From contig JANNLG010000056.1 in NCBI GenBank assembly GCA_031396695.1, forward strand, positions 3,853 through 67,852: DNA of 64,000 nt. Reading direction: 5' to 3'. This document shows, piece by piece, positions 1 through 64,000 of the stretch. Both the position numbers and the translations under genes were made by a program. Below the pieces are notes generated by a model. The model was not told the origin of the DNA and ran no database searches. It worked only from the letters and a program-made list of their open reading frames with translations. Origin of the DNA: Deltaproteobacteria bacterium (GTDB lineage: Bacteria > Myxococcota_A > UBA9160 > SZUA-336). Numbering within the stretch: the stretch's first letter is position 1; every line of letters begins with the position of its first letter.

Positions 1-114
1 GCGCGAGCGCTCGGCCGGCGACCCGCCGAGCTCTCCGGCCTGTTGCTCGAGCTCGAGCTCACGGGACTGGTTCGCCGCGACGGCGCGCGCGTCGCTCGCA
101 CGCGGCCCGGCTGA
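1..114 (+). CDS. 3' end of upstream gene running into the window; C-terminal tail resembles a DprA-like winged-helix end (..[27 protein letters not shown])
   Basis: Open frame from nt 1 to TGA at 112-114 in the same orientation as trmFO. Only about 37 codons are visible, so the assignment is weak. dprA-(topA)-trmFO-xerC neighbourhoods are known in Firmicutes. Confidence 0.3.
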
Positions 115-137
115 CGCGTGCGGGCTATGTTCCGCGC

Positions 138-1478
138 GTGGTTCCGGAGCGTGTGCAGGTGGTCGGAGGCGGGCTCGCGGGCTGCGAGGCGGCCTGGCAG
201 CTCGCCCGTAGAGGCGTGCCGGTGCGGCTCTACGAGATGCGCCCCCTGCGCAGCTCGCCGGCCCATTCGACCGATGCGCTCGCCGAGCTGGTCTGCTCGA
301 ACAGCCTGCGTTCCGACGCGCCCGAGAACGCGGTGGGCCTTCTGCACGAGGAGCTGCGCCGCGCGGGCTCGCTGGTGCTCGCGGCGGCCGACGCGAACCG
401 GGTGCCCGCGGGCTCCGCACTCGCGGTCGACCGGATCGCGTTCGCGCGCGCGATCAGCGAGCGGATAGAGGCCGAGCCGGCGATCGAGCTGGTGCGCGCC
501 GAAGTGACCGAGCTGCCCGAGGGGCTCGCGATCCTCGCCACCGGTCCACTCACCAGCGACGCCCTGGCGACGCAAGTGCAAGCGCTGTGCGGCGACGCGC
601 TCTACTTCTACGACTCGATCGCGCCGGTCGTGCACGCCGACAGCCTCGACCTGGACGTGATCTTCCGCGCCTCGCGTTGGCTCGATCCCGCGGAAGGCGA
701 GGGCGACTACCTGAACGTCCCGCTCTCGCGCGACGCGTATCTCGCCTTCGTCGCCGAGCTCGTCGCGGCCGAGAAGACGCCACTGCACCCGTTCGAGAAG
801 CCGCAGTACTTCGAGGGCTGCCTGCCGATCGAGGTGATGGCCGAGCGCGGGCCGCTCACGCTCGCGTTCGGGCCGATGAAGCCGGTCGGACTCGAGGACC
901 GGCGCGGCGGACCTACACCGTTCGCTGTAATGCAGCTCCGGCAGGAGGACAAGACCGGCACGCTCTACAACCTGGTCGGCTTCCAGACCAAGCTGAAGGT
1001 GGGCGAGCAGAAGCGGATCTTCCGCTCGCTGCCCGGCATGCAGAACGCGGTGTTCGCGCGCTTCGGCTCGGTGCACCGCAACACCTTCATCCGCGCGCCC
1101 GAGCTGCTCGACGAGCGGCTGCAGCACCGCGCGCGCCCGGGGCTTCACTTCGCGGGCCAGATGGCCGGCGTCGAGGGCTACGTCGAGTCGGCCGCGCTAG
1201 GCCTGCTGGCCGGCGTGTTCGTCGCGGCCAAGGCGCGCGGTGCCGAGGCGCCGCTGCCGCCGCCGACCACCGCGCTCGGCGCGCTCCTGCGTCACCTGCG
1301 CGAAGCCGACCCGCGCCACTTCCAGCCGATGAACGTGAACTTCGGCTTGTTCCCGCCGCTCGAGGGCTCCGCGGCGCGCGCCAAGCGCCGCGATCGCAAC
1401 ATCCGCACCGCTGCGCGCGCACTCGAAGCGCTCGAGCCGTGGACGCGCGCGGTCGGCGCCGCGCCCGTGGTGCCGTGA
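138..1478 (+). CDS. trmFO: Methylenetetrahydrofolate--tRNA-(uracil54-C5)-methyltransferase TrmFO (Gid)
   Basis: 446-aa ORF with N-terminal FAD-binding motif [21 protein letters not shown] and ...[11 protein letters not shown]..., closely matching the TrmFO/Gid family. GTG start at 138; GTG at 153 is an alternative. Confidence 0.9.
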
Positions 1479-2377
1479 TTCCCGAGGACGCGAAGGCGTT
1501 GGCCGCGTTCGCGCGCCATCTGGACTCCGAGCGCGGGCTCTCGAAGCACACGCTGCGCGCGTACACGTCGGAGCTGGAGCGCCTGGCGGAGCTGCCCGAG
1601 TGCGTGCGCAGCGGCGGCCTCGATCGGATCGATGCGCTGACGGTGCGCTCGTACCTGGCGAGCTTCCACCGCACGCACAAGCCGTCGACGCGCAATCGAC
1701 GGCTGGCGGCGCTGCGCTCGTTCTTCCGCTTCCGCGTGCGCGGCGGGGAGCGCGTGGCCGATCCGACCGACGGCCTGCCCGGTCCGAAGGCCGGTCTGCG
1801 CCTGCCGTCCCCGCTCTCGGCCGAAGACTGCGAGCGGCTCGTCGAAGTCGAAGAGGCCGATCGCACGCCGCGGCTCGCGATCCGCGACCGCGCGCTGTTC
1901 GAGCTGCTCTACGGCACGGGGCTGCGCGTGGGCGAGCTCGCCAGCTTGCGCGTGCGCGACTGGGACGCGCACCGGCGCGAGCTGCGCGTGTTCGGCAAGG
2001 GCCGCAAGGAGCGCGTCGTGCCCGTGCCGGCCAAGGCGCGCCAAGCTCTCGTGGACTGGCTGGCGCTGCGTGAGCCGAAGGGCCTGCTCGCGCAGGCACT
2101 GTTCACCAATGCGCGCGGCGGCGCGCTCTCCGACCGCGGCGTGCGCGTGATCCTGCGCCGGCGCATGCGGGTCGCGGGCATCGCGCGGCCGGCCAGCCCG
2201 CACACGCTGCGCCACTCCTACGCCACGCACCTGCTCGACGCGGATGTCGATCTGCGCGCGATCCAGGAGCTGCTCGGCCACGAGCGGCTCTCCACCACGC
2301 AGCGCTACACGCACGTCTCCGCCGAGCGTCTGGCGCGGATCTACCGGCAGGCGCACCCGCGGGCGAAGGGCCCGTAG
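1475..2377 (+). CDS. xerC: Tyrosine site-specific recombinase XerC/XerD
   Basis: C-terminal catalytic region with [12 protein letters not shown] and [16 protein letters not shown] (the conserved R..H..R..Y catalytic residues). GTG start at 1475 overlaps the trmFO stop (GTGA), the classic trmFO-xerC arrangement. The ORF-track start at 587 is an upstream run-on. Confidence 0.85.
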
Positions 2378-2454
2378 CGCGGCCGGATTTGTGCGGATCC
2401 CCGCAGAGCCGCACAATGCGCGCGCGACCCAACGAGCGATTCGGTAAGGACCCG

Positions 2455-3324
2455 ATGGAAGAGCTGATCCGCAAGGCCCAGATCCTGGTCGAGGCGCTGC
2501 CGTACATCCGCAGCTTCAGCGACAAGACCGTCGTGATCAAATACGGCGGCGCGGCCATGGAGAACGACGCGCTCAAGGCCTCGTTCGCGAAGGACGTGAC
2601 ACTGCTGCGGTTCATCGGTCTGCGGGTGGTGATCGTGCACGGTGGCGGGCCGCAGATCGGCAAGCTCCTGGAACGCCTCGGCAAGCAGACCGAGTTCGTC
2701 GACGGCGTGCGCGTGACCGACGACGAGACCATGGAGGTCGTCGAGATGGTGCTCGGCGGCCAGATCAACGGCGAGATCGTGTCGCTGATCGGCGAGGCGG
2801 GGGGCCAGGCGATCGGCCTCACTGGCAAGGACGCCGGCGGCTTTCTGCGCGTGAAGAAGCTGCTCGGCCCGGGCGGTCGCGATCTCGGCCGCGTCGGCGC
2901 GCCCGAACGCGTCGACGTCTCGCTGATCCGCACTCTGACCAAGGACGGCTTCATCCCGGTGATCGCTCCGGTCGGCGTCGACGCCGCGGGCGACACCTAC
3001 AACGTGAACGCCGACACCGCGGCAGGCGCGATCGCCGAGGCGCTCGCGGCCGAGAAGTTGATGCTGCTCACCGACGTGGTCGGCGTGCTCGACGAGGACA
3101 AGAACCTGATCGCGCAAATGAGCGAGGCCGACGTGCGCAGCGCGATCGGCGACGGCACCGTGAAGGGCGGCATGATTCCGAAGCTCGAGTGCGCCGTGCA
3201 CGCGCTCGAGTACGGCGTGACGGCCGCGCACATCATCGACGGTCGCGTGCCGCACGCGCTCCTGCTCGAGATCTTCACCGATGGCGGCGTGGGGACGAAG
3301 CTTGTCCGCAACCCGATCCGCTGA
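2455..3324 (+). CDS. argB: Acetylglutamate kinase ArgB
   Basis: MEELIRKAQILVEALPYIRSFSDKTVVIKYGGAAM... matches the amino-acid kinase family (ArgB). ATG at 2455 is preceded by AAGGA. Confidence 0.9.
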   Translation: MEELIRKAQILVEALPYIRSFSDKTVVIKYGGAAMENDALKASFAKDVTLLRFIGLRVVIVHGGGPQIGKLLERLGKQTEFVDGVRVTDDETMEVVEMVLGGQINGEIVSLIGEAGGQAIGLTGKDAGGFLRVKKLLGPGGRDLGRVGAPERVDVSLIRTLTKDGFIPVIAPVGVDAAGDTYNVNADTAAGAIAEALAAEKLMLLTDVVGVLDEDKNLIAQMSEADVRSAIGDGTVKGGMIPKLECAVHALEYGVTAAHIIDGRVPHALLLEIFTDGGVGTKLVRNPIR

Positions 3325-4249
3325 AAGGGCGCCCAAGGACTTCCTCTCGATCGCGGACTGGCCGCGCGACGAGGTCGAGCGCATGCTCGCGCGCGCGGTC
3401 GAGCTGAAGGCGCTGCGCAAGCTCCGCACGCCGGTGCGCTCGCTCGAGGGCTGCTCGGTGCTGCTCTACTTCGCCAAGCCCAGCCTGCGCACGTTCGTGA
3501 CCTTCGAGGTCGGCGTCGTCGAGCTCGGCGGCTTTCCGGTCTACCTGCCGCCCGGCCAGGTGCAGATCGGCGAGCGCGAGCCGACGGAGGACGTGGCGCG
3601 CAACCTGTCGCGCTGGTGTCATGCAATCGTGGCGCGCACCTACGGCCACGACGTGATCGAGTCGCTTGCCACGCACGCGAGCGTGCCCGTGATCAACGCG
3701 CTCACCGACCGGCTGCACCCGTGCCAGGCGATGGCCGACGCGCTCACCATCCTCGAGCACGGAGACCTGCGCCGCGACGAGCTCTGCTACGTCGGCGACG
3801 GCAACAACATGTGTCACTCGCTCCTGAACCTGGCGGGCTGTCTCGGCATGCGCCTGGTCGTGAGCACCCCGCCCGGCTACGCGCCCGACGCCGGGATCGC
3901 CAAGCGCGCCAGCGACCTGGCCACGCGCAACGGCGGCCAGATCCGCTTCGTCGCCGATCCGCACGAGGCGGTGAAGTCCGCGAGCTTCATCTACACCGAC
4001 GTGTGGGCCAGCATGGGACAGGAGGCGGAAGCCGAGCAGCGGCGCGTGCTCTTCCGCCCGTACCAGGTCAACGCCGCGCTGTTCGCCTCGGCGCCCGCGC
4101 ACGCCAAGCTCCTGCACTGCCTGCCCGCGCACCGCGACGAGGAAATCACCGCGGACGTGTTCGAGTCCGGGCGCTCGATCGTGTTCGACCAGGCCGAGAA
4201 CCGCCTGCACGCGCAGAAGGCCATCCTGGAGCGCCTGATCTCAGCCTGA
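3281..4249 (+). CDS. argF: Ornithine carbamoyltransferase ArgF
   Basis: Carbamoyl-phosphate motif (STRTR) present as SLRTF, plus ..HCLPAHRDEEIT.. characteristic of ornithine carbamoyltransferase. The ATG at 3281 overlaps argB by 44 nt; the true start may be slightly downstream and non-canonical. Confidence 0.85.
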   Translation: MAAWGRSLSATRSAERAPKDFLSIADWPRDEVERMLARAVELKALRKLRTPVRSLEGCSVLLYFAKPSLRTFVTFEVGVVELGGFPVYLPPGQVQIGEREPTEDVARNLSRWCHAIVARTYGHDVIESLATHASVPVINALTDRLHPCQAMADALTILEHGDLRRDELCYVGDGNNMCHSLLNLAGCLGMRLVVSTPPGYAPDAGIAKRASDLATRNGGQIRFVADPHEAVKSASFIYTDVWASMGQEAEAEQRRVLFRPYQVNAALFASAPAHAKLLHCLPAHRDEEITADVFESGRSIVFDQAENRLHAQKAILERLISA

Positions 4250-4330
4250 GCCCGGCAGCGCGCGACACGCCCGCCAACGACGCCGTCTTGCGCCTGGCTT
4301 GCTCAACTTCAGGCTGAGCGACCCCGATAG

Positions 4331-4369
4331 CTTCGATGCAAGTTTGCATGTTGCTTGTGCGCATCGAAG
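4331..4369. promoter_or_regulatory. Nested palindromic operator candidate upstream of the J-domain/Hsp70 operon
   Basis: CTTCGATGC ... GCATCGAAG (9-bp inverted repeat) encloses the AT-rich perfect palindrome ATGCAA-GT-TTGCAT (4336-4349). It ends 10 nt before the ATG at 4380. Confidence 0.35.
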
Positions 4370-4379
4370 TGGAGGCGGG

Positions 4380-5393
4380 ATGAGTTCGAGCCACGATCCC
4401 GAGGCGGCCTCGGCCGAGACCTCGCGAGCGACCGTGCGCGTCGATCTGCCGGAGACATTCCAGGCGGAGATCCGCGGGCTCGCGCGCGCGCTGCCCGGGC
4501 TCGACTACTTCGCGATCCTCGGTGTGTCGCGCGCCGCGACCGCCGACGAGATCCGCGACGCGTTCTTCGAGCGCTCGAAGACTTTTCATCCCGACCGCTA
4601 TTTCAAGAAAGAGCTCGGTCCGTACGCGGGGCTCTTGACCGAGATCTACAAGCGCATCGTCGCCGCACACGACGTGCTGCGCGACACGAAGCTGCGCGCC
4701 AGCTACACGCGCACGCTCAGCGACACGACCAGCTCCGCGAAGCCGTCGCCGTTCGCGACGCGGCCGAAGCCCGCCGCGAAGCCCGCCGCCGCCACGCCCG
4801 GCGCGCGCGGCTCGTCGCTGCGCAACCGCTTGGGCCTGCAATCGCCCGGACTCGTGCTCGACTCGCTGCAGAAGCAGCTCGAGCAGAGCCGCGCGCGCGC
4901 CTGCAAGCACTTCGAAGCCGCGCTCGGCTACAAAGCCAGCGGCGACTGGGCGCGCGCCGCGCAGCTCGTGGAGCTCGCGCTCGCCTTCGACCCGCGCGAG
5001 AAGCAGTACCACGAGGAGCTCGCCGAGATCCTGCCGCGCGCGAACACCGATCGCGCCGCCGACGTGCGCCGCAAGGCCGAGCTGCTCCTGCACGGCGATC
5101 GCGCCGGCGCGGCGGAGCTGCTCGAAGAAGCCGCCCAGCTCATGCCGACCGACGCGGAGCTCGCGCACAAGCTCTCGAACCTGCTGCTGGCGATCGGCGG
5201 CGATCTCGCCAAGGCCGCGCTGTACGGCGAACGAGCGGTCGCGCTCGACGAGGACGATCTGCGCTTCCGCAAGGCGCTGGCTGCGGTCTACCGCCAGTCC
5301 GGCGAGCCGCAGAAGGCTCGCAAGCACCTGCAGCGCGCCTGGGAGCTCGATCCGCTGGACAAGGAGATCCGACTGGCCTTGCAGACACTGTGA
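4380..5393 (+). CDS. J-domain (DnaJ-like) protein with C-terminal TPR-like helical repeats
   Basis: J-domain DYFAILGVSRAATADEIRDAFFERSKTFHPDRY (HPD motif conserved). ATG at 4380 is preceded by GGAGG. A Pro/Ala-rich linker is followed by TPR-like repeats. Confidence 0.8.
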   Translation: MSSSHDPEAASAETSRATVRVDLPETFQAEIRGLARALPGLDYFAILGVSRAATADEIRDAFFERSKTFHPDRYFKKELGPYAGLLTEIYKRIVAAHDVLRDTKLRASYTRTLSDTTSSAKPSPFATRPKPAAKPAAATPGARGSSLRNRLGLQSPGLVLDSLQKQLEQSRARACKHFEAALGYKASGDWARAAQLVELALAFDPREKQYHEELAEILPRANTDRAADVRRKAELLLHGDRAGAAELLEEAAQLMPTDAELAHKLSNLLLAIGGDLAKAALYGERAVALDEDDLRFRKALAAVYRQSGEPQKARKHLQRAWELDPLDKEIRLALQTL

Positions 5394-5420
5394 GGTGTCG
5401 GCAGTCATGAGGGAAGGACG

Positions 5421-6998
5421 ATGAGTCGAGTAATCGGAATCGATCTGGGAACGACGAACTCGTGCGTGGCGATCCTCGAGGAGGGCCAGCCGGTCGTGAT
5501 CCCCAACACCGGTGGCTACAAGACGACTCCCTCGATCTTCGCGGTCACGGAAGAGGGCAAGCGGCTGGTCGGACATCTGGCCAAGCGCCAGGCCGTCACC
5601 AACGCGAAGAACACGGTCTATGCGGCGAAGCGCCTGATCGGCCGCTCGTTCGACTCGCCCGAGGTCGCGAGCTTCAAGTCGCTACTGCCCTACGAGCTGG
5701 CCGAGGGTCCGAACAACGACGTGCGCGTGCGCGTCGCCGGCCGCGTGTACACGATCCCGGAGATCTCCGGCATCGTGCTGCGCGAGATGAAGCGTGTCGC
5801 CGAGGAGTACCTGGGCGACACCGTGCAGCAGGCGGTCATCACCGTGCCCGCGTACTTCAACGACGCGCAGCGCCAGACCACGCGCGACGCGGGCCGCATC
5901 GCGGGCCTCGAGCTTCTGCGCATCATCAACGAGCCGACCGCGGCGGCGCTGGCCTACGGCTTCGGCCGCGACAAGACCGAGGTCGTGGCGGTCTACGATC
6001 TGGGAGGCGGCACCTTCGACGTCTCGATCCTGCAGATGGGCAAGGGCGTGATCGAGGTGCTCGCGACCAACGGCGACACGCAGCTCGGCGGCGAGGACTT
6101 CGACCGCCGCATCGTGCAGTTCCTGCTCTCGTCGTTCAAAGAGAAGGAAGGCCTCGACCTCGCCGGCGACACCATGGCGCTGCAGCGGCTGAAGGACGCT
6201 TCGGAGAAGGCGAAGTGCGACCTGTCGCAGGTCGCCTCCTCCGAGATCAACCTGCCGTTCATTGCCGCGGACGCGGAAGAGAACGCGCTGCACATGAGCG
6301 TGGTGCTCTCGCGCGAGCAGCTCGAGGAGCTCACGTCGGAGCTGGTCGAGCGCACGCGGGGCATCGTGCAGCGCGCGTTCGACGACGCGAACGTCAGCGC
6401 GGCGCAGATCGACCAGGTGCTCCTGGTCGGCGGCCAGACGCGCATGCCGCTGGTGCAGCGCTTCGTCGCACAGCTGTTCGGAAAGACGCCGCACAAGGGC
6501 GTGAATCCCGACGAGGTCGTGGCGGTCGGCGCGGCAATCCAGGCCGCGATGCTCTCCGAGGAGAAGGAAGGCCCGCTGCTCGTCGACGTCACGCCGCTGT
6601 CGCTCGGCATCGCGACCTTCGGCGGTCACTTCGCGCGCTTGATCGACCGCAACACCACCGTGCCGACCTCGCGCCAGGAGATCTTCACCACCACGCGCGA
6701 CAACCAGACGGCCGTGAAGATCCGCGTGTTGCAGGGCGAGAGCGAGCGCGCCGACGACAACGATCTGCTCGGCGAGTTCGTGCTGGCGGGAATCCCGCAG
6801 GGCCCGAAGGGCGGACCCGAGATCGAGGTCACGTTCGACATCGACGCGAACGGCATCGTCTCGGTCTCGGCGCGCGATCTGGCGACCGGGCGCGCGCAGT
6901 CGATCCAAGTCAATCCGCGCGGCACGCTCTCGCCCGAGGAGATCGAGCGGCTGGCGAGACAGTACGACCAAGGCAACGAGGTGGCGGTCAAAGGCTAG
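5421..6998 (+). CDS. Hsp70-family chaperone (DnaK paralogue) lacking the C-terminal alpha-helical lid
   Basis: [25 protein letters not shown] and [13 protein letters not shown] Hsp70 nucleotide-binding-domain signatures, with a substrate-binding beta domain. The protein ends about 110 aa short of canonical DnaK (525 aa). ATG is preceded by GGGAAGGA. Confidence 0.85.
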
Positions 6999-7001
6999 GG
7001 T

Positions 7002-7700
7002 TTGGGCGATTCACGACACGATGAAGTGACGCGCTTGCTGAAGCGAGGGCTCAACCACTACGGGTTGGGCGATCTCGAAGGGGCGATTGCGTGCTGGGAA
7101 CAGGCGCGCGCGCTCGACCCCGAGAACCAGGCCGTGCACGACTACCTCGAGACCGCCTACGAGGAGAACGGTGGCGCGCGCAAGAAGGCCGCGCCGCCTC
7201 GCGTCGCCGCCAAGCCCGCCAGCGGATTCCCGCCGCCGCGCGAGAAGAAGCCCGCGCCGGGCAAGATCGTCACCGACGACGACGACACGCCCAAGAGCGG
7301 CCCGATCATCGAGTTCGAGGCCGAAGACGATCCCGACACGCAGCTCCAGCTCGCCCTGCAGTCCTACAAAGAAGGGCGTTACGACGACGCCTGGCGCGAG
7401 CTGAACGAGGTCGCGAAGACGCAGCCGGGCCGGCTCGACGTGCAGGGCTACCTGCAGCTGGTGCGCACCGAACGCGCGCAGACCTGGGCCAAGGAGATCG
7501 GCGATCAGGGCCGCGTGTTGAAGCGCAAGATCACGACCGCGCAGATCATGCAGCTCAAGCTCAAGCCCGACGAGGGCTTCATGCTCGCGCAGATCGACGG
7601 CCGGCTGTCGATCGCCGACCTGATCAGCCTGTCCACCTCCGATCGCGTGCGCACGCTCGAAGTCATCGCCAAGCTGCTCAGGGACGAGATCGTCGAGTAG
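7002..7700 (+). CDS. TPR-like protein with Pro/Lys/Asp-rich linker and a conserved C-terminal module (..FMLAQIDGRLSIADLISLSTSDRVRTLEVIAKLL..)
   Basis: Starts 3 nt after the Hsp70 stop (TTG 7002 or a nearby GTG). N-terminal TPR-like helices. The C-terminal roughly 60 aa look like a conserved domain of unknown function. Confidence 0.6.
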   Translation: MGDSRHDEVTRLLKRGLNHYGLGDLEGAIACWEQARALDPENQAVHDYLETAYEENGGARKKAAPPRVAAKPASGFPPPREKKPAPGKIVTDDDDTPKSGPIIEFEAEDDPDTQLQLALQSYKEGRYDDAWRELNEVAKTQPGRLDVQGYLQLVRTERAQTWAKEIGDQGRVLKRKITTAQIMQLKLKPDEGFMLAQIDGRLSIADLISLSTSDRVRTLEVIAKLLRDEIVE

Positions 7701-7716
7701 ATGCCTTAGCGGGGCC

Positions 7717-7738
7717 CGGCGCGCGGACGTCCGCGCGC
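7717..7738. terminator. Perfect 22-nt palindrome GGCGCGCGGACGTCCGCGCGCC between convergent genes
   Basis: Self-complementary over its entire length. It lies between the TPR gene stop (7700) and the ABC1 kinase stop (7841). There is no U-tract, so it may be a bidirectional terminator or an RNA/processing hairpin. Confidence 0.4.
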
Positions 7739-7840
7739 CACCCGAACTACGTTCGCCTTCGGCTCGCTGCGCGGCGCGCGCTTCGCGCGCACCTTGCTCG
7801 GAGTGCTGCGGATGCCGTCGTCGGACGTGTGTTGCTACGC

Positions 7841-9145
7841 TCAGCCGGGTCCCGCGGTGACGAACCTCAAGAGGTGCGGCAGGAAGCGCGGCATCGGATC
7901 GGCGCCGGGGGCGATGCGTTCGGACAGGTTGTAGACGTGCGCGAGCGTGCGCGCCCAGAGCAGCAGCTCGTGCGGAACGCGGAATGCTCCGCTCTCGCGC
8001 ACCAGTCGCTTGCCGAGCGACTTGAGCGATTGGATTCCGGAGGCGCTCGCGCCGAGCGCGCTGGCGGCGCCCGCGTCGAGCGCTTCGACGAGCGCGGCGC
8101 GCGCTTCGCGCTCGCGACCGGGCACCACCGCGCGCAAACGCACGAGCCCCGCGAGCAACGCATCGACGTCGCGTTTCAAGAGCGCCTGGAAGCCCAGCCG
8201 CAGCTCCTCGCGCAGCGTAGGCGAGAGCCGCTCCGCCAGCCCGAAGTCGATGAACAACACGCGCGGCGCGGAGCCGGGCTCGTCCACGACGTACAGGTTG
8301 CCCGCGTGCGGATCGGCGTGGAACAGACCGTGCCCGAAGACCTGGCGTCCGTACGCGTCGGCGACGATGCCGAGCACGGCTTCGGGCGCGATGCCGCGCG
8401 CTGCGAGCGCCTCGCGATCGTCGAGGCGCGTGCGCGGCACGTAGTCGAGCGTGAGCACGCTCTTGGCGCTCGCGTTCCAGTGTACGCGCGGCACCACCAC
8501 GCGGGCGTCGTCCACCAGATCGCGCGCGATCGACTCCGCGACGCGCCCCTCGAGCTCGAAGTCGATTTCGCGCAGCAGCGCGCCGTGTAGCTGGTCGAAC
8601 AGCTCGCCGCTGTCGTGTCCGCCGAGCCAGGGTCTCAACAGCCACGCCGCGCGGCGCAGGTTGCGCACGTCCTGCGTGATTCTTGCCGGCGTCAGCTCCG
8701 CGTGCCGCACCTTCACGGCGACCTGGCTTCCGTCGCGCAGCCGCGCGCGGTGCACCTGCGCGATCGAGGCGGTGCCGAGCGGGACGGGATCGATCCAGGC
8801 AAAGCGCTCGCTCGAGCCGAGCGCGCGCGCGAGCTGCGCGCGGATGGTCGCGAAAGGCACGGCCGGCGCGGCGTCGCCCAGCGCGTCGAGCGGCGCACGA
8901 AACTCATCCGAAAGTGCGTCGACGCGCGTCGCGAGGTGGTGCCCCAGCTTGGTGTAGATCCCGCGCAGCGAGCCGAGCGCTGCGGCGATGCGCCGACCGG
9001 CGTCCGCGTCGCGCTCGGCGCGCGTTCGACGCCCCCTGAACGGCCCGTAGTCGCTCGCAGCGGCGCGAACGGCTGCACCCGCGAGTGTTCGCATCGCCGA
9101 GCGCGCGCGAGGCGGCGCTTTCGCCCGTGCCGTCATGCGGCGCAT
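7841..9145 (-). CDS. ABC1/UbiB-family atypical protein kinase
   Basis: AarF/ABC1 signatures ASIAQVHRA and HADPHAGNLYV (catalytic loop). The exact start among the N-terminal Met codons is uncertain. Confidence 0.8.
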   Translation of the reverse strand: MRRMTARAKAPPRARSAMRTLAGAAVRAAASDYGPFRGRRTRAERDADAGRRIAAALGSLRGIYTKLGHHLATRVDALSDEFRAPLDALGDAAPAVPFATIRAQLARALGSSERFAWIDPVPLGTASIAQVHRARLRDGSQVAVKVRHAELTPARITQDVRNLRRAAWLLRPWLGGHDSGELFDQLHGALLREIDFELEGRVAESIARDLVDDARVVVPRVHWNASAKSVLTLDYVPRTRLDDREALAARGIAPEAVLGIVADAYGRQVFGHGLFHADPHAGNLYVVDEPGSAPRVLFIDFGLAERLSPTLREELRLGFQALLKRDVDALLAGLVRLRAVVPGREREARAALVEALDAGAASALGASASGIQSLKSLGKRLVRESGAFRVPHELLLWARTLAHVYNLSERIAPGADPMPRFLPHLLRFVTAGPG

Positions 9146-9154
9146 TCTAGACGC

Positions 9155-9170
9155 GACGCATCATTGCGTC
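9155..9170. promoter_or_regulatory. Inverted repeat GACGCA-TCAT-TGCGTC in the divergent ABC1-kinase / Ycf48-RND promoter region
   Basis: 6-bp arms with a 4-nt spacer, 10 nt upstream of the ABC1 kinase ORF start. Confidence 0.25.
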
Positions 9171-9232
9171 TGCACGACACGCGCGAAGTTGCGCAGAGGT
9201 TGCGCATTCCTGTGTTCGATCGCCCCCTAAGC

Positions 9233-9259
9233 TTGACACCGGGATCGCCCCCGTAATAG
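9233..9259 (+). promoter_or_regulatory. Candidate sigma70-type promoter (TTGACA-15 nt-TAATAG) for the Ycf48-like/RND/outer-membrane operon
   Basis: A consensus -35 hexamer and an AT-rich -10-like hexamer stand out in 70% GC DNA, about 135 nt upstream of the start. Confidence 0.25.
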
Positions 9260-9392
9260 AAACGGCCACCGGTCTTCGCCATCGCGCGCCTTCTTCCCGA
9301 AGGAGCCGCTGCGAGTTGTATACCGCGACGACCGGTCGTTTTCGTTTCCAGAGTGCGGCGCGAAGCGCTGCAGGTTTTGACCGGGAGGGGCA

Positions 9393-10865
9393 TTGAGCAG
9401 GTTCCGCACGGCGCGTGTATTGCGCGTTCTGGGTTGCCTCTGTTTGATCGCGTTCAGCACGAGCGCCTGCATGGAAGAGTCGTACGAGGAGCAGTACGCG
9501 GAGGGCGAGATCGACCTTCCCGACGACTTGTACGCGGTGAGCGCGATCGGTGCCGACCACCTGTGGGCGGCGGGCTACTTCGGCGCGATCTACCGCACGA
9601 GCGACGCCGGGAAGAACTGGCGAAAGCTCAACGGTCTCACCGATCAGTCGATCTACGACATCTCGTTCGCGGACGAGAAGAACGGTTGGGCGGTCGGTCG
9701 CCGCGGCTTCGTGATCCACACGACCGACGGCGGCGACACCTGGGAGCTGCAGAGCATCCCGCGCAAGCCGGCGCAGCACTTGTTCGCGGTCAAAGCGATC
9801 AACCCGACCACGGCCTGGGCCGTCGGTGACTGGGGCGGGCGCTACTACACGAGCGACGCGGGCAAGACCTGGCAGGATCGTTCGTTCCTGCTCACCCAGG
9901 ACCACCCGAGCTTCAAGTACCTCTCCGACGACGAGCTCGAGGCCTTCGAGCGCGGCGACAAGCTGTACGACGACATCTTCCTGAACGACGTCTACTTCGC
10001 CGACGACAAGCACGGCTGGATGGCCGGCGAGTACGGGCACACGTACTGGACCGACGACGGCGGCGAGACCTGGAATCACGGCCACATCGCGGGCACGGTG
10101 CGGTTCGAGGAGATCGTCTTTCCGATCGGCGAGAAGAAGGTGCCCAAGGACAAGTGGGAGCAGATCTTCGCCGCGACCGAGATCCTGCTCGACAAGCCCT
10201 ACCTGAAGATCGAGATGGAAGGCCTGATGACGCCGGCGGAGCTCGCCAAGCGTGGCGACACGTTCCTCGCGGACGAGCGCGCGGACGAGATCCAGAAGTT
10301 CCTCGAGAACGAGGGCATCAATCAGGACCGGATCAAGATCCGAAACGCGACGCCGCTCGACCAGGAAGGCGTCGACATGAAGGCGTTCGCGCAGAAGAAG
10401 CTCTCGCCCGTGCCCGCATTGAAGATCGAGGTCATCGAGACTCCGTTCCTGTTCGACGTGAAGTTCAAGGACCCGATGAACGGACTGATCACCGGTCTGG
10501 GCGGGGTGGTGCTCACGTCGAGCGACGGCGGCCGCACGTGGACCTACCTGCCCAGCGATTCGAAGCAAGCGTTGTTCGCGGGCGCCTTCGCGGAGGCGCG
10601 CATGATCACCGTCGGTGAGAAGGGCCAGCGCCGGATCAGCAAGGACGGCGGGCAGACCTGGCTCAAGCTCGGCGAAGAGGACGGCTTCGGCCGCTTCCCC
10701 GCGGACAAGCACGGCTACTTCCGCGATGTCACCTGCGGCACGCCGAGCGTGTGCTGGATGGTCGGCGCCGGTGGCAACGTGATCCGCTCGACCGATGCCG
10801 GCGAGAACTGGTTCGAGATGTTGCCCAAGCCGGAGCCCATCCCGGCCACCGGCGCGGGGGAGTGA
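9393..10865 (+). CDS. Secreted/lipoprotein with Ycf48-like (photosystem II assembly factor-like) BNR/Asp-box beta-propeller repeats
   Basis: Signal peptide VLRVLGCLCLIAFSTSAC followed by repeated S/TDxGxTW Asp-box blades (TSDAGKNW, TTDGGDTW, TSDAGKTW, TDDGGETW, SSDGGRTW, SKDGGQTW). Confidence 0.75.
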   Translation: MSRFRTARVLRVLGCLCLIAFSTSACMEESYEEQYAEGEIDLPDDLYAVSAIGADHLWAAGYFGAIYRTSDAGKNWRKLNGLTDQSIYDISFADEKNGWAVGRRGFVIHTTDGGDTWELQSIPRKPAQHLFAVKAINPTTAWAVGDWGGRYYTSDAGKTWQDRSFLLTQDHPSFKYLSDDELEAFERGDKLYDDIFLNDVYFADDKHGWMAGEYGHTYWTDDGGETWNHGHIAGTVRFEEIVFPIGEKKVPKDKWEQIFAATEILLDKPYLKIEMEGLMTPAELAKRGDTFLADERADEIQKFLENEGINQDRIKIRNATPLDQEGVDMKAFAQKKLSPVPALKIEVIETPFLFDVKFKDPMNGLITGLGGVVLTSSDGGRTWTYLPSDSKQALFAGAFAEARMITVGEKGQRRISKDGGQTWLKLGEEDGFGRFPADKHGYFRDVTCGTPSVCWMVGAGGNVIRSTDAGENWFEMLPKPEPIPATGAGE

Positions 10866-10867
10866 GC

Positions 10868-13800
10868 GTGGCCGACCAAGATCCAGAGAGACCGAAGGTC
10901 CTGATCGAAGAGAACCTGCCGGAGAGCGCGTTCTCGATGCGCTTCGGCCGCCTGGTCATCCGCTACCGGTTCGCCGCGTTGATGACGCTGCTCAGCATCT
11001 CGCTGTTCTTCTCGTTCCCGCTGGTCAACGCCGCCTACTACAACATCACCGCGGCCCAAAGCGAGGACGGCGTCGGCAAGGTCCTGTTGGGCGTAAAGGC
11101 GCGCTTCCGCGTCGACGCCAACATCCGCAAGACCTATCCCGAGCACCCGTACATCCACGCGCAGGACAAGTTCTCCGGGAAGTTCGGATCGGCCTCTTTC
11201 GTCGCGATCGCCGTGATCAAGAAAGAGGGCCAGATCTACGACTACGACTTCCTGCAGAAAGTCTCGCGCGTCACGGACAAGCTCGATCAGGCTCCGAACG
11301 TCAACCACTACCAGGTTCGCAGCCTCTCGCACATCAACACGCGCGTCATCATCATCGAGCCCGACGGCGCGATCGAAGCGGCACCGTTGCTCGAGGAGAT
11401 TCCCGAGGACGAAGCGGAGCTGCAGCAGCTCAAGGAGACCGTGCTCGAGAACCCCGGCCTGATCTACGGCCAGCTCGTGTCACGCGATCACCGCGCGGCG
11501 CTGGTGTCGGCGGGCTTCATCACGCACCGGCTCGACAACAGCAAGGCCTACACGGAGCTGTTCAACTATCTCCAGAACCTGAAGGCTGAAGAAGAGGCCG
11601 ACGGCACCGCCGAGATCTACATCTCGGGCGCGCCTATGGCGACCGGCTACGTGATCGAGAGCCAGTTCGATCTCGTGTACTTCCTGCTGCTCACGATCGT
11701 GCTGCTGTTCTTCCTGTTGCTCGCGTACTTCCGGCGCTTGCACGGCGTGGCGATCCCGATGGTCGCGGGTCTGTCGACGGCGGTCTGGGGCATGGGCATG
11801 ACCGGTTGGATCGGGATCGCGCTCGATCCGCTGATCCTGGTGATTCCGCTCCTGATCACGGCGCGCGCCATCTCGCACACGATTCAGATGGCCGAGCGCT
11901 TCTTCGAGGAGTACGAGGTCGAGTGCACCGTGCGATCCGAGAAGCTCGGTCGCAAGCTCACACCGGCGGAGATCGAGGAGTCGAAGCTCGAGTGCGCGAC
12001 CACGTCGCTCGCCAAGCTCATGCTGCCCGGCATGATCGGCATCCTGACCGACGCCGCGGGTCTCGCGGTGGTCGCGATCACGACGATCCGCACCATGCAG
12101 GAGCTATCGATCTTCGGGTCGTTCTGGGTGGTGGCGATCATCTTCAACGTGATCATCCTGCACCCGATCATGATCGCGTACCTGCCGCCGCCTCACGAGT
12201 TCGCGCACTTCTCGCCGATCTGGATGCAGAAGTTCCTGAAGTGGGCGGGCGAGACGGCGACCGGGACGGTGAGCCGTTGGGTGCTGGTCGGCGGCAACGC
12301 GATCGTGCTGATCCTCGCCACCTGGTACGTGCTGTTCAACTCGACCATCGGCGAGAGCCGGCCGGGCGTGCCGATCTTCTGGCCCGATCATCCGTTCAAC
12401 GTCGCGACCGCGCAGCTCGGCGAGACGTTCGGCGGCGTGGACCAGATGACGGTGTTCGTCGACGGCGACGGCAAGAGCGCGAGCTCCGACGGTCTGGTGA
12501 TCCAGCGCATGGAGGCGCTGCAGCGCTGGATGCGCAAGTACGTCGACCCGGGCGCGACCGTGTCGCTCGTCGACGTGATCAAGCAGTACTGGCTGGTGAA
12601 CCATTACGCGGATCCGAAGTGGGGCTTCGTGCCCGACGCCGCGCAGACGATCGGCGGCATCATCTTCCAGCTCCAGCGCAGCAACATCCCGGGCTTCCTG
12701 CGCCCGTTCCTCACCGACGACGCCGAGGACGCGAACATCACGTTCTTCTTCCGCGACCACAAAGGGAAGACGATCAAGCGCGCGGTCCACTACGCGAACG
12801 AGTTCATCAACGCCAACCCGATGGGCCGCATCAACGTGCGGCTGGTCGAGGACAAGGGCGGCGTGATGGGCGCGATCTACTACCTGTTCGGACCCGTCAT
12901 GTTCCCGCGCCACTCGGGCATGGTGGTCGAGGTCGCGGACATCAACGAGGACCAGAAGATCACGGGCTACCAGCCCGGCACCGCGGTGCAGGTCGGGCGC
13001 TGGACCGAGCGCGCCGACCCCGCGGAGGTCGAGAAGAACGTGATCGCCGGCATCCGCGCGCTGTCGCGCACGAAGCTGCCCGAGATCAAGCTCTCCGATC
13101 GCTTCAAGGAAGACCTCCAGCAAGACAAGAACCGGATGGAGAAGCTCGCCATCAATCTGTCGGCGGAGTTCGACTACCGGATCGAGAACATCTCGATTCC
13201 GGCGGACGAGATCGTCCACGAGTTCGAGACCGTCGCGGATCTGGTCAACCACATCGTCGACCGCTCGGCGTACTTCGTCACCGAAGAGTGGAAGAACGAC
13301 GAGGGCAACATCACCGCGCAGACGATCCGCTACTGCCGGCACTACTGCGGCTACGAGCTGTGGACGCAGAACACCAAGTTCAAGGACGTCTCGTTCAATC
13401 CGCAGCGCACCAACACCTACACGCGCGGCGCGGAGTTCGTGCTCGCGGGCGGGATCATGGGCGTCTACGCGGCGGTGAACGACGAAGTCGAGCGCGGCCA
13501 CGTCGCGAACATCGTGCTGATCTTCATCATCTCGTACCTGTTCGTGGCGATCAGCTACCGCTCCAACCTGGCCGGCCTGTTCGTGCTGTTCAGCATTGCG
13601 GTCGCGACCATGCTCTCGCTCGCCTACATGGCGGTGCGCGAGACGGGGCTCACGATCCAGACGCTGCCGGTGCAGTCGGTCGGCGTGGGCGTCGGAATGG
13701 ACTACGCGGTCTACGTCGCGGACCGGATCCGTCAGGAGTACGCCTGGTGCGGCGACTTCGACGAAGCGATCCGGCGCGCCATCCGCACCACCGGCATGGC

Positions 13801-14056
13801 CGTCTGCTTCACGGCCACGACGCTGATCGCGGGCATCATCGCCTGGTCCTTCAGCGAGCTGCGCTTCCAGGCCGAGATGGCGCAGCTGCTTTCGATCCTG
13901 ATGGGAGTGAATCTGCTGGGCGGGATCCTACTTGTGCCCGCTTGTTTCTCCATCGTGAAGCCCAAGAGCTTCGTCTCCGCGTCACTTGTCGAGGCCACGG
14001 AGCAACAAGAGATGAGCGGGTCGCAGCCGAAGGCCGTCGCCGCGAGCGCCGGATGA
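10868..14056 (+). CDS. RND-superfamily (MMPL/HAE-like) membrane transporter, about 1060 aa
   Basis: Two-fold repeat of hydrophobic 6-TM bundles separated by large periplasmic loops. GTG start 3 nt after the lipoprotein stop. This architecture is typical of RND exporters found beside Ycf48-like proteins. Confidence 0.8.
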   Translation: MADQDPERPKVLIEENLPESAFSMRFGRLVIRYRFAALMTLLSISLFFSFPLVNAAYYNITAAQSEDGVGKVLLGVKARFRVDANIRKTYPEHPYIHAQDKFSGKFGSASFVAIAVIKKEGQIYDYDFLQKVSRVTDKLDQAPNVNHYQVRSLSHINTRVIIIEPDGAIEAAPLLEEIPEDEAELQQLKETVLENPGLIYGQLVSRDHRAALVSAGFITHRLDNSKAYTELFNYLQNLKAEEEADGTAEIYISGAPMATGYVIESQFDLVYFLLLTIVLLFFLLLAYFRRLHGVAIPMVAGLSTAVWGMGMTGWIGIALDPLILVIPLLITARAISHTIQMAERFFEEYEVECTVRSEKLGRKLTPAEIEESKLECATTSLAKLMLPGMIGILTDAAGLAVVAITTIRTMQELSIFGSFWVVAIIFNVIILHPIMIAYLPPPHEFAHFSPIWMQKFLKWAGETATGTVSRWVLVGGNAIVLILATWYVLFNSTIGESRPGVPIFWPDHPFNVATAQLGETFGGVDQMTVFVDGDGKSASSDGLVIQRMEALQRWMRKYVDPGATVSLVDVIKQYWLVNHYADPKWGFVPDAAQTIGGIIFQLQRSNIPGFLRPFLTDDAEDANITFFFRDHKGKTIKRAVHYANEFINANPMGRINVRLVEDKGGVMGAIYYLFGPVMFPRHSGMVVEVADINEDQKITGYQPGTAVQVGRWTERADPAEVEKNVIAGIRALSRTKLPEIKLSDRFKEDLQQDKNRMEKLAINLSAEFDYRIENISIPADEIVHEFETVADLVNHIVDRSAYFVTEEWKNDEGNITAQTIRYCRHYCGYELWTQNTKFKDVSFNPQRTNTYTRGAEFVLAGGIMGVYAAVNDEVERGHVANIVLIFIISYLFVAISYRSNLAGLFVLFSIAVATMLSLAYMAVRETGLTIQTLPVQSVGVGVGMDYAVYVADRIRQEYAWCGDFDEAIRRAIRTTGMAVCFTATTLIAGIIAWSFSELRFQAEMAQLLSILMGVNLLGGILLVPACFSIVKPKSFVSASLVEATEQQEMSGSQPKAVAASAG

Positions 14057-14120
14057 GCGGGGCCGCGGTGGTGGAGGGAGCCGCTGCGGTTTCGCACGTA
14101 TCGTTTGAGAGGGGAATGCT

Positions 14121-17100
14121 ATGAGGGGAAGGCTGACTCAGGGACTTCTTGCCGCGCTGGTCCTCGGCGTTCTGCTGCTCGGCGGCGGGCTCGCACGAAC
14201 GGCTTCGGCCTTCGAGTGGGATCTACCGGGCGAGCGCAAGTTCTCGATCCACGGTTTCTACGAAACGCGGCTGATGTTCGTCGGCTCGGAGTTGCCGATC
14301 AACGGCGCGACCTGGTCGAGCTTCCGGCACGTTCTGTCGACGGAGCTCGAGCTCACGCTCTTCCCCGACGGCTTCGGCCCGTTCGACTCGATGTTCATGT
14401 TCTCGCGCTTCCTGGTCAGCTATGACTGCATCTACACCTACTCCTGCGGCACCTTCAACAGCGCGGATTCGTACGGTGACGACAAGCGCCGAGCGGTACG
14501 TCAGCCGCTCTCGCTGCGCGAGGACGCCAAGAACAACGCGCCGTATTTCGCGGGCCTGCTGAAGTCGACTTACCGCCCCGGCTCGATCGTGTCGCCGCAA
14601 GAGGTCCTGAACCCGAGTCGGCGCTATCGCGACTGCGACAACCCGCCGGGCGTGTTCGCGAACCCGTTTCCGCTGGCGGTGTTCTGCAACCTGAACAGCC
14701 GCTCGCCGCTCGACAACCCGAACAATCAGACCGGCAACAAGACCTGGGAGGTGCGCGCGGGCACGTTCCACCCCTTCACGCGTCCGAGCTTGACCGCCGC
14801 GGCGCGCTCGGCGATCGGCAACGAGGAATACGACCGACTGCAGGGCCTGCTGATCAGCGGCCAGGTTCTGTCGCGTTCTGAGACCGCGTTCCGCCTCACG
14901 CTGCTCGCGGAGGCCGGTGAGGCGCAGGCGCGCGGCGACGAGGACCTCGCCGAAGCGCTGAATGCGCAGGCCGACGCGGTCCTCGGCACGCCCGAGACCA
15001 CCTTCGACGCGAACATCCCGGCGCTCCTGGCCACGCGCCCGGATCCGAACCGCTTCGCGGAGTACGCGAACTCCATGACGCCGGCGCTGCTCAAAGCCAA
15101 GTGGGGCTCCGGCCAGCTGCGCAACCTGGTGTTTCCGTTCCTGGCCACGATCAACACGCCGATCGCGCCGGGTGGCTACTTCAACAACGGCGCGCCGCTC
15201 GACAGTATCGGTCAGTACGACCAGGCGCTGGGCGAAACGCTGAGCGCGAACCTCGGCGGCCTGCCGATCGTGAGCGACGCGGACGGTCAGCCGGTGTTCA
15301 GCGCATCGAACGCGCAGAATCGCGTGAACCCGTTCTTCGTCGGTCCAGACGGCCTACGCGACTCGGCGGACGACTTGCCGTTCGTCACCAACAACCCGGC
15401 TGCTCAGGAGGCCGGCTACCAGCTCGCCACACCGCTCCAGGGAGCGGCCGGCACGCCCGAGAACCTGCTCGCGAGCTTCGACGGCACGTTCGGCCGCAAC
15501 GCGCCGGGAAACGCGGCGCGACCGATCTACGCGCAGGCCGCGCGGATCGTCGTTCCCTCGGCGAGCGATCCAAGCGCGACCAAGATCGTCGAACTCTACG
15601 GCGTGTACAGCAACGAGTATCTCGTGAATCGCGGCTGTGGCGCCGTCTCGGGTAGCTACAACACCGCGACCGGGCAGTGCGTCCGCGCAGGCGGGGACGT
15701 CTCGGCGGAGGCCCAGGCGCGCGGCTGCAGCGTGATCGTGCGCGGCACGCGCGGACAGCAGGTCAACGTCGGCGTCAACGCGGACGGCCAGTGCATCGAG
15801 ATGAACACGACTTCACCGGCGCCCAACTCGCAGCTCCAGTTCGAGGTGCTCGGGCTGCTCGGCGATCTGAACGCGCGGCCGTTCGAAGCCAGCATCGAGC
15901 CGCTCAACACCACCGACTTCCGCGCCGTCGCCGAAGGCGGCGTGAACAACACCATGCCCGCTCGTCCGCGCATGGCGCAGCAGGGTATCGTCTATCAGTC
16001 GCCGGGCGCCCGCCGCGAGTACGAGCAGTACCACGACCTGGTCTCGAACCTGGATCTCAAGTACAGCGTCGACTCGCTGCAGTGGAACCACGGCGCCAGC
16101 CAGCGCGAGCACGAGTTCGCCGAAGGCTACGTCGAGTTCGAAATGGCCGACAGCCAGCTCTACGCGCGCGTCGGCAAGCTGATCGTGGTCTGGGGCAAGA
16201 CGGAGCTGTTCCGCAACCAGGACCGCAACAACCCGCTCGACATCGGCAACGGCATCTTCGCGCCGCTCGAGGAGCAGCGCGTCGGCCAGTGGGCGGTCGA
16301 CCTGACGATTTCGCCCGAGGCGTTCATGCGCGTGGGGCCCGTCGAGGATCTGCGCCTCGAGCTGCTCACGATCGTGAATCCGTTCGAGCCCACGGATCTG
16401 GGCAAGTGCGGCGAGGGAACCGCGATCGAGCTGATCTGTCTGAAGAGCTTCGGCGCGATGGCCAACGGCCTGGCCGGCATCGGCGTGATCGGCGAGCACC
16501 GACCCTACGACGACTATGCGGGTATCGAGCGCTGGGATTTCGGCGCACGCATCGAGGGTCGCTTCGACCGCTTCACCTTCGCGATCTCCGACTTCTGGGG
16601 CTGGGACGACGGCTTCTACCTCGATCTCGTGCAGCAGTACGAGCGCACCTCCGACATCACGACCGGCGCACCGCTCTCCGTCGGCAGCCGCGGCAACTCG
16701 ACCGGTTGCACGATTCGCACGAACTCCGAGGGCGAAGCCGTCGGGCCGAACAACATCGCGGGCGACGGCGACGACGACTTCCCGAGCGCGGGCAACTGTC
16801 TGCTCTGGGATCCGCCGGAGACCCCGGACGCGGCGCAGCTGCTGCGGCCGACCGACTCCGTGGCGGCGCTGCAGAACGTCAACCAGACGCTGTTCCACTC
16901 GCTGTGCGCCTACACCTTCGATCCGGATGAAGGTTTTTGCGCGTTCGATCGCCTGAACTACCCGCTCGAGTTCGGTCTGATCTCGAACATCATCTCCGGC
17001 CTCGGCGTGCTCGGGGCCGCCGTGACCGATGGCGTGGAGTCGATTCAGCAGAAGCGCCTGGATGGCCGCACGAGCGTCGTCCAGCGTGGCTCGCCCACCA

Positions 17101-19625
17101 TCCTGACACGCGGATTCCTGGCGATCGAACCGCTTGCGCGGCAGGACCAAGCCTACCAGGACCTCGGCTTGAGCCTTCAAAACGCCTCGGCTGCATTGCT
17201 GGGTTGCGGTGTGGCCTACGCCTCGCCCTGCAGCGGCGCGCAGCAGACGCAATGGGCCCGCGACCCGGCGATCGCCGCAGATCTGACGCGCGACCCGACG
17301 CTCGGTCCAGCCACGGTCGGCGGCATCGACTTGATGAATGCGGACGCGAGCGTCGTCACCCAGGAGTTCGTCGGCCTGAAGGCGCTCTCACCAGGCGCGC
17401 TGGTTGGAACGCGGCTCAACAACGCTGGCGCACTCTACTACCAGCCGGGGGTCAACTTCAGCCGCGACGGCCAGCAGGACATGAACATCGACGAGGACTT
17501 CAGTCGACAGGGTCGCGAGCTCAACCCGCCGATTGCAGTTTCGGCGCTCGAGAGCTCGGGCGAGTACCTGAACTTGACCCCCGACGACGTCATCGACCTG
17601 GGTGTGCAGGGCCGCGCGGAGTACCAGATCCAAGCCGGCAACATCCTCGAAGCGGATAGCTGGGTCGAGCCGATGCCGTGGACGGTCAACGAGGAGCTGC
17701 TCGAAAAGTACGGCGCGATCGTGTTCAACGCCGATCCGAGCAACGTGCTCGATCTCGATAGCCCGCTGAACAAATGGAACTTGATCGATCCGAACCAGGA
17801 CCCGAACGACCTCGCGAACATCCAGTACTCGGACATCGACGGCGAGTACTGCGCGCGCTGGATGAACTCGACGGACACGGACATCTCCACGCCGTTCAAC
17901 CTCGGGTGCACCGCGCTCGAGACGGTCTCGGCGAACTTCGAGCGGCTGCTGATCAGCATCGAGGAAATCGGCTTCGACCGTGTGTTCGACGCGCCTGAGA
18001 GCCTTCAGGAACTCGGCTACTGGTCGGAGTCGAACACCGCGCGCCAGGCCGCCGGCGATCCGGTCTCGGGTTCCGACGGAATCTACGCGCGCAATCAGTT
18101 CGTGATCTCGAGCGAGCAGATGGATTTCGACGTGGTCGCCGCCGCGCCCACGGGCGATTCGACTTTCATTTTCGTGGACATCGCCGCGAGCGAGACTCCG
18201 CAGCAAGCCGCCGCGCGAACGCTGCTCGAGTTTGATCCCCAGGAAGGGTGTCTGAGCGCGTTCTGCTACCTGCAGGTCAACAACGTCCTGGTCGATCCCG
18301 ACGACGCCGCTCCGGAGGGCCGCGACTTGATCCTCGCGATGCCGGTCGGCTTCACGGTCGACATCATGTCGCCGATCGTGGATCCGAACGACCCGAATGG
18401 CCCAGTCAACCCCAACGATCCGAATCAGCAGTTCGAGAACACCGGCTTCGACCGCAAGGTGAACCCGGCCGCGCTCCAGTACCTGCAGCAGACGGCGGGC
18501 GACACTTCGCTGCGGCGCCTGCTCGCGTCGCAGGTGATCGCGGTCGAGACGCCGACCGGCATCGAGTACGTGCAGATGAGCAACGAGCAGCGCGATCAGC
18601 TGCTCGGAGAGCTCGGCGACGCGCTCAACCGCGGTCGCGACATGGACGGCGACGGCAGCTCGGATCTCGACCGCAACCGCGACTCGGTCTGGGACGGGAT
18701 CGACGACTACAGCGGCGGTGGACCGATCACCGACGACAACATCCTGTGCGGCACCGGCATCCCCGGCGATCCACTCCAGGACGGCGTTCAGTACAGCCCG
18801 TTCCGCAGGGACCAGGACATGAACTCCGAGGCCTTCCGGGCGATGTTCCCGAACGGTCTGCCCCCGCGTTCGCCGGTGTTCTGCCGCGGCGTGTCGGGCA
18901 TCCTCAGCGCCACCAACCAGACGCTGCCGATTCGCAAGGCGGGCGGCGACGGCCGCTACGGCCGCCGCGACTTCCTGTGGCAGAACGGACGCCAGGTCGC
19001 GTTCAACTACCAGAAGCGGAACGTCATGGGCTTCGGTCTCGACTTCGCGGAAGACGTCACGAAGACGAGCTGGGGTCTGGAGTTCTCGTGGATGGCGAAC
19101 AAGCTGCTGCCGAACAACTTCGAGTACGACGGCTATTCGCAGACCGACGAGATGGTGCTGTCGATCTCCGTCGACCGGCCAACCTTCTTCAACTTCCTGA
19201 ACCCGAACCGCAGCTTCTTCATGAACCTGCAGATGTTCCTGCGCTACCTGCCCGACTACGAGGGCGGCCGTGGCGGCAACGACGGCATGTACGGCGCTGC
19301 GGGCGCATCGCTCACCGGCAACATCGCGTTCACTTTCTTCACCGGCTACTTCCAGGATCGCCTCGCGCCGCGCGTCACGATCCTGTACGCGCCGTGGGAG
19401 TCGCAGGGCGCGTTGCTCACGGGCCTGTCGTACCGCTGGAACGACGCGTTCTCGACCAGCATCGGCTGGACGCAGTTCTTCGGTCACATCTACAAGCAGC
19501 AGGGCGGATACTTCCCGATCGCCCAGTACGGCTCGGTCGCCGACTACAACGGACCGGTCCTGCGCGGCGTCGCGCCGGTCCTGTACCGAGACCAGGCCGA
19601 AGTCCGGATTCGCTACACCTGGTAA
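14121..19625 (+). CDS. Giant (1834 aa) secreted outer-membrane protein; DUF1302-like beta-barrel N- and C-terminal segments flanking an insert of over 1000 aa rich in Asp, Asn and Gly
   Basis: Signal peptide LLAALVLGVLLLGGGLARTASA. N-terminal FSIHGFYETRLMFVG resembles DUF1302 starts. The C-terminal roughly 300 aa show alternating-hydrophobic beta strands and end in ..VRIRYTW (aromatic terminal residue typical of outer-membrane barrels). The internal sequence carries DPNDPNGPVNPNDPN and DMDGDGSSDLDRNRDSVWDGIDD (thrombospondin-3-like calcium-binding motif). GAGAGGGG precedes the ATG. Confidence 0.75.
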   Translation: MRGRLTQGLLAALVLGVLLLGGGLARTASAFEWDLPGERKFSIHGFYETRLMFVGSELPINGATWSSFRHVLSTELELTLFPDGFGPFDSMFMFSRFLVSYDCIYTYSCGTFNSADSYGDDKRRAVRQPLSLREDAKNNAPYFAGLLKSTYRPGSIVSPQEVLNPSRRYRDCDNPPGVFANPFPLAVFCNLNSRSPLDNPNNQTGNKTWEVRAGTFHPFTRPSLTAAARSAIGNEEYDRLQGLLISGQVLSRSETAFRLTLLAEAGEAQARGDEDLAEALNAQADAVLGTPETTFDANIPALLATRPDPNRFAEYANSMTPALLKAKWGSGQLRNLVFPFLATINTPIAPGGYFNNGAPLDSIGQYDQALGETLSANLGGLPIVSDADGQPVFSASNAQNRVNPFFVGPDGLRDSADDLPFVTNNPAAQEAGYQLATPLQGAAGTPENLLASFDGTFGRNAPGNAARPIYAQAARIVVPSASDPSATKIVELYGVYSNEYLVNRGCGAVSGSYNTATGQCVRAGGDVSAEAQARGCSVIVRGTRGQQVNVGVNADGQCIEMNTTSPAPNSQLQFEVLGLLGDLNARPFEASIEPLNTTDFRAVAEGGVNNTMPARPRMAQQGIVYQSPGARREYEQYHDLVSNLDLKYSVDSLQWNHGASQREHEFAEGYVEFEMADSQLYARVGKLIVVWGKTELFRNQDRNNPLDIGNGIFAPLEEQRVGQWAVDLTISPEAFMRVGPVEDLRLELLTIVNPFEPTDLGKCGEGTAIELICLKSFGAMANGLAGIGVIGEHRPYDDYAGIERWDFGARIEGRFDRFTFAISDFWGWDDGFYLDLVQQYERTSDITTGAPLSVGSRGNSTGCTIRTNSEGEAVGPNNIAGDGDDDFPSAGNCLLWDPPETPDAAQLLRPTDSVAALQNVNQTLFHSLCAYTFDPDEGFCAFDRLNYPLEFGLISNIISGLGVLGAAVTDGVESIQQKRLDGRTSVVQRGSPTILTRGFLAIEPLARQDQAYQDLGLSLQNASAALLGCGVAYASPCSGAQQTQWARDPAIAADLTRDPTLGPATVGGIDLMNADASVVTQEFVGLKALSPGALVGTRLNNAGALYYQPGVNFSRDGQQDMNIDEDFSRQGRELNPPIAVSALESSGEYLNLTPDDVIDLGVQGRAEYQIQAGNILEADSWVEPMPWTVNEELLEKYGAIVFNADPSNVLDLDSPLNKWNLIDPNQDPNDLANIQYSDIDGEYCARWMNSTDTDISTPFNLGCTALETVSANFERLLISIEEIGFDRVFDAPESLQELGYWSESNTARQAAGDPVSGSDGIYARNQFVISSEQMDFDVVAAAPTGDSTFIFVDIAASETPQQAAARTLLEFDPQEGCLSAFCYLQVNNVLVDPDDAAPEGRDLILAMPVGFTVDIMSPIVDPNDPNGPVNPNDPNQQFENTGFDRKVNPAALQYLQQTAGDTSLRRLLASQVIAVETPTGIEYVQMSNEQRDQLLGELGDALNRGRDMDGDGSSDLDRNRDSVWDGIDDYSGGGPITDDNILCGTGIPGDPLQDGVQYSPFRRDQDMNSEAFRAMFPNGLPPRSPVFCRGVSGILSATNQTLPIRKAGGDGRYGRRDFLWQNGRQVAFNYQKRNVMGFGLDFAEDVTKTSWGLEFSWMANKLLPNNFEYDGYSQTDEMVLSISVDRPTFFNFLNPNRSFFMNLQMFLRYLPDYEGGRGGNDGMYGAAGASLTGNIAFTFFTGYFQDRLAPRVTILYAPWESQGALLTGLSYRWNDAFSTSIGWTQFFGHIYKQQGGYFPIAQYGSVADYNGPVLRGVAPVLYRDQAEVRIRYTW

Positions 19626-19649
19626 CGACGACTCGGTAGACTTCGAGAG

Positions 19650-19693
19650 GGCGCCACTCGGCCGCGAGCCGAGAGGCGCCTTCGCATTTTCGG
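19650..19693 (+). terminator. Putative intrinsic terminator after the giant outer-membrane protein gene
   Basis: GGCGCCACTCGGC-CGCGA-GCCGAGAGGCGCC forms a 13-bp stem with one mismatch, followed by TTCGCATTTTCGGGGG. It lies 25 nt after the TAA stop. Confidence 0.45.
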
Positions 19694-19700
19694 GGGACGC

Positions 19701-20327
19701 ATGGCGCTACGCATCGCGGTGTTGCTGTCGGGCGGCGGGACCACGCTCGAGAACTTGTTCGCCGAGCGGGCGCAGGGCCGGCTCGACGTCGACGTGAGCG
19801 CGGTGATCTCCTCCAAGCCCGAGGCCTTCGGGCTCGAGCGCGCGCGCAAGCACGGCGTGGCGGCGCATGCCGTCGATCGCCGCGCCTTCGACGACGAGCG
19901 CGCCTTCAACGACGCGCTGCACCGACGGCTCGCCCAGGATCCGCCGGATCTGCTCGTGCTCGCCGGCTTCCTGTCGCGCATCGAGCTGCGCGGGTACAAC
20001 GGGCGCGCGATGAACACACACCCGTCGCTGATTCCGGCCTTCTGCGGCAAGGGCTTCTACGGCGAACGCGTCCACCGGGCGGTGCTCGAGTATGGCGCCA
20101 AAGTGACGGGCGCGACCATCCACTACTGCGACGAGCAGTACGACACCGGCCCGATCATCGTGCAGCAGGCAATCCCGGTGCTCGAGGACGACACGCCCGC
20201 CTCGCTCGCCGCGCGCGTCGCAGAGGTCGAGCGCGCGCTCTATCCGCGCGCGATCCAGCTCCACGCCCAGGGCCGCCTGCGCATCGAGGGCCGACGGGTA
20301 CGCGTGTTGCCCCCGACCTCCGGCTGA
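19701..20327 (+). CDS. purN: Phosphoribosylglycinamide formyltransferase PurN
   Basis: IAVLLSGGGTTLENL.., ..LVLAGFLSRI.., NTHPSLIPAFCGKGFYG and the HYCDEQYDTGPII motif (formyl-transferase family). Confidence 0.9.
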   Translation: MALRIAVLLSGGGTTLENLFAERAQGRLDVDVSAVISSKPEAFGLERARKHGVAAHAVDRRAFDDERAFNDALHRRLAQDPPDLLVLAGFLSRIELRGYNGRAMNTHPSLIPAFCGKGFYGERVHRAVLEYGAKVTGATIHYCDEQYDTGPIIVQQAIPVLEDDTPASLAARVAEVERALYPRAIQLHAQGRLRIEGRRVRVLPPTSG

Positions 20328-20401
20328 GGTCCCCGTACCCGCCTTCTAGAGGACGCAACTCCCCCATCAAGCCGCCGCCCGCGCGGGCCGATCCTCCGTT
20401 G

Positions 20402-21796
20402 ATGGACAAGCGGGTTCTGGTGGTCGACGACGACCGCTTGATACGCGAGATGACGCGCGATGCGCTCGTCCAGGAGGGCTTTCGCGTAGCCACCGCGGCG
20501 ACCGGCCGCGAGGCGCTGTCCCGGCTCGGCGACGAGGGTCCGTTCGACCTGGTGATCACGGACCTCTCCATGCGCGAGATGGACGGCTTGGAGCTGCTCG
20601 AGCGCGTGAAGCGCGCCTCGCCACGCACCGAGGTGATCGTGCTGACGGGCTACGCGTCGCTCGAGAGCGCGCTGCAGGCCATGCGCCTGGGCGCCGCCGA
20701 CTATCTGCGCAAGCCGGTGTCCGCGCCCGAGATTACGTACTGCGTGAAACGCACGCTCTTGCGCCGGCGGCTGATGGACGAGAACGAGGCGCTGCGCGGC
20801 TGCGTGCAGGCGTTCGAGGCCGCGCGCGCGCTGGCGTCGTGCCTGGAGAGTGGCGACGTGCTGCCGATGGCGCTCGACATCGTCCTGCGGCTGACCGGCC
20901 GCGGCCGCGCGGTGGGGCGACTGATCGAGCTGCCGTCGCGCACGGGCGAGGGCATCGAGCTGGTCGGCTTCCCCGCGGACACGCTGGCGGAGCTGCGCTC
21001 GCAGATCGAGCTCGGCAAGCTGTTCGATCCGGCCGAGCTCGAACGGCCGGGCATCTCGAGCGGCGACGCGCTAGCGGGCGCGCTCTCGACGCTCGGGCTC
21101 GAAGACCCGCAGCTCTTGCCGCTGCCGATCCGGCTCGAGGGACGCGTGGTTGGCGGGATCTGGATCTTCTCCGACGGGCGACCCTTCGACGCCGACGAGC
21201 GGCAGCGCGCCGAGCTCGTGGTCGAGCAGGCGGAGCTCGCGCTGATCAACGCCGAGCGTTTCCTGCAGGCGCGCGAGAAGGCGTTCATCGACGACGTCAC
21301 GTCGCTGTACAACGCGCGCTATCTGCTATCGGCGCTCGACCGCGAGGTGAACCGCGCCTCGCGTTCGCAGGCCAAGCTGTCGGTGCTGTTTCTCGATCTC
21401 GATCGCTTCAAGACCGTGAACGACCGCTTCGGTCACCTGGTCGGCTCGCGCGTGCTGCGTGAGCTGGGGGTGCTGCTGCAGGAGTCGGTGCGCGCGATCG
21501 ACACCGTGGGCCGCTACGGCGGCGACGAGTTCACCATCCTGCTCGTCGACACGGGCAAGGACGGCGCGCTCTCGGTGGCCGATCGCATCCGGCAATCGGT
21601 CGCCAACCACGTGTTCGGCGGCGAGCGCGGGCTCGACCTGCGGCTCACGATCTCCGTCGGCGTGTCCACCTTCCCGGCGCACGGAGACACGCGCGAGCGA
21701 CTGCTCGATCTGGCCGACAAGGCCATGTATCTGGCGAAGGCGCTCGGCCGCAATCACGTCTGCTCCGCCGACGATCTCTCCAACTCGCGCGGCTAG
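20402..21796 (+). CDS. Response-regulator receiver plus linker plus GGDEF diguanylate cyclase
   Basis: REC domain (VLVVDDDRLIREM...DLVITDLSMREMDG) and an intact GGDEF active site RYGGDEFTILL with upstream FLDLDRFKTVND. Confidence 0.85.
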   Translation: MDKRVLVVDDDRLIREMTRDALVQEGFRVATAATGREALSRLGDEGPFDLVITDLSMREMDGLELLERVKRASPRTEVIVLTGYASLESALQAMRLGAADYLRKPVSAPEITYCVKRTLLRRRLMDENEALRGCVQAFEAARALASCLESGDVLPMALDIVLRLTGRGRAVGRLIELPSRTGEGIELVGFPADTLAELRSQIELGKLFDPAELERPGISSGDALAGALSTLGLEDPQLLPLPIRLEGRVVGGIWIFSDGRPFDADERQRAELVVEQAELALINAERFLQAREKAFIDDVTSLYNARYLLSALDREVNRASRSQAKLSVLFLDLDRFKTVNDRFGHLVGSRVLRELGVLLQESVRAIDTVGRYGGDEFTILLVDTGKDGALSVADRIRQSVANHVFGGERGLDLRLTISVGVSTFPAHGDTRERLLDLADKAMYLAKALGRNHVCSADDLSNSRG

Positions 21797-21971
21797 AATC
21801 CGACCCGCTGCCGACTGCGAGACGGGCGCCGTCCGCGGCCGCCCGCGGCGGCGCCCCGCAAGCGCCGCACAGCGGCGCGCGCAGCGAGGCGAAGCCGAGC
21901 GAAGTAAACCTGTGGTAGGCTCCGCGCGCCGTACCCCGACCGCCGTACCCCTGACCGCCGCGGAGGCAGCC

Positions 21972-23756
21972 TTGTCGCGACTCGATCCACTCGGCGATCT
22001 GCGCCGAACACACTTCTGTGGAAGCCTGCGTCCGAGCGACGTCGGCCGCGAAGTCGTGCTGTGCGGCTGGGTGCGCAAGCGCCGCGACCACGGCGGCGTG
22101 ATCTTCGTCGACCTGCGCGACCGCACCGGCCTCGCGCAGGTCGTGTTCAAACCCGACGCGCAGCTCGAAGCGCACGGCAAGGCGCAGGCGGTCCGCGCCG
22201 AGTGGGTGCTGCTGGTGCGCGGCGTGCTCGCGCGCCGCGACGGCGACGTCGTGAACCCGAACCTGCCCACCGGCGAGGTCGAGCTGGTCGCGCACGAGGT
22301 GCGGATCCTCAACACCGCCACCACGCCGCCGTTCGAGATCGAGGACGACGTCGTGCACGACGAGAGCAGTCGGATGAAATACCGCATCCACGAGCTGCGC
22401 CGGCCGGTGATGCAGAAGCGCCTGCAGGTCCGGCACTCGCTCGCGCAAGCGCTGCGCACCGCCTGCACCGAGCGGGGACTGCTCGAGATCGAGACGCCGA
22501 TCCTGGCGCGCGCCACGCCGGAGGGCGCGCGCGACTTCCTGGTGCCGAGCCGTGTGCAGCACGGCAGCTTCTACGCGCTGCCGCAATCGCCGCAGATCCT
22601 GAAGCAGATGCTGATGGTCGCGGGTTTCGACGGCTATTTTCAGATCGCGCGCTGCTTTCGGGACGAGGACCAGCGCGCCGATCGCCAGCTCGAGTTCACG
22701 CAGCTCGATCTGGAGATGTCGTTCGTCGGCGTCGAGGACGTGCTCGACCTGCTCGAGTTCCTGACCGTGCGCGCCTACCGCGACGTGCTCGGCGTCGAGC
22801 TCGCGCGCCCGTTCGATCGCGTTTCGTACGCCGACGCGATGGCGCGCTACGGCTCCGACAAGCCGGAGCGGCGCATCGCGCTCGAGATCGTGGAGCTCTC
22901 GGATCTGCTGCGGAAGAGCGAGTTCAAGGTCTTCGCGGGCGCGCTCTCGAGCGGCGGCGTCGTGCGCGGGTTGCCGATACACGACGCGGCCGCGCTCTCG
23001 CGCAGCGAGCTCGATCGCCTGAACGAACAGGCGCGAACCTACGGCGCGAAGGGCCTGGCCTGGGTGCGCGTTTCCGACGACGGATCGTGGCAGTCGCCGA
23101 TCGCGAAATTCCTCAGCGACGACGAGAAGGCGGCGATCGGCAAGCGCGCCGGACTGCGGCCCGGAACTGTGATCCTGTTCGGCGCCGATCGCGAGAAGGT
23201 CGTGTGCGACGTGCTCGGCCGACTGCGCCTCGAGCTCGGCCAGAAGCTCGGCCGCTACGACGGCCGCCCCTGGGATCCGCACTTCGTGGTCGGCTTCCCG
23301 CTCTTCGAAGAGGGCGACGACGGCAAGCTCACCTACATGCACATGCCGTTCGTCGCGCCGCTCGAGACCGAGATCGCGAAGCTCGACAGCGATCCGAAGA
23401 GCGTGATCGCCACGCACTACGACCTGGTCATGAACGGCGTCGAGCTCGGCTCGGGGAGTCTGCGCAACCACCGCTCCGATCTGCAGCTCAAGATCCTCGC
23501 GATCATGGGCTATTCGGAAGAAGAGGCGCGCGCGCGCTTCGGCTTCATGCTCGACGCGCTCGACACGGGCGCGCCGCCGCACGGCGGCTTCGCGTTCGGC
23601 TTCGATCGCTTCGCGCTGATGCTCGCCGGCGGCGACAGTCTGCGCGACGTGATCGCGTTCCCGAAGACCCAGCGTGCGCAGGACAGCTTCATGGAGTCGC
23701 CCAGCGTCGTCGACCCGGGCCAGCTCAAAGAGCTCGGCCTACGCCTGCGTGAGTAG
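21972..23756 (+). CDS. aspS: Aspartate--tRNA ligase AspS
   Basis: Class II aaRS motifs (FYALPQSPQ.., QIARCFRDEDQRADRQLEFTQLDLEMSF, GGFAFGFDRFALMLAG). Probable TTG start at 21972; the ORF-track start is an upstream run-on. Confidence 0.85.
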   Translation: MSRLDPLGDLRRTHFCGSLRPSDVGREVVLCGWVRKRRDHGGVIFVDLRDRTGLAQVVFKPDAQLEAHGKAQAVRAEWVLLVRGVLARRDGDVVNPNLPTGEVELVAHEVRILNTATTPPFEIEDDVVHDESSRMKYRIHELRRPVMQKRLQVRHSLAQALRTACTERGLLEIETPILARATPEGARDFLVPSRVQHGSFYALPQSPQILKQMLMVAGFDGYFQIARCFRDEDQRADRQLEFTQLDLEMSFVGVEDVLDLLEFLTVRAYRDVLGVELARPFDRVSYADAMARYGSDKPERRIALEIVELSDLLRKSEFKVFAGALSSGGVVRGLPIHDAAALSRSELDRLNEQARTYGAKGLAWVRVSDDGSWQSPIAKFLSDDEKAAIGKRAGLRPGTVILFGADREKVVCDVLGRLRLELGQKLGRYDGRPWDPHFVVGFPLFEEGDDGKLTYMHMPFVAPLETEIAKLDSDPKSVIATHYDLVMNGVELGSGSLRNHRSDLQLKILAIMGYSEEEARARFGFMLDALDTGAPPHGGFAFGFDRFALMLAGGDSLRDVIAFPKTQRAQDSFMESPSVVDPGQLKELGLRLRE

Positions 23757-24833
23757 CTCCGGCGCTTCCTTCGCGGCCTCGTAGCCCTTCCACGAGTGCG
23801 ACGCGAAGTCGTACAGTTTGCACGCGCGCGTGGTGCGCAGGTAGTCGGCGAAGCGGAAGCTCCGTTCGCGCACGACGTCGCCGAAGTCGCGCCGGATCGC
23901 GTCGCACGCTTCGGGCAGGCGATAGAAGGGGATGCGCATGTCCACATGGTGAGGCACGTGCAGCATGATGTTGTGCATGAAGAAGTTCACCCAGGCGGGC
24001 ACGTGCAGGATCGTGGTGCCCTCCATCTGACCCTTGAAGCGCGTCCACTCGCGGCGGCTCTGCCAGGCGATCTCGGGCGAGATGTGGTGCACGTACACGG
24101 CGATGCCGATCACGTAGTTCCACAGTGCGAACGGCACCGCGAAGACCTTGAACCAGAGCCAGAGCGCGCCACCGACGCTTCCGTACAAACCGATGCCCGC
24201 GGCGAGCAGGGCGACGTGGATGACGGCCGCGTAGGCCCACACGATCGCGCGGTCGCGCTTCACGTCCGCGGCGATCTTGGCCGGGGCGTCGAAGCGCATC
24301 ATGTTCTTCCACCAGATGTCCCAGCCGTAGTACACGCCGGCTCCGAGCCACGACCACTTCACGCGGTGGAGCGCGCGCTGCACGGGGGTCATGGCGCGAT
24401 ACGACTCGGGCGTGGCGGGATGCCAGACGTAGTCCATCACCTCGCGCACGGTGTGGCCGTGGTGGATGCGGTTGTGCCCGAACACCCAGGCCTCGTACAC
24501 GTGCAGCGACGGCAGCATGGCCGCCTGCCCGACGATGTAATTCATGCGCTTGCTCGCGAACAGCGCGCCGTGCGCGGCGTCGTGTCCGATGATGAAGAGC
24601 GCGCTGATCGAGAGCGCCGTCAGCACCCAGAGCGGCACCAGCAGGAAGATCGAATCGACCGCGAAGAGCAGTGCGACCATGCCCGCATAGATCGCGATGT
24701 CGCGCGCGAAGTAGAGCAACCCCAAGGCGGTCGGGTTCTCGTAGACGTGCTCGGGGAGCTTGTCGATCACGTCGCTGATCGTGGGACCGGACTCGACCTC
24801 TTCAGGCGCCGCGGATTCGATGGGACTTGCCAT
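23739..24833 (-). CDS. Membrane fatty-acid desaturase family protein
   Basis: Three His boxes ([20 protein letters not shown]) within multi-TM segments. Probable ATG at 24833 (MASPIES..). Confidence 0.8.
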
Positions 24834-24958
24834 TGGCCCAAAGGGTATACACGCGGCGGCGGGGGCGCGCCTTCCGCGCGTCAAAGTTCGGTAAAACCGC
24901 TCATTCCGGCTGGTATGATCGCGGCGCACTCCGGGCTGTACGTAGTGGAGGTAAGTCG

Positions 24959-26068
24959 TTGAAGACATTGGCGGCCGTCGCGTGGGAGCCGGGGAAACCC
25001 CTCGCGATCGAGCAGGTCGAGCTCGAGGGTCCGAAGGCGGGCGAATGCCTGGTCCGGCTGGCTGCGACCGGAGTCTGTCACACCGATGCGTACACCCTGT
25101 CCGGCAAGGATCCGGAAGGCCTGTTCCCGGCCGTGCTCGGGCACGAGGGCGCGGGCGAGGTGGTCGAGCTCGGCGCGGGCGTGCGCTCGCTCGCGGTCGG
25201 CGACCACGTGATCCCGCTCTACATTCCCGAGTGTCGCGAGTGCAAGTTCTGCCTTTCCGGCAAGACCAACCTGTGCGCGCGCATCCGCGAGACGCAAGGC
25301 AAGGGTGTGATGCCCGACGGCACGAGCCGCCTGTCCGCGCGCGGCAAGACCGTGCACCACTACATGGGCACGTCCACCTTCGCGGAATACACCGTGGTGC
25401 CGGAGATCGCGCTCGCCAAGGTGCGCAAGGACGCGCCGCTCGATCGCATCTGTCTGCTCGGTTGCGGCGTCACGACGGGAATCGGCGCGGTGCTGCACAC
25501 GGCCAAGGTCGAGCCGGGCTCGTCGGTGGCGGTGTTCGGGCTGGGGGGGATCGGGCTGTCGGTGATTCAGGGCGCGGTGATGGCGGGTGCGGAGCGCATC
25601 ATCGGCGTCGACCTGAACCCGCGGAAGTTCGAGCTCGCGAAGGCTTTCGGCGCAACCGATTTTCTGAACCCGAAGGACACGGCCGATGTCGCGGCTGCGA
25701 TCGTGTCGCTGACCGACGGCGGTGTGGACTACTCGTTCGAGTGCATCGGCAACGTCGACGTGATGGGCCAGGCGCTCGCCTGTACGAGCCGAGGCTGGGG
25801 CCAGGCGATCATCATCGGCGTGGCGGGCTCCGGCCAGGAGATCCACGCGCGGCCGTTCCTGCTGGTCACCGGCCGCACCTGGCGCGGCACCGCGTTCGGC
25901 GGCACGAAGGGCCGCACGCAGCTGCCGCGCTTCGTCGACCGCTACATGAACGGCAAGCTCAAGCTCGACGAGATGGTCACCGCCGAGCTTCCGCTCGAGC
26001 GCATCAACCACGCCTTCGAGCTGATGCACGAGGGGTCGGCAATCCGCTCGATCATCAAGTTCCGGTGA
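24959..26068 (+). CDS. frmA: S-(hydroxymethyl)glutathione dehydrogenase / class III alcohol dehydrogenase
   Basis: Nearly collinear with E. coli FrmA/AdhC ([65 protein letters not shown]..). TTG start at 24959. Confidence 0.9.
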
Positions 26069-26712
26069 AGCCGGCCAGCGATCCATCGGTCGACTACCGC
26101 GCGCTCGTGCGCGAGGGCTACGACGCCTGCGCCGCGGAGTTCAGCGCCGCGCGCATGCGCGAGGACGCGCCGGAGCTCGAGCTCTTGCTGCCGTGCCTGG
26201 CGACGGGCTCGCGCGTGCTCGACCTCGGCTGCGGCGCGGGCGTGCCGGTCGCGGCGGCGCTCGCCCGGGAGCACCGCGTCGTGGGCGTCGACTTCTCCGC
26301 GGAGCAGATCCGCCGGGCGCGCGCGAACGTGCCCGGCGTCGAGTTCATCGAGTCCGACTTGATGGCGGTCGAATTTTCCGACGCGTCTTTCGAAGCGATC
26401 GTCGCCTTCTACTCGCTATTCCACCTGCCGCGCGAGGAGCACGAAGAGCTCCTCCGCCGCGTACACCGCTGGCTCGCGCCGGGTGGTCACTTGCTCGCGA
26501 CGGTGACACGCGTCCGCGAGGACGCGTACACCGAAGACGGCTTCTTCGGCGTTCGCATGTACTGGAGCAACTGGGGCTGCGAAGACTACGTGCAGATGCT
26601 CGAGGCGCTCGGTTTCGAGCTGCTCGCCAGCCGCACGCTCGGCCACGGCTACAGCGACGGCGAGGCGCGGCGGCCCGAGACCCACCCGCTGCTATTCGCT
26701 CGCAAGCGCTAG
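26065..26712 (+). CDS. Class I SAM-dependent methyltransferase
   Basis: SAM-binding motif [14 protein letters not shown] start overlaps the frmA stop (GTGA). Confidence 0.7.
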
Positions 26713-28010
26713 CTAGTAGCCGAGGATCCGCTCCGAGAGGTACGACGGAAGCTCGGTGAGAGCGATGCGCTCCTGCTTGGTCGTGTCGCGCTCGCGCACG
26801 GTCGCCTTCTGATCCTGTTCCGACTCGAAGTCGTAGGTGACACAGAACGGCGTTCCCACCTCGTCCTGGCGCCGGTAGCGGCGGCCGATCGCGCCGGAGG
26901 TGTCGGAGTCGACCGAGAAGCGGCGGCGAAGATCGGCGGCGATCCGCTCGGCCGGCTCCGCAAGCTTCTTCGAGAGCGGCAGCACCGCCACCTTGATCGG
27001 CGCGATCTGCGGCGTGAGGCGCAGCACGACGCGCTTCTCGCCGCCCACCTCGTCTTCCTGATAGGCGCTGCACAAGAGCGCGAGCAGGCAACGGTCCACG
27101 CCGACGGACGTCTCGATCACGTACGGCACATAGCGGTCCTTCGACTCGGGATCCGTGTACGACTGGTCCTTGCCGGAGTGCTCGTTGTGCTGCTTCAGGT
27201 CGAAGTCACCGCGGTGGTGCACGCCCTCGAGCTCCTGCCAGCCGAACGGGAACTCGAACACCACGTCGTAGGCGGCCTTCGCGTAGTGCGCGAGCTCGTC
27301 GGGTCCGTGCGCGTGCCAGCGCAGCTTCTCGGGCGCGATCCCGATGTCGTGGTGCCAGCGCATGCGGATCTCGCGGAAGCGCTCGAACCACTCCATCGCC
27401 TCGCCGGGCGGCGTGAAGTACTCGAGCTCCATCTGCTCGAACTCGCGCGAGCGAAAGATGAAGTTGCGCGGCGTGATTTCGTTGCGGAAGGCCTTGCCGA
27501 TCTGCGCGATCCCGAACGGCGGCTTCATGCGCGCCGACTGCATCACGCGCTTGAAGTCCAGGAAGATCGACTGACAGGTCTCGGCGCGCAGATACGCGTC
27601 GCCCGCCGAGTCGTCGGCCGCGCCGATGCGCGTCTTCAGCATCAGGTTGAACTGGCGCGGCTCGGTCAGGTCGTGCTTGCCGTCGCGCGAGATGGCGCAG
27701 CGGTCTTCGGGGTCCATCTGATCCGCGCGAAAGCGACGCTTGCAGGTGCGGCAGTCGACCATCGGGTCGTTGAAGTTCGCGACGTGTCCCGACGCCACCC
27801 AGGTCTGCGGATTCGCGATGATCGACGAGTCGAGGCCGACCACGTCGTCGCGCTCGCGCACCATGCGCTGCCACCAGGCGGCTTTGACGTTGTTGCGCAT
27901 CTCCGTGCCCAGCGGTCCGTAGTCCCAGAAACCCGCGATGCCGCCGTAGATCTCGCTCGACGGAAAGATGAAGCCGCGATTCGCGCACAGCGCAACGAGT
28001 TTTTCCATGA
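26713..28010 (-). CDS. glyQS: Glycine--tRNA ligase (alpha2-type GlyQS)
   Basis: MEKLVALCANRGFIFPSSEIYGG..WWQRMV..FRNEITPRNFIFRSREFEQMELEYF.. matches dimeric GlyRS. Start taken at the internal Met aligned to the homologue N-terminus. Confidence 0.85.
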
Positions 28011-28049
28011 CGTCCACGTCGGCGAGTATCCGAATGACGCTTCGGGGTG

Positions 28050-28760
28050 TCAACCAGCGAGGCGCGCGAGCAGTGCGACCGCGGCCGTTTCGACGCGCAG
28101 CACGCGTGGACCGAGACCGACACGCAGCGCACCGACGGCGTCGAGCCGCTCGAGCTCGTGATCCTGGAGTCCGCCTTCGGGGCCGATCACGAGCACGGTC
28201 AGCGAAGCCTCGCGCGCTTCGAGCGTGGGATCGGCGCTCGGATGTGCGACGAGGATTCGGCCCGCGCCTGCAAGCTCCGGCAGCGTGTCCTCGACGAACG
28301 GACGGAAGCGGCGCGCGAACGCGATCTCGGGCAGCAGCGTGTCGCCCGCTTGCTCGAGCCCGAGCAGCAGCTGCTCGTGAAGCCGAGCGGGCTCGAGCCC
28401 CGTGCTCTGCCAGTAGCTCTTCTCGACGCGCGCGCTCGCGAAGAGAAGGAAGCGCTTCACACCCAGCGCCGTGGCCTGCTGCAGCACCTTGCGCAGGCTC
28501 GGAGGGCGCGGAAGCGCTAGCGCGAGCGTGATCGGGAGCGGAGCAGGCGGCTCGCGGTCGAGCGCGACCTCGAGCTCGAGCCCGGTCGCGTCCAGCCCGA
28601 CGATCGTGCCGTGGCCGAGCTGGCCGCCGATCCGGCCGATCGTCAGCACGTCGCCGAGCTTCGCGCGCAGGATCTCGCGCACGTGGCGGTGGCGCCGATC
28701 GACGACGCGTACGCGCCCCGGCGCGAGCTCGTCGCTCTCGTCGAAGAGCAGGACGTTCAC
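28050..28760 (-). CDS. rsmE: 16S rRNA (uracil1498-N3)-methyltransferase RsmE
   Basis: RsmE/DUF558 pattern, N-terminal PUA-like region and C-terminal SPOUT-type knot (VLVIGPEGGLQDHE..). Confidence 0.8.
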   Translation of the reverse strand: MNVLLFDESDELAPGRVRVVDRRHRHVREILRAKLGDVLTIGRIGGQLGHGTIVGLDATGLELEVALDREPPAPLPITLALALPRPPSLRKVLQQATALGVKRFLLFASARVEKSYWQSTGLEPARLHEQLLLGLEQAGDTLLPEIAFARRFRPFVEDTLPELAGAGRILVAHPSADPTLEAREASLTVLVIGPEGGLQDHELERLDAVGALRVGLGPRVLRVETAAVALLARLAG

Positions 28761-30001
28761 CGCGCGAGCCGGTCCCGTACCCGCTCGACCTCGAGCATCA
28801 CCCGCAGCAGGTTCTCGCCGAGCACCTTGCGAACCACGTCTTCGGACCAGCCGCGTTCGAGCAGACCGCGCGTCAAGTTCGGGAGCTCACTCACGTCTTC
28901 GAGCGACTCGGGCATGCTCGGCACGCCGTCGAAATCGGAGCCGAGTCCGACGTGGTCCTCGCCCGCGACGCGCAGCGCGTGGTCGAAGTGATCGAGCAGC
29001 CGCGCGAGCGAGCCCTTCGGCACCGGATCGGTCGCCGCGATCGCGCGCGTGGCCTGGGACATCGCGCGCAGGTTCCCCTTGTGCGTCTCGCGCAGGCTCG
29101 CGAACTCCGCCGCGTGGCGCGCGAACCAGGCGCGGATCAGCGGGGCGGCCTCCGGGTCGTTGTAGCCGGGATAGAAGTTGATCATCACCACGCCGCCCTG
29201 CGAAGCGAGCGAGTGCAGCATCTCGTCGGTCATGTTGCGCGGGTGGTCGTGGACCGCGCGGCACGACGAGTGCGACGCGATCACCGGCGCCTCCGTCACC
29301 GCCAGCGTGTCGCGGAACGTCTCCGCCGAGACGTGCGACACGTCGACCATCATGCCGAGCCGGTTCATCTCGCGCACCACCTCTTCGCCGAACGCGTTCA
29401 GCCCGCCCATGCCGGGCGGCAGCGGCTCGCCGGTGCCGGCGGAATCCGCCCAGTCGAGATGGAAGCTGTGCGTGAGCGTCATGTAGCGCACGCCCAGGCG
29501 GTAGAAGTCGCGCAGCACGGAGAGCTTGCCCTCGATCATGTGGCCGCCCTCGACGCCCAGTAGAGAGACGAGTTTCCCCTGCGCGACGCCGCGCCGGATC
29601 GAGGCCACGTCGGTCGCCACGACCACGTCGTTCGGATGCGCGCGCGCGAGCTCCCAGACCGAGTCGATCCGCTCCAGCGCCTCGCGAATCGCGCGTCCGT
29701 CGCCCTCGACCTTGCCCACGTAGATCGACCAGAACTGCACGTCGAGCCCGCCCTCGCGCGCGCGCGGCAGGTCGATGCTGCCCTCGTTGCGCGGGTGCCG
29801 CGCGGCGAAGTCGTAGTCCGGGTCCTGGAAGCGCGGCGTGGTGTCGGCGTGGGTGTCGAGCACGATCGCGTCGCGGTGCACGCGCGCGGCTCGCTGCTCG
29901 GGCGTCTCGTCCGGACCGCCGCAGCCGGGCAAAAGGACGACGACCGACAAACCCAATGCGAGCGAAGCTCGCCGCGAGGCTTCTGCTCTTTCGGGTATCA
30001 T
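28757..30001 (-). CDS. Membrane dipeptidase (peptidase family M19), lipoprotein
   Basis: M19 signatures (DTHADT.., ..THSFHLDWADS.., MMVDVSHVS, LGSDFDG). Lipobox-like LLPGCGG. ATG at 30001. Confidence 0.8.
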   Translation of the reverse strand: MIPERAEASRRASLALGLSVVVLLPGCGGPDETPEQRAARVHRDAIVLDTHADTTPRFQDPDYDFAARHPRNEGSIDLPRAREGGLDVQFWSIYVGKVEGDGRAIREALERIDSVWELARAHPNDVVVATDVASIRRGVAQGKLVSLLGVEGGHMIEGKLSVLRDFYRLGVRYMTLTHSFHLDWADSAGTGEPLPPGMGGLNAFGEEVVREMNRLGMMVDVSHVSAETFRDTLAVTEAPVIASHSSCRAVHDHPRNMTDEMLHSLASQGGVVMINFYPGYNDPEAAPLIRAWFARHAAEFASLRETHKGNLRAMSQATRAIAATDPVPKGSLARLLDHFDHALRVAGEDHVGLGSDFDGVPSMPESLEDVSELPNLTRGLLERGWSEDVVRKVLGENLLRVMLEVERVRDRLAR

Positions 30002-30026
30002 GCGCGCTCCCCGGGAGGATTCTGAC

Positions 30027-31646
30027 ATGCCCACCGCTCCGAACTGGAACTTCGGCGACATCCTCGACGCGCTCGACGCGTCGTACCCCGCGACCGCACC
30101 GGCGCTGATCCACGACGGCGCGACCACGAGCTGGAGCGATTTCGCGCGCCGCTCGAACAACCTGGCCGCGGCTCTGCGAGCGCGCGGCGCGCAACCGGAC
30201 GACAAGGTCGCCTTCTACCTGCGCAACCGGCCCGAGTACAGCGAGGCGCTCGCCGCCTGCTTCAAGGCTCGGCTCGTGCACGTGAACGTGAACTACCGCT
30301 ACCTCGACGACGAGCTCTGGTACATCTTCGACAACTCCGACGCGAAGGTGGTCGTGTTCGACGGCGAGTTCGCCGACCGCGTCGCGAAGCTGCACCCCCG
30401 CCTGCCGAACGTCGTGGCGTGGGTGCAGGTCGGCGGTGAGCGGCTCGACTTCGCGATTCCGTACGAGTCACTCGCGAACCAAGGCAGCGGCCAGCCGCTC
30501 GGCATCGCGCGCGACGGCAAGGACCTGCTCTTCCTGTACACGGGCGGGACCACCGGCATGCCGAAGGGCGTGATGTGGGCCGCGAACGATCTGTGGCACG
30601 CGCTCGGCGCCGGCGCGAACGCGCCCGCGAACGGCGGCAAGCCACCCGCGACGCTCGAGGAGCACGTCGCGAACGTGGTCAAGGCGGGACCGCTCGCCAA
30701 GCAGATCCCGTGCTGTCCGCTGATGCACGGCACGGGCCTGTTCACGGCGATCGGCACGTTCACCGCGGGCGGCTGCGTGGTGACGACGCCGGGCCACAAG
30801 TTCGAGCCGGCCGAGCTCTACGACACCGTGCAGCGTCACCAGGTCAACTCACTCGTGATCGTCGGCGACGCGTTCGCGAAGCCGATGCTGAACGCGCTCG
30901 ACGAGAACCCGGGCCGCTGGGACATCTCGTCGGTCAAGGTGATCGTCTCGTCGGGCGTGATGTGGAGCACCGAGGTGAAGAAGGGCCTCTTGCGTCACAA
31001 CCCCGGCATGATCCTGACCGACTCGTTCGGCTCGTCGGAGGCGGTCGGCTTCGGCTCCTCGATCATGACCGCGGCCGGCGAAGTGAAGACCGCCAAGTTC
31101 ATGATCGGCGATCGCTGCAAGGTGTTCACCGAGGACCACCAGGAAGTCGTCCCCGGCAGCGGTGAGAAGGGCTTCATCGCGCGCAGCGGCCCGATCCCGG
31201 TCGGCTACTTCAAGGACGCGGAGAAGAGCGCGAAGACGTTTCCCACCATCGCCGGCGTGCGCTACTCGATCCCGGGCGACTGGTGCATCGTCGAGGCGGA
31301 CGGAACGCTCACGCTGCTCGGCCGCGGGAGTGCGTGCATCAACTCCGCGGGTGAGAAAATCTACCCGGAAGAAGTCGAGGAAGCGTTGAAGACGCATCCA
31401 GACGTCGAGGATGCGCTGGTCGTTGGCGTGCCGGACGATCGCTGGGGGAATGCGGTGGCGGCGGTGGTGCAGCTGCGGACGGGGGCGACGCTCGACGAGG
31501 AGAAACTCCGCGCGCACACGCGCGAGAAGCTTGCGGCGTACAAGCTGCCCAAGCGCGTGTTCGCGGTGCCCGCGATGTTCCGCGCGCCGAACGGGAAGGC
31601 GGACTACAAGAGCGCGCAGGACTTCGCGGCGAAGCGCTACTCGTGA
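30027..31646 (+). CDS. AMP-dependent acyl-CoA synthetase/ligase (FadD-like)
   Basis: AMP-binding motif LLFLYTGGTTGMPKGV and a C-terminal ANL domain. ATG at 30027; an alternative ATG at 30000 sits face to face with the dipeptidase start. Confidence 0.8.
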   Translation: MPTAPNWNFGDILDALDASYPATAPALIHDGATTSWSDFARRSNNLAAALRARGAQPDDKVAFYLRNRPEYSEALAACFKARLVHVNVNYRYLDDELWYIFDNSDAKVVVFDGEFADRVAKLHPRLPNVVAWVQVGGERLDFAIPYESLANQGSGQPLGIARDGKDLLFLYTGGTTGMPKGVMWAANDLWHALGAGANAPANGGKPPATLEEHVANVVKAGPLAKQIPCCPLMHGTGLFTAIGTFTAGGCVVTTPGHKFEPAELYDTVQRHQVNSLVIVGDAFAKPMLNALDENPGRWDISSVKVIVSSGVMWSTEVKKGLLRHNPGMILTDSFGSSEAVGFGSSIMTAAGEVKTAKFMIGDRCKVFTEDHQEVVPGSGEKGFIARSGPIPVGYFKDAEKSAKTFPTIAGVRYSIPGDWCIVEADGTLTLLGRGSACINSAGEKIYPEEVEEALKTHPDVEDALVVGVPDDRWGNAVAAVVQLRTGATLDEEKLRAHTREKLAAYKLPKRVFAVPAMFRAPNGKADYKSAQDFAAKRYS

Positions 31647-32137
31647 ACCGACTCGCGCTCACCTCACTGCTCGCGAGCACGCTGCTCGCGTCGTACGCCC
31701 GAGCCGGCGACGTGCCTTCCGCGATCGCGCGCGAAATCTCGCAGAAGTTCATCAACGCCTGCGAAGCGGGGAAGGTGAGCGAGGCGCTGTCGATGTACGT
31801 CGACGACGCGGTGATCGTCTTCCCGTCCGAGGGCGCGCGCGCCGAGGGAAAACCGGCGATCGCGAAAGCGCTGGCGGAGCTCTGTCAGGAAGGGATGGGC
31901 AAATCGAAGTGGCTCGGCGGCAACGGCGCCTGGTTCGGCACCGGCGAGAATGCGATCGTGGCCACGGGAGCCTGGGAGACGAGCGGCGAGGGCCCCGACG
32001 GCAAGACCGTCCGCGTCACCGTGCGCACCACTGAGCTGCTCGTGAAGACGCCCGACGGTTGGAAATACCGGATCGACCACGCCTCCGTCGGCGTGCCGTT
32101 GCCCGCTGCGGTGCTCGAAACGCCGTCCGCGCCCTGA
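31643..32137 (+). CDS. Secreted NTF2-like (SnoaL/DUF4440-like) small protein
   Basis: Signal peptide LALTSLLASTLLASYARA. The fold assignment is from length and pattern only. GTG start overlaps the ligase stop (GTGA). Confidence 0.55.
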   Translation: MNRLALTSLLASTLLASYARAGDVPSAIAREISQKFINACEAGKVSEALSMYVDDAVIVFPSEGARAEGKPAIAKALAELCQEGMGKSKWLGGNGAWFGTGENAIVATGAWETSGEGPDGKTVRVTVRTTELLVKTPDGWKYRIDHASVGVPLPAAVLETPSAP

Positions 32138-32191
32138 GCCCGACAGGAGCGCGTTGAACCGACGGCACGCTCCGGGTATAAAGCTGCGATC

Positions 32192-32833
32192 GTGAGATCG
32201 CTCGCGTCCTCGGTCTCGTGCGTCGCCTTGCTGCTCGCTCCGAGCATCGGTCGCGGGCAGCCGATGGAGATCGTGGCCTCCGGATCGGTCTGGCTCGCGC
32301 CCGGCGGGCTGGACCTGCCGTTCGGAGACATCTCCTTCGGTGACTCGTTCTCGCTTCGGATCGTCTTCGATTCCGACTCACCTGATCTGTGCGCGCTGGA
32401 CCCGAGCAGCTGCGGGCCCAGCGGGGCGTCCAGGTATCGAGGCACCTCGATGACCGCCCGGGTCGGCAACGAGGAGTTCGCGTGGGGCCTGGTCACGATT
32501 CGAATTTGCGACGTCTGCGAGCCAGGCTTCGCCTCCGACTCTTTCACCATATCGGCGGTCCCGGAGTCCGAGGTCGGGAGCGGGGAGATCGGGGGCGGCG
32601 TCGAGCTGTTCGACTCCGCGAGTTCGAACCCGCTCGACACGCAGTTTCTGCCGAAGTCGCTCGAACTGGCCGACTGGAGCCACCGAGAGCTCGCGCTCGC
32701 GCGAGGGAGCTTCGGCGAGCGAGTGCAAGCCTCGATCACGTCGCTCGTGCTCCGGCCGGTGCCGGAGCCGAGCGTCGCCGGGCTGATCGTGTTCGCGCTC
32801 GCGGGACTCGCCGCCGCTAGAGCCGCTCGATGA
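32192..32833 (+). CDS. PEP-CTERM sorting-domain secreted protein
   Basis: N-terminal signal peptide. C-terminus VPEPSVAGLIVFALAGLAAARAAR has a PEP motif, a TM helix and an Arg-rich tail (exosortase substrate signature). Confidence 0.65.
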   Translation: MRSLASSVSCVALLLAPSIGRGQPMEIVASGSVWLAPGGLDLPFGDISFGDSFSLRIVFDSDSPDLCALDPSSCGPSGASRYRGTSMTARVGNEEFAWGLVTIRICDVCEPGFASDSFTISAVPESEVGSGEIGGGVELFDSASSNPLDTQFLPKSLELADWSHRELALARGSFGERVQASITSLVLRPVPEPSVAGLIVFALAGLAAARAAR

Positions 32834-33980
32834 TCGTCCCCGTGCCGAGCCCGCCGCCGCAGCACATGCTGATCAGGCCGTAGCGTCCGCCGGTTCGCTC
32901 GAGCTCGTGCAGCGCCGTCGTGATCAGGCGCGCGCCCGTGCAGCCGGTCGGGTGTCCGAGCGCGATCGCGCCGCCGTTCGGATTGACGCGGTCTTCGATC
33001 GGCTTCAATTCCTTCATCCACGCCAGCACGACCGACGCGAACGCTTCGTTCACTTCGTAGGTCGACATGTCTTCGATCTTGAGCCCGGCGCGCGAGAGAA
33101 CTTTCTTGGTCGCGGGGATCGGGCCCTTGAGCATGGTCACGGGGTCGCAGCCGACCAGCACCGAGTCGACGATGCGCGCACGCGGCTTGATGCCGAGCCG
33201 CTTCACACCATCGGCCGAGGCGAGGATCACGGCGGCCGCGCCGTCGCTCACCTGTGAAGACGTGCCCGCGGTGTGCAGGTTCTGGCCGGGCACGGGCGCG
33301 AGCGAGGCGAGCTTCTCGAGCGTCGACTTGCGCAGACCTTCGTCGCGCACGACGGGGATCACGTCGCCGGTCGGCTTGCCCTCGGGATCGATGCCGGGCG
33401 CCGCGATCGGAATCACTTCGCGGTCGTAGCGCTTCTCTTCCCACGCGCGCGCGGCCAGCTCCTGGCTGCGCAGGCCGAAGCGGTCCGTGTCCTGACGCGT
33501 GATGCCGTACTCGTTGCCGATCATCTCCGCGCCGCCGAACTGCGACGAGAGCGCGTAGTGCTCGAGGTAGCTCTTCGGAATCGGCGAGCCGCCCTTCATG
33601 GCGGCGCCGAGCGGCACGCGGCTCATCATCTCGAGGCCGCAGGCGAGCACGATGTCCTCGAGACCGGAGCCGACGAGTCCGGTTGCAAGAGTGGTCGCCT
33701 GTTGGCTCGAGCCACACTGCGCGTCGAGCGTGGTCGCCGCGACGTCCATCGGCAGGCCCTTCGAGAGCCAGGCGAGGCGCGCGATGTTGAAGGTCTGCTC
33801 GCCGACCTGCGAAACGCAGCCGCCGAGCACCTGGCCGATCGCCTCGGGCGCGACGCCGCTGCGGTCGAGCGCCGCCTTCTGCACGGTCCCGAGCAGGTCG
33901 GCGGGGTGCATGCCCGCGAGCCCTCCGCCGCGCTTGCCGATCGGACTTCGCACCGCCTCGATGATGTAGACTTCGCGCAC
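32817..33980 (-). CDS. Acetyl-CoA C-acetyltransferase (thiolase II)
   Basis: Thiolase motifs: catalytic Cys (..LDAQCGSSQQA..), NPNGGAIALGHPTGCTGARL, CGGGLGTGTIIE. GTG start is preceded by AAGGGGA. Confidence 0.9.
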   Translation of the reverse strand: MREVYIIEAVRSPIGKRGGGLAGMHPADLLGTVQKAALDRSGVAPEAIGQVLGGCVSQVGEQTFNIARLAWLSKGLPMDVAATTLDAQCGSSQQATTLATGLVGSGLEDIVLACGLEMMSRVPLGAAMKGGSPIPKSYLEHYALSSQFGGAEMIGNEYGITRQDTDRFGLRSQELAARAWEEKRYDREVIPIAAPGIDPEGKPTGDVIPVVRDEGLRKSTLEKLASLAPVPGQNLHTAGTSSQVSDGAAAVILASADGVKRLGIKPRARIVDSVLVGCDPVTMLKGPIPATKKVLSRAGLKIEDMSTYEVNEAFASVVLAWMKELKPIEDRVNPNGGAIALGHPTGCTGARLITTALHELERTGGRYGLISMCCGGGLGTGTIIERL

Positions 33981-34128
33981 CTTTGGATCCCCTTTCTAAA
34001 GCTCGGGCGGGACTCTACACGCCGCCCCCCGGCATCCTCAAGCCAACCCGAAGCGGGCCGTTGTGGGTGGACCACTCGCGGGTATCATTGCGTCCCCACC
34101 GAAGACGCGGAGTAGCAGTCAAGCGCTG

Positions 34129-36036
34129 ATGGCAGACCAGGACCAGACCTCGGAAGGGCATTCGGACGAATCAAAAGCCGGCCACCGGCGCCCCGTGAAA
34201 CGCCTCGCATCCGTCGTGATCCGCTTCGCCGGCGACTCGGGCGACGGCATGCAGCTCACGGGCACGGAGTTCACGCGCACGGCCGCGCTGTACGGAAACG
34301 ACATCGCGACGTTCCCGGATTTCCCCGCGGAGATCCGCGCGCCCGCGGGCTCGCTCGCCGGCGTGTCGGGCTTCCAACTGCAGTTCTCATCGAACGAGAT
34401 CTTCACCGCGGGCGACGCGCCCGAGGTGCTGGTGGCGATGAACCCGGCCGCGTTGCAGACGAACCTGCCCGACCTCGAACGCGGTGGCATGCTGATCGTC
34501 AACATCGGCGCGTTCAAGGCCAAGAACCTGGAGCTCGCCGGCTACACGTCGAATCCGCTCGAGGACGGCAGCCTGGCGTCGTACCGCGTCGTGCCGATCG
34601 ACTTCGGCAAGCACGTGACCGCGGCGCTGCAGGGCCTGGGCCTGTCGACGAAGGACATCTCGCGCACGCAGAACTTCTTCGCGCTCGGTCTCTTGTTCTG
34701 GCTCTACGACCGCGAGCCGGGTCGCGAGATCGATTCGATCCGCAAGAAGTTCGCCAAGAACCCAGAGCTGGGCGACGCGAACGTGAAAGTGTTCGAGGCC
34801 GGTTACAACCTGGGCGAGACGCTCGAGCTGTTCGAGTCCACGTACAGCGTTCCGCCCGCGCAGCTCGGCAAGGGCCGCTACCGGAACATCACCGGTAACG
34901 AGGCCACGGCGCTGGGGTTGGTCGCCGCGGGCAAGCTCGCGAACTTGCCGCTCTTGTACGCGAGCTACCCGATCACGCCCGCGTCCGACGTACTGCACAA
35001 CCTGGCCGGCTACGCGCGCTACGGCGTGTCAACGTTCCAGGCGGAAGACGAGATCGCCGCGGTCGCGGCCGCGATCGGTGCGTCGTTCGGCGGCTCGATC
35101 GGCGTGACGGGAACTTCGGGTCCCGGCTTCGCGCTGAAGCAGGAAGCGATCGGGCTGGCGGTGGCGGTCGAGCTGCCGCTCGTGATCGTGAACGTGCAGC
35201 GCGCCGGCCCCTCGACGGGCATGCCGACCAAGACCGAGCAGGCGGATCTGCTGCAGGCGATCGTCGGGCGAAACGGCGAGAGCCCGATCGCCGTGATCGC
35301 ACCCGCAACACCCGCGGAGTGCTTCGATTTCGCGATCGAGGCCGTGCGGCTCGCCGTCGAGCACATGTGCCCGGTCGCCTACCTCTCGGACGGCTCGCTC
35401 GCCAACGGAGCCGAGCCCTGGCGCCTGCCCGAGATCGAGGATCTCGTACCGATCCAGCCGGGCCTGCGCACCGAGGCCGAGGGCTTCGCGCCGTTCCTGC
35501 GCGACGAGCGCCTGGTCCGGCCCTGGGCGGTGCCCGGCACGCCCGGTCTCGAGCACCGGATCGGCGGCATCGAGAAGGAAGACGTCACCGGCAACATCTC
35601 CTACGACCCCGACAACCACGAGCACATGACACGCACGCGCCAGGCCAAGATCGACAAGATCGCCGACCGCCTGCCGCCAGCGCGGATCGACGGTCCGGAG
35701 ACCGGCGACGTGCTGATCGTCGGTTGGGGCGGAACTTACGGCTCGCTGCGCCAGGCGGCGCTGCAGCTCCAGGGCGAAGGCCACGCCGTCGGCCATCTGC
35801 ACCTGCGCTACCTGAGCCCGCTGCAGACCAACGTCGGACCGCTGCTCGCGCGCTACCGGCGCGTGGTGGTCGCGGAGCTGAACCGCGGCCAGCTCCGCTC
35901 GATCCTGCGCGACAGGTTCCTGATCGACGCGCGCGGGTTGAACAAGATCCAGGGCAAGCCCTTCAAGGTTCGCGAGGTCGTCGAGGCGGTGCGCCAGCTC
36001 CTCCCCGCCGGCAGCGCGCGGGAGTTGCACGCATGA
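34129..36036 (+). CDS. korA: 2-oxoacid:ferredoxin oxidoreductase alpha subunit (KorA-type)
   Basis: ..GDSGDGMQLTGTEF.. pyruvate-flavodoxin/ferredoxin oxidoreductase domains (alpha/gamma fusion, 635 aa). Confidence 0.85.
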   Translation: MADQDQTSEGHSDESKAGHRRPVKRLASVVIRFAGDSGDGMQLTGTEFTRTAALYGNDIATFPDFPAEIRAPAGSLAGVSGFQLQFSSNEIFTAGDAPEVLVAMNPAALQTNLPDLERGGMLIVNIGAFKAKNLELAGYTSNPLEDGSLASYRVVPIDFGKHVTAALQGLGLSTKDISRTQNFFALGLLFWLYDREPGREIDSIRKKFAKNPELGDANVKVFEAGYNLGETLELFESTYSVPPAQLGKGRYRNITGNEATALGLVAAGKLANLPLLYASYPITPASDVLHNLAGYARYGVSTFQAEDEIAAVAAAIGASFGGSIGVTGTSGPGFALKQEAIGLAVAVELPLVIVNVQRAGPSTGMPTKTEQADLLQAIVGRNGESPIAVIAPATPAECFDFAIEAVRLAVEHMCPVAYLSDGSLANGAEPWRLPEIEDLVPIQPGLRTEAEGFAPFLRDERLVRPWAVPGTPGLEHRIGGIEKEDVTGNISYDPDNHEHMTRTRQAKIDKIADRLPPARIDGPETGDVLIVGWGGTYGSLRQAALQLQGEGHAVGHLHLRYLSPLQTNVGPLLARYRRVVVAELNRGQLRSILRDRFLIDARGLNKIQGKPFKVREVVEAVRQLLPAGSARELHA

Positions 36037-37076
36037 GCGCCGCACAGAATGGCCACGGCCACGAGCACGAACCGCGCAAGCTCTCCAAGCGCGACTTCGA
36101 GACCGACCAGGCCGTGCGCTGGTGCCCGGGCTGCGGCGACTACGCGATCCTGGCGCAGATGCAGAAGGTGATGCCCGAGCTCGGCATCCCCAAAGAGAAG
36201 ATCGTCTTCATCTCCGGGATCGGCTGCAGCTCGCGCTTCCCGTACTACATGGATACGTACGGCTTCCACACCATCCACGGCCGCGCACCCGCGATCGCGA
36301 CCGGCTTGAAGCTGACGCGGCCGGAGCTCTCGATCTGGGTCGTCACCGGCGATGGCGACGCGCTCTCGATCGGCGGCAACCACTTGATCCACACGCTGCG
36401 CCGCAACATCGACCTGAAGATCCTGCTGTTCAACAACAAGGTGTACGGCCTCACCAAAGGCCAGTACTCGCCGACCTCCGACATTGGCATGCGCACCAAG
36501 TCCTCGCCGGCCGGCGCGGTCGCGCGGCCGTTCCGCACGCTCTCGCTGGCGCTCGGCGCCGAGGCCACCTTCGTGGCGCGCGCGGTCGACACGGAGGTGC
36601 AGCACCTGCAGGAAATGATCTCGCGCATGGCCGCGCACAAGGGCAGCGCCTTGCTCGAGATCTACCAGAACTGCCCCGTCTTCAACGACGGCGTGTTCGA
36701 CGAGCTGAAGGACCGCAAGACCAAGTCCGAGCACCTGCTCGAGCTCGAGCACGGCAAGCCGCTCGTGTTCGGCAAGAACTCCGAGTCGTGCGTGAAGCTC
36801 GACACCAAGCGCATGCGGCTGTACGTCGGCAAGGTTGGCGACGCGGACGGAGGCGTCGAAGTCGTGCACGACGAGGCGAATCCGGATCCGGGTCTGGCGA
36901 TGCTGCTCGCGCGCTGCACGCCGCCCGAGTTCCCGACACCGATCGGTGTGCTGCGCTCGGTCTCGGAGCCGACCTTCGAAGACCAGTCGCGGGCTCAGCA
37001 GACCGCGGAGCTCGCCGCGCGCGGCGAGGGCTCGCTCAAGGAACTGCTCTACTCCGGCGACCGCTGGGACGTCTAG
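36033..37076 (+). CDS. korB: 2-oxoacid:ferredoxin oxidoreductase beta subunit (KorB-type, TPP-binding)
   Basis: WCPGCGDYAIL.., GIGCSSRFP.., TGDGDALSIGGNHLIH (TPP motif). ATG overlaps the korA stop (ATGA). Confidence 0.85.
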   Translation: MSAAQNGHGHEHEPRKLSKRDFETDQAVRWCPGCGDYAILAQMQKVMPELGIPKEKIVFISGIGCSSRFPYYMDTYGFHTIHGRAPAIATGLKLTRPELSIWVVTGDGDALSIGGNHLIHTLRRNIDLKILLFNNKVYGLTKGQYSPTSDIGMRTKSSPAGAVARPFRTLSLALGAEATFVARAVDTEVQHLQEMISRMAAHKGSALLEIYQNCPVFNDGVFDELKDRKTKSEHLLELEHGKPLVFGKNSESCVKLDTKRMRLYVGKVGDADGGVEVVHDEANPDPGLAMLLARCTPPEFPTPIGVLRSVSEPTFEDQSRAQQTAELAARGEGSLKELLYSGDRWDV

Positions 37077-37096
37077 GAAACAGGAGACGGAATCCG

Positions 37097-37204
37097 ATGC
37101 AACCGAACGCCTTCCACCTGATGTACATGTTCGCCGCCACCTGCGGCGTGCTCTTCATCCCCGTGATCGTCGGCCTGGCCGCGGTCCTGCTCGAACGCGA
37201 ATAG
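37097..37204 (+). CDS. Micro-ORF encoding a 35-aa hydrophobic single-TM peptide (MQPNAFHLMYMFAATCGVLFIPVIVGLAAVLLERE)
   Basis: AGGAG sits 9 nt upstream of the ATG. 28 of 33 sense codons end in G or C, matching the genomic third-position bias. It lies 20 nt after the korB stop, in the same frame as the 36122..37204 track ORF. Confidence 0.4.
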   Translation: MQPNAFHLMYMFAATCGVLFIPVIVGLAAVLLERE

Positions 37205-37212
37205 GTCCGCCG

Positions 37213-37431
37213 CTAGCGGAGCTTCGCGAGCACCTCCTCGTGGGTCGGGAAGCGTCCGCTCGCCTTCTTCGAGAAGATTTGCAGGCCGTCGGCCAGCACC
37301 TCGAAGACGCCGCTATCGCCTTTGATCAGGACTGGGCGGATGCCGATCCGCGCTTCGATCTCGGCCGCCAGACTGGTGGCCCTGGGCAGGTAGTTTCAAC
37401 GGACGCAGTACTCGATCGAGATCTTCTCCAT
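37213..37431 (-). CDS. SelW/Rdx-family selenoprotein (72 aa) with an in-frame TGA (Sec) at codon 12 in a CxxU motif
   Basis: Hand translation: MEKISIEYCVR-U-NYLPRATSLAAEIEARIGIRPVLIKGDSGVFEVLADGLQIFSKKASGRFPTHEEVLAKLR*. The TGA at 37396-37398 (complement) sits exactly at the Rdx CxxU redox position. The downstream sequence keeps the family pattern (GGVFEV..DG..I.SK..GRFP). The track ORF 37396..37587 stops at this TGA. Confidence 0.8.
37363..37382 (-). promoter_or_regulatory. SECIS-like hairpin 13 nt downstream of the UGA of the SelW-like gene
   Basis: GGGCCACCAGUCUGGCGGCC: GGCC/GGCC and CC/GG stems with a G/U-containing apical loop. Spacing is as expected for a bacterial SECIS. Confidence 0.45.
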
Positions 37432-37748
37432 GCAGCGGAGGCTCGCTTGCCCGAGGCCCGGAGACAAGACCCGAGGCGGTCGGGGCCGGCAACTCGGGGC
37501 GACCGGCAGCGGGCACGCAAATGCCCGAGGAACGTCACGCGTCTGGTGCGGATTCCTCGCCGAGTCCGCGCCACACTGCGTCACCAAAGCCGCAATCCGG
37601 TCACATTCGATGAGAGCGCGGCGCCGGTGCGGGGGATTGTGGGTATCGGCCTACGCGAAGTAGACTCCCGGTTCTGGCGTGTGAAACCGCGCAAGCGCCA
37701 CCGGGCCACGCCGCGCGGCCAAAGACCTCCCTCCCCGAAGAGCACAGA

Positions 37749-40367
37749 ATGAGCGTCTCCTCCAAGTCGAACGTCCGAGCTCTCCTGTCGCTGCTTCTGG
37801 CGGCGGCGGTTTCGAGCGCGTCCGTTCACGCGGCAGAGACCTCGATCGACGTCACCAAGACCGCCGCTTCGCTGCCCGCGGCTCACCTGCTCGAGGCTGC
37901 GCGCGCAAAGAACGTGCTCGGTGTCGGCAAGGCGCTCGCGGACGGCGCGCCGCTCGAGTCGCGAGGTTCCGACGGCGCGACGGCGCTGCTGCTCGCCTCG
38001 CGCGCGGGCTCGGCCGAGATCGTCGAGCTGCTGATCGAAGCCGGCGCGAACGTCAAGGTGAGCGACGTCTCCGGCTTCACGGCGCTGATGCGCGCGGGCG
38101 AGCGCGGCCACCTCGACATCGCGCAGCGCCTGCTCGAAGCCGGCGTCTCGGCTAACGCGCAGAACGTCTCCGGCGCCTCCGCGCTTCAGCTCGCCGCATC
38201 CGAAGGCAAGCTGCCGATCGTGCGGCTCCTGCTCGAGCACCAGGCCGATCCGAATCTGCGCGACCAGAGCGGCGAGACGCCGCTGATGGTCGCGGCGCGC
38301 AACGGCAAGACCCGCATCGTGGATGCGCTGGTCAAGGCGGGTGCGCGCGTGAACGAGCGCTCCAGCGACGGACGATCCGCGCTGATGTTCGCCGCCGGCA
38401 CTGGCCGCACCTACACCGTCGGCGCGCTGCTGGCCGCGGGCGCGGATCCGGCCGCGATCGATGACGCCGGCGCCAGCGCGCGCGAGCACGCGCAGCGAGC
38501 CAAACGCGGCGACATCGCGAACCTGCTGCAGGCGCTCGAGGCGCTGCCGGAGGACTCGGCGATCGGCACGTCGTTCGTGATTGCGGAGGGCGCGGACATC
38601 GAGATCGGCCGACCCACCACCTCGACGCTGATCTCGGCGCTGCTGGCCAAGGGCGCCGACGTGAATGCGCGCTCGTCCGAGGGCAAGACTGCGCTCCTGC
38701 TCGCCGCCGAACGCGGTCGCACGGAGACCGTCTCGAAGCTGATCAAGAGCGGCGCCGACGTGGACGCGGCCGACGCCAGCGGTCAAACGGCCGTCGAGCG
38801 CGCCGCGCGCGAAGGCCATCGCGAGATCGTGTCGACGCTGCGCCGCGCGGGCGCGGACGTCTCGCAGACCGATCCGACCGTGCTGATCCCCGAGCTCAAG
38901 GCCGCGGGTGATCTGTTCGTGGACGCGGCGCGCACCGGCGATGTGAAGCTGCTGCGGCAGATGATCGAGAAAGGCATCGATCTCGACGGCATGACGCACG
39001 GCGGCCAGACCGCGCTCGGCGAGGCCGCGCGCCAGGGCGAGGTCGAATCCGCCACGATCCTGATCGAGGCCGGCGCGACCGTCGACGACACCACGAATGC
39101 GGGCCAGACGCCGCTGATCCGCGCGGTGAGCGAAGGCCGCACCGACATCGTGAAGCTGCTCGTGCTGTCGGGCGCGGATGTGAATCGCGCCACCCACTCC
39201 GGCACCACGCCGCTGATGGAAGCCTCGACGTCGGGTGTGGAAGCGGTCGTGCGCATCCTGCTCGAAGCCGGCGCCGACACGCGTGTGGGCGTCGAGACCG
39301 GCCAAAGCGCGCTCTCGCGCGCCGCGCGCGAGGGTCACAACTCGATCGTCGAGCTGCTGCTCGCGCGCGATCCCGGTCTCTCCGTGCGAGGCGCGCAAGG
39401 TGACATCGCGCTGACCCGCGCCGCGCAGACGGGCCAGGTGCAGACGGTCGTCACGCTGCTGCGCTCGGGCGCCGATCCGAACGCGCGCGATCGCAAGGGT
39501 CTGCCGGCGCTGGTGCTCGCCGCACGCGAGGCTCACACCGAGGTGATGGCCGAGCTGCTGCGCGCGGGCGCGGACCCGAACGGCCGCACGCGCAACGGCC
39601 AGACGCCGCTGATGTTCGCGGCCATGAACGGCCGCGCTCCGGCCGTGACCGCGTTGCTCAAGGGCGGCGCGCACGCCAACGATCGCAGTTTCACCGGCCA
39701 GACGCCGCTGATGTACGCCGCCTGGAAGGGCCGCACGCGCGCGATCTTCGCGCTGCTCGGCGCTGGCGCCGAAGTGAACGCGCGCGCCGAGGACGGTCAG
39801 ACCGCGCTGATCCGTGCGGTCCGCGAGGGGCAGCTCGAGGCCGCGCGTGCGCTGTTGAAGCACGGTGCGGATCCGAACCAGGTCGATCGCCAGGGCTGGT
39901 CACCGCTGCTCTACGCCGCGGCGGCCGGTCACGGTCAGCTCGCGCTGTTCCTGCTCGAGAAAGGCGCCGATCCCAATGCCAAGGGCTCCGACGGCCGCAC
40001 TGCGCTCATGCTCGCGGCCCTCCTGCCCAGCGACGTCGAAGCCTCCGGTCGCCGCGACGACTCGAACAAGGCGCTCGTGAAGGCGGCGCGCGACGGCCAC
40101 ACCTCGTACCTGCGCTCGCTGCTCGCGAAGGGCGCGGGCCCAGACACGCGCGACGAGAACGGCTGGACGCCGCTGATCCACGCCTCGGCCGCGGGTCACG
40201 AAGAGATCGTGCAGTTCCTGCTGCAGAGCGGCGCCGCGCCGAACGCGCGCACCGCCACCGGCCTGACCGCGGCCACGCTGGCCTCGGCGCACGGCCACGC
40301 GCTGATCGTCCGCATGCTGTTCGACGCGGAGCACGGCGTTGGTCAGCAAGCGCGCACGCCGAACTGA
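37749..40367 (+). CDS. Secreted ankyrin-repeat protein (872 aa, about 24 ANK repeats)
   Basis: Signal peptide LLSLLLAAAVSSASVHA, then tandem 33-aa ANK units (..GxTALMxAAxxGHxxIVxxLLxAGADVNA..) across the entire length. Confidence 0.85.
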   Translation: MSVSSKSNVRALLSLLLAAAVSSASVHAAETSIDVTKTAASLPAAHLLEAARAKNVLGVGKALADGAPLESRGSDGATALLLASRAGSAEIVELLIEAGANVKVSDVSGFTALMRAGERGHLDIAQRLLEAGVSANAQNVSGASALQLAASEGKLPIVRLLLEHQADPNLRDQSGETPLMVAARNGKTRIVDALVKAGARVNERSSDGRSALMFAAGTGRTYTVGALLAAGADPAAIDDAGASAREHAQRAKRGDIANLLQALEALPEDSAIGTSFVIAEGADIEIGRPTTSTLISALLAKGADVNARSSEGKTALLLAAERGRTETVSKLIKSGADVDAADASGQTAVERAAREGHREIVSTLRRAGADVSQTDPTVLIPELKAAGDLFVDAARTGDVKLLRQMIEKGIDLDGMTHGGQTALGEAARQGEVESATILIEAGATVDDTTNAGQTPLIRAVSEGRTDIVKLLVLSGADVNRATHSGTTPLMEASTSGVEAVVRILLEAGADTRVGVETGQSALSRAAREGHNSIVELLLARDPGLSVRGAQGDIALTRAAQTGQVQTVVTLLRSGADPNARDRKGLPALVLAAREAHTEVMAELLRAGADPNGRTRNGQTPLMFAAMNGRAPAVTALLKGGAHANDRSFTGQTPLMYAAWKGRTRAIFALLGAGAEVNARAEDGQTALIRAVREGQLEAARALLKHGADPNQVDRQGWSPLLYAAAAGHGQLALFLLEKGADPNAKGSDGRTALMLAALLPSDVEASGRRDDSNKALVKAARDGHTSYLRSLLAKGAGPDTRDENGWTPLIHASAAGHEEIVQFLLQSGAAPNARTATGLTAATLASAHGHALIVRMLFDAEHGVGQQARTPN

Positions 40368-40396
40368 GCGACGCGCGGGCCACGGGCTCCGAGCCG

Positions 40397-41209
40397 TTGC
40401 GAATCCGTGACGCGCTCGGGCGCGAGCACGCGTTCGCGGCCCCGCCGCGCCGAATCGTCTCGCTCGTACCGTCGCTGACCGAGACGCTGTTCGCGCTGGG
40501 CGTGAACGAATCGCTCGCGGGCGTGACCGACTTCTGTGTCCACCCGGCCGACGGCGTCGCGTCGAAGGCGCGCGTCGGCGGCACCAAGAACCCGAACCTG
40601 GCGGCGATCCGCGCGCTCGCGCCCGACCTCGTGCTCGCGAACAAGGAAGAGAACCGACGCCGCGACGTCGAGGCGCTCGAGGCCGACGGCGTGCCGGTTT
40701 TCGTCACCTACGCGCGCACGGTGCTCGAGGCGGTCGACGAGATCCGGCTGCTGGGGCGCCTCTGCGCCAGCCCGGAGCGCGCTGCGAGCCTCGCCGCGGA
40801 GGTCGAGACCGAGCTCGCGCGCGCGGCCGCGCACAGAGCCGCCCGCGCGCCCACGGCCACGGTCGCGCTCGTCTGGCGCGAGCCGTTCATGGTGGTGGGC
40901 GGCGACACCTTCGCGCACGACTTGTTGCGCTGCTGCGGCGCGCGCAACCCGTTCGCCGATGCCGGCACGAGCCGCTATCCGCGCGTGGACCTGCGCGCGC
41001 TCGAAGCCGCGCAGCCCGAAGTCATCCTGCTGCCCACGGAGCCGTACGCGTTCGGCGAGCGCGATCGCGACGAGCTGCTGGCGCTCGACTGCCCCGCGTC
41101 GCGAGACGGACGCGTGCACGTGATCGAGGGCGAGCTCTTGTCCTGGTACGGCCCGCGCATGCCGCGCGCGCTGCGCACGATCGCGCGCTTGCTACTTCCA
41201 GGTGCCTGA
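40397..41209 (+). CDS. TroA/BtuF-like (class 8 periplasmic-binding-protein fold) substrate-binding protein without an obvious signal peptide
   Basis: ..RIVSLVPSLTETLFALGV..LAGVTDFCV..PDLVLAN.. matches the cobalamin/siderophore-binding helical-backbone receptor pattern. TTG start 30 nt after the ankyrin stop. Confidence 0.65.
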   Translation: MRIRDALGREHAFAAPPRRIVSLVPSLTETLFALGVNESLAGVTDFCVHPADGVASKARVGGTKNPNLAAIRALAPDLVLANKEENRRRDVEALEADGVPVFVTYARTVLEAVDEIRLLGRLCASPERAASLAAEVETELARAAAHRAARAPTATVALVWREPFMVVGGDTFAHDLLRCCGARNPFADAGTSRYPRVDLRALEAAQPEVILLPTEPYAFGERDRDELLALDCPASRDGRVHVIEGELLSWYGPRMPRALRTIARLLLPGA

Positions 41210-42253
41210 GCCGCCGAGCGCCGTGCCGCAGCTCGCGCAGAAACGTGCATCGGCCTCGTTCAGCGCTTTGCAGCTCGAGCAGGCCACGCTGGCGGCGCCC
41301 TGGCGCACGCCGCAGCGCGAGCAGAAGTTCGCACCGGCTGCGACCGCCGAGCCGCAGGCCACGCACTTCGGTGTCGCGGCCGCGGCCGAGCCGCCGCCGA
41401 GTGCGTTCGTCACGACACCCGCCATGCCCGCGCCGAGCCCGAGACCCGCGCCTGCGCCGACGCCCGCCGCCGCGAGGCCGGAGCCCCCGCCGCCGCCCGA
41501 GCCGGCCGCCTTCTCGAGGGCATTGGCCGCCTGGTAGCGCACGAACGAATCGAGCGAGCCGACCGCGGCCATGCCGCCGCGCTTGTCGATCATCTCCTGC
41601 ACGTGGTCCGGCGGGGAGATCGACATGATCTTGAAGTCCGCGAGCGTCACGCCGTACTTCTCGAAGTCCGAGATCAGCCGAGCCTGGATGCCGGCCGACA
41701 GCTCGACGTAGTACTGCGCGAGATCGAGGATCGTCGACAGGTGCGAGCCGAGGAAATCGGCCACCTGGTTGACGATGAAGCCACGGAAGAAGCCCTCGAC
41801 GGCCTCGCTCTTCAATTCCGGCAGAGTCCCGACGACGGTATTCAGGAACACCTGCGGGTTCGAGATCCGGAACGAGTACATGCCGAACGCGCGCAGCCGC
41901 ACCATCTGCAGCTCGCTGTCGCGGAACAGGATCGGCTCCATCGTGCCCCACTTCTGGTTCACGAACGTCTTCAGGTTCGTGAAGCAGACCTCGGCGCGGA
42001 AGGGGCTCTTGCCGCCCATCGGCAGCGAGAGGGCCTTCGTCAGCAGCGGGATGTTCAGCGTCGAGAGCGTGTGCCGGCCCGCGCGAAAGGTGTCGAGCGC
42101 GCGGCCGTCGCGGAAGAAGATCGCGGCCTGGCTCTCGCGCACCACGAGCTGCGCGCCCAGCTTGAGCTCGGCCGAGCCCGCTTCGGGAAAGCGCGACACG
42201 ATCGTGTCGGAGCTGCTGTCGAGACACTCGATGACTTCAATGAACTGCGACAT
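41192..42253 (-). CDS. SPFH/band-7 domain protein with a Gly/Ala-rich linker and a C-terminal double zinc ribbon (COG4260-like)
   Basis: SPFH core (..AIFFRDGRALDTFRAGRHTL..FRAEVCFTNLKTF..), a GGGGGSGLAAAGVGAGAG linker, then CVACGSAV..CSRCG and CSSCKAL..CASCG. GAGGTGAG precedes the ATG. Confidence 0.8.
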   Translation of the reverse strand: MSQFIEVIECLDSSSDTIVSRFPEAGSAELKLGAQLVVRESQAAIFFRDGRALDTFRAGRHTLSTLNIPLLTKALSLPMGGKSPFRAEVCFTNLKTFVNQKWGTMEPILFRDSELQMVRLRAFGMYSFRISNPQVFLNTVVGTLPELKSEAVEGFFRGFIVNQVADFLGSHLSTILDLAQYYVELSAGIQARLISDFEKYGVTLADFKIMSISPPDHVQEMIDKRGGMAAVGSLDSFVRYQAANALEKAAGSGGGGGSGLAAAGVGAGAGLGLGAGMAGVVTNALGGGSAAAATPKCVACGSAVAAGANFCSRCGVRQGAASVACSSCKALNEADARFCASCGTALGGSGTWK

Positions 42254-42256
42254 GAC

Positions 42257-42745
42257 TCACCTCGATCCCAGGCCCAGTATGGCGGTTCGCCGATCGGCGA
42301 GCGCCAGCCCGAGCCGCTTCACGACCGCGCGCACGGACGCGGCTTGGAATTCCACGTCCGCGACCTGCGCGGCGATCTGTTCGATCTGATCCACGATCCG
42401 CTCGTCCTTCTCGTAGACCGCGTCGAGCCGCGAAGAGGCGTCGAGCTTGACCTCGTCGAAGAAGCCCGAGTAGCCGCGATCCGCGTGGCGCAGCTCGGCG
42501 CGCAGCTTCTCCACGTCGTTCATCAGCTCGTGCAGGTCGTTCAGCTGATCGAGCGCGGAGTTGGCCGCGACCTCGTGCAGCTCGCGCACCACGCGCTCGA
42601 GCCGGGTCGCGCCGTGATCGCGCAGCAGCTTGTCGGCCTCGCGCCGCGCCTCGCGCTCCGCGTAGCCGCGAAAGCCGGGGATGCGCCCCACCAGGCGCTC
42701 GAGCGCGTTGCGCTGCTCGCGAATCGTCTCTTTGACTCTCGCCAT
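42257..42745 (-). CDS. Small (162 aa) predicted coiled-coil protein of unknown function
   Basis: It is the C-terminal portion of an overlong track ORF. Its own ATG is preceded by GGGAGG, and its stop is 3 nt from the SPFH start (likely translational coupling). Confidence 0.55.
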   Translation of the reverse strand: MARVKETIREQRNALERLVGRIPGFRGYAEREARREADKLLRDHGATRLERVVRELHEVAANSALDQLNDLHELMNDVEKLRAELRHADRGYSGFFDEVKLDASSRLDAVYEKDERIVDQIEQIAAQVADVEFQAASVRAVVKRLGLALADRRTAILGLGSR

Positions 42746-42852
42746 GGCTGGCCTCCCGTGCCCGTACGCGCCACGCGGGATCAGACGCGCGCGGCTGCAA
42801 GGCTGCTTCGGCGCGGCTCCGGAGCGGCTTGAGGCGAGCGCCGGCGCGCCCT

Positions 42853-44502
42853 TCAGGCCAGCGAGAAGGCCCGGGACAAGCGCGGCAGGCGGCCGTCGTC
42901 CGCCAATACCTCGAGCGGCACCGGGCGCATGCCGGGCGAGGCGGCCGCGGGATCCCCGCCCGCGTCGGCGGGGCACGGGAACCAGTGGCCGCCGAACAGC
43001 GCGAGCGGCAGCACCGTGAGCTGCGGGTCGCCGGCCTCGAGCTGCGCATCCATGACCAGCTTCTTGAAGCTCATCCCGTTCAAGCTGCGGGTACTTTGGG
43101 CGTCGTGCAGCGCCACCAGCGTGTAGCGCGCGAGCGCGACTGCCTCGCTGGGCTCGAGCTCGACGTCGAGCAGCCGGATCGCGTCGACGGACGATGCGCG
43201 CTCGACGCGCACGGGCGGCTGACGCCAGGTGGCGGTCGCGGCGAGCGCGCCGAACGCGTCGTCGAGCGGACGCGAGCCGAGCAGCGCGCGCGCGGGAATG
43301 AACAGGCGGCTCTGCGCGGGATCCTGCTCGCGGTAGCGCGTTGCGGCCGGCTGCGGTGCGACCGCCTCGAGCCAGTCCCAGACGCGCGTGAAGTCGCGAC
43401 CACCGGCGCGCACGCAAAAGGGCAGGGACCAGAACGGGAAGCCGATCAGCGCGTCGGGCCGCGGACCCTCGGGCATTGCGCCGAACGCGTAGGCGTAGCT
43501 CTCGAGCCCGTCCGGCGTGATCCGGATGCCGAGCGCGCAGCTCGCGCAGAACGCGATCTTCGCGCGTTTGGGGAGCGTGAGCGCCGCACCGCAGTTCGGG
43601 CACTCCGAGGCGAGCGCGCGCAGGCGCGGCTTCACCATCACGTCCGCGACCGCGCGCTCGGGCAGCGCGCGAAAAACCGCGGCCTCGTCGCCCGAGAGCT
43701 TGCCGGCGATCGTGTCGAACTGGCGGTCGACCAGATAGTCCTCGGCCGTGCCCGCGCGCCGCACGCGCGCCGCGCTCATGTGCTTCCAGATCGAGAGCCG
43801 GCGCTCCCGCACCACGCCGTCGATCTGCGTGATCACCTGCGCGCCGGTGTCGAGCTTGAAGCGCGCGCGGTCCGCGCGCAGGCCGACGCGGTTCGGTGTC
43901 GCGTCGGCGGATTCGAGGTAGCGGTTTCCGCCCCCCTGACGGTGTGCCTCGGCCAGCAGCTCGAGGCGCGAGCCGCGGATCTTCAAGCCACGGTCGCGCA
44001 GGTTCAGCCGCGCCGGGTCGTAGCGCCGGCGCAGGTCCTCCGTGCGGAAGCACTGCACGAAGCTCTCCTTCGCGGCGCCGCGCCGGCCGAGCACGCCCTG
44101 CACGACCGTGCGCTCGTGCAGCTCGTACGGCACCAGGAAGTCGATCGTGTCGACCGGCTCGAGCTCGGCCTCGAGCTTCGCGCGCAGGAGCGCCACGCGC
44201 GCCTCGATCAGCGCCGGGATCTCGAGCGAGAGTCCTTCCTGGTTCTTGGCGTTGCCGGTGAGCTCGTTGCGGTAGCTCTCGGTCTCGAAGCGGATCAGGA
44301 GCTCGACCACGTCGAGCACCGCACCCTGCTTCACGGTCGAGACGACGAACACCTCCTCGCCCAGCAGCCGGCCGCAGGCGAGCAGCGAGCCGCAGTAGGC
44401 GCAGGCGGCGGATTCGTCCCAGATCCCGACGACGATCGCGGCGCCACACTCCGGGCAGTGCAGCTCCACCTCGAGCGGTTCGGCGCCGTCGTCTTCCGCC
44501 AT
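42853..44502 (-). CDS. Hypothetical protein (549 aa) with two CxxC...CxxC zinc-ribbon motifs
   Basis: CPECG..CAYCG at the N-terminus and CPNCG..CASC mid-protein. Composition is protein-like, unlike the overlapping Arg/Ala-rich antisense ORFs. No clear SD sequence. Confidence 0.6.
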   Translation of the reverse strand: MAEDDGAEPLEVELHCPECGAAIVVGIWDESAACAYCGSLLACGRLLGEEVFVVSTVKQGAVLDVVELLIRFETESYRNELTGNAKNQEGLSLEIPALIEARVALLRAKLEAELEPVDTIDFLVPYELHERTVVQGVLGRRGAAKESFVQCFRTEDLRRRYDPARLNLRDRGLKIRGSRLELLAEAHRQGGGNRYLESADATPNRVGLRADRARFKLDTGAQVITQIDGVVRERRLSIWKHMSAARVRRAGTAEDYLVDRQFDTIAGKLSGDEAAVFRALPERAVADVMVKPRLRALASECPNCGAALTLPKRAKIAFCASCALGIRITPDGLESYAYAFGAMPEGPRPDALIGFPFWSLPFCVRAGGRDFTRVWDWLEAVAPQPAATRYREQDPAQSRLFIPARALLGSRPLDDAFGALAATATWRQPPVRVERASSVDAIRLLDVELEPSEAVALARYTLVALHDAQSTRSLNGMSFKKLVMDAQLEAGDPQLTVLPLALFGGHWFPCPADAGGDPAAASPGMRPVPLEVLADDGRLPRLSRAFSLA

Positions 44503-44553
44503 GGGGGAGGGATCGGAGAGGCGCTTCGAGTTCTTGCGGCCCGCCGCTCCAGC

Positions 44554-45609
44554 TCAGCGGTTGCGCTGCGCGGCGAGCGATTCGTAGCTGGGCTTGCCGT
44601 TCGCGTCCCACTCGCGGAACAGCTCGAAGAACTCCGGACCCATCGGGTTCTTGCCGCGAATCGGCATCGAGCCGCGCCGGATCGTCCAGTCGTTGGGCGA
44701 CAGCTCGCCCGCGCGCACGAAGTGGCGCTCGGCGGCTTCGACCTGACCCTGCTGGTGCAGGCGCCAGGCGAGCGAGAACTCCGCGCGTGCGAGCTCCTCG
44801 TCGGGCGTCGGCGGAACCGTGCGCTTCGCGATCTGTTCCGCAGGAACGTCGCTCTTCCCGCTCCGCACCCAGGCGCGCACGGCGGCGAGGAACGGCGCCG
44901 ACTCGCGGCCGTGGAACTGCTTGAACATGTCCGTGCCGTACTCCATCGCGCTTGGCCGCGCGATCCGGCCTGCCTCGTCGATGAACACCACCGTCGGCAC
45001 GTTGATCATCCCGTACAGGTGGGCGACGCGGTGTTCGGTGTCGATCAGGCTCGGATGCGTCGGCCGCGCCTTGTCGATGAACGGGCGCGCGTCGTCGGCC
45101 GACCTGTCCAGCGCGACCGTGACGGGCACGAAGCCGGAGTCGCCGAGCTCCTCGTACAGCGCCTGCCACACGGGCAGGTCCTCACGACAGCCTCACCAGG
45201 AGGCGTAGGCGACGAGCAGCACCTTCTTTCCGCGCAAGCCGCCGAGCGACCACTCCCGCCCCGTCAGATCGGGCAGGCGGAAGTCCGGCGCGATGCCCCC
45301 TTTCAGCACCTCGCCGCGCTCGCGGGCCGAGGCGCCCAGCGAGGCAATGCGCTCGTCGAGATCGAGCGCGAGCGGGCGCTGCAGGAGCTCGGCCAGCGCC
45401 TGGAGGTCGACCTTGCCGTCGGCGACCACACCCGCGCGGCCGGCGATCGGCACGCAAACGTCGCCGAGGCACAGGCCCTCGGGCTTCAGCACCCAGCCCA
45501 GCGACCGTTCGAGCGCGTTTGGGGAGAGCCGCACGCGACCGCCAGCGAGATCGGCCGCGACGGACGTCGCGCGGCCCTCGTCGAGAATCGTGAAGGGATG
45601 TTCGGCCAT
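44554..45609 (-). CDS. Thioredoxin-fold (TlpA/ResA/redoxin-like) selenoprotein, 351 codons, with an in-frame TGA (Sec) replacing the first active-site Cys (..LVAYASW-U-GCREDLP..)
   Basis: Track ORFs 45193..45750 and 44554..45171 are in the same frame, separated only by a TGA at 45193-45195 (complement). Their fused translation gives APDFRLPDLTGREWSLGGLRGKKVLLVAYASW-U-GCREDLPVWQALYEELGDSGFVPVTVALD..VPTVVFIDEAGRIA, collinear with TlpA (APDFTLPDLDGK..GKVVLVNFWASWCxPCRxE..). GAGGAGG lies 5 nt upstream of ATG 45609. Confidence 0.75.
45162..45178 (-). promoter_or_regulatory. SECIS-like hairpin 14 nt downstream of the UGA of the Trx-like selenoprotein
   Basis: CCUGCC-CGUGU-GGCAGG: a perfect 6-bp stem with a 5-nt loop containing G and U. 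Position matches a bacterial SECIS. Confidence 0.45.
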
Positions 45610-45792
45610 CGGGCCTCCTCGCCACGCGATTCTGCGCGCGCGCACAGCGTTGGCGCAAGCGCGTCGAGAAAGCCGTGTTGCGGCGTGGGTTACGCGATAG
45701 ATTTGCCGATCGCGCAGAGCGCGCGCCCCTTTTCGGGTGCGCCGGGACACTATCTAGGACGAGGACCGCGGCACCCGTGCGCGCGGCGAGAG

Positions 45793-46716
45793 GTGAGTTT
45801 GACCGAGCGCCACTCCGCGGAGGTCGATCGGACGCTGCGCACCCGCGAAGGGCGCCAGATCGGCTTCGCCACCTTTGGCGACCCGGAAGGGGTGCCTGTC
45901 TTCTACTTCCACGGCTTGGCCAGCTCGCGGCTCGAGGGCGCGCTCGCACACCCGGTCGGCCTGCAGCGCAACGTGTGCCTGATTTCGCTCGACCGGCCGG
46001 GCTACGGCCTGTCCGACGCCCGGCCCGGGCACCGCATCCCCGACGTGGTCGACGACGTGGTCGCGGTCGCCGAAGCGCTCGGGATCGAGCAGTTCTCGCT
46101 GGTCAGCGTCTCGACCGGCGGCCCGTTCGCCCTGGCCACGGCGGCGAAGCTGCCCGAGCGCGTGCGCGCGGTCGCGCTGATCTCGAGCCCCGCGCCGTAC
46201 TCGGAGCGCTCCGGCCACGTCGGCATGGACATCCGCTCGCGCGCGATCCTGCTCTGGCTGCCGCGCTTCGCGCCCTGGCTGCTCGGCCCGATCTGGAACC
46301 GGCTCGCCGAGCTCTCGGACAGCGACCCCGCCGGACTCCTGCGTCTGATCGCCGACACCATGCCGAGCTCGGAGCGGCGCGCGATCAGCTCGCCGGAGAT
46401 CGCGGAGGTGTTCATGAACGCGTCGTACGAGGCCTTCCGCAGCGGCACGGGCGGCGTGGTCGCCGAGCAGCGCCTGCTGGCGCGCGACTGGGGCTTCGAC
46501 ATGAACGGCGTGCACGCGCCCGTCTGGCTCTGGCACGGCGAAGAGGACGGCTCGAGCCCGATCGCGATGGCGCACTGGCTGGTGGCGGCGCTGCCGAAGT
46601 GCCAGGCGCAGTTCCTGCCCGGACGCGGCGCGATCGTCGCCGGCGACGTGCTGCCGTTCGCGATCGCGACGCTGGCGGACTACTGGAAGGCGAGCGCTTC
46701 GGAGCGCGAGCGCTGA
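45793..46716 (+). CDS. Alpha/beta-fold hydrolase
   Basis: ..VFYFHGLASSRLEG.. and the nucleophile elbow LVSVSTGG (GxSxG). GTG at 45793 or TTG at 45799. Confidence 0.75.
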   Translation: MSLTERHSAEVDRTLRTREGRQIGFATFGDPEGVPVFYFHGLASSRLEGALAHPVGLQRNVCLISLDRPGYGLSDARPGHRIPDVVDDVVAVAEALGIEQFSLVSVSTGGPFALATAAKLPERVRAVALISSPAPYSERSGHVGMDIRSRAILLWLPRFAPWLLGPIWNRLAELSDSDPAGLLRLIADTMPSSERRAISSPEIAEVFMNASYEAFRSGTGGVVAEQRLLARDWGFDMNGVHAPVWLWHGEEDGSSPIAMAHWLVAALPKCQAQFLPGRGAIVAGDVLPFAIATLADYWKASASERER

Positions 46717-46717
46717 T

Positions 46718-47860
46718 TCACTCCGCGGGGTCGAGGATCGACTTGAAGCCCGACGGCGCGTGCGCACCGATCACGAGCTGCTCGAACGTTCCGTAGCCGA
46801 TGCGCGTGCCCGCGCGCACGCGGCAGAGCTGCTGCACGTGCAGGTTCCACGGCTCCATCGGATTCAGCTCGGACGGGCGGAACACCGCGCCGCTGGTCGC
46901 GTCGTCGCCCTTCCACATGCCGTGGCCGAACGCAGGATCGCCGTAGCCGATGCCGCGCATCTGGAACGTGAGCAGCGGCTCGAGCTCGAGCTTGTGCGGT
47001 TCGCCATCCCTGGGGATCAGCGTGAGCGTTGCGGCGCGCGCGCGCCGCGTGCCTTTCTCCCACTGCACCGATCGGTGTAGGGACGCCATGTCCTCGATGG
47101 GCGCGCCGGACGCGAGCAGCGGCACGACCGCCGCGTGCGCCGCGAGAGCAACGCCGGTCTCGTCCTCGTTGACCTGGAAGTGCGTGCAGTGGTCGTCGAA
47201 GTGGATCGGCGCCCACAGCCAGTAGAACTGCGGCAGCGGGCCGGGCGCGCCGGTCGCTTCGCGCTCGCCGACCGGACGCACGCCCCAGGAGCGGTCACGC
47301 GTGCCGAGCACGTGACTCGCGTCGAGCTTGATGCGCTCGGCGCCGACGGCGAGCCAGCCCTCCCAGGTGCCGAATTGCGTGAAGCGGGTGGAGTCCAGCC
47401 ACGCGCGCCCGTTCTGGCGCAGCGTGAGGCGCGGCTCTTCGAGCGCCTCCGTGCGCGCGCGAAACAAAAGCTCGCCTTCCAGCCCGTGCTCGTTCGGCGC
47501 GATCGTGAGACGCACGGCGCGCATGGGCTCCAGCACCTCGATCGAGATCGGCCCCGCCTTCGTGTCGGTGCGCTCGCTCGGCGCGAGCCGCGAGCCGCGC
47601 ACCACGTACTGCATTCCGTCGCGCACGACGGAGACGGCCGCGTCCATCACGCGCCGGTTCGGGTACACGCCGAGCGCCGCGCCGAAGAACAGATCCGCCT
47701 CGCGCGTGAAGCCGTTGAACCAGTAGCGGTCGTAGGCGTTGCGATCGCCGGTCAGCGTGTGCGCGACGGGCTCGGGCGTCTGGTGGATCGGGTAGTCGTC
47801 GAGCCGGTTCAGCACGTCGGCACCGTCCACGCATGCGCGACGGGCAGCACTTCCGCGCAC
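46718..47860 (-). CDS. Hypothetical protein (about 380 aa), function unknown
   Basis: Protein-like composition with no recognisable motif. The exact start is unclear; it overlaps the LLM gene end by about 50 nt in the track. Confidence 0.5.
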   Translation of the reverse strand: MRGSAARRACVDGADVLNRLDDYPIHQTPEPVAHTLTGDRNAYDRYWFNGFTREADLFFGAALGVYPNRRVMDAAVSVVRDGMQYVVRGSRLAPSERTDTKAGPISIEVLEPMRAVRLTIAPNEHGLEGELLFRARTEALEEPRLTLRQNGRAWLDSTRFTQFGTWEGWLAVGAERIKLDASHVLGTRDRSWGVRPVGEREATGAPGPLPQFYWLWAPIHFDDHCTHFQVNEDETGVALAAHAAVVPLLASGAPIEDMASLHRSVQWEKGTRRARAATLTLIPRDGEPHKLELEPLLTFQMRGIGYGDPAFGHGMWKGDDATSGAVFRPSELNPMEPWNLHVQQLCRVRAGTRIGYGTFEQLVIGAHAPSGFKSILDPAE

Positions 47861-48750
47861 AGCCTGCGCGTCTGCTCGAGCAGGTCCTGGTCGCCCTGCG
47901 CGAGCGGGATCAGCACGAATTTGGAGATGCCGACGTCGCGGTATTCGGCGATGCGCGCGAGCACGTCCTTCGCTTCACCGACGGCGAAGTAGGCCTTCGG
48001 GTCGAAGCTTGCGCCGGCGGCGCGAGCGCGCGCCGCGAACGCGCGCTCCGTGATCGCGTCGTCGACGGGGCCGAGCCGGAACACGAAGCTCGCGCCGTAG
48101 TGGTCTTCGGGAATCGGCCGGCCGAGCTCGGCACCGTGGGCCTTGATCGCCTCGACCACGGGCTTCACCTGCGCGGGCGTCTGGATGCCGGCGAGCCAGC
48201 CGGTGCCGAGCCGCACCGTGCGGCGGATCGCGGCCGGGCTCGAGCCGCCGATCCAGAGCGGCAGCGGCTGTTGGATCGGGCGCGGCGAGATGCTCGCGTT
48301 CTCGTACTGGTAGAACTCGCCGCGAAACGTCACGCGCTCCTCGCTCCACAGGCGTCGGCACAGCTCGAGCGCTTCGTCCGCGCGCTTGCCGCGTTCCTTC
48401 GGATCGCGGCCGGTGGCGCGGAATTCGGGCGCGCTGTCCGAGCCGACGCCGAACACGGGCAGGAGCCGCCCGTTCGAGAGCCAGTCGATCGTCGCGCACT
48501 GTTTCGCGAGCACGAGCGGATCGCGCAGGCTCGCGACCACCGCGTTCATGCCGAACTTCAGACGCTCGGTCGCGCCCGCGAGCGCGGCCATGGTCGAGAG
48601 CGCCTCCAGGAACGGCTGCGGCGACACGAGCCGGTCGGTCTGCCAGATCGAATCGAGCGCGGAGTCCTCGCACAGGTCGACCCAGTCGAGGAACGCGCGG
48701 CCGCTCGCGAAGGGCAGGGTCGAGATTCCGATCCCGACGCGCACCTTCAC
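47809..48750 (-). CDS. Luciferase-like monooxygenase (LLM-class flavin/F420-dependent oxidoreductase)
   Basis: TIM-barrel LLM pattern (MKVRVGIGIS..FDSIWQTD..LSNGRLLPVFGVGS..FRGEFYQYENAS..). The ATG abuts the enoyl-CoA hydratase stop. Confidence 0.75.
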   Translation of the reverse strand: MKVRVGIGISTLPFASGRAFLDWVDLCEDSALDSIWQTDRLVSPQPFLEALSTMAALAGATERLKFGMNAVVASLRDPLVLAKQCATIDWLSNGRLLPVFGVGSDSAPEFRATGRDPKERGKRADEALELCRRLWSEERVTFRGEFYQYENASISPRPIQQPLPLWIGGSSPAAIRRTVRLGTGWLAGIQTPAQVKPVVEAIKAHGAELGRPIPEDHYGASFVFRLGPVDDAITERAFAARARAAGASFDPKAYFAVGEAKDVLARIAEYRDVGISKFVLIPLAQGDQDLLEQTRRLCAEVLPVAHAWTVPTC

Positions 48751-49541
48751 GAACGGTCCCCGCCGCGCGTCTGCGCCTGCCCGCGTGCGCGCACCAGCTT
48801 GCGCGCGACCTCGACCGAATCGGGTGCCACGTGGCGATTCGCGGCGCCGGACAGCTCGCGCTCCAGCCGCAGTGCCTCACCGAACGCGAGCGCGTAGCCC
48901 TGGTCGATGATTTTCTTGTAGCTACGCAGGGCGGTGTCGGGCACCGAGAGCATGTCCTGTGCGAGCTTGCGGCAGGTCGGCAAGAGCTCAGCAGATGGCA
49001 CCACCGAGTTCACCAGACCCCAGGCGCTGGCCGTCGCCGCGTCCAGATAGTTTCCGGAGAGCGACAGCTCCTTCGCGCGGCTGATGCCGATCGTGCGCGA
49101 GAGCTTCTGCGAGAGTCCCCAGCCGGGCATGATTCCGACACGCGCGTGTGTATCGGCGAAGCGCGCCTCGGTGGAGGCGATCAGCACGTCGCAGGCCAGC
49201 GCGAGCTCGAAGCCGCCCGTCACCGCCACGCCGTTGATCGCGCCGATCACCGGCCCCGCGAAGCTCTCGATCGCGCGCAGCACGTTCGGCTCCTCGCCCG
49301 CGCCCGCGCCGAGCGGTCCCGCGCCGCGGCCGAGCTCCTTCAGGTCGAGCCCCGCGCAGAACGCGCGCCCGGCGCCGGTCAGGATCACCACGCGCGCCTT
49401 GGGATCGAAGGCGAGCGACGTGAAGGTCTCGACGATCGCGGCGCGCAGCTCGCGCGAGAGCGCGTTCATCGCCTGCGGGCGGTGGAGCGTCACGGTGACG
49501 ATGCCGGCGTCGCGCTCGACCAGCAGTACGGGCTCGGACAT
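48747..49541 (-). CDS. Enoyl-CoA hydratase/isomerase (crotonase family)
   Basis: VILTGAGRAFCAGLDLKE.. and GAINGVAVTGGFELALACD crotonase signatures. ATG at 49541 (MSEPVLLV..). Confidence 0.85.
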   Translation of the reverse strand: MSEPVLLVERDAGIVTVTLHRPQAMNALSRELRAAIVETFTSLAFDPKARVVILTGAGRAFCAGLDLKELGRGAGPLGAGAGEEPNVLRAIESFAGPVIGAINGVAVTGGFELALACDVLIASTEARFADTHARVGIMPGWGLSQKLSRTIGISRAKELSLSGNYLDAATASAWGLVNSVVPSAELLPTCRKLAQDMLSVPDTALRSYKKIIDQGYALAFGEALRLERELSGAANRHVAPDSVEVARKLVRARGQAQTRGGDRS

Positions 49542-49678
49542 GCGGCTCTCCCTCGGGTGACTTCGCGCGATGATAGGCGCGCGCGCGGTCGAACTGCGAG
49601 TCCGGCAAGCGGAGCGCGCAGTGAGCGGAAGGCGAACGGAGTGCGGGTGGCGCGCGGCCGTCCGCGCGCCGGGTCCCG

Positions 49679-51238
49679 CTAAGGTCGGATGCTGTAGGCG
49701 CGCGGGCCGCGCAGCATCGAGAGCGACGGCTGGATCCACTCGATCCAGGCGCACAACGCCTGCCGCGTGCGGCGCGGATCGACCAGATCCGCCACGCCAA
49801 AACCCTCCGCGCGCGCGTATGGATCGCGGCGCGCGGCGAGCTGCTCTTCGAGCTCGCGACGCCGAGCCTCAGGGTCGGGCGCGGCTTCGATCTCGCGCCG
49901 GAACGCGACTGCGACGCCGCCCTCGAGCGGCAGCGCGCCCGACTCCGCCGACGGCCAGGCGATCACGTGGCCGCCGGGACCGAAGTGCGCGGCCGCGGCC
50001 ACGCCGAATGCCTTGCGCACGTGCACCGAGGCCCACGGGACGCTCGACTGCATGACCGCGAAGATCGCCGCGGTTCCGTGGCGGATGGTCGCGGCCTGCT
50101 CGGCCTCGGGGCCGATCAGGAAGCCCGGCTCGTCGACGAAGCTCACGATCGGCAGGTGGAAGGTGTCGCACAGGTCGACGTGGCGGCGCAGCTTCTGCGC
50201 GGCCGCGGCGGTCATCGCGCCGGCGTAGAAGTTCGGATCGTTGGCGAGCACGCCCACCGGTTGCCCGCGCAGGCGCGCGAGTCCGCAGATCAGCGAGCGG
50301 CCGAACTCGGGCGAGGTCTCGAGGAAGCTCGAGGTGTCGAGCACGAGCTCGAGCGCGCGGCGCATCTTGTACGATTTGCGTCGCTCGCGCGGCACCAGCG
50401 AGAGCAGCTCCTCACTGACGCGGTCGGCCGGATCGTCGCAGGCCGTGACCGGCGCGCGCTGCCACACGTTGGTCGGCAGATAGGAGAGGAAGCGGCGCGC
50501 TAGCTCGAACACGCCGCGCTCGTCGTCGGCGGCGTTGTCGACCACGCCGCTGCGCAGGTGCACGCGCGCACCGCCGAGCTCTTCTTTGGTGGCGCGCACG
50601 CCCCGCGCGCGCTCGACCAACGCGGGACCTGCGATCAACACCTGCGCGGTCTCGCGCGCCATCAGCGAGAAGTGCGAAGCGACCAGCCGCGCGGCGGGCA
50701 GACCCGCGACCGCGCCGAGCGCCGCAGACACGACCGGAGCCTGCGCCAGCGCCTGCGCGAACGATAGGAAGCGCGGCGGCGCGTTCGCCGAATCGACCAC
50801 GATCGGCGCGTCGCCGCCCGATTTGCGCGGCGCGACGCTTCCGCCTCCACCCTCCAGCAGGCGCACGAGCGGAAGTCGCAGCCGTACGGCCAGCTCCTCG
50901 GCCATCACCGATTTGCGTAGGCCCGCCGGCGAGGGCGAGCCGCCGGCCTGCGTGAAGTCTTCGCCACCGACGACGCACGGGCGGCCGTCGAGCTTCGCCA
51001 CGCCGAGCAGGTAGTTCGCGGGCGAGAAGCCGACCAGCCGGCCCTGCGCGTCCTTCTCAGCGTGGCCCGCGATCGGTCCCTGCTCCTGGAACGAGCCCGC
51101 GTCGACGAGCAGCGCGATTCGCTCGCGCACCGTGAGCCGGCCCTTCGCGTGCTGGGCGGCGATCGCGGCTTCGCCACCGAGCGCGAGCGCGGCGCGCCGC
51201 CGCGCTTCGATCCCGTCGACCTCGTCCTGCCAGCTCAC
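49679..51238 (-). CDS. Acyl-CoA carboxylase carboxyltransferase subunit (propionyl-/methylcrotonyl-CoA carboxylase beta-like)
   Basis: Two carboxyltransferase halves (..RLTVRERIALLVDAGSF.., ..ANDPNFYAGAM..). The GTG start at 51238 was chosen to avoid overlap with the upstream gene. Confidence 0.8.
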   Translation of the reverse strand: MSWQDEVDGIEARRRAALALGGEAAIAAQHAKGRLTVRERIALLVDAGSFQEQGPIAGHAEKDAQGRLVGFSPANYLLGVAKLDGRPCVVGGEDFTQAGGSPSPAGLRKSVMAEELAVRLRLPLVRLLEGGGGSVAPRKSGGDAPIVVDSANAPPRFLSFAQALAQAPVVSAALGAVAGLPAARLVASHFSLMARETAQVLIAGPALVERARGVRATKEELGGARVHLRSGVVDNAADDERGVFELARRFLSYLPTNVWQRAPVTACDDPADRVSEELLSLVPRERRKSYKMRRALELVLDTSSFLETSPEFGRSLICGLARLRGQPVGVLANDPNFYAGAMTAAAAQKLRRHVDLCDTFHLPIVSFVDEPGFLIGPEAEQAATIRHGTAAIFAVMQSSVPWASVHVRKAFGVAAAAHFGPGGHVIAWPSAESGALPLEGGVAVAFRREIEAAPDPEARRRELEEQLAARRDPYARAEGFGVADLVDPRRTRQALCAWIEWIQPSLSMLRGPRAYSIRP

Positions 51239-51246
51239 GCGCGCGG

Positions 51247-52116
51247 CTACGCCGGCCGGTACTCGGAGTACTGCGGCAGCGCGTCGTGGATCGCGTACCA
51301 CGGCGACTTCGATTTCACGAAGATGTGCGCGCCCTCGCGCACGCCCGGGTCGTCCTCGAACGAGCCCGCGGGAATCACCGCCATCTGGCTGACCGGATTC
51401 GCGCGTGGCACGGGCGAGCCGCAGTCGCGGCAGAACGCCTGCGTGAAGCGCTCCGCCTCCGGCACCTTGTACGAGTCGACGCGATCGGCGCCGCGCAGCC
51501 AGCGGAAGCGCGCCATCGGCGCGAAGAAATTCGTGGCGTGCGCGGCCGCCCGCGCCTTGCGACAGCGCGAGCAGTGACAGCAGACGATCACGCCCTCGAG
51601 CGGCGCGTCGACTTCATAGGCGACCGCGCCGCACAGGCAGCCGCCGCGCACCACGCCGAGTTTCGCTTCGAGCACGCGCTTGGTCGGAAGCGCTTCGCCC
51701 ATACCGGGTGGAAAGCCCTCGAACTGCGGCACCGAGTCCGCGATCTCGTGCCACGGCGCCTTCGAGCCGACGAAGATGTGCGCCATCGGAGCGATCTTCG
51801 GGTCGTCGTCGAGCAGGCCGGCGGGCACGTAGCGGATGCCCGAGTGCGCGTCGCTCGCGACCACCGAGCCGCAGCGCGGGCAGAACGGACGCGGATTGCC
51901 GGGCGACGACTCGCGCTTGCGAATCTTGTCCGCTCCGCGCAGCCAGCGGAACGAGCTATCCGAAACCGAGATGAAGCTCGCGAACGCGCTGCCGTGCGTC
52001 TTCCGGCACATGCCACAGTGACAGTGCGAGAGCGTCGCCGCCAAGCCATCGATCTCGAACGCCACATCGCCGCACAGACAGCTTCCACGGAGCATGCGGC
52101 CAGTATACTCGTCCAC
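51247..52116 (-). CDS. Tandem GFA/CENP-V-family (glutathione-dependent formaldehyde-activating-like) zinc protein
   Basis: Two repeats of the C..C..CHC..C zinc motif (GSCLCGDV..CHCGMC; GGCLCGAV..CHCSRC). Confidence 0.7.
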   Translation of the reverse strand: MDEYTGRMLRGSCLCGDVAFEIDGLAATLSHCHCGMCRKTHGSAFASFISVSDSSFRWLRGADKIRKRESSPGNPRPFCPRCGSVVASDAHSGIRYVPAGLLDDDPKIAPMAHIFVGSKAPWHEIADSVPQFEGFPPGMGEALPTKRVLEAKLGVVRGGCLCGAVAYEVDAPLEGVIVCCHCSRCRKARAAAHATNFFAPMARFRWLRGADRVDSYKVPEAERFTQAFCRDCGSPVPRANPVSQMAVIPAGSFEDDPGVREGAHIFVKSKSPWYAIHDALPQYSEYRPA

Positions 52117-52185
52117 AGAAGCAGGAAGCCCCGGTCCCCGCCAACGCGGATGACCGGGGCTTCGTGTTTTCGAAGTGCTAGGCGC

Positions 52186-53331
52186 TCAGTTGAGCGGGCA
52201 CCGGCTCTCGTTCTCGCTCGCGAGCTCGTTCTTCGCGCGCTCGAAGTTGCGCGTGGAGTACGCGTTCTGGACGATCGCGATCACCTCGCTCACCGAGAAC
52301 TCGTACGCAACCCCACCGCTGGCCGCGTTGAGGAGCGCCGCGACCGCGTGGCGACCGAGCGCCTTCTCGCCGCCGCCGCCCTGTCCCAGGGCGCCGAGCA
52401 GCGTCTTGTTGAACGACGCATCGACGCCGAACACGGTCTCGTACGAATCCGTCGGCAGGTACGTCGACCACGAGTCGAAGTGGTGCGACTGCTTCCAGTA
52501 ACCCGGCGTGCAGCCTTCGCCGCCCTGCGGCCGCTCGGTGCAGATGAGAAGCGCCGGGTCGGTGTCGGTCACCGTCAGGTCCCCTTCGCCCTCGTCGACG
52601 CCGTACACGCCCGAAACGTCCGAGACGTTCACGATCGTGCCGGCCTCTTTGCAGCGATCCGGTACGTTCAGCGCCTCGAACCCGGCCGTGGTCGAGCTCA
52701 GCACGCGCGTCTCGCCCACGGCGAGATTGCCCACCGGCACGTTCACCAGGCCGAGCGACGCGTCGTTCACCAGCACGTCGACCAGGGCGATGTTGCCGGT
52801 GTTCTCGACGGTCAGGCGATAGATCGCTCCGTGCGGTGCCTCGGCGCTCGGCGCGCTGGCCTCGTCGTCGGCGTCGAACCAGGTCGCGCCGCCGTTGATG
52901 CTGATCTCCTTTTCGATGTCGATCGCCGGGCGCTCGGGCGTGCACTCGAGCGTGACCGGAATTCCGCCGTTGAACGCGACCGGCAGAATCGAGGAGTTGC
53001 GGAGATGGCCAGAGCCACTGATCGAGACCGGACCTTCGGGAGGCGTGGGCCAGGCCACCGTCTCCGTGCGCGTCACCAGCGTGTTCGCCGTCTCACCTTG
53101 GATGGGGATGGTGCGCACGATCGGCGTTCCGGGGATGGCCGGATCGACGGCGATCGAGTAATCGAGGAAGCCTTGATAGTCGTATGCGATCGCAGCCGTG
53201 AGCGTGACCGAGAAGCCATCGCAGTCCGCCTCGAGCTCGGCGGATACCAGGCCGTTTGCCCACGAGGCACCAGGAGTCGCAGCAAAAAGGGCACCCGCGG
53301 CCGCCGCGCTGCACCAGGATCGAAGTCCCAT
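52186..53331 (-). CDS. Secreted hypothetical protein with a DUF11-like repeat-domain segment
   Basis: Signal peptide (MGLRSWCSAAAAGALFAATPGASWA) from ATG 53331. The C-terminal roughly 130 aa are Cys-containing and of unknown function. Confidence 0.6.
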   Translation of the reverse strand: MGLRSWCSAAAAGALFAATPGASWANGLVSAELEADCDGFSVTLTAAIAYDYQGFLDYSIAVDPAIPGTPIVRTIPIQGETANTLVTRTETVAWPTPPEGPVSISGSGHLRNSSILPVAFNGGIPVTLECTPERPAIDIEKEISINGGATWFDADDEASAPSAEAPHGAIYRLTVENTGNIALVDVLVNDASLGLVNVPVGNLAVGETRVLSSTTAGFEALNVPDRCKEAGTIVNVSDVSGVYGVDEGEGDLTVTDTDPALLICTERPQGGEGCTPGYWKQSHHFDSWSTYLPTDSYETVFGVDASFNKTLLGALGQGGGGEKALGRHAVAALLNAASGGVAYEFSVSEVIAIVQNAYSTRNFERAKNELASENESRCPLN

Positions 53332-53468
53332 CTCTACATTCCTTTCGGGGAGGGCGACGTACCGAACCCGAACTCCGGGCGCGGAAACGGTCGCATCGAA
53401 TTGCGAAGGCGTGCGAAGCAAAGTTCGAGCCAGGTCGCGCAGGTCGATTCCGCGTGCGGAGAAGCGAG

Positions 53469-54884
53469 ATGACGTCGATCGAGTCCGCGCTGCGCGCGCT
53501 GGAGGGGAACTTCACTGCCACTCTACACCAGTTGGTTTCCCTGGCGCGAGTTCAGGGGATCTCCGCCGCCGGCTTTCCGATCGCGGAGCTCGAGCGATCG
53601 GCGGAGTCGGTCGCGCAACTGCTGCGCAGCTCGGGACTCGAGCAGGTCGAAATCCTGCGCATTCCCGCGGCACATCCGTACGTCGTTGCAGACTGGCTGC
53701 ACGCGGGTGAGCTCGCACCGACGCTGCTGATCTACGCGCACCACGACGTGCAACCGCCCGGCCGGCCGGAGAAATGGCTGACACCCGCGTTCGAGCCGAC
53801 GCTGCGCGCGGATGGCCGTCTCTACGGTCGCGGCGTGGTGGACGACAAGGCCGGGTTGATGGTGCACCTGGCCGCGCTGCGCGCCTGCTTCGACTCGGGC
53901 CAGGCGCCGCCCGTGAACGTGAAGCTGCTCGTCGAGGGAGAAGAAGAGATCGGCTCGCCGCACCTCGAGGAGTTTCTGCGCACGTATCGCGAGCGCCTCG
54001 CCGCCGACGTGATCGTGCTCTCCGACACCGCGAACCTCGACGCCGGCATTCCCTCGCTCACCACCAGCCTGCGCGGGCTCGTGGTCGTCGACGTGCGCGT
54101 GCGCGCGCTCGATCACCCGCTGCACAGCGGGATGTGGGGCGGGCCGGTGGTCGACAGCGCGAGCGCGCTCGTGCGCCTGCTCGCGCGGCTCGTCGACGAT
54201 CGCGGCGTGATCCAGATCCCCGGCCTCTACGACGACGTGCGCGAGCTCGGGGTCGACGAACGCGCTCGGCTCGCGCGCCTGCCGTTCGACGAGCCCGCAT
54301 TCCGCCAGCAGGCGGGCTTGTTGACGTCGGGCTCGCTCGCCGGCGAAGCGGGCTTCACGCCGTACGAGCGACTCTGGCTGCGGCCGAGCCTGGCGTTCAC
54401 CGCGCTCGAGGGCGTGCCGATCGCGGGCTCCGCGAACCGATTGATGGAAGAGGCGTCCGCGCGTATCGGCCTGCGGCTCGCGCCGAGCCAGGACGCGCAG
54501 CGCGCGGCAAAGCTACTGACCGAGTTCCTCCGCCGGGATCCACCGAACGGTGTAGAGGTGGAAGTCACGGTCGGGAGCGCCGCGAGCGGCTGGGAGACGA
54601 ACCCGGTCGGGCCCGCGTTCGACGCCGCGCGGCGCGCGCTCGAAGCCGGCTTCCACCACGAGCTCGCCTTGATCGGCTGCGGCGGCTCGATCCCGTTCGT
54701 CGGCCCGTTCGCCGACGTGCTCGGCGGCGTGCCCGCGCTCCTGCTCGGCCTCGAAGATCCGCTCTGCAACGCGCACGGCGAGAACGAGAGCCTGAACGTG
54801 GACGACTTCAAGCGAGCCGCGCGCTCCGCGCTGCGCCTCTACTTCGAGCTCGCGGGCAGCCTGCAACGCAGCGCGCGCGGCTAG
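53469..54884 (+). CDS. M20-family metallopeptidase (dipeptidase/ArgE/DapE/CPG2-like)
   Basis: M20 metal-binding pattern (..LIYAHHDVQPP.., ..GRGVVDDKAG.., ..LLVEGEEEIGS..). ATG at 53469. Confidence 0.8.
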   Translation: MTSIESALRALEGNFTATLHQLVSLARVQGISAAGFPIAELERSAESVAQLLRSSGLEQVEILRIPAAHPYVVADWLHAGELAPTLLIYAHHDVQPPGRPEKWLTPAFEPTLRADGRLYGRGVVDDKAGLMVHLAALRACFDSGQAPPVNVKLLVEGEEEIGSPHLEEFLRTYRERLAADVIVLSDTANLDAGIPSLTTSLRGLVVVDVRVRALDHPLHSGMWGGPVVDSASALVRLLARLVDDRGVIQIPGLYDDVRELGVDERARLARLPFDEPAFRQQAGLLTSGSLAGEAGFTPYERLWLRPSLAFTALEGVPIAGSANRLMEEASARIGLRLAPSQDAQRAAKLLTEFLRRDPPNGVEVEVTVGSAASGWETNPVGPAFDAARRALEAGFHHELALIGCGGSIPFVGPFADVLGGVPALLLGLEDPLCNAHGENESLNVDDFKRAARSALRLYFELAGSLQRSARG

Positions 54885-55104
54885 CTGCCCAGCCAGTTCC
54901 CCTGCGAGTAGCGCAGTCCCCGGTCGAGATAGATGCGCTCGAACGCGGCCGAGAGCCGGAAGCGGTCCGTGAAGTAGAGCGTGTGCACGTGCGGGCGCGT
55001 CATTCCGACAGAAACCGTGGCAAGCGGCGTGCCGATGCGCCGCGAGGTCGCAGGGTCTCTGCGCCCGCTCGCATGCTCCGCTTCTGGCCGAGCGCGCGCC
55101 GACT

Positions 55105-55764
55105 CTAGGCGCGCGAACCCCAGCTGTTCCAGCTCGTCAGCTCGCGCGCGGGCAAGCGCGTGGCCTGCTTGAACTCCTTGCCCTTGAAGTACGCGACCGG
55201 CAGCAGGGCGGTCTGCGTGAACGTCGGCGGAATCTCGAGCAGCTTCGAGATCGCGGCCTCGTGCGCCAGGTGCAGCGTCGTCCAGGCCATCCCGAGTCCG
55301 CGTGCGCGCGCGGCCAGCATGAAGGACCAAGCGGCGGGGAGGATCGAGCCGTAGATGCTGGCCTGCGCCATCACGCCCGCGTTCTCGACCCGGCCCTCCA
55401 CGCACGGAATCACGTGCACGGGCACTTCGTGCAGGTGCTCGGCGAGATACAGGGCCGACTCGCGCACGCGCGCCTCTTGCGCCTTGCGCGGGTCGCCCGG
55501 CGCGGTCCAGCGCGGGCCGCCGGCCTCCTGCATCTTCAGGTAGCCGGTCAGCGTCTCCTTGTAGCAGCGCGCGATCTCGGCGCGCTTGGCCGCGTCGGTG
55601 ACCACCACGAAGTGCCAGCCCTGGGAATTCGAGCCGGTCGGCGCCTGCAGCGCGATCTCGATGCACTCCTCGATCAGCGCCCGCGGTACGGGCCGCGACA
55701 GATCGAGGCGTTTGCGCACGGAGCGCGTCTGGGTGAGCAGCTCGTCGGTGGCCTTCAGGTCCAT
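55105..55764 (-). CDS. Nitroreductase-family protein
   Basis: ..RSVRKRLDLSRPVP..APTGSNSQGWHFVVV.. matches the NADH oxidase/nitroreductase fold. AGGAAGGGG precedes the ATG. Confidence 0.8.
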   Translation of the reverse strand: MDLKATDELLTQTRSVRKRLDLSRPVPRALIEECIEIALQAPTGSNSQGWHFVVVTDAAKRAEIARCYKETLTGYLKMQEAGGPRWTAPGDPRKAQEARVRESALYLAEHLHEVPVHVIPCVEGRVENAGVMAQASIYGSILPAAWSFMLAARARGLGMAWTTLHLAHEAAISKLLEIPPTFTQTALLPVAYFKGKEFKQATRLPARELTSWNSWGSRA

Positions 55765-55871
55765 GGTTTCCCCTTCCTGGTTCGCAGCGAGGGGGATTAG
55801 ACCACGGGCCTCGCTTGCTCCGCGACCGGGCAGGCGCGTATAACCAGCGCGCCAACCGAAGGAGATCCGCG

Positions 55872-56963
55872 ATGAAGGCGCTCGTCACTCGTGAGCTGAA
55901 CCAGTACGCCGTCGAAGACGTGACGCTCGATCCGCCGAAGGCCGGCGAGCTGCGCATCAAGATGGGCGCGACCGGCGTCTGCCACTCCGATCTCTCGGTG
56001 ATCAACGGCACGCTGCCGCTCGGCAAGCCCATGGTGCTCGGCCACGAGGGCGCGGGCGTGGTGGCCGAGATCGGCGCGGGCGTCACAGGCTTCACGATCG
56101 GTGACCACGTGGTGCTCTCCTTCGCGCCCGCCTGCGGCGTGTGCTCGTACTGCAAGAACAAGCAGCCGCAGTTCTGCACGATCGGCGGACCGCACGGCCG
56201 CATGCTCGACGGCACCGCGCGCATGCACGACAAGAGCGGCGCGGATCTGGGCGTGATGCAGTTCCTGGGTTGCATGGCGGAACAGGTGATCGTGCCGGCG
56301 ATCAGCGCGTGCGTGATCGACAAGTCGATCCCGCTCGACAAGGCGGCGCTGGTCGGCTGCGGCGTGATGACAGGCGTGGGCGCGGCGATCAACACCGCCA
56401 AGGTGACGCCGGGCTCGTCGGTCGCGGTGTTCGGCTGCGGCGGAGTCGGGCTCTCGATCATCCAGGGCGCGCGGCTGGCGGGCGCGGCCAAGATCATCGG
56501 AGTCGACGTGGCCGACAAGAAGCTCGAGATGGCGCGTCACTTCGGTGCGACGCACACCGTGAACGGCGCCAAGGAGAGCTCGGTCATGAAGTGCAAGGAG
56601 CTCACCGGCGGCCAGGGCCCGGACTTCACCTTCGAGGCGGTCGGCATTCCTCAACTCATGCTCGAAGCGCACGCGGCCGGTCGGCGCGGCGCGACCACCA
56701 CGATCGTCGGCGTCGGCAAGCTCACCGAGCAGGTGCCCTTCAACGGTCTGATGCTCTCGATGGAGGGCAAGACCATCAAGGGCAGCTTCTACGGCGACAC
56801 CAACTTCCGATCCGACTTCCCGATGCTGCTCGACCTCTACACGGGCGGAAAGCTGAACCTCGACGACATGGTCAGCGCCACGTACTCGATCGAGGACGCG
56901 CCGCGGGCGATCCAGGATCTCGAGAAGGGTGTGAACGCGCGAGGGGTGATCGTCTATCGGTAG
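55872..56963 (+). CDS. Zinc-dependent alcohol dehydrogenase (MDR family)
   Basis: ..GVCHSDLSVINGT..GHEGAGVV.. and the Rossmann motif VAVFGCGGVGLS. A paralogue of frmA in this window. GGAGA precedes the ATG. Confidence 0.85.
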   Translation: MKALVTRELNQYAVEDVTLDPPKAGELRIKMGATGVCHSDLSVINGTLPLGKPMVLGHEGAGVVAEIGAGVTGFTIGDHVVLSFAPACGVCSYCKNKQPQFCTIGGPHGRMLDGTARMHDKSGADLGVMQFLGCMAEQVIVPAISACVIDKSIPLDKAALVGCGVMTGVGAAINTAKVTPGSSVAVFGCGGVGLSIIQGARLAGAAKIIGVDVADKKLEMARHFGATHTVNGAKESSVMKCKELTGGQGPDFTFEAVGIPQLMLEAHAAGRRGATTTIVGVGKLTEQVPFNGLMLSMEGKTIKGSFYGDTNFRSDFPMLLDLYTGGKLNLDDMVSATYSIEDAPRAIQDLEKGVNARGVIVYR

Positions 56964-57267
56964 GTCTGTCCGTCGTGGACGCTACGGGCGCCAGGCCGAG
57001 CGCGTAGCGCAGCATCAGGCGGGCGGGATCGGCCATGCAGAGCTCGACGCGGGCATCGCTCGCCACGCGCTCGAAGGCCTTGGCCAGCGCTTCGCGATTG
57101 CTGAACTGTACGGTCGTCACGTCCATCGTCGTGCCTCCTATCGACTCTCTCGCAGAGCTTGACTCGCAATCCGCGTGCCGGCTTTACCGACGTGCGCTTC
57201 GTCATCACAACGTCGGGCGTGCACAGTTTCTGTGCGACGCGCGTCACGCTCGTGACACAATCGCGGC

Positions 57268-57778
57268 ATGACGTACTGGGAGCGCGCGCCCGATCCGCGG
57301 CTGGCTCGGTTCGTCGAGCGGATCGCGTTCTCGACCGACCCGGCCGGCGAGCCGTCGCCACCGATCCGTGTCATCCCGGACGGACGCATCGATCTGCTGC
57401 TCTCGGTCGACGATCGAGGTGAGGGGCGAGCGGACGTTTTCGGAGTGCGCGCTCGCGCGACTCGCGACCGAGCGCATCGAGCGCGCGCCGGGGCAAGTCC
57501 GGATCGCCGAGCTCGCGTCCGCGCTCGGGGTCGGCGAGCGGCGGCTCGAGCGCGCGTTCCGGGCGCACGTGGGCGTGTCGCCGAAGACGTTCGCGCGCAT
57601 CGCGCGCTTCGGCGCGGCCTGGCGCGCGCTCGAGCTCGGCGGCCGGCCGGTCGAGATCGCGCAGGGCTACTTCGACCAGCCGCACCTCGTGCGCGATTTC
57701 GTGGCGTTCGCGTGCGACTCCCCGCGTCGGATTTTTCCAAGCCTCGGGCGGGGCGGCGCGGCTAGCCTCGGCGCATGA
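57268..57778 (+). pseudogene. AraC-family transcriptional regulator disrupted by a frameshift and probable internal deletion
   Basis: An N-terminal AraC-associated segment (MTYWERAPDPRLARFVERIAF..RVIPDGRIDLLLS) in one frame and an AraC HTH (..IAELASALGVGERRLERAFRAHVGVSPKTFARIARF..) in the +1 frame, switching near 57420. The segment between them is about 90 aa shorter than typical homologues. Confidence 0.5.
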
Positions 57779-58677
57779 AGAAGCTGTCCGCTCCGAACTT
57801 CCAACGCGCCCGAGAGTTTCTCCACGGCCAGGCGCGCCCGCTCGAACGGGCGCTGTTCGCGCACGAATTCGAGGCGGGCCCGCGCGCCGCCGTGCTCGAG
57901 GCGCTGGCCGCGTTCCAGAACGCGGATGGCGGCTATGGCCACGCGCTCGAGCCGGATCTGCGCCTGCCCGCGACGTCGGGAATCGCGACGCTGACCGGGC
58001 TCGACGTGCTGCGCGCGATCCACGCCGATGCGGACGAGCCGCAGGTTCGCCGCGCGCTCGCCTGGGTGGTTTCGGCCTACGACGAAGCGGTGCCCGGCTG
58101 GCGCTCGGTTCCGCCATCGGTCGACGATTTCGCGCACGCGCGCCACTGGAGCTGGGATCGCCACGCCGCAGGCGCTCCCTGGCCACACATCCTCGTCCCC
58201 GGCGCGGGCCTGCTCTCGCACCTGCAGCGCTGGCGTGCGCTCGCGCCCGCGGCGCTAGTCGCGAGCTACACCGAAGCGTTTCGCGCGCACGTCGCGACGA
58301 TCACGGCGCCCGCCTTCGGCGACGGCCTCCACTACGCCTCGACCGTCGACGATCCGCAGGTGCGCGAAACGCTGCGCCAGCTCGCGCGCGAGAGCGTGAA
58401 CGCGAACCCCACCGAATGGGCTGGGTACGTGAACAAACCGCTCAAGCTCGCGCCGCTGCCGGGAAGCCTGTTCGCGGACATTCTCGCCGGGCCGGTGGCG
58501 GCGAACCTCGACTACGAGATCGAGCAGCAGCAAAGTGACGGCGGCTGGCTGCCGAACTGGTCCTGGTTCGGTGCCTACGAGGCGGACTGGCAGGTCGCGA
58601 AGCGCGAGTGGCGCGGCGAGCTGACGCTGAAGACGCTGCGCAGCCTGCGCGCGTTCGGGCGCATCGAGGGCCTGTAG
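57775..58677 (+). CDS. Hypothetical protein with prenyltransferase/terpene-cyclase-like (alpha-alpha toroid) repeat signature (..QNADGGYG..)
   Basis: ATG overlaps the stop of the HTH-encoding frame (ATGA). Repeat motifs resemble PFTB/SQHop-cyclase repeats. The assignment is tentative. Confidence 0.5.
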   Translation: MKKLSAPNFQRAREFLHGQARPLERALFAHEFEAGPRAAVLEALAAFQNADGGYGHALEPDLRLPATSGIATLTGLDVLRAIHADADEPQVRRALAWVVSAYDEAVPGWRSVPPSVDDFAHARHWSWDRHAAGAPWPHILVPGAGLLSHLQRWRALAPAALVASYTEAFRAHVATITAPAFGDGLHYASTVDDPQVRETLRQLARESVNANPTEWAGYVNKPLKLAPLPGSLFADILAGPVAANLDYEIEQQQSDGGWLPNWSWFGAYEADWQVAKREWRGELTLKTLRSLRAFGRIEGL

Positions 58678-58722
58678 CGCGCGTCACTCCTCAACGCGCG
58701 CGGCCGAAAAGCCGATTCGGAA

Positions 58723-60006
58723 ATGGGTCCGTTCGAGGTCGGCAACCGCATGAGCGAGAGCACGAGCCAGAGGAGTCCATTGGCGTCCATCGGTGACCTG
58801 TACGCCGAAATCTGCGCGGAGTTCTCCCGCCAGGGAGCGCTCGGGGTGCTCTACGTCGACTGTTCGACGCTCGACGAGGTCGAGCGCGGCTACGGCGAGA
58901 ACGCGCACGCGGGTGCGCTCGCGGCGGTGGCGGAGATCGTCGCCGGCGCGTGTCTGGAAGTGCTCGGCCGGCGCGAGCCGGTGGCGCGCGGCGAGGCCGG
59001 TCGCGGCGAGGTGTTCTGTTTCATCGCGCGCGAGCCGCGCGACGTCGACTTCCTGGCCAAGGGCCTGCCTGCGCTCGAGCGCGCGGTGCGCGAGCGGTTG
59101 GCGCGAAACGCGCAACGTGTCGCGTACCCGTACCTGCGCAAGATTCCGAGCCTGCCGATCGGCAGCGCGTTCGTGCAGCGCAACCCGATCGTCTCGCCGC
59201 TCTCGCAGCTGCGGCTGGGCATGGACCAGTCGCGCGACGACGCGCGCCTGAACGCGCAGCTCACGCGTCGGTCGCGGCGGCGCGAGTTCCTGGACGTGCT
59301 GATCCGCGGCCGGCTGCACTCGGTCTACGAGCCGGTGGTCGACGCGAAGTCGCTGACCGTGTTCGGCTACGAGGCGCTGGTGCGAGGCGACGAGGGCGGA
59401 CCGTTCGGCTCGCCCGCGGAGCTGTTCGGGATCGCGGCCGAGGAAGGACTTTTGTTCGAGCTCGACTGTCAGTGTAGGCGCGCGGCGGTCGAGGGCGCGA
59501 TCGACTTTCCGGAAGGCGCGAAGCTGTTCATGAACATCCGCCCGACCGCGATCCACGACCCGAGCTTCCAGCCCGACGCGCTCACCCGCACCCTCGAGCA
59601 CTGCGGCCTGTCGCCCGCGGAGGTGGTGTTCGAGATCTCCGAGCAGGAGTCGATCGAGAACTACGACATCTTCCGCGAGGCGCGCGACAACTACGGCAAG
59701 CTCGGCTTCCAGTTCGCGCTCGACGACACCGGCGCGGGCTACGCGAGCCTCGAAGCGGTGATGGAGCTCGCGCCCGAGTTCATCAAGGTCGACCGCGCGT
59801 TCGTGCGCGGCATCGACCAGGACGCCGCGCGTCAGAACATGGTGCGCGCGTTCCAGACCATCGCCAGCGACATGAACTCGCGCATCATCGGCGAGGGGCT
59901 CGACACGCTCGAAGAGCTGCGGATGCTCGGGCAGATGGGGATTCAGTTCGGGCAGGGCTGGCTGTTCGGAAAGCCCTCTCCGCTGCGCGCCGACGGCGGC
60001 TCGTAG
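58723..60006 (+). CDS. EAL-domain c-di-GMP phosphodiesterase with an N-terminal degenerate GGDEF-like domain
   Basis: EAL signature (..FGYEALVRGDEGG..) plus downstream DDTGAGYAS and QGWLFGKP motifs. The N-terminal region has a degenerate GGDEF-like pattern (RGEAGRGEVFCFIA). Confidence 0.8.
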   Translation: MGPFEVGNRMSESTSQRSPLASIGDLYAEICAEFSRQGALGVLYVDCSTLDEVERGYGENAHAGALAAVAEIVAGACLEVLGRREPVARGEAGRGEVFCFIAREPRDVDFLAKGLPALERAVRERLARNAQRVAYPYLRKIPSLPIGSAFVQRNPIVSPLSQLRLGMDQSRDDARLNAQLTRRSRRREFLDVLIRGRLHSVYEPVVDAKSLTVFGYEALVRGDEGGPFGSPAELFGIAAEEGLLFELDCQCRRAAVEGAIDFPEGAKLFMNIRPTAIHDPSFQPDALTRTLEHCGLSPAEVVFEISEQESIENYDIFREARDNYGKLGFQFALDDTGAGYASLEAVMELAPEFIKVDRAFVRGIDQDAARQNMVRAFQTIASDMNSRIIGEGLDTLEELRMLGQMGIQFGQGWLFGKPSPLRADGGS

Positions 60007-60018
60007 CTCGAAGTCCGC

Positions 60019-61095
60019 TCACTTTGCCAGGCGGACGCGGACGATCCGGTCGCCTTTGAAGGAGCCGACAATGAGTTCGTCGTCGATGCGCAGGGCGGCG
60101 GTGCCGGCGCCCATCGGAGGGCCGGCGTTTTCGTAGAGCGCGTGGGGCTTCAGGGTTTCGGGGTCCAGCTCGACGATCGAGTAGTGGAAGGGGCAGGCGC
60201 CCGCTTCGATTTCGCCGCAGGCGAGCAGCTCGTTTAGCGGGGCGTTGTGCGAGGCGACCAGCAGGCTGCCGTCGGGGCTCCAGAGGACGTTGTCGGGGCT
60301 CGCGATCTCGACGCTCGCGAGTGTCGCTCCGGTCTTGCGCGAGATCTTCCGGACCTCGTCGCCGAGGTACAGGTCTACGTAGATCGACTCGCCATCGGGC
60401 GAGACCTCGATGCCGTTCGGCATCGCGCCGTCGCTCTCGGGCAGCTTCGTGAAGCCCGTGCCGGGCTGCCACTCGAACACCCAGCCGGTGGACATTCCGA
60501 CCAGACCCGTGAGCATCGCGACCACGCCGCCGTTGCGCGGGAACATGTGCGTGGTGACGAAGCCGCCGTCGGGCAGCGACGCGACGTCGTTCAGGAACGA
60601 CTCCGCGGGCGGCAGCGCGCAGCCGCGCCAGGCGAGTGACGGAGCCGCGTCGGTGTCGCTGGCCTCGAAGAACTCGATCGACTCGCGGCCACCGTGGTTC
60701 ACGACCAGGAGCTGGAGCGCGCCGTCGGGCCGTCGGGCGAGGGCGAGACCGTGCGGGCTGAACTTCGCGTCGGGCGCGCCCGGGCAGGCCGGGTCACCCC
60801 AGCCGGCCGTCGGCGCGAGCGCGGACGCGGCGCCGGCGAAGGCCGGCGTGGTCTCGTCGGTCGCGAGCTCGAAGAAGACCAGGCTGCCGGGCTCACTGCC
60901 GTCCATCTCGCCCATCTGGCTGATCACGAGATTCCTTCCGCTCGGGAGCAGCGCGAGGTCTTCGGGGTTCTGGAAGCCGCACACCGGTCGCGCGTCGTCG
61001 CTGGCCTTGCAGTCGACGATCGCGGGCCGCGGTTTGGAGCACGCTGCGAGCGCGAACGCGGCGGTGAGCACGAGCGCTGCGTAGCGCGCGCTCAT
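60019..61095 (-). CDS. Lipoprotein with a predicted beta-propeller (SMP-30/strictosidine-synthase-like) fold
   Basis: Signal/lipobox (LVLTAAFALAACS). The start overlaps the xth stop (ATGA). Confidence 0.65.
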   Translation of the reverse strand: MSARYAALVLTAAFALAACSKPRPAIVDCKASDDARPVCGFQNPEDLALLPSGRNLVISQMGEMDGSEPGSLVFFELATDETTPAFAGAASALAPTAGWGDPACPGAPDAKFSPHGLALARRPDGALQLLVVNHGGRESIEFFEASDTDAAPSLAWRGCALPPAESFLNDVASLPDGGFVTTHMFPRNGGVVAMLTGLVGMSTGWVFEWQPGTGFTKLPESDGAMPNGIEVSPDGESIYVDLYLGDEVRKISRKTGATLASVEIASPDNVLWSPDGSLLVASHNAPLNELLACGEIEAGACPFHYSIVELDPETLKPHALYENAGPPMGAGTAALRIDDELIVGSFKGDRIVRVRLAK

Positions 61096-61871
61096 TTCAA
61101 CACCGCCAGCACCGGAGCGTGGTCGCTCGCGCCCTTGCCCTTGCGCTCTTCTCGGTCGATCACGACGTCCTCCAGTTTCTCGACGAGCGGCCGCGTCAGC
61201 AGCACGTGGTCGATGCGAAGCCCGCGGTTCTTCGGAAAGCCGAGCTCGCGGTAGTCCCACCAGGTGAACGCGACGCGCTCGGGGTAGTGCTTCCGGAACG
61301 AGTCGATCAGGCCCCAGTCGAGCAAACGCGCCAGCGCCGCGCGCTCGGCGTCGCTGCACAGCACCTGACCGCGCCAGGCTTCGGGATCGTGCACGTCGGC
61401 GTCGGCCGGAGCGACGTTGAAGTCGCCGACCAGTGCGAGCGGGCGCGCGGGATCGGCCTCGCGTTCGAGCAGCTTCCGCAGCCGTTCCAGCCATTCGAGC
61501 TTGTAGGCGTACTTGTCGCTGCCGACCGACTGGCCGTTCGGCACGTAGGCGCAGATCACGCGCACGCCCGCGATCGTGGCGGCCAGCAGGCGCGCCTGTT
61601 CGTCGTCGCCTCCATCGCGGAAGCCGCACGCGATATCCGCGGCCTCGAGCTTCGAGAGGATCGCGACGCCGTTGTAGGACTTCTGGCCCGCGAACGCGCT
61701 CGCGTAGCCGGCGGCGCGCAGCACCTCGGCGGGAAAGTCCGCGTCGATCACCTTCGTCTCCTGCAGGCAGACCACGTCGGGCGCGTGGCGCGCGAGCAGG
61801 GCGAGCAGGCGTTCGAGGCGCTGCCGGATCGAGTTGACGTTCCAGGTAACCAGCTTCACGGCGACCGGCAT
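61092..61871 (-). CDS. xth: Exodeoxyribonuclease III
   Basis: ..LVTWNVNSIRQR..VVCLQETK..DFNVAP..RIDHVLL.. (EEP-family AP endonuclease). ATG at 61871. Confidence 0.9.
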   Translation of the reverse strand: MPVAVKLVTWNVNSIRQRLERLLALLARHAPDVVCLQETKVIDADFPAEVLRAAGYASAFAGQKSYNGVAILSKLEAADIACGFRDGGDDEQARLLAATIAGVRVICAYVPNGQSVGSDKYAYKLEWLERLRKLLEREADPARPLALVGDFNVAPADADVHDPEAWRGQVLCSDAERAALARLLDWGLIDSFRKHYPERVAFTWWDYRELGFPKNRGLRIDHVLLTRPLVEKLEDVVIDREERKGKGASDHAPVLAVLK

Positions 61872-61924
61872 CGTAGCCAAAGACGTTGCTTGACGGGTCC
61901 GGAGCCCGGGCCGAAGGTAGACCG

Positions 61925-64000
61925 ATGCTGTGCGCGCGGTGCGGGACGGAGCTCCTGCCGGGAAAGAAGTTCTGCCACGCGTGTGGCGTCGCCGCGGCGG
62001 CGGCCTGCGCGTCGTGCGGCGCGCGCATCGACCCGAGCTGGCGCTTCTGTCCCGAGTGCGGGCGCCCGATCGGCGAGGCCGCGAAGCGGATCGTGGAGCC
62101 AGCGACCGCGGCCACGGGGTCTGCTTCCGCACCGGCTCCCATTCCCGCGAATGCGCCGATCGCGCGCATAGCGGAATCCATTCCCGAGCCGCTCGCGGCG
62201 CGCATCCGCTCCTCGGGCGCGGTCGCCGGCGAGCGCAAGCGGGCGACGGTCTTCTTCTGCGATCTGGTCGGCTCGACCGCGCTCGCGGAGCGGCTCGATC
62301 CCGAGGTCTACCGCGAGCTGCTCGATCGCTACCTGGAGCTGGTGTTCGCAGAGATCTACCGCTTCGAGGGGATCGTGAACCAGCTCGCGGGCGACGGGCT
62401 GATGGCGCTGTTCGGCGCGCCGATCGCGCATGAGGATGCGCCCGAACGCGCGGTGCGCGCGGCGCTCGCGATCCAGACCTCGCTCGGCGAGCTCTCCAAG
62501 CGCCTGCTCGCGGAGCGCGGCGTCGCCTTGCGCGCGCGCGTCGGCATCCACACCGGGATCGTGGTGGCGGGCACGGTCGGCAACGACCTGAAGATGGACT
62601 ACACCGCGATCGGCGACACCACGAATCTGGCCGCGCGGCTGCAGTCGCTCGCGGCGCCGGGCACGATCATGGTGTCCGAAGCGACGCACGCGCTGCTGCG
62701 CGGCGGTTTCCGCACCGCGCCGCTCGGTCCGTTCGACGTGAAGGGCAAGCGCGAGCCGGTCTCGGCGCACCAGGTGCTCGGCCTGGCCGAGCGCGCGCCG
62801 GCGTTCAGCGGCGAACGAGGCGAGCTGACGCCGCTGTTCGGTCGCGAAGCGGAGCTCGCGCAGCTCGAGGGTTGCTTCGATCGACTCGAGACGGGGCTGG
62901 CGCAGGTGGTGTCGATCGTCGGCGATGCGGGCATCGGCAAGTCGCGACTCGTGCACGAGCTGAAGAAGCGTCTCTCCGGGCGCGAGTTCGAACTGCTCGA
63001 GACGCGCTGTTCGTCGCTGACGCGCTCGGTGCCGTACGCGCCCTGGACGGCGATGCTGCGCGGTTGGTTCGGCGTCACCTCTGCCGACGACGAGCGCTGC
63101 GCGTGCGAGAAGATCGGCAAGCGGCTGGAGAATGCGGAAGGGACGAGCGACTCGGACTACTCGGATCTGTGTTGGATGCTCGCGCTGCCCGTCGAGGCCA
63201 AGGCCGATGCCGAGCACCAGCCGGCGACTCCGCACGGCTTCGCGGCTGTCTCGCGTCTGATCGAGCGCACCTCGCGGCGAGTGCCGGTGGTGATGATCAT
63301 CGAGGATTTGCACTGGCTCGACGACGCGTCGCGCGAGGTGCTCGAGAAAGCGGTCGCACACGCGGGTGGGGCGAGGCTGATGATCGTCACGACGCACCGC
63401 CCCGAGCACAAGCCGCACTGGCAGCCGAACGGCGCGTTCACGCAGCTGCGCCTGCGGCCGCTCGGCGAGCTCGACGCAGGCAAGATCGTGCGCGCGCGCG
63501 CGGGTGGCGTGGTGCCGCGCGAGGTCGAAGAGCGCATCCTGCGCAAGGCCGACGGCAATCCGTTCTACCTCGAGGAGCTGACCCGAACGCTGGTCGAGGA
63601 CGGCACGCTGGTCGCGCGCGACGGACAGGTCGTGGTGACGCGCCGCTCCGAGGAGATCCGGATTCCGGACACGATCGGCGAGGTGCTCGGCGCGCGCATC
63701 GACCGGCTGCGACCGGCCGCGAAGCGCGTGGCGCAGGTCGCGTCCGTGCTCGGGCGACAGTTCCATCGCAGGCACCTCCAGGTCCTGCTCGAGCCCGAGT
63801 CGATCGACGTCCTGGCCGAGCTCGCTGAGCTCGAGCGCCGCGGCGTGCTGCACCGAAACGGCGGAATGGCGACCGACGAGTTCCGCTTCGGCGAGAGCCT
63901 GACGCAGGAGGTCGCGTACGAGGGCCTGCTCCTGCGCGAGCGCAGGTCGCTGCACGACCGCGTGGCGGCGATGCTCGAGGCGGAGAGCCGCGACCCGACA
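61925..64000 (+). CDS. Class III adenylate/guanylate cyclase fused to a STAND/AAA ATPase, with an N-terminal double zinc ribbon (5' part; continues beyond the window)
   Basis: Hand translation: MLCARCGTELLPGKKFCHACG..CASCGARIDPSWRFCPECG; cyclase motifs ATVFFCDLVGSTA and GDGLMALFGAP; P-loop SIVGDAGIGKS. Not in the ORF track because there is no stop before the window end. Confidence 0.8.
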   Translation, partial: MLCARCGTELLPGKKFCHACGVAAAAACASCGARIDPSWRFCPECGRPIGEAAKRIVEPATAATGSASAPAPIPANAPIARIAESIPEPLAARIRSSGAVAGERKRATVFFCDLVGSTALAERLDPEVYRELLDRYLELVFAEIYRFEGIVNQLAGDGLMALFGAPIAHEDAPERAVRAALAIQTSLGELSKRLLAERGVALRARVGIHTGIVVAGTVGNDLKMDYTAIGDTTNLAARLQSLAAPGTIMVSEATHALLRGGFRTAPLGPFDVKGKREPVSAHQVLGLAERAPAFSGERGELTPLFGREAELAQLEGCFDRLETGLAQVVSIVGDAGIGKSRLVHELKKRLSGREFELLETRCSSLTRSVPYAPWTAMLRGWFGVTSADDERCACEKIGKRLENAEGTSDSDYSDLCWMLALPVEAKADAEHQPATPHGFAAVSRLIERTSRRVPVVMIIEDLHWLDDASREVLEKAVAHAGGARLMIVTTHRPEHKPHWQPNGAFTQLRLRPLGELDAGKIVRARAGGVVPREVEERILRKADGNPFYLEELTRTLVEDGTLVARDGQVVVTRRSEEIRIPDTIGEVLGARIDRLRPAAKRVAQVASVLGRQFHRRHLQVLLEPESIDVLAELAELERRGVLHRNGGMATDEFRFGESLTQEVAYEGLLLRERRSLHDRVAAMLEAESRDPT

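Follow-up and report, generated by a model that had tools for sequence, protein, structure and literature searches.

Three co-directional genes on the forward strand of a 64-kb stretch of DNA, the whole of which is referred to here as the window, probably encode a vertically inherited, dedicated Hsp70 system. Its members would be an Hsp70 derived from DnaK whose helical lid was lost a single time, a class C co-chaperone (J-domain/TPR) dedicated to this Hsp70, and an accessory protein with TPRs and a winged helix (gene 3). The gene set itself is real and is conserved among related uncultured myxobacteria. The three open reading frames lay at the positions where the first-pass annotation had placed them, and each had a GC3 of the coding type (0.88–0.93).

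Anatomy and descent of the lidless Hsp70

The second gene (5421–6998, forward strand) encoded a protein of 525 amino acids that was identified as a lidless DnaK-type Hsp70 by Pfam HSP70, NCBIfam DnaK and an alignment to E. coli DnaK. It was composed of a nucleotide-binding domain (NBD; residues ~1–380), the linker GPLLVD (384–389), a beta-basket (390–503) and a helix A stub with a tail ending in EVAVKG (504–525). The Pfam match covered profile positions 1–516 of 599 and the match to NCBIfam NF001413 covered positions 1–513 of 625. The protein aligned to residues 1–522 of E. coli DnaK, and its C-terminal end corresponded to approximately DnaK residue 529, at the helix A/B junction, which agreed with the earlier reading of a 525 amino acid Hsp70 without a lid. 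Both the helical lid (SBD-alpha, helices B–E) and the disordered C-terminal tail of canonical DnaK were missing. The score with NF001413 was 771 bits (cut-off 648) and that with TIGR02350 was 749 bits (cut-off 822.55); the HscA score was 548 bits, compared to 771 bits for DnaK.

A lid encoded in another frame, or a full-length DnaK in a grpE/dnaJ context, had been envisaged in the first-pass annotation as the alternative. A tblastn search of the whole window with the lids of six canonical DnaKs returned only noise, with a lid in no frame. Canonical DnaK works with GrpE and a class A DnaJ, the genes of which often lie beside it; neither grpE, a class A dnaJ nor a second Hsp70 gene was present within the 64 kb. 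The position of the stop codon was identical in every Hsp70 orthologue compared. Of the 56 complete orthologues recovered at related loci in MAGs and metagenomes, 54 were 522–531 amino acids long and the remaining two (514 and 540 amino acids) both contained frameshifts; the best 120 database homologues (68–98% identity) were almost all 519–529 amino acids long. An annotation or sequencing artefact, or a merely coincidental adjacency of gene 3, is refuted by these lengths, by the conserved stop and by the lid search, and was given next to no credence. Gene 3 does lie in the frame of the Hsp70 gene, with only a stop codon and one more codon in between; however, the stop was conserved in all orthologues, the frame of one gene relative to the other varied by locus, gene 3 was TPR-like and not lid-like, and its homologues were free-standing proteins of 220–250 amino acids. 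A fusion of the Hsp70 to gene 3 by stop-codon read-through was also considered, and was ruled out as the in-frame relation was not conserved among loci.

The loss of the lid in this family is real and old. In a neighbour-joining tree the Hsp70s of these loci were monophyletic (20/20 tips), and the closest full-length DnaKs shared just 55–59% identity with the lidless protein. A search of 50%-identity representatives, which was used to obtain outgroups, clustered the lidless family with canonical DnaKs and did not isolate it. Other, independent short Hsp70s were also seen among these representatives.

Conservation was as high in the beta-basket (mean column identity 0.91) and the linker (0.92) as in the NBD (0.89). 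Thirteen of the positions inspected were invariant in 53/53 sequences (K70, R167, N170, E171, T173, T199, L390, L391, D393, I401, Q433, V436 and I438). The catalytic residues of canonical DnaK that were checked, the J-interface, the hydrophobic core of the linker and the substrate pocket of the beta-basket were all retained. Family-specific changes (M404F/Y, A429T, E430R and R467K) were grouped around the substrate arch and lid latch. The C-terminal tail was conserved within both lineages of the family, as EVAVKG in the close lineage and YEVQLK(x) in the distant one, and an EEVD motif was found at the C-terminus in neither. The Hsp70s were ~90% identical between loci whose ArgF proteins were ~79% identical. 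On these alignments, the function of the Hsp70 is under strong purifying selection.

This pattern bears on whether the protein is instead an Hsp110-like regulator or nucleotide-exchange partner of a canonical DnaK that binds no clients itself, a role that has lately been put forward, in a general form, for the DnaK 'derivates' of bacteria (PMC13580251). In line with such a role, Myxococcales derivates have shortened or deleted lids and many derivates have been argued to have lost canonical function (PMC13580251); the three-gene cluster also contained no nucleotide-exchange factor gene, GrpE-like genes included. Against it, the linker core (L390, L391 and D393), the J-interface and the substrate pocket were invariant, unlike in Hsp110 and most derivates, the beta-basket was as conserved as the NBD, and the Hsp70 was always paired with its own HPD-intact J-protein. 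We therefore regard an Hsp110-like role as unlikely.

The J-domain/TPR protein and gene 3

The first gene (4380–5393, forward strand), which is preceded by the ribosome-binding site GGAGG upstream of its ATG, encoded a class C J-domain co-chaperone of 337 amino acids. A J-domain (residues 42–109) was followed by a proline-rich linker with a conserved SLRxRLGL motif and by a TPR domain (~165–337). The J-domain carried the motif HPDRY, with HPD at residues 70–72, and H70, P71 and D72 were invariant in 11 diverse orthologues. Pfam matches were to DnaJ (2.9e-11) and, at 274–334, to TPR_2, TPR_14 and TPR_19; neither DnaJ_C nor the zinc finger was matched. As had been noted at first pass, TPRs thus replace the zinc finger and C-terminal domain of DnaJ. 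With an HPD-containing J-domain, TPRs and no Pfam families other than DnaJ and TPR, the protein has the class C (type III) DnaJ-TPR architecture, which is among the 12 commonest of J-domain proteins (PMC10410713). Most of the TPR domain was missing from the J-proteins of two loci, L013 and L014.

Gene 3 (7002–7700, forward strand) started with TTG 3 nt past the stop codon of the Hsp70 gene, with which it was in frame; orthologues supported this start, having ATG, GTG or TTG at the equivalent position. Its product of 232 amino acids (Pfam TPR_2, 1.3e-8) consisted of a TPR unit (residues 1–58), a Pro/Lys/Asp-rich linker predicted to be disordered (59–108), a TPR-like unit (109–166), an EIGDQGR motif and a winged-helix module (170–232), so that every part that the first-pass annotation had described was present. 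In an AF2 model the folded parts had a pLDDT of ~90 and residues 59–108 one of <50, and each TPR unit contained three helices, equal to 1.5 repeats. The clamp-like residues K14 and N18 were not kept in the distant lineage. In total, 278 homologues of 220–250 amino acids were found, and the names attached to them came from Myxococcota MAGs only. A genome scan with gene 3 likewise returned MAGs only.

The C-terminal module of ~60 amino acids (7509–7697, forward strand; ..DEGFMLAQIDGRLSIADLISLSTSDRVRTLEVIAKLLRDEIVE) had no Pfam family and adopted a winged-helix fold, for which the best structural matches were protein- or peptide-binding winged helices. In the distant lineage, the J-protein carried a homologous module at its N-terminus (hhalign 97.5%). 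That module was present on the J-protein in 33/33 distant loci and absent from it in the close lineage, where the winged-helix module was always on gene 3; its carrier is thus the J-protein or gene 3, or occasionally both. The homology ties gene 3 functionally to the J-protein. Of the two roles offered at first pass, client or adaptor, the second is favoured and that of a client is less likely.

A small winged helix could also belong to a transcription factor that regulates its own operon and is titrated by the chaperone, as HspR is in the dnaK operon of actinobacteria. Such a function of gene 3 is nevertheless improbable: besides the protein- and peptide-binding character of its best structural matches, the module appears from its residues to be net acidic and to stop directly behind helix 3, which leaves hardly any wing, and the homologous module of the J-protein has what would be an acidic third helix. 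The small winged-helix fold is common to the module, to PqqD-like RiPP recognition elements and to NPRL2/NPRL3, all of the latter being peptide or protein binders; as the module had no Pfam match and no RiPP or GATOR context, the likeness to either group is one of fold only.

Conservation of the locus and its non-coding elements

The three genes adjoined arginine genes in an uncultured Myxococcota lineage, in the order xerC-hslVU-argB-argF-J-Hsp70. This core, syntenic arrangement was stable and vertically inherited over deep divergence. Gene order was conserved over 97 related loci. Wherever the contig allowed, the J gene was directly upstream of the Hsp70 gene, and gene 3 followed the Hsp70 gene in 36/36 loci of the close lineage and 10/15 of the distant one, with a gap of 1–9 nt. 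In the other five distant loci gene 3 was not next to the Hsp70 gene, so it is either not obligatory or encoded elsewhere. The first-pass description of a purpose-built triad gained real support from the order in 97 loci, the tight spacing and the shared module.

The locus is part of the chromosomal core amid housekeeping genes and is no defence island. An Hsp70-containing anti-phage or conflict system had nothing in its favour beyond an unusual Hsp70 with repeat-protein partners; PADLOC, which holds protein models of defence systems, matched none of the three proteins, the synteny was stable and vertical and an effector domain was absent, which makes such a system highly improbable. Links of such Hsp70/J pairs to motility and development come from the M. 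xanthus paralogues SglK and StkA (MXAN_6671 and MXAN_3474), SglK having a grpS-sglK context. The first-pass annotation had extended this link to the present genes, for which no evidence was found: the Hsp70 scored as DnaK-type and its context was one of housekeeping arginine genes.

The same core context, together with the ~90% Hsp70 identity compared to ~79% for ArgF and a score above the NF001413 equivalog cut-off, would suit a general housekeeping DnaK of a lineage that dispenses with the lid, its neighbours being ordinary co-chaperones. However, even the closest full-length DnaKs were only 55–59% identical, the cluster lacked GrpE and class A DnaJ, and in published surveys derivates occur only in genomes that also hold a bona fide DnaK (PMC13580251). 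Furthermore, in one sequence (P0318) a canonical Polyangia-type DnaK half was fused to a lidless N-terminal half. It looks like an assembly chimera, which suggests that canonical and lidless Hsp70s exist in the same community. A search with its canonical half found no contig shared with the locus, ERZ accessions being per metagenome and not per MAG. On balance a housekeeping role is quite unlikely, and a dedicated system is preferred.

Ahead of the tightly clustered and conserved genes lies a promoter-like motif that is itself conserved. This bipartite motif in the argF-J intergenic region (4303–4329, forward strand) reads TCAACTT (4303–4309)-N12-CCCCGATA (4322–4329). It stood out in an otherwise variable alignment and had identical spacing in 46 related loci, all of the close lineage. 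A sigma-70 promoter scan gave no match, either there or elsewhere; an ECF-like AAC core and a sigma-32-like CCCC..AT box suggest that the motif may be recognised by an alternative sigma factor. Rfam had no match in the window or the leader region. Downstream of gene 3, between convergent genes, a GC-rich perfect hairpin with a 9-bp stem was read from the sequence (7718–7739, forward strand; region MFE −28.8 kcal/mol, z −1.9 by RNA folding). It was not called by a consensus terminator scan, which had no relevant match, and is a possible terminator without a T-run.

Proposed mode of action and known Hsp70 systems

In the dedicated system proposed here, the J-domain would trigger ATP hydrolysis on the lidless Hsp70, the open basket of which would bind and release faster and could hold on to parts of partners that are folded or bulky. 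The co-chaperones, instead of lid closure, would confer specificity, with gene 3 acting as a putative adaptor in trans. By analogy, we infer that the TPR and winged-helix domains may serve target or client selection or localisation, and that the conserved tail (EVAVKG or YEVQLK) may be a peptide that serves docking or auto-inhibition.

The docking of TPR co-chaperones on the C-termini of Hsp70s is commonly seen as a eukaryotic trait. DNAJC3/p58IPK and DNAJC7 are eukaryotic DnaJ-TPR proteins, and the TPRs of Hop and CHIP dock on Hsp70 C-termini. The window system is not of the EEVD-clamp type of Hop and CHIP, as EEVD was absent, the TPR units of gene 3 were of 1.5 repeats where that type has three, and K14 and N18 were not kept in the distant lineage; any TPR-tail docking in it is hypothetical. 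A 'split' Hsp70, in which lid-like capping and client selection are provided in trans by the TPR/winged-helix proteins docked on the C-terminal EVxVK tail, is a doubtful though conceivable extension. If true, it would be a bacterial counterpart of the eukaryotic docking, and the winged-helix module would represent a new adaptor domain family of Hsp70 systems.

The Myxococcales are already known to possess DnaK derivates in which the lid is shortened or deleted, M. xanthus MXAN_2747 among them (Pan et al. 2021, PMC8265645; FEBS J 2026, PMC13580251). MXAN_2747 is non-essential and upregulated during development, and strains lacking it show reduced sporulation and oxidative resistance (PMC8265645, PMC13580251). 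Compared by description, these derivates and the window Hsp70 share the annotation 'molecular chaperone DnaK', an intact NBD, a missing or much shortened SBD-alpha and the lack of a C-terminal tail. However, the papers covered mention no J/TPR partner, winged-helix accessory or conserved tail, and the coordinates of MXAN_2744 and MXAN_2748 indicate no argB-argF context, unlike the window locus. A literature search for natural bacterial 'lidless' Hsp70s returned engineered variants only, and the review by Mayer (2021) mentions neither lidless forms nor TPR partners. Lid-deleted Myxococcales derivates and DnaJ-TPR architectures are already known, whereas the triad and the winged-helix module were not found in the literature searched.

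Reviews of how bacterial Hsp70s evolved pose two questions about the many DnaK derivates of complex bacteria, namely what their function is and whether they still operate as J-driven chaperones (PMC13580251). The present family is a clean test case, as a natural deletion of the lid is combined with all the parts of a J-stimulated cycle kept under strong selection, and its partners are known, since adjacent genes encode the cognate J-protein and an adaptor. Characterisation would show how an Hsp70 functions without a lid in vivo, and would establish the winged helix as a new adaptor domain of J-protein systems.

In E. coli, HscC with DjlC/DjlB and HscA with HscB are specialised short-lid Hsp70s for which a dedicated class C J-protein supplies specificity. 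The window system resembles them in pairing a specialised bacterial Hsp70 with its own class C J-protein, but its lid is absent and not shortened as in HscC and HscA, the Hsp70 is much closer to DnaK than to HscA, and its partners carry TPRs and a winged helix where the known pairs have the HscB C-domain or a membrane anchor. Lidless DnaKs engineered in the laboratory exchange substrate faster and are less active as chaperones. Two of them (1–507 and 2–538) are cut nearly where the window Hsp70 ends (~DnaK 529), whereas the window protein is natural, is under strong purifying selection and has family-specific changes at its substrate arch. The comparison with HscC/DjlC also draws on PMC13580251.

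Genomic context of the triad

GC3 analysis of the window (G+C content of approximately 70%) revealed a run of plus-strand genes, in which trmFO (138 bp–1478 bp), xerC/D (1478 bp–2377 bp), argB (2389 bp–3324 bp) and argF (3281 bp–4249 bp) preceded the triad. The first gene of the triad (4380 bp–5393 bp, plus strand) encoded a 337 aa J-protein with a J-domain containing HPDRY and C-terminal TPRs, to which neither a zinc finger nor DnaJ_C was matched. The second (5421 bp–6998 bp, plus strand) encoded a 525 aa Hsp70 that matched positions 1–516 of the 599 positions of the Pfam HSP70 profile. It could be aligned to E. coli DnaK between residues 1 and 522 and ended at approximately DnaK residue 529, which is the helix A/B junction. 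The third gene (7002 bp–7700 bp, plus strand) started 3 nt past the Hsp70 stop codon and encoded a 232 aa protein in which a TPR and a linker of variable sequence precede a conserved C-terminus. The ORFs, domains and truncation point were all as described in the first-pass annotation. Within the otherwise variable Pro-rich linker of the J-protein there was a conserved motif, SLRxRLGL (residues ~146–153), which resembles a DnaK-binding peptide in having a hydrophobic core flanked by arginines and could, speculatively, act as a pseudo-substrate.

The spacer between argF and the J gene was variable except for a conserved motif, TCAACTT-N12-CCCCGATA, at 4303 bp–4329 bp. This motif was present at fixed spacing in 46 related loci, all of the close lineage (whose J-proteins share ≥40% identity with the one in the window); in the distant lineage (J-protein ~30–35% and Hsp70 ~67–71% identical), the same pattern gave no match. 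A sigma-70 promoter scan showed that it is not sigma-70-like, and we infer that it may be an alternative-sigma promoter. After the third gene, the sequence and RNA folding showed a perfect GC hairpin (7718 bp–7739 bp).

An ABC1/UbiB-type kinase gene (7841 bp–9145 bp, minus strand) was convergent to the triad. Beyond it were genes for a BNR/Ycf48-like protein (9393 bp–10,865 bp) and an MMPL transporter, the longest ORF of which (10,751 bp–14,056 bp) overlapped the former by ~115 nt (10,751 bp–10,865 bp); the true MMPL start is probably downstream of the first possible start codon. An 1834 aa ORF followed (14,121 bp–19,625 bp, plus strand) with a coding-type GC3 of 0.89 and no Pfam match at E ≤ 1e-5. 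The remaining examined part of the window encoded housekeeping functions, e.g. purN, aspS, hisS and a response regulator with GGDEF. PADLOC gave no match for any of the three proteins, and no Rfam element was found in the window or the leader region. The triad locus is core chromosome and not an island.

The gene order argB-argF-J-Hsp70 was common to all related loci, and in the longer ones xerC-hslV-hslU was found upstream. Wherever a related locus extended far enough, hslV and hslU (~1.9 kb) separated xerC from argB; this was also true of L001, which is 92–98% identical to the window at the protein level. In the window, hslVU was found neither at this junction (2375 bp–2455 bp), where only an 81 nt spacer bearing a short inverted repeat (TTGTGCGG...CCGCACAA) was left, nor elsewhere in the 64 kb.

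Loss of the Hsp70 lid

The first-pass annotation had considered that a lid might be encoded in another frame; the lid sequences of six canonical DnaKs matched no frame of the window. A genome scan with the third gene as query identified 15 related loci, all in Myxococcota MAGs, and a metagenome scan with the J-protein identified 80 further loci; all of the related sequences were from uncultured organisms. The 56 complete Hsp70 ORFs in these loci were 522–531 aa long, save two that were frameshifted (514 aa and 540 aa). The best 120 database homologues (68–98% identity), labelled 'molecular chaperone DnaK', were nearly all 519–529 aa. When placed in a neighbour-joining tree alongside 147 representative Hsp70s, the proteins from these loci grouped as one clade free of outsiders. 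The truncation is real and ancient.

The closest outgroup was a 731 aa Myxococcota 'DnaK' (P0123), also without a canonical lid. In the closest outgroup Hsp70s, namely this protein, P0125 (817 aa) and P0140 (683 aa), the HSP70 profile match ended at ~501–529 of 599 and was followed by 180–290 aa of Pro/Ser-rich and helical sequence with no Pfam match; the lid appears to have been replaced rather than deleted. Further natural short Hsp70s of ~500–536 aa, ending just past the beta-basket, were also present (P0139, P0158, P0195, P0197, P0258 and others), and one cluster had 15 members, all exactly 530 aa, on contigs of up to 356 kb. The neighbours of the short clusters in the tree were different full-length DnaKs, which suggests repeated lid loss in bacteria; these clusters look like independent losses.

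The Hsp70 scored 771 bits against the NCBIfam DnaK equivalog NF001413, above its cut-off of 648, but 749 against TIGR02350, a model that includes the lid, below its cut-off of 822. Mean column identity among 15 orthologues was 0.89 in the NBD, 0.92 in the linker and 0.91 in the beta-basket. Invariant in all 53 family members were K70, E171 and T199, together with R167, N170 and T173 at the J-interface, L390, L391 and D393 in the linker and I401, Q433, V436 and I438 in the pocket. Substitutions specific to and fixed in this family affected the substrate arch (M404F/Y, A429T and E430R) and the former partner of the lid latch (R467K). The C-terminal tail was also conserved; it read ..(D/E)EVAVKG in close-lineage proteins and ..ELYEVQLKx in those of the distant lineage. 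By these sequence features, the protein still has the appearance of a functional Hsp70 that binds substrate and is driven by a J-protein.

Conservation of the triad and a shared winged-helix module

The co-occurrence analysis proposed in the first-pass annotation showed the J-Hsp70 pair in all loci. In the close lineage, where the J-protein had no N-terminal extension, the third gene followed Hsp70 in 36/36 loci with room for it, after a gap of 1–9 nt. In the distant lineage the J-protein carried an extra N-terminal module (33/33 loci), and a divergent third gene (26–37% identity) followed Hsp70 in 10 of 15 loci. The J-proteins of L013 (4797 bp–5420 bp) and L014 (4782 bp–5423 bp), the most divergent pair of close-lineage loci, were only 207–213 aa long; they kept the J-domain and first TPR-like helices, the rest of the TPR domain being absent, and the J gene overlapped the Hsp70 start by 4 nt.

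An AF2 model of the third protein showed three helices, a disordered stretch (59–108) and three further helices, followed by a compact winged-helix domain (170–232, pLDDT ~90) that belonged to no Pfam family. An HMM built only from the C-termini of this protein matched the N-terminus of 34/34 distant-type J-proteins at the same place, and a profile-profile comparison of the two modules gave 97.5% probability (E 7e-12, 62 columns). They are therefore one domain, carried either on the J-protein or on the third protein, and such sharing is classic evidence for the two acting together.

Proposed mechanism and known relatives

The best-supported reading, that the triad is a dedicated Hsp70 machine, draws on its conservation, on the preservation of catalytic, J-interface and pocket residues and on the winged-helix module that the J-protein and the third protein have in common. 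The J-domain would drive ATP hydrolysis, and the TPR and winged-helix domains would choose the target, with the third protein as a trans adaptor. Lack of the lid would allow faster substrate exchange and the holding of bulky or folded partners, as expected from engineered lidless DnaK. The Hsp70 tail may be a docking or self-binding peptide. A link to motility or development had also been suggested; nothing in the tests run here points to either.

[quoted passage not shown] 2021, PMC8265645). M. xanthus and A. dehalogenans are reported to encode DnaK derivates whose lids are shortened or deleted and whose function is unknown (2026 review, PMC13580251), and DnaJ-TPR is one of the twelve most common J-protein architectures (PMC10410713), so proteins of this kind were already known. 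The literature searched did not describe this lidless Hsp70 family, with its deep conservation and its J/TPR partner, nor its TPR/winged-helix accessory protein, nor the module that the accessory protein and the J-protein have in common.

One 646 aa Hsp70 (P0318; 6001 bp–7941 bp of locus L098) closely matched the lidless family over its N-terminal ~345 aa, and its C-terminal half, lid included, was canonical DnaK sequence with its highest similarity to Polyangia. This gene, which ended 94 nt before the contig did, is probably a chimera created by assembly, with the join at the conserved VLLVGG stretch, and hints that both paralogues were present in the same community.

Follow-up and report, generated by a model that had tools for sequence, protein, structure and literature searches.

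Introduction

The AmeABCD system of Castellaniella defragrans combines a DUF1302 protein (AmeA, 605 aa), a DUF1329 protein (AmeB, 451 aa), a COG4447 protein (AmeC, 316 aa) and an HAE3-type RND protein (AmeD, 787 aa) (PMC6394551). In Pseudomonas putida, the corresponding genes are PP_0765 (DUF1302), PP_0766 (DUF1329), PP_2018 (BNR) and PP_2019 (RND), and cofitness together with AlphaFold contacts places these genes, as well as Sama_1588-1591 of Shewanella amazonensis, in one system (10.1101/2020.07.04.188060; 10.1101/072470; PMC10866462). In particular, mutants in the four P. putida genes show a specific defect on fatty esters, and a system for substrate transport is proposed by Foldy's authors; the phenotypes of the DUF1329 partner match those of the other three genes in strength, and its predicted contacts reach both the barrel and the RND/propeller pair (same three sources). 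Overall, mutants of this widespread DUF1302/DUF1329/propeller/RND system have strong phenotypes, its cargo, transport direction and barrel structure are not yet known, and the literature gives DUF1302 barrels 18 strands. The phenotypes of these known systems fit uptake as well as export.

HpnN and MmpL3, which are HAE3/MMPL relatives, are proton-driven and move membrane lipids outward to the periplasm or outer layers.

Here, a cluster of three genes is described in a 64-kb stretch of DNA from an uncultured member of the Myxococcota (the window, whose positions give all coordinates). The original prediction held that modules of a Ycf48-like protein, an RND exporter and a DUF1302 protein recur in Proteobacteria, and the same three families are indeed cofit or co-expressed in Shewanella, Pseudomonas and Castellaniella. 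With about even confidence, the trio is read as a variant, specific to its lineage and with three components, of the DUF1302/DUF1329/Ycf48-like/HAE3-RND envelope system (AmeABCD; PP_0765/0766 with PP_2018/2019).

Organization and conservation of the cluster

The three genes had been predicted to be co-directional with 2- and 64-nt gaps, and the open reading frames were re-found in exactly this arrangement, with 2 nt between genes 1 and 2 and 64 nt between genes 2 and 3. The encoded proteins are 490, 1062 and 1834 aa long, and the third-codon GC of the trio is 0.89-0.93, typical of real genes in a window of ~69% GC. The main features are:

7841..9145, minus strand: ABC1/UbiB-type atypical kinase gene, divergent from gene 1 (Pfam ABC1, E 1e-55)
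9233..9274, plus strand: conserved promoter block, invariant in an alignment of 8 orthologous intergenic regions whose flanks have diverged
9393..10865, plus strand: gene 1, Ycf48-like propeller (seven Asp-boxes) whose signal is probably that of a lipoprotein (…AFSTSAC), matched by PSII_BNR and by Ycf48 in the PDB
10868..14056, plus strand: gene 2, RND-superfamily inner-membrane transporter of the HAE3/MMPL type, matched by MMPL, TIGR00921 and PDB entries
14057..14095, plus strand: stable hairpin in the gap between genes 2 and 3 (-29.5 kcal/mol, z -3.7 against shuffles), without a T-run
14121..19625, plus strand: gene 3, giant barrel protein
19647..19694, plus strand: terminator-like hairpin (GGCGCCACUCGGC...GCCGAGAGGCGCC) followed by UUCGCAUUUUC (-34.5 kcal/mol, z -3.6)

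The kinase gene thus lies divergently upstream, as anticipated. Genes for PurN, AspRS and an Hsp70-like protein surround the cluster, which occupies a fixed chromosomal site amid housekeeping genes and does not lie in a catabolic island. An acyl-CoA-type ligase and a thiolase are encoded within about 15 kb of it.

The trio is kept in 10 loci, down to 37% barrel identity, and the propeller-RND pair is likewise kept in 10 loci. Synteny in the lineage extends to the entire neighbourhood with its housekeeping genes, so the conserved adjacency of the trio is weak evidence. Further, one orthologous locus (L014) has no RND gene, another (L024) has neither partner, and a second, partner-less copy of gene 3 is found in L015. 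The divergent ABC1/propeller pairing is kept in orthologous loci and is older than the trio; at the same site in the sister lineage (L030, L031), the pair is found without the RND or the barrel.

Promoter, leader and hairpins

A promoter and a terminator had been predicted to bracket the cluster, and the consensus scan called neither a sigma-70 promoter upstream of it nor a terminator after gene 3. A promoter and a terminator-like hairpin can nevertheless be recognized. The promoter block comprises a -35 TTGACA (9233-9238), an 18-nt spacer and a -10 TAGAAA (9257-9262), a combination invariant in 8 loci, which the scan missed because the -10 has no final T; the stable hairpin after gene 3 went uncalled because its T-run is interrupted. 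Directly after the -10, the box CGGCCACCGGTC (9263-9274) is likewise invariant and may serve as an operator or mark the beginning of the leader. Gene 1 begins with TTG after a GGGAGGGG ribosome-binding site, both of which are invariant in 8 loci.

Within the 5′ leader, the Rfam search returned a chance-level match only. A hairpin at 9325-9349 looks terminator-like, and an attenuator was considered and dropped because the orthologs do not share the hairpin. No conserved promoter was seen in the 64 nt that separate genes 2 and 3. The three genes may be co-transcribed and may act jointly.

Gene 1 encodes a Ycf48-like propeller

The product of gene 1 matches the PSII_BNR/Ycf48 Pfam family (E 4e-32, 112 bits, cut-off 27) and solved Ycf48 structures in the PDB (E 3e-21). 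The predicted Ycf48-type Asp-box propeller therefore stands, although the blade count of six does not: there are seven S/T-x-D-x-G-x-x-W motifs (aa 69, 110, 153, 220, 376, 416 and 466). The protein scores 120.6 bits against the NCBIfam Ycf48 equivalog NF010237, far under its cut-off of 326 bits, and is thus called Ycf48-like rather than Ycf48. An insert of ~140 aa separates blades 4 and 5 and contains one further feature:

10152..10340, plus strand: OmpA-like stretch (aa 254-316)

In the window protein, this stretch scores 18.6 bits against Pfam OmpA (PF00691), under the cut-off of 27.2, and PF00691 is on record for many orthologs. Its LADERADEI motif is conserved and resembles LSxxRAxxV.

Gene 2 encodes an enlarged RND transporter

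The predicted RND-superfamily inner-membrane transporter was confirmed. Gene 2 matches MMPL (PF03176) in two stretches with 64.6 bits (cut-off 20.5), making it a member of that family; its best NCBIfam model is HAE3 (TIGR00921, E 1e-26, 93 bits against a trusted cut-off of 352 bits); and its PDB matches are MmpL3 and HpnN, which cover ~165 residues of the second transmembrane bundle only (E 6e-7 to 4e-3). By eye, from the sequence and the ortholog alignment, its hydrophobic stretches fit 12 membrane helices. Outside the cluster, the RND protein is most closely related (40-45% identity) to Myxococcota paralogs that stand alone.

The second periplasmic loop is enlarged by a region of ~150 aa, which includes:

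13043..13264, plus strand: helical stretch resembling ACP (aa 726-799), matched by NCBIfam ACP models and kept in orthologs

The matches to the ACP models are weak (E 0.003-0.05, 13-17 bits, cut-offs 66-84). Membership as a true acyl carrier protein was rejected because the phosphopantetheine serine is missing: QQDK stands where DSL is expected, and four RND orthologs carry K, A, E or K at the serine position. Some gene 2 homologs are named 'RND exporter/acyl carrier protein' by JGI.

Gene 3 contains a DUF1302 barrel in three segments

Gene 3 begins with a Sec-type signal peptide ending in ASA|FEW and finishes with an aromatic C-terminus (...VRIRYTW), as read by eye. Its barrel is divided as follows:

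14121..14675, plus strand: barrel segment N (aa 31-185) behind the signal peptide (aa 1-30), with predicted strands 1-3 and the beginning of loop 2
16047..16634, plus strand: barrel segment M (aa 643-838), predicted strands 4-9, containing the Pfam DUF1302 core match
18993..19625, plus strand: barrel segment C (aa 1625-1834) and stop codon, predicted strands 10-18

The full-length protein scores 20.3 bits against DUF1302 (PF06980; match at HMM positions 140-215), under the gathering cut-off of 23.2, whereas the three segments spliced together reach 26.9 bits. DUF1302 is matched by 8 of the 22 members of the gene 3 family at E<0.01 (best E 5e-8). Moreover, BLASTP comparisons of the segments with five expanded proteins (P0137, P0139, P0140, P0147 and P0149) gave E values of 1e-9 to 1e-13 for N, 1e-45 to 1e-56 for M and 1e-43 to 1e-52 for C, and four of these proteins (P0137, P0139, P0140 and P0147) themselves pass the Pfam DUF1302 cut-off with 35-62 bits. 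All three segments are thus homologous to Pfam-positive DUF1302 proteins, and the gene 3 barrel is homologous to DUF1302. It had been suggested that the ends of the protein look like a DUF1302 barrel; the homology is real, and it resides in three segments (N-terminal, middle and C-terminal) rather than in the ends only. The enormous expansion noted for this component also holds, the protein being about three times the normal DUF1302 length. Among orthologs, segment M is the best-conserved part of gene 3 (62-92% identity).

Reading of the sequence gives 3+6+9 = 18 strands, with periplasmic connections of 2-8 residues throughout and extracellular connections of 3-48 residues plus two inserts, suggesting an 18-stranded barrel. 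A beta-amphipathicity script applied to the family alignment did not resolve the strands, and the spliced barrel, modelled by AlphaFold2 from its single sequence, reached a pLDDT of 30.6, too low for use.

That the 1834-aa protein could be a soluble secreted adhesin unrelated to DUF1302 is scarcely credible: its full-length Pfam score is under the cut-off and NCBIfam has no match to it, but the spliced barrel passes, the C-terminus is aromatic, the segment matches extend down to E 1e-56, and the DUF1302-matching segments are exactly those absent from its soluble paralogs, as the P0025 alignment below indicates.

The two inserts form one predicted domain

The two inserts between the barrel segments are:

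14676..16046, plus strand: insert D1 (aa 186-642), first half of the cap, aligning to P0025 aa 51-462 with 52% identity
16635..18992, plus strand: insert D2 (aa 839-1624), second half of the cap, aligning to P0025 aa 453-1208 with 55% identity

The paralog P0025 consists of D1 joined straight to D2 and has no barrel segment (N and C are absent); such barrel-less cap paralogs are stand-alone genes in unrelated contexts. AlphaFold2 calculations on spliced D1 and D2 (pLDDT 88.4, pTM 0.89; confidence drops at the splice point and in one loop, and nowhere else) predict one compact domain of ~1,240 residues with a single confident fold. Comparisons of this model with the PDB and with viral models found no structural relatives, a sequence profile of the whole gene 3 family found nothing in the PDB at E<=1, and Pfam found nothing on the spliced cap at E<=1.

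The cap has a net charge of -80 and 0.8% lysine. In particular, D2 is acidic, rich in paired cysteines and carries a TSP3-like motif (DMDGDGSSD); gene 3 as a whole has 22 cysteines in 11 neighbouring pairs. For D2, a profile search of 1.84 billion proteins retrieved 208 representatives. Divergence is faster in the cap than in the barrel, as seen in L001 (44-50% versus 70-83% identity). An esterase was considered for the cap and not adopted because the cap has no invariant Ser or His.

DUF1329 was not detected at the locus

As originally predicted, DUF1329 is missing here: Pfam detected none among the products of the trio or those of 20 nearby genes, and tblastn, a weak test because a single DUF1329 query was used, had no match across the window and six related loci (L001, L003-L005, L008 and L009). 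Within the window and these loci, the LolA-like partner of the four-component system was thus not found. It could be encoded elsewhere in the genome.

Discussion

Of the trans-envelope transport cluster originally predicted, what stands is the occurrence of the same three families as in a cofit and co-expressed four-component system, with DUF1329 not found adjacent and a barrel protein about three times the normal length; joint function and co-transcription are putative. If the trio acts as one machine, the RND protein would draw an amphiphilic or hydrophobic molecule out of the inner membrane, driven by the proton gradient as in its family, and the seven-bladed lipoprotein would be its periplasmic partner, whose OmpA-like insert may tether the complex to peptidoglycan. 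More speculatively, the enlarged RND loop with its ACP-like stretch and the propeller insert may stand in for the missing DUF1329 carrier. The cargo would then cross the outer membrane via the DUF1302 barrel, presumably 18-stranded, whose extracellular loops 2 and 5 appear to have grown into the acidic, paired-cysteine cap; probably located on the cell surface, the cap would receive, display or gate the cargo. Export of an envelope lipid or similar amphiphile is favoured; the cluster lies at a housekeeping site rather than in a catabolic island. Several observations count against this explanation, namely the hairpin between genes 2 and 3, the three loci with incomplete or partner-less copies, the sister-lineage pair, the stand-alone RND relatives at 40-45% identity, the full-length gene 3 score under the DUF1302 gathering cut-off, a strand topology that is our own reading of the sequence, a DUF1329 gene that could lie elsewhere in the genome, and phenotypes of the known system that suit uptake as well as export.

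The same machine could instead work in uptake, with the surface cap capturing an external hydrophobic substrate and feeding it through the barrel, a route put forward for P. putida growing on Tween 20 and butyl stearate. We consider this unlikely. A large surface domain suits ligand capture, ligase and thiolase genes lie nearby, and the P. putida mutants are specifically defective on fatty esters, in keeping with the substrate transport proposed there; however, detergent and ester phenotypes can also stem from envelope integrity, the characterised relatives HpnN and MmpL3 move lipids outward, the genes around the cluster are PurN, AspRS and Hsp70-like rather than a catabolic island, and the cap offers no invariant Ser or His that would suggest an esterase.

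It is similarly improbable that the giant barrel protein acts alone, as a surface receptor, adhesin or anchor, its adjacency to genes 1 and 2 reflecting a conserved neighbourhood only. The syntenic neighbourhood, which keeps adjacency from being independent evidence, is consistent with this, as are the hairpin in the gene 2-gene 3 gap, the loci carrying the giant gene minus one or both partners, and the barrel-less cap paralogs that stand alone in unrelated contexts. Nevertheless, several Proteobacteria show cofitness or co-expression of these three families, the 64-nt gap shows no conserved promoter, and other expanded DUF1302 genes also adjoin DUF1329 or sit near an MMPL gene.

Far less probable still is a periplasmic location of the inserted domain, where it would replace DUF1329 as the bridge from the barrel to the inner-membrane RND/propeller complex. 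DUF1329 is missing here, its counterpart in the known system has predicted binding to the barrel as well as to the RND/propeller pair, and disulfides and calcium-type motifs occur in periplasmic proteins too; against this, strand parity (by our own reading) has each insert follow an odd-numbered strand, on the side away from the short turns, evolution is faster in the cap than in the barrel, and P0147, for all its large inserts, still has DUF1329 next to it.

Returning to the export reading with a surface cap, a broader evolutionary proposal is possible, and is held with considerable doubt: the cap would be a new fold that arose by stepwise growth of two extracellular DUF1302 loops and later escaped as an autonomous secreted protein, with the loss of all 18 strands, and, together with a peptidoglycan-tethered propeller and an enlarged RND, would form a new trans-envelope lipid transporter without a LolA-like DUF1329 carrier. 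A natural variant without DUF1329 and with every remaining part enlarged helps to tell essential from replaceable parts. Further, that the same genomes have the cap both built into a barrel and as a secreted protein of its own is unusual in the domain evolution of outer-membrane proteins. The finding also indicates that DUF1302 proteins with large inserts in their loops make up a wider set, as yet undescribed.

Comparison with known systems

Four members of this set, P0137 (1219 aa), P0139 (1131 aa), P0140 (1416 aa) and P0147 (1622 aa), carry inserts at the same two barrel sites as gene 3 and share with it the barrel and the first ~250 residues of D2 (30-41% identity), whereas their inserts are smaller and only partly homologous. 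No description of them was found in the searchable literature. P0147 is encoded beside DUF1329, and the MMPL gene close to P0139 is a different one.

Gene 1 resembles Ycf48/HCF136 (PDB 2XBG, 8AM5) in being a seven-bladed Asp-box propeller, and 8AM5 was deposited as a lipoprotein; in contrast, the host here is non-photosynthetic and the OmpA-like insert of ~140 aa lies between blades 4 and 5. Gene 2 shares an MMPL-type membrane domain with HpnN and MmpL3, from which it differs by the extra ~150 aa in loop 2. Its place in the AmeD lineage of HAE3 is putative (TIGR00921, 93 bits against the 352-bit cut-off).

Compared with the P. putida and Shewanella systems, the trio comprises the same three families, whereas DUF1329 was not found here and the barrels there are ~600 aa long and without a cap. 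Compared with AmeABCD, there is no AmeB/DUF1329, the gene order is propeller, RND and barrel, all proteins are larger (490, 1062 and 1834 aa), and the genes lie in Myxococcota amid housekeeping genes rather than in a catabolic island. As in AmeABCD, a Ycf48-like (COG4447) propeller is encoded with the RND (PSII_BNR 112 bits, 2-nt gap), and a DUF1302 barrel, a Ycf48-like propeller and an HAE3-type RND are encoded together, with a proposed role in transporting hydrophobic compounds across the envelope.

A conserved three-gene cluster

The trio is a real, conserved gene cluster. The original prediction of three co-directional genes, separated by 2 nt (gene 1/gene 2) and 64 nt (gene 2/gene 3), agrees with the open reading frames, whose third-codon GC is 0.89 to 0.93 in a window of about 69% GC. 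A divergent ABC1 kinase gene was also expected upstream of gene 1, and an ABC1 match is present there on the opposite strand.

9393-10865, + strand: gene 1, open reading frame with a PSII_BNR/Ycf48 match
10868-14056, + strand: gene 2, open reading frame with an MMPL match
14121-19625, + strand: gene 3, open reading frame of 1834 aa

Downstream of gene 3 are genes for PurN, a response-regulator diguanylate cyclase, AspRS and a fatty-acid desaturase. The trio and its flanks (the ABC1 gene; the PurN and diguanylate cyclase genes) are kept in 10 loci, with barrel identity as low as 37%; because the entire neighbourhood is syntenic across related loci, this conservation is weaker evidence of linkage. 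Other arrangements also occur: the giant gene coming straight after the propeller gene, without an RND gene (L014, 4341-6001), a second giant copy that lacks partners and is seemingly split by a frameshift (L015, 5875-11347), and a giant gene with neither partner upstream (L024). Further, a sister lineage carries a divergent pair of ABC1 kinase and Ycf48-like (497 aa) genes at the same site (L030, 8492-11494; L031, 8482-11494), with no RND or giant barrel gene between the pair and the diguanylate cyclase gene, which indicates that the kinase/propeller pairing is older than the trio. Upstream of the ABC1 gene, a block encoding a DnaJ-TPR protein, a short Hsp70-family protein (525 aa) and a TPR protein (window 4299-7700) is kept in all related loci.

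Gene 3 is predicted to encode a DUF1302 barrel with two large inserts

The gene 3 product has a Sec-type signal peptide and a C-terminus ending in RYTW. A database search finds 36 relatives: most are 1780-1950 aa long, and a shorter class (about 1260-1375 aa) covers only 43% of the query. In P0025, a barrel-less member of this class, BLASTP aligns gene 3 aa 186-642 (D1) fused directly to aa 839-1624 (D2), preceded by a signal peptide and followed by a Cys-rich tail with thrombospondin-type-3 repeats. The three missing pieces (aa 1-185, 643-838 and 1625-1834) total 591 aa, a length typical of DUF1302 proteins. Full-length gene 3 falls short of the DUF1302 cut-off (20.3 against 23.2 bits), and its barrel pieces, once spliced together, exceed it at 26.9 bits. 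Moreover, the N, middle and C segments match Pfam-positive DUF1302 proteins with E-values of 1e-9 to 1e-13, 1e-45 to 1e-56 and 1e-43 to 1e-52, respectively, and 8 of 22 family members match DUF1302 individually. Together, these comparisons identify gene 3 as a predicted DUF1302 barrel interrupted by inserts of 457 and 786 aa. The protein's ends had been said to resemble DUF1302; the N and C segments do, but the full-length Pfam match lies at aa 660-730 and the middle segment matches as well. The outer-membrane component is, as proposed, enormously expanded (a 591-aa barrel plus the two inserts).

A model of the spliced D1 and D2 (1200 aa), folded with a 52-sequence alignment, has a mean pLDDT of 88.4 and a pTM of 0.89, with low confidence only at the splice point and one loop; D1 and D2 are thus predicted to fold as a single compact unit, the cap. 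Foldseek comparison of the model to the PDB gives a best E-value of 3.2, and there is no match to viral models, to Pfam or NCBIfam, or to the PDB by sequence profile. The cap has a net charge of -80, 0.8% lysine and a DxDxDG-type motif, and contains 8 of the 11 neighbouring pairs formed by gene 3's 22 cysteines. Many Asp, Gly and Cys residues, and no Ser or His, are invariant across the gene 3 family.

A strand count by eye, from alternating hydrophobicity in the barrel segments, gives 3 ahead of D1, 6 in the segment separating the two inserts and 9 beyond D2. Their sum, 18, agrees with the number published for DUF1302; one preprint states both 18 and 16. Counted in this way, each of the eight periplasmic turns has a length of 2-8 residues, and the extracellular connections are 12, 31, 48, 15, 20, 3 and 35 residues plus D1 (loop 2) and D2 (loop 5). 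Because this count puts the inserts in extracellular loops, and because the cap diverges faster than the barrel among orthologs, the cap is placed with moderate confidence on the cell surface.

Distribution and evolution of the cap

A D2 profile search finds only 208 representatives in 1.84 billion proteins. Across 185,579 species genomes, about 13 MAGs contain relatives, the closest of them at 82% identity; every one of these MAGs carries the label Myxococcota, Myxococcales or delta proteobacterium. Three of the MAGs (JBBDXF01, CAVPHD01 and CAVPRM01) encode the giant barrel as well as a barrel-less cap protein, as does a further assembly, GCA_973587305.1. The weaker matches are other DUF1302 proteins of 1100-1600 aa that carry smaller inserts at the same two barrel positions and have the first ~250 residues of D2 in common; one such gene adjoins a DUF1329 gene and another is near an MMPL gene. 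This graded series of insert sizes suggests that the barrel loops grew in place and that free cap proteins may have come later through strand loss.

The barrel-less cap paralogs (L003, 10001-14125; L005, 6128-13795; L020; L021; L023) are 1260-1375 aa proteins with a signal peptide, a Cys-rich C-terminal tail and, in some, thrombospondin-type-3 repeats. They share genomes with the giant barrel, form a tandem pair in L005, and adjoin genes unrelated to transport. The expanded DUF1302 proteins with a DUF1329 or MMPL gene nearby, of 1622 and 1131 aa, come from other metagenomic lineages (L007, 247-6742; L006, 8001-15032), and the literature searched contains no description of this large-insert size class.

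Partner proteins and regulatory signals

Gene 1 matches PSII_BNR/Ycf48 (E = 4e-32) and solved Ycf48 structures, consistent with the Ycf48-type Asp-box propeller originally described, but seven Asp-boxes are counted rather than six blades. Blades 4 and 5 are separated by an insert of about 140 aa with OmpA-like similarity, which is below cut-off in the window protein and on record for many orthologs.

The assignment of gene 2 to the RND superfamily is upheld by matches to MMPL, to HAE3 (TIGR00921) as the best NCBIfam model, and to MmpL3 and HpnN in the PDB. Within the second periplasmic loop of this protein lies an ACP-like helical stretch (aa 726-799; window 13043-13264) that is kept in orthologs, with the phosphopantetheine serine replaced, and that might hold a hydrophobic ligand; some homologs are labelled 'acyl carrier protein' by JGI. 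Such long RNDs belong to a broader family in Myxococcota, and its other members are stand-alone genes. One further genome of this phylum (L028, 5732-12159) has two tandem genes from this large family of long MMPL-type transporters (1036 and 1052 aa; 42% identical to gene 2), again by themselves, beside cytochrome oxidase and LeuRS genes.

The candidate promoter ahead of the cluster (TTGACA-N18-TAGAAA) is conserved in 8 orthologous loci, and the same holds for gene 1's ribosome-binding site and TTG start. Directly after the -10 element, a 12-nt box, CGGCCACCGGTC (window 9263-9274), is invariant in all 8 and could be an operator or the transcript start. A stable hairpin in the gene 2/gene 3 gap (window 14057-14095; -29.5 kcal/mol, z = -3.7, no T-run) could set the ratio of RND to barrel product or stabilise the message; another stable hairpin lies 3' of gene 3. 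The gene 1 leader also has a terminator-like hairpin with a T-run (window 9325-9349), which is also present in L010; its conservation does not extend to more distant orthologs.

Relation to known systems

Price et al. found that DUF1302, DUF1329, COG4447 propeller and COG1033 RND genes are cofit in several bacteria, and proposed that they export an envelope component. In P. putida, all four genes are required on Tween 20 and three of the four also on butyl stearate, and AlphaFold predicts contacts of DUF1329 with the barrel and with the propeller/RND pair (10.1101/2020.07.04.188060; 10.1101/072470; PMC10866462). In Castellaniella, AmeABCD confers monoterpene tolerance (PMC6394551). According to the literature, no DUF1302 structure has been solved.

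The window's cluster shares three of these four families. DUF1329 is missing, as originally noted, and the remaining three proteins are all larger than in the known system; the gene 2 RND (1062 aa) is about 275 aa longer than AmeD. Overall, the cluster is a previously undescribed variant of a known, uncharacterised envelope system, and what is chiefly new about it is the predicted surface cap, whose modelled structure matches none in the PDB.

Follow-up and report, generated by a model that had tools for sequence, protein, structure and literature searches.

The gene studied here raises the question of what an outer-membrane protein of 1834 residues is built from, on which side of the membrane its bulk resides and which process it serves. 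A preliminary description had read the protein as a beta-barrel of the DUF1302 type, split by one insert of more than 1000 residues carrying Asp-rich, thrombospondin-type-3- or EF-hand-like calcium-binding repeats. We analyzed the gene, its homologues and its surroundings within a contiguous stretch of 64,000 nucleotides of Myxococcota DNA (the window). On balance we consider it probable that an approximately 18-strand barrel of the DUF1302/AmeA family forms the outer part of an AmeABCD-like RND/BNR envelope transport system and that two of its loops, L2 and L5, have grown into a surface module.

A barrel in three pieces and two inserts

The gene is an ATG-started, stop-free frame with the ribosome-binding-site-like sequence GAGAGGGGA located 6 nt 5' of the start codon (Table 1). 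As read from the sequence, a signal peptide is combined with an alternating-hydrophobic, aromatic C-terminus (..VRIRYTW; RYTW or RYSF across homologues), i.e. with the beta-signal typical of BAM-assembled proteins. Both termini are kept in all homologues. Near-full-length homologues number 28 and come from separate assemblies, 24 of them at 45-78% and four at 35-37% identity, and invariant residues are spread over the entire length of the alignment. Full-length conservation across about two dozen independent Myxococcota metagenome assemblies spans 35-82% identity. The description as an outer-membrane protein of 1834 residues is borne out by the continuous frame, the signal peptide, the barrel-type ends and these homologues.

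Barrel-like strands had been located only in the first 100 or so and the last 300 or so residues. Both ends are indeed of the barrel type, but a third, DUF1302-matching piece is present at residues 625-840. Because of this third segment there is not a single insert of more than 1000 residues but two, I1 with 439 and I2 with about 786 residues, on either side of a 216-residue stretch of barrel. The three pieces (residues 1-185, 625-840 and 1627-1834) sum to 609 residues, the normal size of a DUF1302 protein. When the whole protein and its five segments were compared with Pfam and NCBIfam, the middle segment alone gave a match (DUF1302) and the inserts gave none. The native protein reached 20.3 bits (E 3e-4) on Pfam DUF1302 (PF06980), below the gathering cutoff of 23.2, and the sole part detected was residues 660-730 against profile positions 140-215; among members of the giant family, 8 of 16 matched this profile at E<=0.1 (best 4.9e-8). 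The barrel-only concatenation of 609 residues, on the other hand, scored 27.9 bits and exceeded the cutoff. A barrel-only profile recovered more than 200 PF06980-positive Myxococcota proteins with E around 1e-140 and down to 1e-145, and in phmmer searches 119 PF06980-positive proteins covered only residues 21-135, 625-860 and 1580-1834. With its total length and with 439 and 786 residues in its inserts, the protein departs from the roughly 550-650 residues and short loops expected of a DUF1302/AmeA-type barrel.

Barrel and module were modeled separately, as deletion and fusion constructs. Structure prediction, which had been proposed as a check, returned a barrel: the barrel-only AlphaFold2 model (pLDDT 77, pTM 0.79) has about 18 long strands according to DSSP, a count that requires construct residues 349-354 and 367-376 to be read as one broken strand. 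DUF1302 has been reported to form an 18-strand barrel (PMC13499233; bioRxiv 10.64898/2026.03.07.710327). A sequence-profile search of the PDB with the family alignment yielded nothing at E<=1, whereas Foldseek matched the model to OmpF, chitoporin and OccAB1 at probability 1.0. AlgE, OccAB/OprD (18 strands) and the general porins are structural analogues only (Foldseek probability 1.0, target-normalized TM about 0.5, identity 7-10%) and, unlike the giant protein, have no loop inserts of hundreds of residues. The same channel analogues were reported for DUF1302 (PMC13499233), which has been assigned to a barrel type of its own, distinct from the prototypical ones (bioRxiv 10.1101/2022.04.13.488089).

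Table 1. Features of the giant gene and of the two genes upstream, with positions in the window
Feature	Residues	Positions	Strand	Remarks
Ycf48-like BNR beta-propeller	490 aa	9393..10865	+	Signal/lipoprotein-like N-terminus; weak OmpA-like C-terminal region
RND inner-membrane transporter, MMPL-type, putatively HAE3	~1062 aa	10868..14056	+	From GTG 10868 (putative); mechanical ORF starts 10751
Giant ORF: outer-membrane barrel, DUF1302-like, with giant inserts in two loops	1834 aa	14121..19625	+	
Signal peptide, Sec-type	1-30	14121..14210	+	Cut after ASA (..ARTASA/FEW); read by eye; kept in homologues; modeled as helix 7-24
N-terminal barrel segment	31-185	14211..14675	+	Strands 1-3 (39-55, 64-81, 88-102; pLDDT 94-97), then base of L2 with Cys103-Cys109
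Insert I1	186-624 (439 aa)	14676..15992	+	Strand 3-strand 4 connection (loop L2)
Middle barrel segment	625-840 (216 aa)	15993..16640	+	About six strands (4-9); Pfam DUF1302 match, model strands
Insert I2	841-1626 (786 aa)	16641..18998	+	Strand 9-strand 10 connection (loop L5)
Low-complexity run DPNDPNGPVNPNDPNQQ	1421-1437	18381..18431	+	Hypervariable indel region; absent or short in most homologues
Conserved acidic cluster (DMDGDGSSDLDRNRDSVWDGIDD...ITDDNILCGTGIPGD)	1507-1550	18639..18770	+	Candidate calcium site
C-terminal barrel segment	1627-1834	18999..19625	+	Nine strands (10-18); ends RIRYTW and stop codon

Across the homologues, the lengths of the barrel segments are constant and those of the inserts variable; the N-terminal segment, for instance, comprises about 185 residues in 16 homologues. 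The middle segment holds the most conserved motif of the family, VWGKTELFRNQDRNNPLD, as well as SDFWGWDD. The C-terminal segment is modeled as nine long strands with turns of 4-9 residues and loops of up to 35. All three pieces recur in a class of more than 100 Myxococcota DUF1302 proteins of 950-1060 residues, which share residues 21-135 of the N-terminal segment and cover 97-100% of the middle and 92-99% of the C-terminal one. The notion that DUF1302 proteins typically have about 600 residues thus fits AmeA with its 605 residues (PMC6394551), but not this class. Its members (e.g. P0061, annotated as 'DUF1302 family protein') are the closest barrel relatives of the giant (E about 1e-140) and have inserts in the two corresponding positions, which are smaller and total only about 400 residues; they occur in loci with two tandem DUF1302 genes and DUF1329, without BNR/RND. 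I1 was not found in this class. Some members align with the giant at about residues 563-620, 841-1099 and 1585-1626, and some contain the I2 motif LLGCG..Y.S.C..GIDL.NA.SV. This partial alignment to the inserts points to expansion of the loops in place. The last 45 or so residues of I2 (1580-1626) are common to ordinary DUF1302 proteins, and the giant-specific span is about residues 860-1580. Taken together, the data support the view that the protein is a DUF1302-type outer-membrane barrel broken by a very large non-barrel module.

The I1+I2 fusion was modeled as one compact body (pLDDT 84.1, pTM 0.84) without a fold match in the PDB. A search for similarity to adhesin or S-layer families, suggested in the preliminary description, gave no hit for the module at the level of sequence or fold. 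Loops L2 and L5 are therefore predicted to fold jointly into one compact module of about 1,200 residues with no known fold. The module is cysteine-rich, with 11 sequence-adjacent cysteine pairs whose members lie 5-45 residues apart and which probably form disulfides. It also exists free of any barrel, in paralogues that bear Sec signal peptides. In one of these, P0029, I1 is joined straight to I2 by a linker of about 10 residues: query residues 186-624 align to its residues 51-440 with 47% identity and I2 to 450-1206 with 55%, and the middle barrel segment is removed exactly, as in the other barrel-less paralogues. Since the module is found as secreted, barrel-free proteins, we conclude that it folds autonomously, and these natural soluble versions open it to study on its own. 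Some paralogues end in TSP3, dockerin or TSP3_bac/LDL-B domains, which are typical of extracellular proteins. A MYXO-CTERM tag on the paralogues was considered and rejected; there is a weak match to MtsC in the TSP3 part alone and a Cys-rich tail, but no hydrophobic anchor. Derivation of the barrel-less proteins from the giants is no more than provisional, because the neighbor-joining tree of the module is midpoint-rooted, lacks bootstrap support and omits P0036.

The BNR and RND genes upstream

Clusters of DUF1302, DUF1329, BNR and RND genes are widespread and strongly affect fitness when cells face fatty esters, detergents or terpenes, and we know of no family member with an experimental structure. 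Systems of the AmeABCD type transport hydrophobic or amphiphilic molecules. The protein encoded first in the locus matches Pfam PSII_BNR (E 4e-32), BNR and OmpA (E 0.0025) as well as NCBIfam Ycf48 (E 7e-35), and corresponds to AmeC of Castellaniella defragrans and PP_2018 of Pseudomonas putida. The second has about 12 hydrophobic segments, matches Pfam MMPL (E 1e-17) and reaches 93 bits (E 1e-26) on TIGR00921 (HAE3), far under the curated cutoff of 351.9; it is the putative counterpart of AmeD and PP_2019. We infer that it starts at GTG 10868, because this codon lies 2 nt past the BNR stop codon and is preceded by a GGGGGAG ribosome-binding site, and because an orthologue in another giant locus (L001) has 1058 residues. 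The order BNR, RND, giant is kept in nine complete giant loci, down to about 40% identity and with gaps of <=65 bp. Two loci (L010 and L020) have no RND gene upstream of the giant, and at a third (L011), a second giant copy within one genome, neither BNR nor RND is nearby. A scan of positions 9000-20500 found no promoter-like sites and two terminator-like sites, the latter below the level of shuffled sequences.

DUF1329 was not detected by tblastn in the 64-kb window nor within 9 kb of the giant gene at any of 14 giant loci, whereas 21 of 61 loci of the class of about 1000 residues have an adjacent DUF1329 gene. As this AmeB-type partner is missing from these neighborhoods, the genes do not represent a complete AmeABCD set. 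A DUF1329 domain fused into the giant, RND or BNR protein was also considered and rejected: the best BLASTP matches had E 1.1-1.8 over short stretches, and no LolA-like fold was matched.

The AmeABCD system of C. defragrans is a tetrapartite HAE3-RND system that confers monoterpene tolerance and Nile Red efflux (PMC6394551). Its DUF1302 barrel, AmeA, and the giant both have a signal peptide, and both are encoded alongside a BNR protein (COG4447) and an RND transporter, which in AmeABCD is of the HAE3/COG1033 type and at the giant locus is putatively so. They differ in size (605 versus 1834 residues), in that AmeABCD includes the LolA-like AmeB (DUF1329), and in gene order, which is BNR-RND-barrel at the giant locus; the giant is only weakly similar to the Pfam model. 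The partners of the giant are also larger, with 490 versus 316 residues for the BNR and about 1062 versus 787 for the RND protein. DUF1302, DUF1329, COG4447 BNR and COG1033/HAE3 RND proteins are tied by cofitness (bioRxiv 10.1101/072470), and growth of P. putida on Tween 20 as well as predicted complexes link these families (bioRxiv 10.1101/2020.07.04.188060; PMC10866462). The same four families, with cofitness, are represented by PP_0765/PP_0766 with PP_2018/PP_2019 in P. putida and by Sama_1588-1591 in Shewanella; in these sets DUF1302 is predicted to dock DUF1329 and BNR to dock RND, and transport of amphiphiles or envelope components has been proposed (bioRxiv 10.1101/072470; 10.1101/2020.07.04.188060; PMC10866462). 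The barrels of both organisms have ordinary loops and always function with DUF1329, to which the barrel gene is linked. The giant lineage is a natural variant in which the barrel gene has the pump gene, and not that of the LolA-like carrier, as its linked partner and in which a huge extra module is present.

Sidedness and role of the module

Three strands, counted from the N-terminus, precede I1 and nine, counted back from the C-terminus, follow I2. Given this DSSP strand count, and with the N- and C-terminus taken as a rule to be periplasmic, both inserts fall in odd-to-even, extracellular connections (L2 and L5), and the putative periplasmic turns of the barrel model are all <=10 residues long. 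Surface exposure of the module, already suggested in the preliminary description, is therefore graded as most likely on the basis of strand parity in the model and of the signal-peptide-bearing paralogues with TSP3 or dockerin tails. If it is truly exposed, no other extracellular domain known to us that is carried by loops of a bacterial beta-barrel would come near the module in size. How a chain of about 1,200 residues, with some 9-11 disulfides, is exported through two loops would then become a problem in its own right, and we know of no precedent for a disulfide-rich domain of this size that passes the outer membrane as part of two loops.

That problem would be spared if the module were periplasmic and sat below the barrel, where it would replace the LolA-like DUF1329/AmeB as the bridge from the barrel to BNR and RND. 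The missing DUF1329 at the giant loci and its frequent adjacency to the shorter paralogues fit such an arrangement, the eleven probable disulfides would form naturally in the periplasm, and in P. putida DUF1329 is predicted to touch the RND pump as well as the barrel (PMC10866462). We nevertheless judge a periplasmic module to be unlikely. It would provide an example of a carrier function built into a barrel; either location would inform how such pumps bridge the envelope.

In the surface-module arrangement that we prefer, extracellular loop L2, which follows strand 3, would have grown to 439 residues and L5, which follows strand 9, to about 786. The RND pump and its BNR partner would draw on the proton gradient to carry an amphiphilic cargo through the periplasm and deliver it to the barrel, with which they would be in physical contact. 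The module might then lie over the barrel mouth as a cap or vestibule in which the cargo is received, held or presented, or captured if transport is directed inward.

In type V secretion (autotransporters, intimin/invasin), a barrel is covalently bound to a large surface domain that crosses the outer membrane. There, the passenger extends a barrel of 12-16 strands at the N- or C-terminus, and autotransporter passengers tolerate cysteine pairs that are close in sequence, as are those of the giant. The giant differs in that the exported mass would belong to two internal loops, in an 18-strand barrel from an unrelated family, and no autotransporter domains were detected in the 1834-residue protein. 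We tentatively put forward, as a possibility well short of probable, that the disulfide-rich domain with its new fold is a loop-embedded passenger: self-folding, brought to the surface by the barrel it belongs to or together with it, capping an RND-fed lipid or hydrocarbon channel without a LolA-like carrier, and freed as secreted paralogues by precise loss of the three barrel pieces. Such a passenger would represent an unrecognized route of self-export.

A quite improbable alternative is that the barrel serves mainly as a membrane anchor and that the surface module acts as an adhesin, in cell-cell cohesion or in matrix binding, separately from RND transport. It would suit the barrel-less paralogues, which pair the module with TSP3 repeats, dockerin or LDL-B/DUF4215 and in which the TSP3 part is weakly similar to the cell-cohesion protein MtsC in NCBIfam, and also the three exceptional loci that lack RND or both partners. 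It is hard to reconcile with the tight BNR, RND, giant order in nine loci and with the missing match to any adhesin or S-layer fold. Moreover, the most conserved motifs of the barrel are retained, which argues for a working channel.

Still less probable, to the point of being very doubtful, is that one foreign calcium-binding megadomain of more than 1000 residues with TSP3/EF-hand-like repeats was grafted into a normal DUF1302 barrel of 600 residues. The two Asp-rich strings on which this was based are present, DPNDPNGPVNPNDPNQQ at residues 1421-1437 and DMDGDGSSDLDRNRDSVWDGIDD at 1507-1529, and Asp accounts for 9.7% of I2. The second string opens a conserved acidic cluster with invariant D1517, D1521, D1525, D1528, D1529, D1538, D1539, C1543 and D1550, which is also kept in the barrel-less paralogues. 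Repeats are another matter: the 1834-residue protein has only one DxDxDG motif, within this cluster, and TSP_3, TSP3_bac and EF-hand profiles gave no match at E<=1 with the whole protein nor at E<=10 with I2 alone. The DPNDPN run is hypervariable, and the TSP3 repeats of the paralogues sit in private C-terminal tails outside the common module. The anatomy of a single graft is largely refuted by the two inserts with 216 residues of barrel between them, and some DUF1302 proteins of about 1000 residues align with parts of both. What stands of the calcium claim is the cluster at residues 1507-1550, a candidate site that would probably bind calcium and thereby stabilize the module.

Finally, a chimeric assembly or a chance open frame can be practically discounted: GC content in the window is 63-71% and long spurious ORFs crowd its other frames and strands, but it is even along the gene, the barrel and module models are both confident, and full-length homologues that share the five-part layout are found on over 20 independent contigs, which stem from different samples. 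The claim that the architecture is new for DUF1302 has held: it is not described in the surveyed papers that mention DUF1302 or DUF1329, and all homologues are named 'hypothetical protein' in the databases. It is so far restricted to a few uncultured Myxococcota, all carriers of the giant gene being MAGs of this group.

Conservation and five-part layout of the gene

Because the GC-rich DNA of the window (local GC 63-71%) yields many long spurious ORFs, conservation was the decisive test for the gene of the 1834-aa outer-membrane protein, here called the giant. The frame noticed in the preliminary description is unbroken, with the RBS-like sequence GAGAGGGGA 6 nt 5' of its ATG, and the product begins with a signal peptide of Sec type (MRGRL...ARTASA followed by FEW) and has ...VRIRYTW as its C-terminus. 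Among 5.8 billion proteins searched there were 28 near-full-length homologues, 24 of 1780-1865 aa with 45-78% identity and four more with 35-37%, all from separate metagenome assemblies and, where named, labelled 'hypothetical protein [Myxococcota bacterium]'. Invariant residues in their alignment are spread over the entire length. Judged from these homologues the gene is real and conserved, and both an artefactual ORF and a chimera are ruled out. Giants occur in about a dozen of 185,579 species-representative genomes, all of them Myxococcota or 'delta proteobacterium' MAGs, the nearest being 82% identical.

Barrel strands had been placed at both ends of the protein, around a single barrel-free insert. 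The ends hold, but the sole Pfam match to DUF1302 (PF06980) on the native protein is a weak stretch in the middle, away from the ends (aa 660-730 against profile positions 140-215; 20.3 bits, cutoff 23.2). BLASTP against P0029, a member of a paralogue class of ~1370 aa (P0025-P0030), aligned aa 186-624 of the giant with 51-440 and aa 841-1626 with 450-1206; aa 1-185, 625-840 and 1627-1834 are wholly absent from this class. The paralogues thus carry the two interior regions, with a linker of about 10 residues between them, and lack the three other pieces, and the giant carries two inserts, I1 (aa 186-624) and I2 (aa 841-1626), split by the barrel piece aa 625-840. Concatenated, the three pieces measure 609 aa, an ordinary DUF1302 size, and score 27.9 bits with Pfam DUF1302, above the cutoff. 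In 16 homologues their lengths are constant (about 185/216/208 aa) and those of the inserts vary (386-465 and 735-882 aa). With a barrel-only profile, over 200 Myxococcota proteins were retrieved at E ~1e-140, all PF06980-positive and 950-1060 aa long (the ~1000-aa class), and phmmer with 119 of these covered the giant solely at aa 21-135, 625-860 and 1580-1834. These comparisons show the five-part layout of three barrel pieces and two inserts and, by transitive homology, membership of the DUF1302 superfamily.

Predicted barrel and insert module

A barrel-only model (aa 1-185, 625-845 and 1580-1834; alignment of 76 sequences) reached pLDDT 77 and pTM 0.79 and has 18 strands, one of them broken. 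Foldseek matched it with probability 1.0 to porins and to the 18-strand channels chitoporin and OccAB1, so that structure prediction bears out the proposed barrel. For DUF1302 proteins, 18 strands have been reported (PMC13499233; bioRxiv 10.64898/2026.03.07.710327), the latter source, a preprint, giving 18 in its Results and 16 in its Discussion, an inconsistency that touches the strand count adopted for the giant. Three strands from the N-terminus precede I1, which places it in loop L2, and nine strands counted back from the C-terminus place I2 in loop L5. To our knowledge, the termini of all BAM-assembled barrels are periplasmic, and with these odd strand counts both inserts would lie in extracellular connections. 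In the model, connections assigned to the periplasm are all of ≤10 residues and the long ones are all outside. From strand parity, we consider it probable that the module formed by I1 and I2 is extracellular.

A model of the fused inserts (aa 186-624 and 841-1585, 1184 aa; alignment of 36 sequences; pLDDT 84.1, pTM 0.84) points to one compact alpha/beta body, in keeping with I1 and I2 lying on the same side. The module is without known fold: Foldseek returned nothing at E below 1 and a sequence-profile search of the PDB no match. Its 22 cysteines form 11 pairs, 5-45 residues apart; as they are sequence-adjacent and mostly conserved, they suggest disulfides.

The calcium-binding repeats of the preliminary description proved unsupported, since DxDxDG occurs once, at aa 1507, TSP_3 and EF-hand profiles have no match in the giant, and the DPNDPN run falls within an indel region that is hypervariable. 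The paralogues carry their TSP3 repeats in C-terminal tails of their own, outside the common module. The motif at aa 1507 starts an acidic cluster (D1517, D1521, D1525, D1528, D1529, D1538, D1539, D1550) that is strongly conserved, also in the barrel-less paralogues, and is a reasonable calcium-site candidate; one calcium-stabilised site in the module is possible.

Features of the window, and predicted strands of the barrel-only model (aa, construct numbering)
Feature	Position	Strand	Remark
Lipid-related genes (fatty-acid desaturase, CMAS-like SAM methyltransferase, ABC1/UbiB-type kinase)	23739-24968, 24982-26712, 7841-9145	-, +, -	flank the giant locus
Ycf48-like BNR propeller	9393-10865	+	490 aa; weak OmpA-like C-terminal region
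HAE3/MMPL-type RND transporter	10868 (probable GTG start)-14056	+	directly upstream of giant
Giant	14121-19625	+	1834 aa
Ankyrin-repeat ORF	37749-40367	+	872 aa
ORF with alpha/beta hydrolase match	42829-46716	+	1295 aa
Barrel, N-terminal group	39-55, 64-81, 88-102		model
Barrel, middle group	227-236, 241-248, 284-291, 302-312, 349-376 (broken), 379-401		model; after long gap
Barrel, last group	nine strands, last 651-660		model; after second long gap

Barrel-less paralogues and origin of the inserts

The module also exists without a barrel. Barrel-less relatives all start with signal peptides and carry at their C-termini a TSP_3 and Cys-rich tail (P0025-30, P0035, P0036, P0157), a dockerin type I (P0172) or four TSP3_bac repeats with LDL-B and DUF4215 (P0177), which shows that the module folds by itself and argues for an extracellular working environment. 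After these domains P0177 (2077 aa) ends in ...PPVGKGALAVLLLTAASLGWRRL..., by sequence a candidate PEP-CTERM- or MYXO-CTERM-type sorting tail. A rough NJ tree of the module, midpoint-rooted and with no support values, puts the P0025-30/P0035 clade inside the giants as sister to the window's clade; this nesting provisionally suggests that the free form came from a duplicated giant that lost its three barrel pieces. The module is rare: when 1.84 billion cluster representatives were searched exhaustively with phmmer, only 117 matched at E<=1e-3, of which 51 reached E<=1e-30. One MAG (CAVPHD010000003.1 / contig_34018) holds both a giant beside BNR and RND genes (L007) and, ~250 kb off, the free copy P0029 (L003, 10001-14116), next to a gene for a PrsW-like protease and not far from one for an SpvB/RHS toxin-like protein.

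P0061 and P0038 of the ~1000-aa class have inserts at both of the giant's insert sites, though smaller ones (BLASTP). Because islands of similarity to the giant's inserts occur there (LLGCG..Y.S.C..GIDL.NA.SV and an ARPR motif), we read the interior as probable stepwise loop expansion, not a foreign-domain graft. The I2 interior (about aa 860-1100) was recovered by phmmer in only a few percent of the 119 proteins. The single calcium-binding graft first envisaged is contradicted by the anatomy of the giant and is largely refuted. At loci L004 (3853-7779) and L005 (4593-7934) a gene of the ~1000-aa class stands in tandem with a second DUF1302-like gene, which is larger (1308 and 1113 aa), so DUF1302 proteins of Myxococcota form a size continuum between ~600 and more than 1900 aa. 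This conserved tandem locus has DUF1329 nearby in divergent orientation and adjoins topoisomerase I and a two-component system.

Gene neighbourhood and proposed role

The BNR, RND and giant genes are separated by 2 bp and 64 bp. Nine complete giant loci, the most distant at ~40% identity, keep this order (tblastn), which shows synteny; the contig of the homologue P0012 retains ABC1 kinase (-), BNR, RND, giant and purN. At L010 BNR adjoins the giant directly, without an intervening RND gene, at L020 neither lies within 9 kb upstream, and one genome (MAG MFD10007.bin.2.43; L011 and L012) has two giants, only one of them after BNR-RND. The BNR protein may carry a lipoprotein signal (..AFSTSAC).

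We know of no solved structure or proven substrate for any DUF1302 family member. DUF1302, DUF1329 (LolA-like), COG4447 BNR and COG1033 RND genes cofit in several bacteria, and export of an envelope component was proposed for the set (bioRxiv 10.1101/072470). In Castellaniella defragrans the tetrapartite HAE3 RND system AmeABCD comprises AmeA (DUF1302, 605 aa), AmeB (DUF1329, 451 aa), AmeC (BNR, 316 aa) and AmeD (RND, 787 aa), and strains deleted for it tolerate monoterpenes less well and accumulate more Nile Red (PMC6394551). Growth of Pseudomonas putida on fatty esters and Tween 20 depends on all four genes (bioRxiv 10.1101/2020.07.04.188060); AlphaFold co-folding suggests that its DUF1329 contacts barrel and pump and that BNR binds the pump (PMC10866462). 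ECLIPSE reports a barrel of 18 strands that resembles AlgE and OccAB, with an ipTM of 0.84 between DUF1302 and DUF1329 (PMC13499233).

The DUF1302 family and the type of system are already known. The window's RND and BNR proteins are larger than AmeD and AmeC, with ~1062 aa for RND, including a ~390-aa stretch between hydrophobic segments (ORF aa ~530-917), and 490 aa for BNR. Unlike in AmeABCD, the giant's barrel is linked to BNR-RND without DUF1329: neither the window nor the 9 kb around any of 14 giant loci contains a gene for it, and giant, RND and BNR proteins have no similarity to it. Of 61 loci from the ~1000-aa class, 21 have a neighbouring DUF1329 gene, in most cases as a tandem DUF1302 x2 plus DUF1329 arrangement, and BNR and RND are absent from all of these.

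We propose that the giant would be the outer-membrane barrel of an AmeABCD-like system, with L2 and L5 expanded into one ~1,200-aa, disulfide-rich, possibly calcium-stabilised surface module of new fold. This module may cap the channel mouth and receive, hold or capture amphiphilic cargo moved by the pump; we infer the coupling to the pump, the cargo type and the direction of transport. The main rival, a periplasmic module standing in for the missing AmeB, appears unlikely. That the barrel is a mere anchor for an adhesive module seems a long shot given the retained BNR-RND order. For the proposed surface module, new aspects are its size and two-loop construction, its fold, the BNR-RND linkage without DUF1329 and the apparently derived free paralogues. 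As the preliminary description held, the architecture is undescribed: databases name it 'hypothetical protein' only, without annotating its features, and the papers surveyed that mention the DUF1302/DUF1329 families do not describe it. The case, a prediction throughout and in uncultured organisms, should be of interest to those who study RND transport or the biogenesis of the outer membrane.

The lipid-related flanking genes are syntenic in L001; a functional link to the operon is speculative, as the housekeeping genes purN, RR-GGDEF and aspS intervene. In the 1295-aa ORF the hydrolase match is confined to the C-terminal ~270 aa, the first ~1000 aa having no Pfam match. The 872-aa ORF consists almost wholly of ankyrin repeats (Pfam Ank_2 E 1e-166, 12 stretches), an unusually long array for a bacterium.

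Follow-up and report, generated by a model that had tools for sequence, protein, structure and literature searches.

A SelW-like gene of the Rdx family with a conserved in-frame UGA codon and a constrained downstream hairpin in a high-GC, Myxococcota-like genome

Mammalian SELENOW and the eukaryotic SelW, SelT, SelH, and Rdx12 proteins have a thioredoxin-like fold and carry a CxxU redox motif near their N-terminus (Dikiy et al. 2007). The protein described here shares this feature with SELENOW and the eukaryotic Rdx family, i.e., its own CxxU redox motif is also found near the N-terminus. The eukaryotic SECIS element is located in the 3' UTR and read through SBP2/eEFSec, in contrast to the hairpin analyzed here, which lies inside the open reading frame directly after the UGA codon as in SECIS elements of the bacterial SelB type. 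This difference in placement between eukaryotes and bacteria has been described previously, and bacterial SECIS elements are known as stem-loops that closely follow the UGA and have a G in their small apical loop (PMC1088965).

Among bacteria, SelW-like selenoproteins were described in a study of the Sargasso Sea (Zhang, Fomenko & Gladyshev 2005, PMC1088965) and are the most abundant selenoprotein family in the GOS data, where they show the CxxU motif and where 427 Sec forms compare to 56 Cys forms (Zhang & Gladyshev 2008, PMC2398784). The scarcity of Cys homologues in this family has also been noted elsewhere (PMC1794560), and a database from 2026 contains 57,630 selenoproteins of bacteria in 111 families (PMC13326102).

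Bacterial SelW-like proteins are ca. 70-80 residues long with an N-terminal CxxU motif, and their coding sequence includes a hairpin with a G in the apical loop after the UGA. The same is true for the gene that we have analyzed in a stretch of 64 kb of DNA, in the following called the window. Sec forms far outnumber Cys forms among bacterial SelW-like proteins, and all of the best matches of this gene (82/82) have a TGA at the site in question. As for differences, the window copy has GDSG ahead of VFEV, where SGGG is commoner, and its SECIS stem contains an A x C mismatch. Judged by its sequence, the gene nevertheless has every property by which members of the family are recognized, and nothing of substance sets it apart from them. 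We conclude that this is very probably a functional gene whose product is a SelW-like selenoprotein (Rdx family) of 72 residues, with the UGA at codon 12 decoded as selenocysteine (Sec). The call is correct but does not amount to a discovery because SelW-like/Rdx selenoproteins have been catalogued since 2005, and the gene in the window changes nothing in how Sec decoding and the Rdx family are understood.

A small redox-protein gene of the Rdx family

The coding sequence of the SelW-like gene is found on the minus strand at 37213..37431 and comprises 72 codons plus a TAG stop, with its extent supported by profile matches and by the ends of orthologues. The frame opens with the ATG at 37431-37429 and runs through MEKISIEYCVR to an in-frame TGA at codon 12 (37396..37398, minus strand), the codon that we predict to be read as Sec based on the TGA in relatives and on Cys in distant homologues. 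It then continues for 60 sense codons (NYLPRATSLAAEIEARIGIRPVLIKGDSGVFEVLADGLQIFSKKASGRFPTHEEVLAKLR, i.e., NYLPRATS...EEVLAKLR) to the TAG at 37215-37213. A first-pass annotation of this DNA had described the same frame with its start at 37431, its TGA at 37398-37396, and 60 further codons, and this was reproduced exactly by our translation. As also stated there, the ORF track lists a single call at this place, a 63-aa ORF (37396..37587, minus strand) that ends at the TGA. The GC content at third codon positions (GC3) is 0.91 before and 0.89 after the TGA, which is the level of real genes in this window of ca. 69% GC. No sigma-70-like promoter was seen upstream of selW in a sigma-70 scan, which is uninformative for this phylum.

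For profile searches, the 72-residue product was used with the TGA replaced by Cys. The Rdx family of Pfam (PF10262) was matched with an E-value of 3.8e-18 and 65.9 bits compared to a cut-off of 22.6, and the alignment runs nearly from end to end (residues 3-72, profile positions 1-73 of 74). The stretch of 60 residues after the TGA is sufficient by itself for a match to Rdx in Pfam (E=1.6e-10). Among the NCBIfam models, TIGR02174 ("CXXU_selWTH") was matched with 55.6 bits, above its cut-off of 34.2. The top-scoring NCBIfam model was NF041051 (SelTWH_Campy) with a full-length alignment and 82.7 bits; membership in this equivalog was rejected because the score lies below the curated cut-off of 88, which places the product outside NF041051 and in the broader TIGR02174 subfamily.

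The redox motif near the N-terminus reads C9-V-R-U12 and includes the TGC codon of Cys9 as the predicted resolving cysteine (37405..37407, minus strand). Several Cys-form bacterial Rdx proteins of known structure (PDB 2OKA, 2FA8 (Atu0228), 2OBK, 2OJL, and 2P0G) belong to the same family with E-values from 3.6e-8 to 1.2e-5, and their CxxC aligns residue for residue onto C9-V-R-U12. In 2OKA and 2FA8 this motif is CTQC, with Cys9 of the window protein at the first Cys and the TGA at the second. These structures differ from the window protein in that they have Cys at the Sec site, are ca. 30 residues longer (103-108 aa), and are encoded without UGA or SECIS. The family alignments thereby bear out two proposals of the first-pass annotation: membership in Rdx/SelW, for which PF10262 and TIGR02174 both score above their cut-offs and homologues in the PDB are matched, and the location of the TGA at the U of CxxU, where distant homologues and solved structures carry Cys. 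The locus is a genuine gene for a small redox protein, and the product is predicted to adopt a thioredoxin-like fold.

The TGA codon and its annotation among relatives

We scanned genomes at one per species and obtained 466 relatives, from which 80 loci were kept and combined with two loci that had been fetched earlier from metagenomes. The resulting comparison set of 82 loci covers Myxococcota, Acidobacteriota, Planctomycetota, KSB1, Zixibacteria, and other groups. Every one of these loci has a TGA at the homologous codon with a conserved open frame after it, and a cysteine equivalent to Cys9 is likewise present throughout (82/82). The window protein is 81% identical to its Myxococcota orthologue at MAG locus L003, and the orthologues in L003, L006, L007, and L012 have the same start and stop positions as the window gene. 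The close relatives L003, L004, and L005 share the TGA and show mostly conservative changes. Conservation of the frame beyond the TGA in orthologues had been named in the first-pass annotation as one of the points at which its proposal could fail, and what we found is a frame kept in 82 of 82 loci and the same stop in orthologues. More distant relatives (L083-L086) have TGT (Cys) in place of the TGA, and the motif C9-V-R-U12 aligns with a CxxC in the proteins P0006, P0008, P0010, and P0013.

A search at the protein level returned 17 relatives, some of which start just after the TGA, while some have a W at the Sec position and others a CxxC. Proteins that start after the TGA are P0002, P0004, P0015, and P0017; one of these, P0004 of NCBI from a Myxococcales MAG orthologue, is a 62-aa "Rdx family protein" that begins after the TGA with a CTG start codon. 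A W at the Sec TGA was called in P0001, P0003, P0005, P0007, P0011, P0014, and P0016. Whenever truncated or W-containing protein calls were checked against the DNA, the codon turned out to be TGA (DNA loci of mis-called genes are L001:10001-10189, L002:297-512, L087, and L088).

The W calls show that the amino acid cannot be told from the sequence alone, and these calls by several gene callers are also what speaks for a recoding of the UGA to something other than Sec, be it by near-cognate read-through with Trp or Cys or by SelB-independent local suppression. However, the "W" calls are TGA in the DNA, and the codon sits at the catalytic CxxC/CxxU site where homologues have Cys but never a Trp encoded by TGG. 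In addition, TGA is the commonest ordinary stop codon in the window, where it terminates 18 of 32 genes and is therefore not reassigned genome-wide. Finally, bacterial SECIS elements are known to be arranged in just this way, as a conserved hairpin that lies at such a distance from the UGA and has G and U in its small loop (PMC1088965). We thus regard recoding to another amino acid as extremely unlikely and read the codon as Sec.

These entries show that the SelW-like family is systematically mis-annotated in public protein collections. The main value of the locus is one of annotation: ordinary gene callers would miss or shorten the gene. The first-pass annotation had warned that standard pipelines overlook it, and the relatives that have been cut to a start after the TGA or given a W illustrate how this happens.

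A constrained hairpin downstream of the UGA

The hairpin that we assign as a bacterial SECIS element lies inside the coding sequence (37363..37381, minus strand), and the assignment is based on covariation and codon choice. Its helix begins 14 nt after the UGA and consists of a 5' arm (37381-37375), the loop AGUCU (37374-37370), and a 3' arm (37369-37363), with the sequence GGCC-A-CCA GUC UGG-C-GGCC and one A x C mismatch among the seven stem positions. Earlier, a hairpin with GU in the loop had been placed at 37382..37363, i.e., 13 nt after the UGA. The hairpin itself stands and is both conserved and covarying, but the offset does not, because the helix (37381-37363) starts at 14 nt and the figure of 13 nt counts one extra unpaired G at 37382.

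In the SECIS of E. coli fdhF, studied by the Bock laboratory, the minimal upper stem-loop is located ca. 11 nt after the UGA, and G and U of the loop contact SelB. The hairpin in the window resembles this element in that it lies within the coding sequence just 3' of the UGA and has a small apical loop with the conserved G-U. Sixteen relatives even have the loop GGUCU, which we take to be the loop sequence of fdhF. Differences are the spacer, which is 14 nt and not 11, and the stem, which has 7 bp with an internal mismatch instead of a bulged U. With its position 3' of the UGA and the G in its small apical loop, the stem-loop has both elements of the published definition of a bacterial SECIS (PMC1088965).

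Taken alone, this hairpin is weak evidence and only mildly unusual. The single-sequence fold of 71 nt has a z-score of +0.88 compared to shuffled sequences, which is no significant signal, and a hairpin that is just as stable and has GU in its loop occurs after 22 of the 1139 window TGA triplets (1.9%). These figures, along with the fact that DNA of 69% GC often has long open frames and stable hairpins, are what could be said for the view that there is no gene at all and that frame and hairpin arose by chance in GC-rich DNA. This view is already refuted by profile E-values from 1e-10 to 1e-18, by the 466 relatives, by conserved synteny, and by covariation, so that its probability is practically nil. 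Given that the hairpin is statistically unexceptional by itself, the excess over chance rests on the profile matches and on the comparison across genomes. An Rfam scan of the whole window at gathering thresholds and an E-value scan of the locus returned nothing relevant, and bacterial SECIS elements matched no Rfam family.

The comparison across genomes was based on an ungapped alignment (A3) of the 53 nt from the TGA onward in all 82 sequences. In this alignment, columns 18-24 pair with columns 30-36 around a 5-nt loop of the type [A/G]GU[C/U]U, in which G26 is invariant and U27 at least 90% conserved. Standard pairs are formed in 82.4% of the cells compared to 74.2% after shuffling (0/500 shuffles reach the observed value), and the covariation score is 0.222 compared to 0.087 (again 0/500), with controls that use slid partners reaching at most 0.092. 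Most telling is the pair 21-33, which is found as CG (57), GC (12), AU (4), UA (4), and UG (2) and is unpaired in two cases; its two columns fall on synonymous third positions in Ala codons, and all four Watson-Crick pairs occur. At the pair 22-32, amino-acid changes restore pairing, e.g., as A-U in L011, U-A in L080, and U-G in five sequences.

At this same pair of columns (window positions 37377/37367), 33 of 81 distinct hairpins including the one in the window have a non-standard pair that is mostly A x C. The other hairpins have G-C, U-G, A-U, or U-A there, sometimes together with a change from Ala to Val, Glu, or Gly.

Codon choice in the loop is similarly informative. All 62 loci with a Ser at this place encode it by AGU (62/62), 27 of them at a GC content of at least 62%, though AGU accounts for merely 2.9% of the Ser codons in the 32 window genes. 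The constancy of AGU in spite of its rarity points to a constraint at the level of the RNA, in agreement with the covariation. Among the Cys forms, two of three distinct sequences are devoid of the GU loop and the 21-33 pair, while the Cys-form L086 retains a perfect hairpin. Because of this latter case, part of the hairpin conservation could stem from the conserved peptide A-[TAS]-[SG]-L-A-A. The hairpin is structurally constrained at the RNA level, and the alignment of 82 sequences offers a clean, family-specific view of a SECIS element that is constrained at synonymous sites, which could help to improve selenoprotein finders.

Probable selenocysteine decoding and gene neighborhood

By analogy with established bacterial Sec decoding and with what is known about the Rdx family, translation would start at the ATG at 37431 and the UGA at codon 12 would not be read as a stop. 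Instead, the hairpin at 37381-37363 with G and U in its 5-nt loop would recruit SelB carrying Sec-tRNA(Sec) while the ribosome is at the UGA, Sec would be inserted, and translation would continue to the TAG at 37215-37213. The product would then be a small protein with a thioredoxin fold in which Cys9-x-x-Sec12 could cycle between the selenol/thiol and the selenenylsulfide form, and it would probably act as a thiol-dependent oxidoreductase.

A second gene of the Sec type was located in the window by scanning for in-frame TGAs flanked on either side by coding signal. It encodes a Prx-like AhpC/TSA protein with a W-U-G-C-R motif (44554..45609, minus strand; TGA at 45195-45193) and lies 7.8 kb from the SelW-like gene. 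A match to the AhpC/TSA-Redoxin domain (PF00578, E=3.1e-16) spans the TGA, and the UGA is followed at 14 nt by a hairpin (CCUGCC at 45178-45173, loop CGUGU, GGCAGG at 45167-45162). The TGA is retained in the syntenic L003 (L003:2245-2247), and L011 has TGC (Cys) at this site (L011:2866-2868). ORF callers had split the gene into ORFs of 185 aa and 205 aa. "Prx-like (UGC-containing)" proteins are a published selenoprotein family (PMC2398784). With such a gene only 7.8 kb away, the lineage very probably decodes UGA as Sec, and the SelW-like and Prx-like UGC genes together mark this high-GC, Myxococcota-like genome as a probable selenocysteine user.

A rival explanation is that the locus is a relic or pseudogene, i.e., that the Sec machinery was lost recently, that translation now ends at the UGA after 11 codons, and that the frame downstream has not yet decayed. 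SelW-like genes and the Sec trait are indeed frequently lost in sister lineages (PMC1794560), and genes of the Sec machinery were not found in the 64-kb window: SelA, SelB, and SelD are absent from the ca. 50 window ORFs that were scanned with Pfam, and a tRNA scan of the window detected no tRNA of any kind including tRNA-Sec. There was no tRNA-Sec in the flanks of the loci L003-L062 either, and a regular expression for the SelD motif [C/U]G[CS]K gave only spurious matches in six-frame translations of the window and all loci. However, frame, stop position, hairpin, and the rare AGU codon are all intact in the window, GC3 after the TGA is still 0.89, and L003, L004, and L005 retain the TGA with mostly conservative changes. 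The other gene with an in-frame TGA is likewise intact, both in the window and in the syntenic L003, and it is unlikely that the Sec trait is dead when two independent genes of the Sec type have stayed intact within 8 kb. Altogether, we consider it very unlikely that the locus is a relic and favor a working selenoprotein gene.

The window is chromosomal, as seen from housekeeping genes for Hsp70, AspRS, OTCase, and a GidA-family protein, and it is closest to MAGs of Myxococcota. As the first-pass annotation had it, the SelW-like gene is flanked by korB, which ends at 37076 (plus strand), and by a gene for an 872-aa ankyrin protein (37749-40367, plus strand). The korB gene encodes the TPP-binding beta subunit of a 2-oxoacid:ferredoxin oxidoreductase, and its frame runs from ca. 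36039 to 37076 (plus strand). The ORF at 36122-37204 (plus strand) was rejected as korB; it has no Pfam match and is, except for its tail, an off-frame artefact of GC-rich DNA. This tail after korB is a 35-aa hydrophobic ORF with a single helix (37097..37204, plus strand; MQPNAFHLMYMFAATCGVLFIPVIVGLAAVLLERE). This ORF and the SelW-like gene converge and are neighbors by position, their stop codons being separated by 8 bases (37205-37212). The 35-aa ORF is conserved, with 80-89% identity in L003, L004, and L005 and a positional analogue in L006 and L007, and it is not assigned to any family.

Gene order is shared over a longer range by L003 and L004, i.e., AMP-ligase, thiolase, korA, korB, selW, ankyrin, periplasmic binding protein, SPFH, an unknown protein, and Prx-like, and the syntenic proteins of these loci are 67-95% identical. 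The block of thiolase, korA, korB, the 35-aa peptide, selW, and ankyrin is syntenic in L003-L007. It is conceivable, though in our estimation very unlikely, that selW of this Myxococcota clade belongs to a conserved module in which its product might serve as a dedicated redox repair or electron partner of the oxygen-sensitive 2-oxoacid:ferredoxin oxidoreductase. If true, this would be the first physiological role for bacterial SelW-like proteins. The synteny may equally reflect plain inheritance within one clade because other phyla have different neighbors at this place (e.g., ALAD in L001).

Two other genes in the window caught our attention. The ankyrin-repeat protein consists of repeats almost throughout its 872 aa (Ank_2, 542 bits), which is an unusual size for a bacterium, and its gene, which diverges from the SelW-like gene, has syntenic counterparts in L003, L004, and L005. 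Further away, an ORF of 1834 aa (14121-19625, plus strand) has only a faint match to DUF1302 and adjoins a gene for a 1101-aa transporter of the MMPL/RND type (10751-14056, plus strand).
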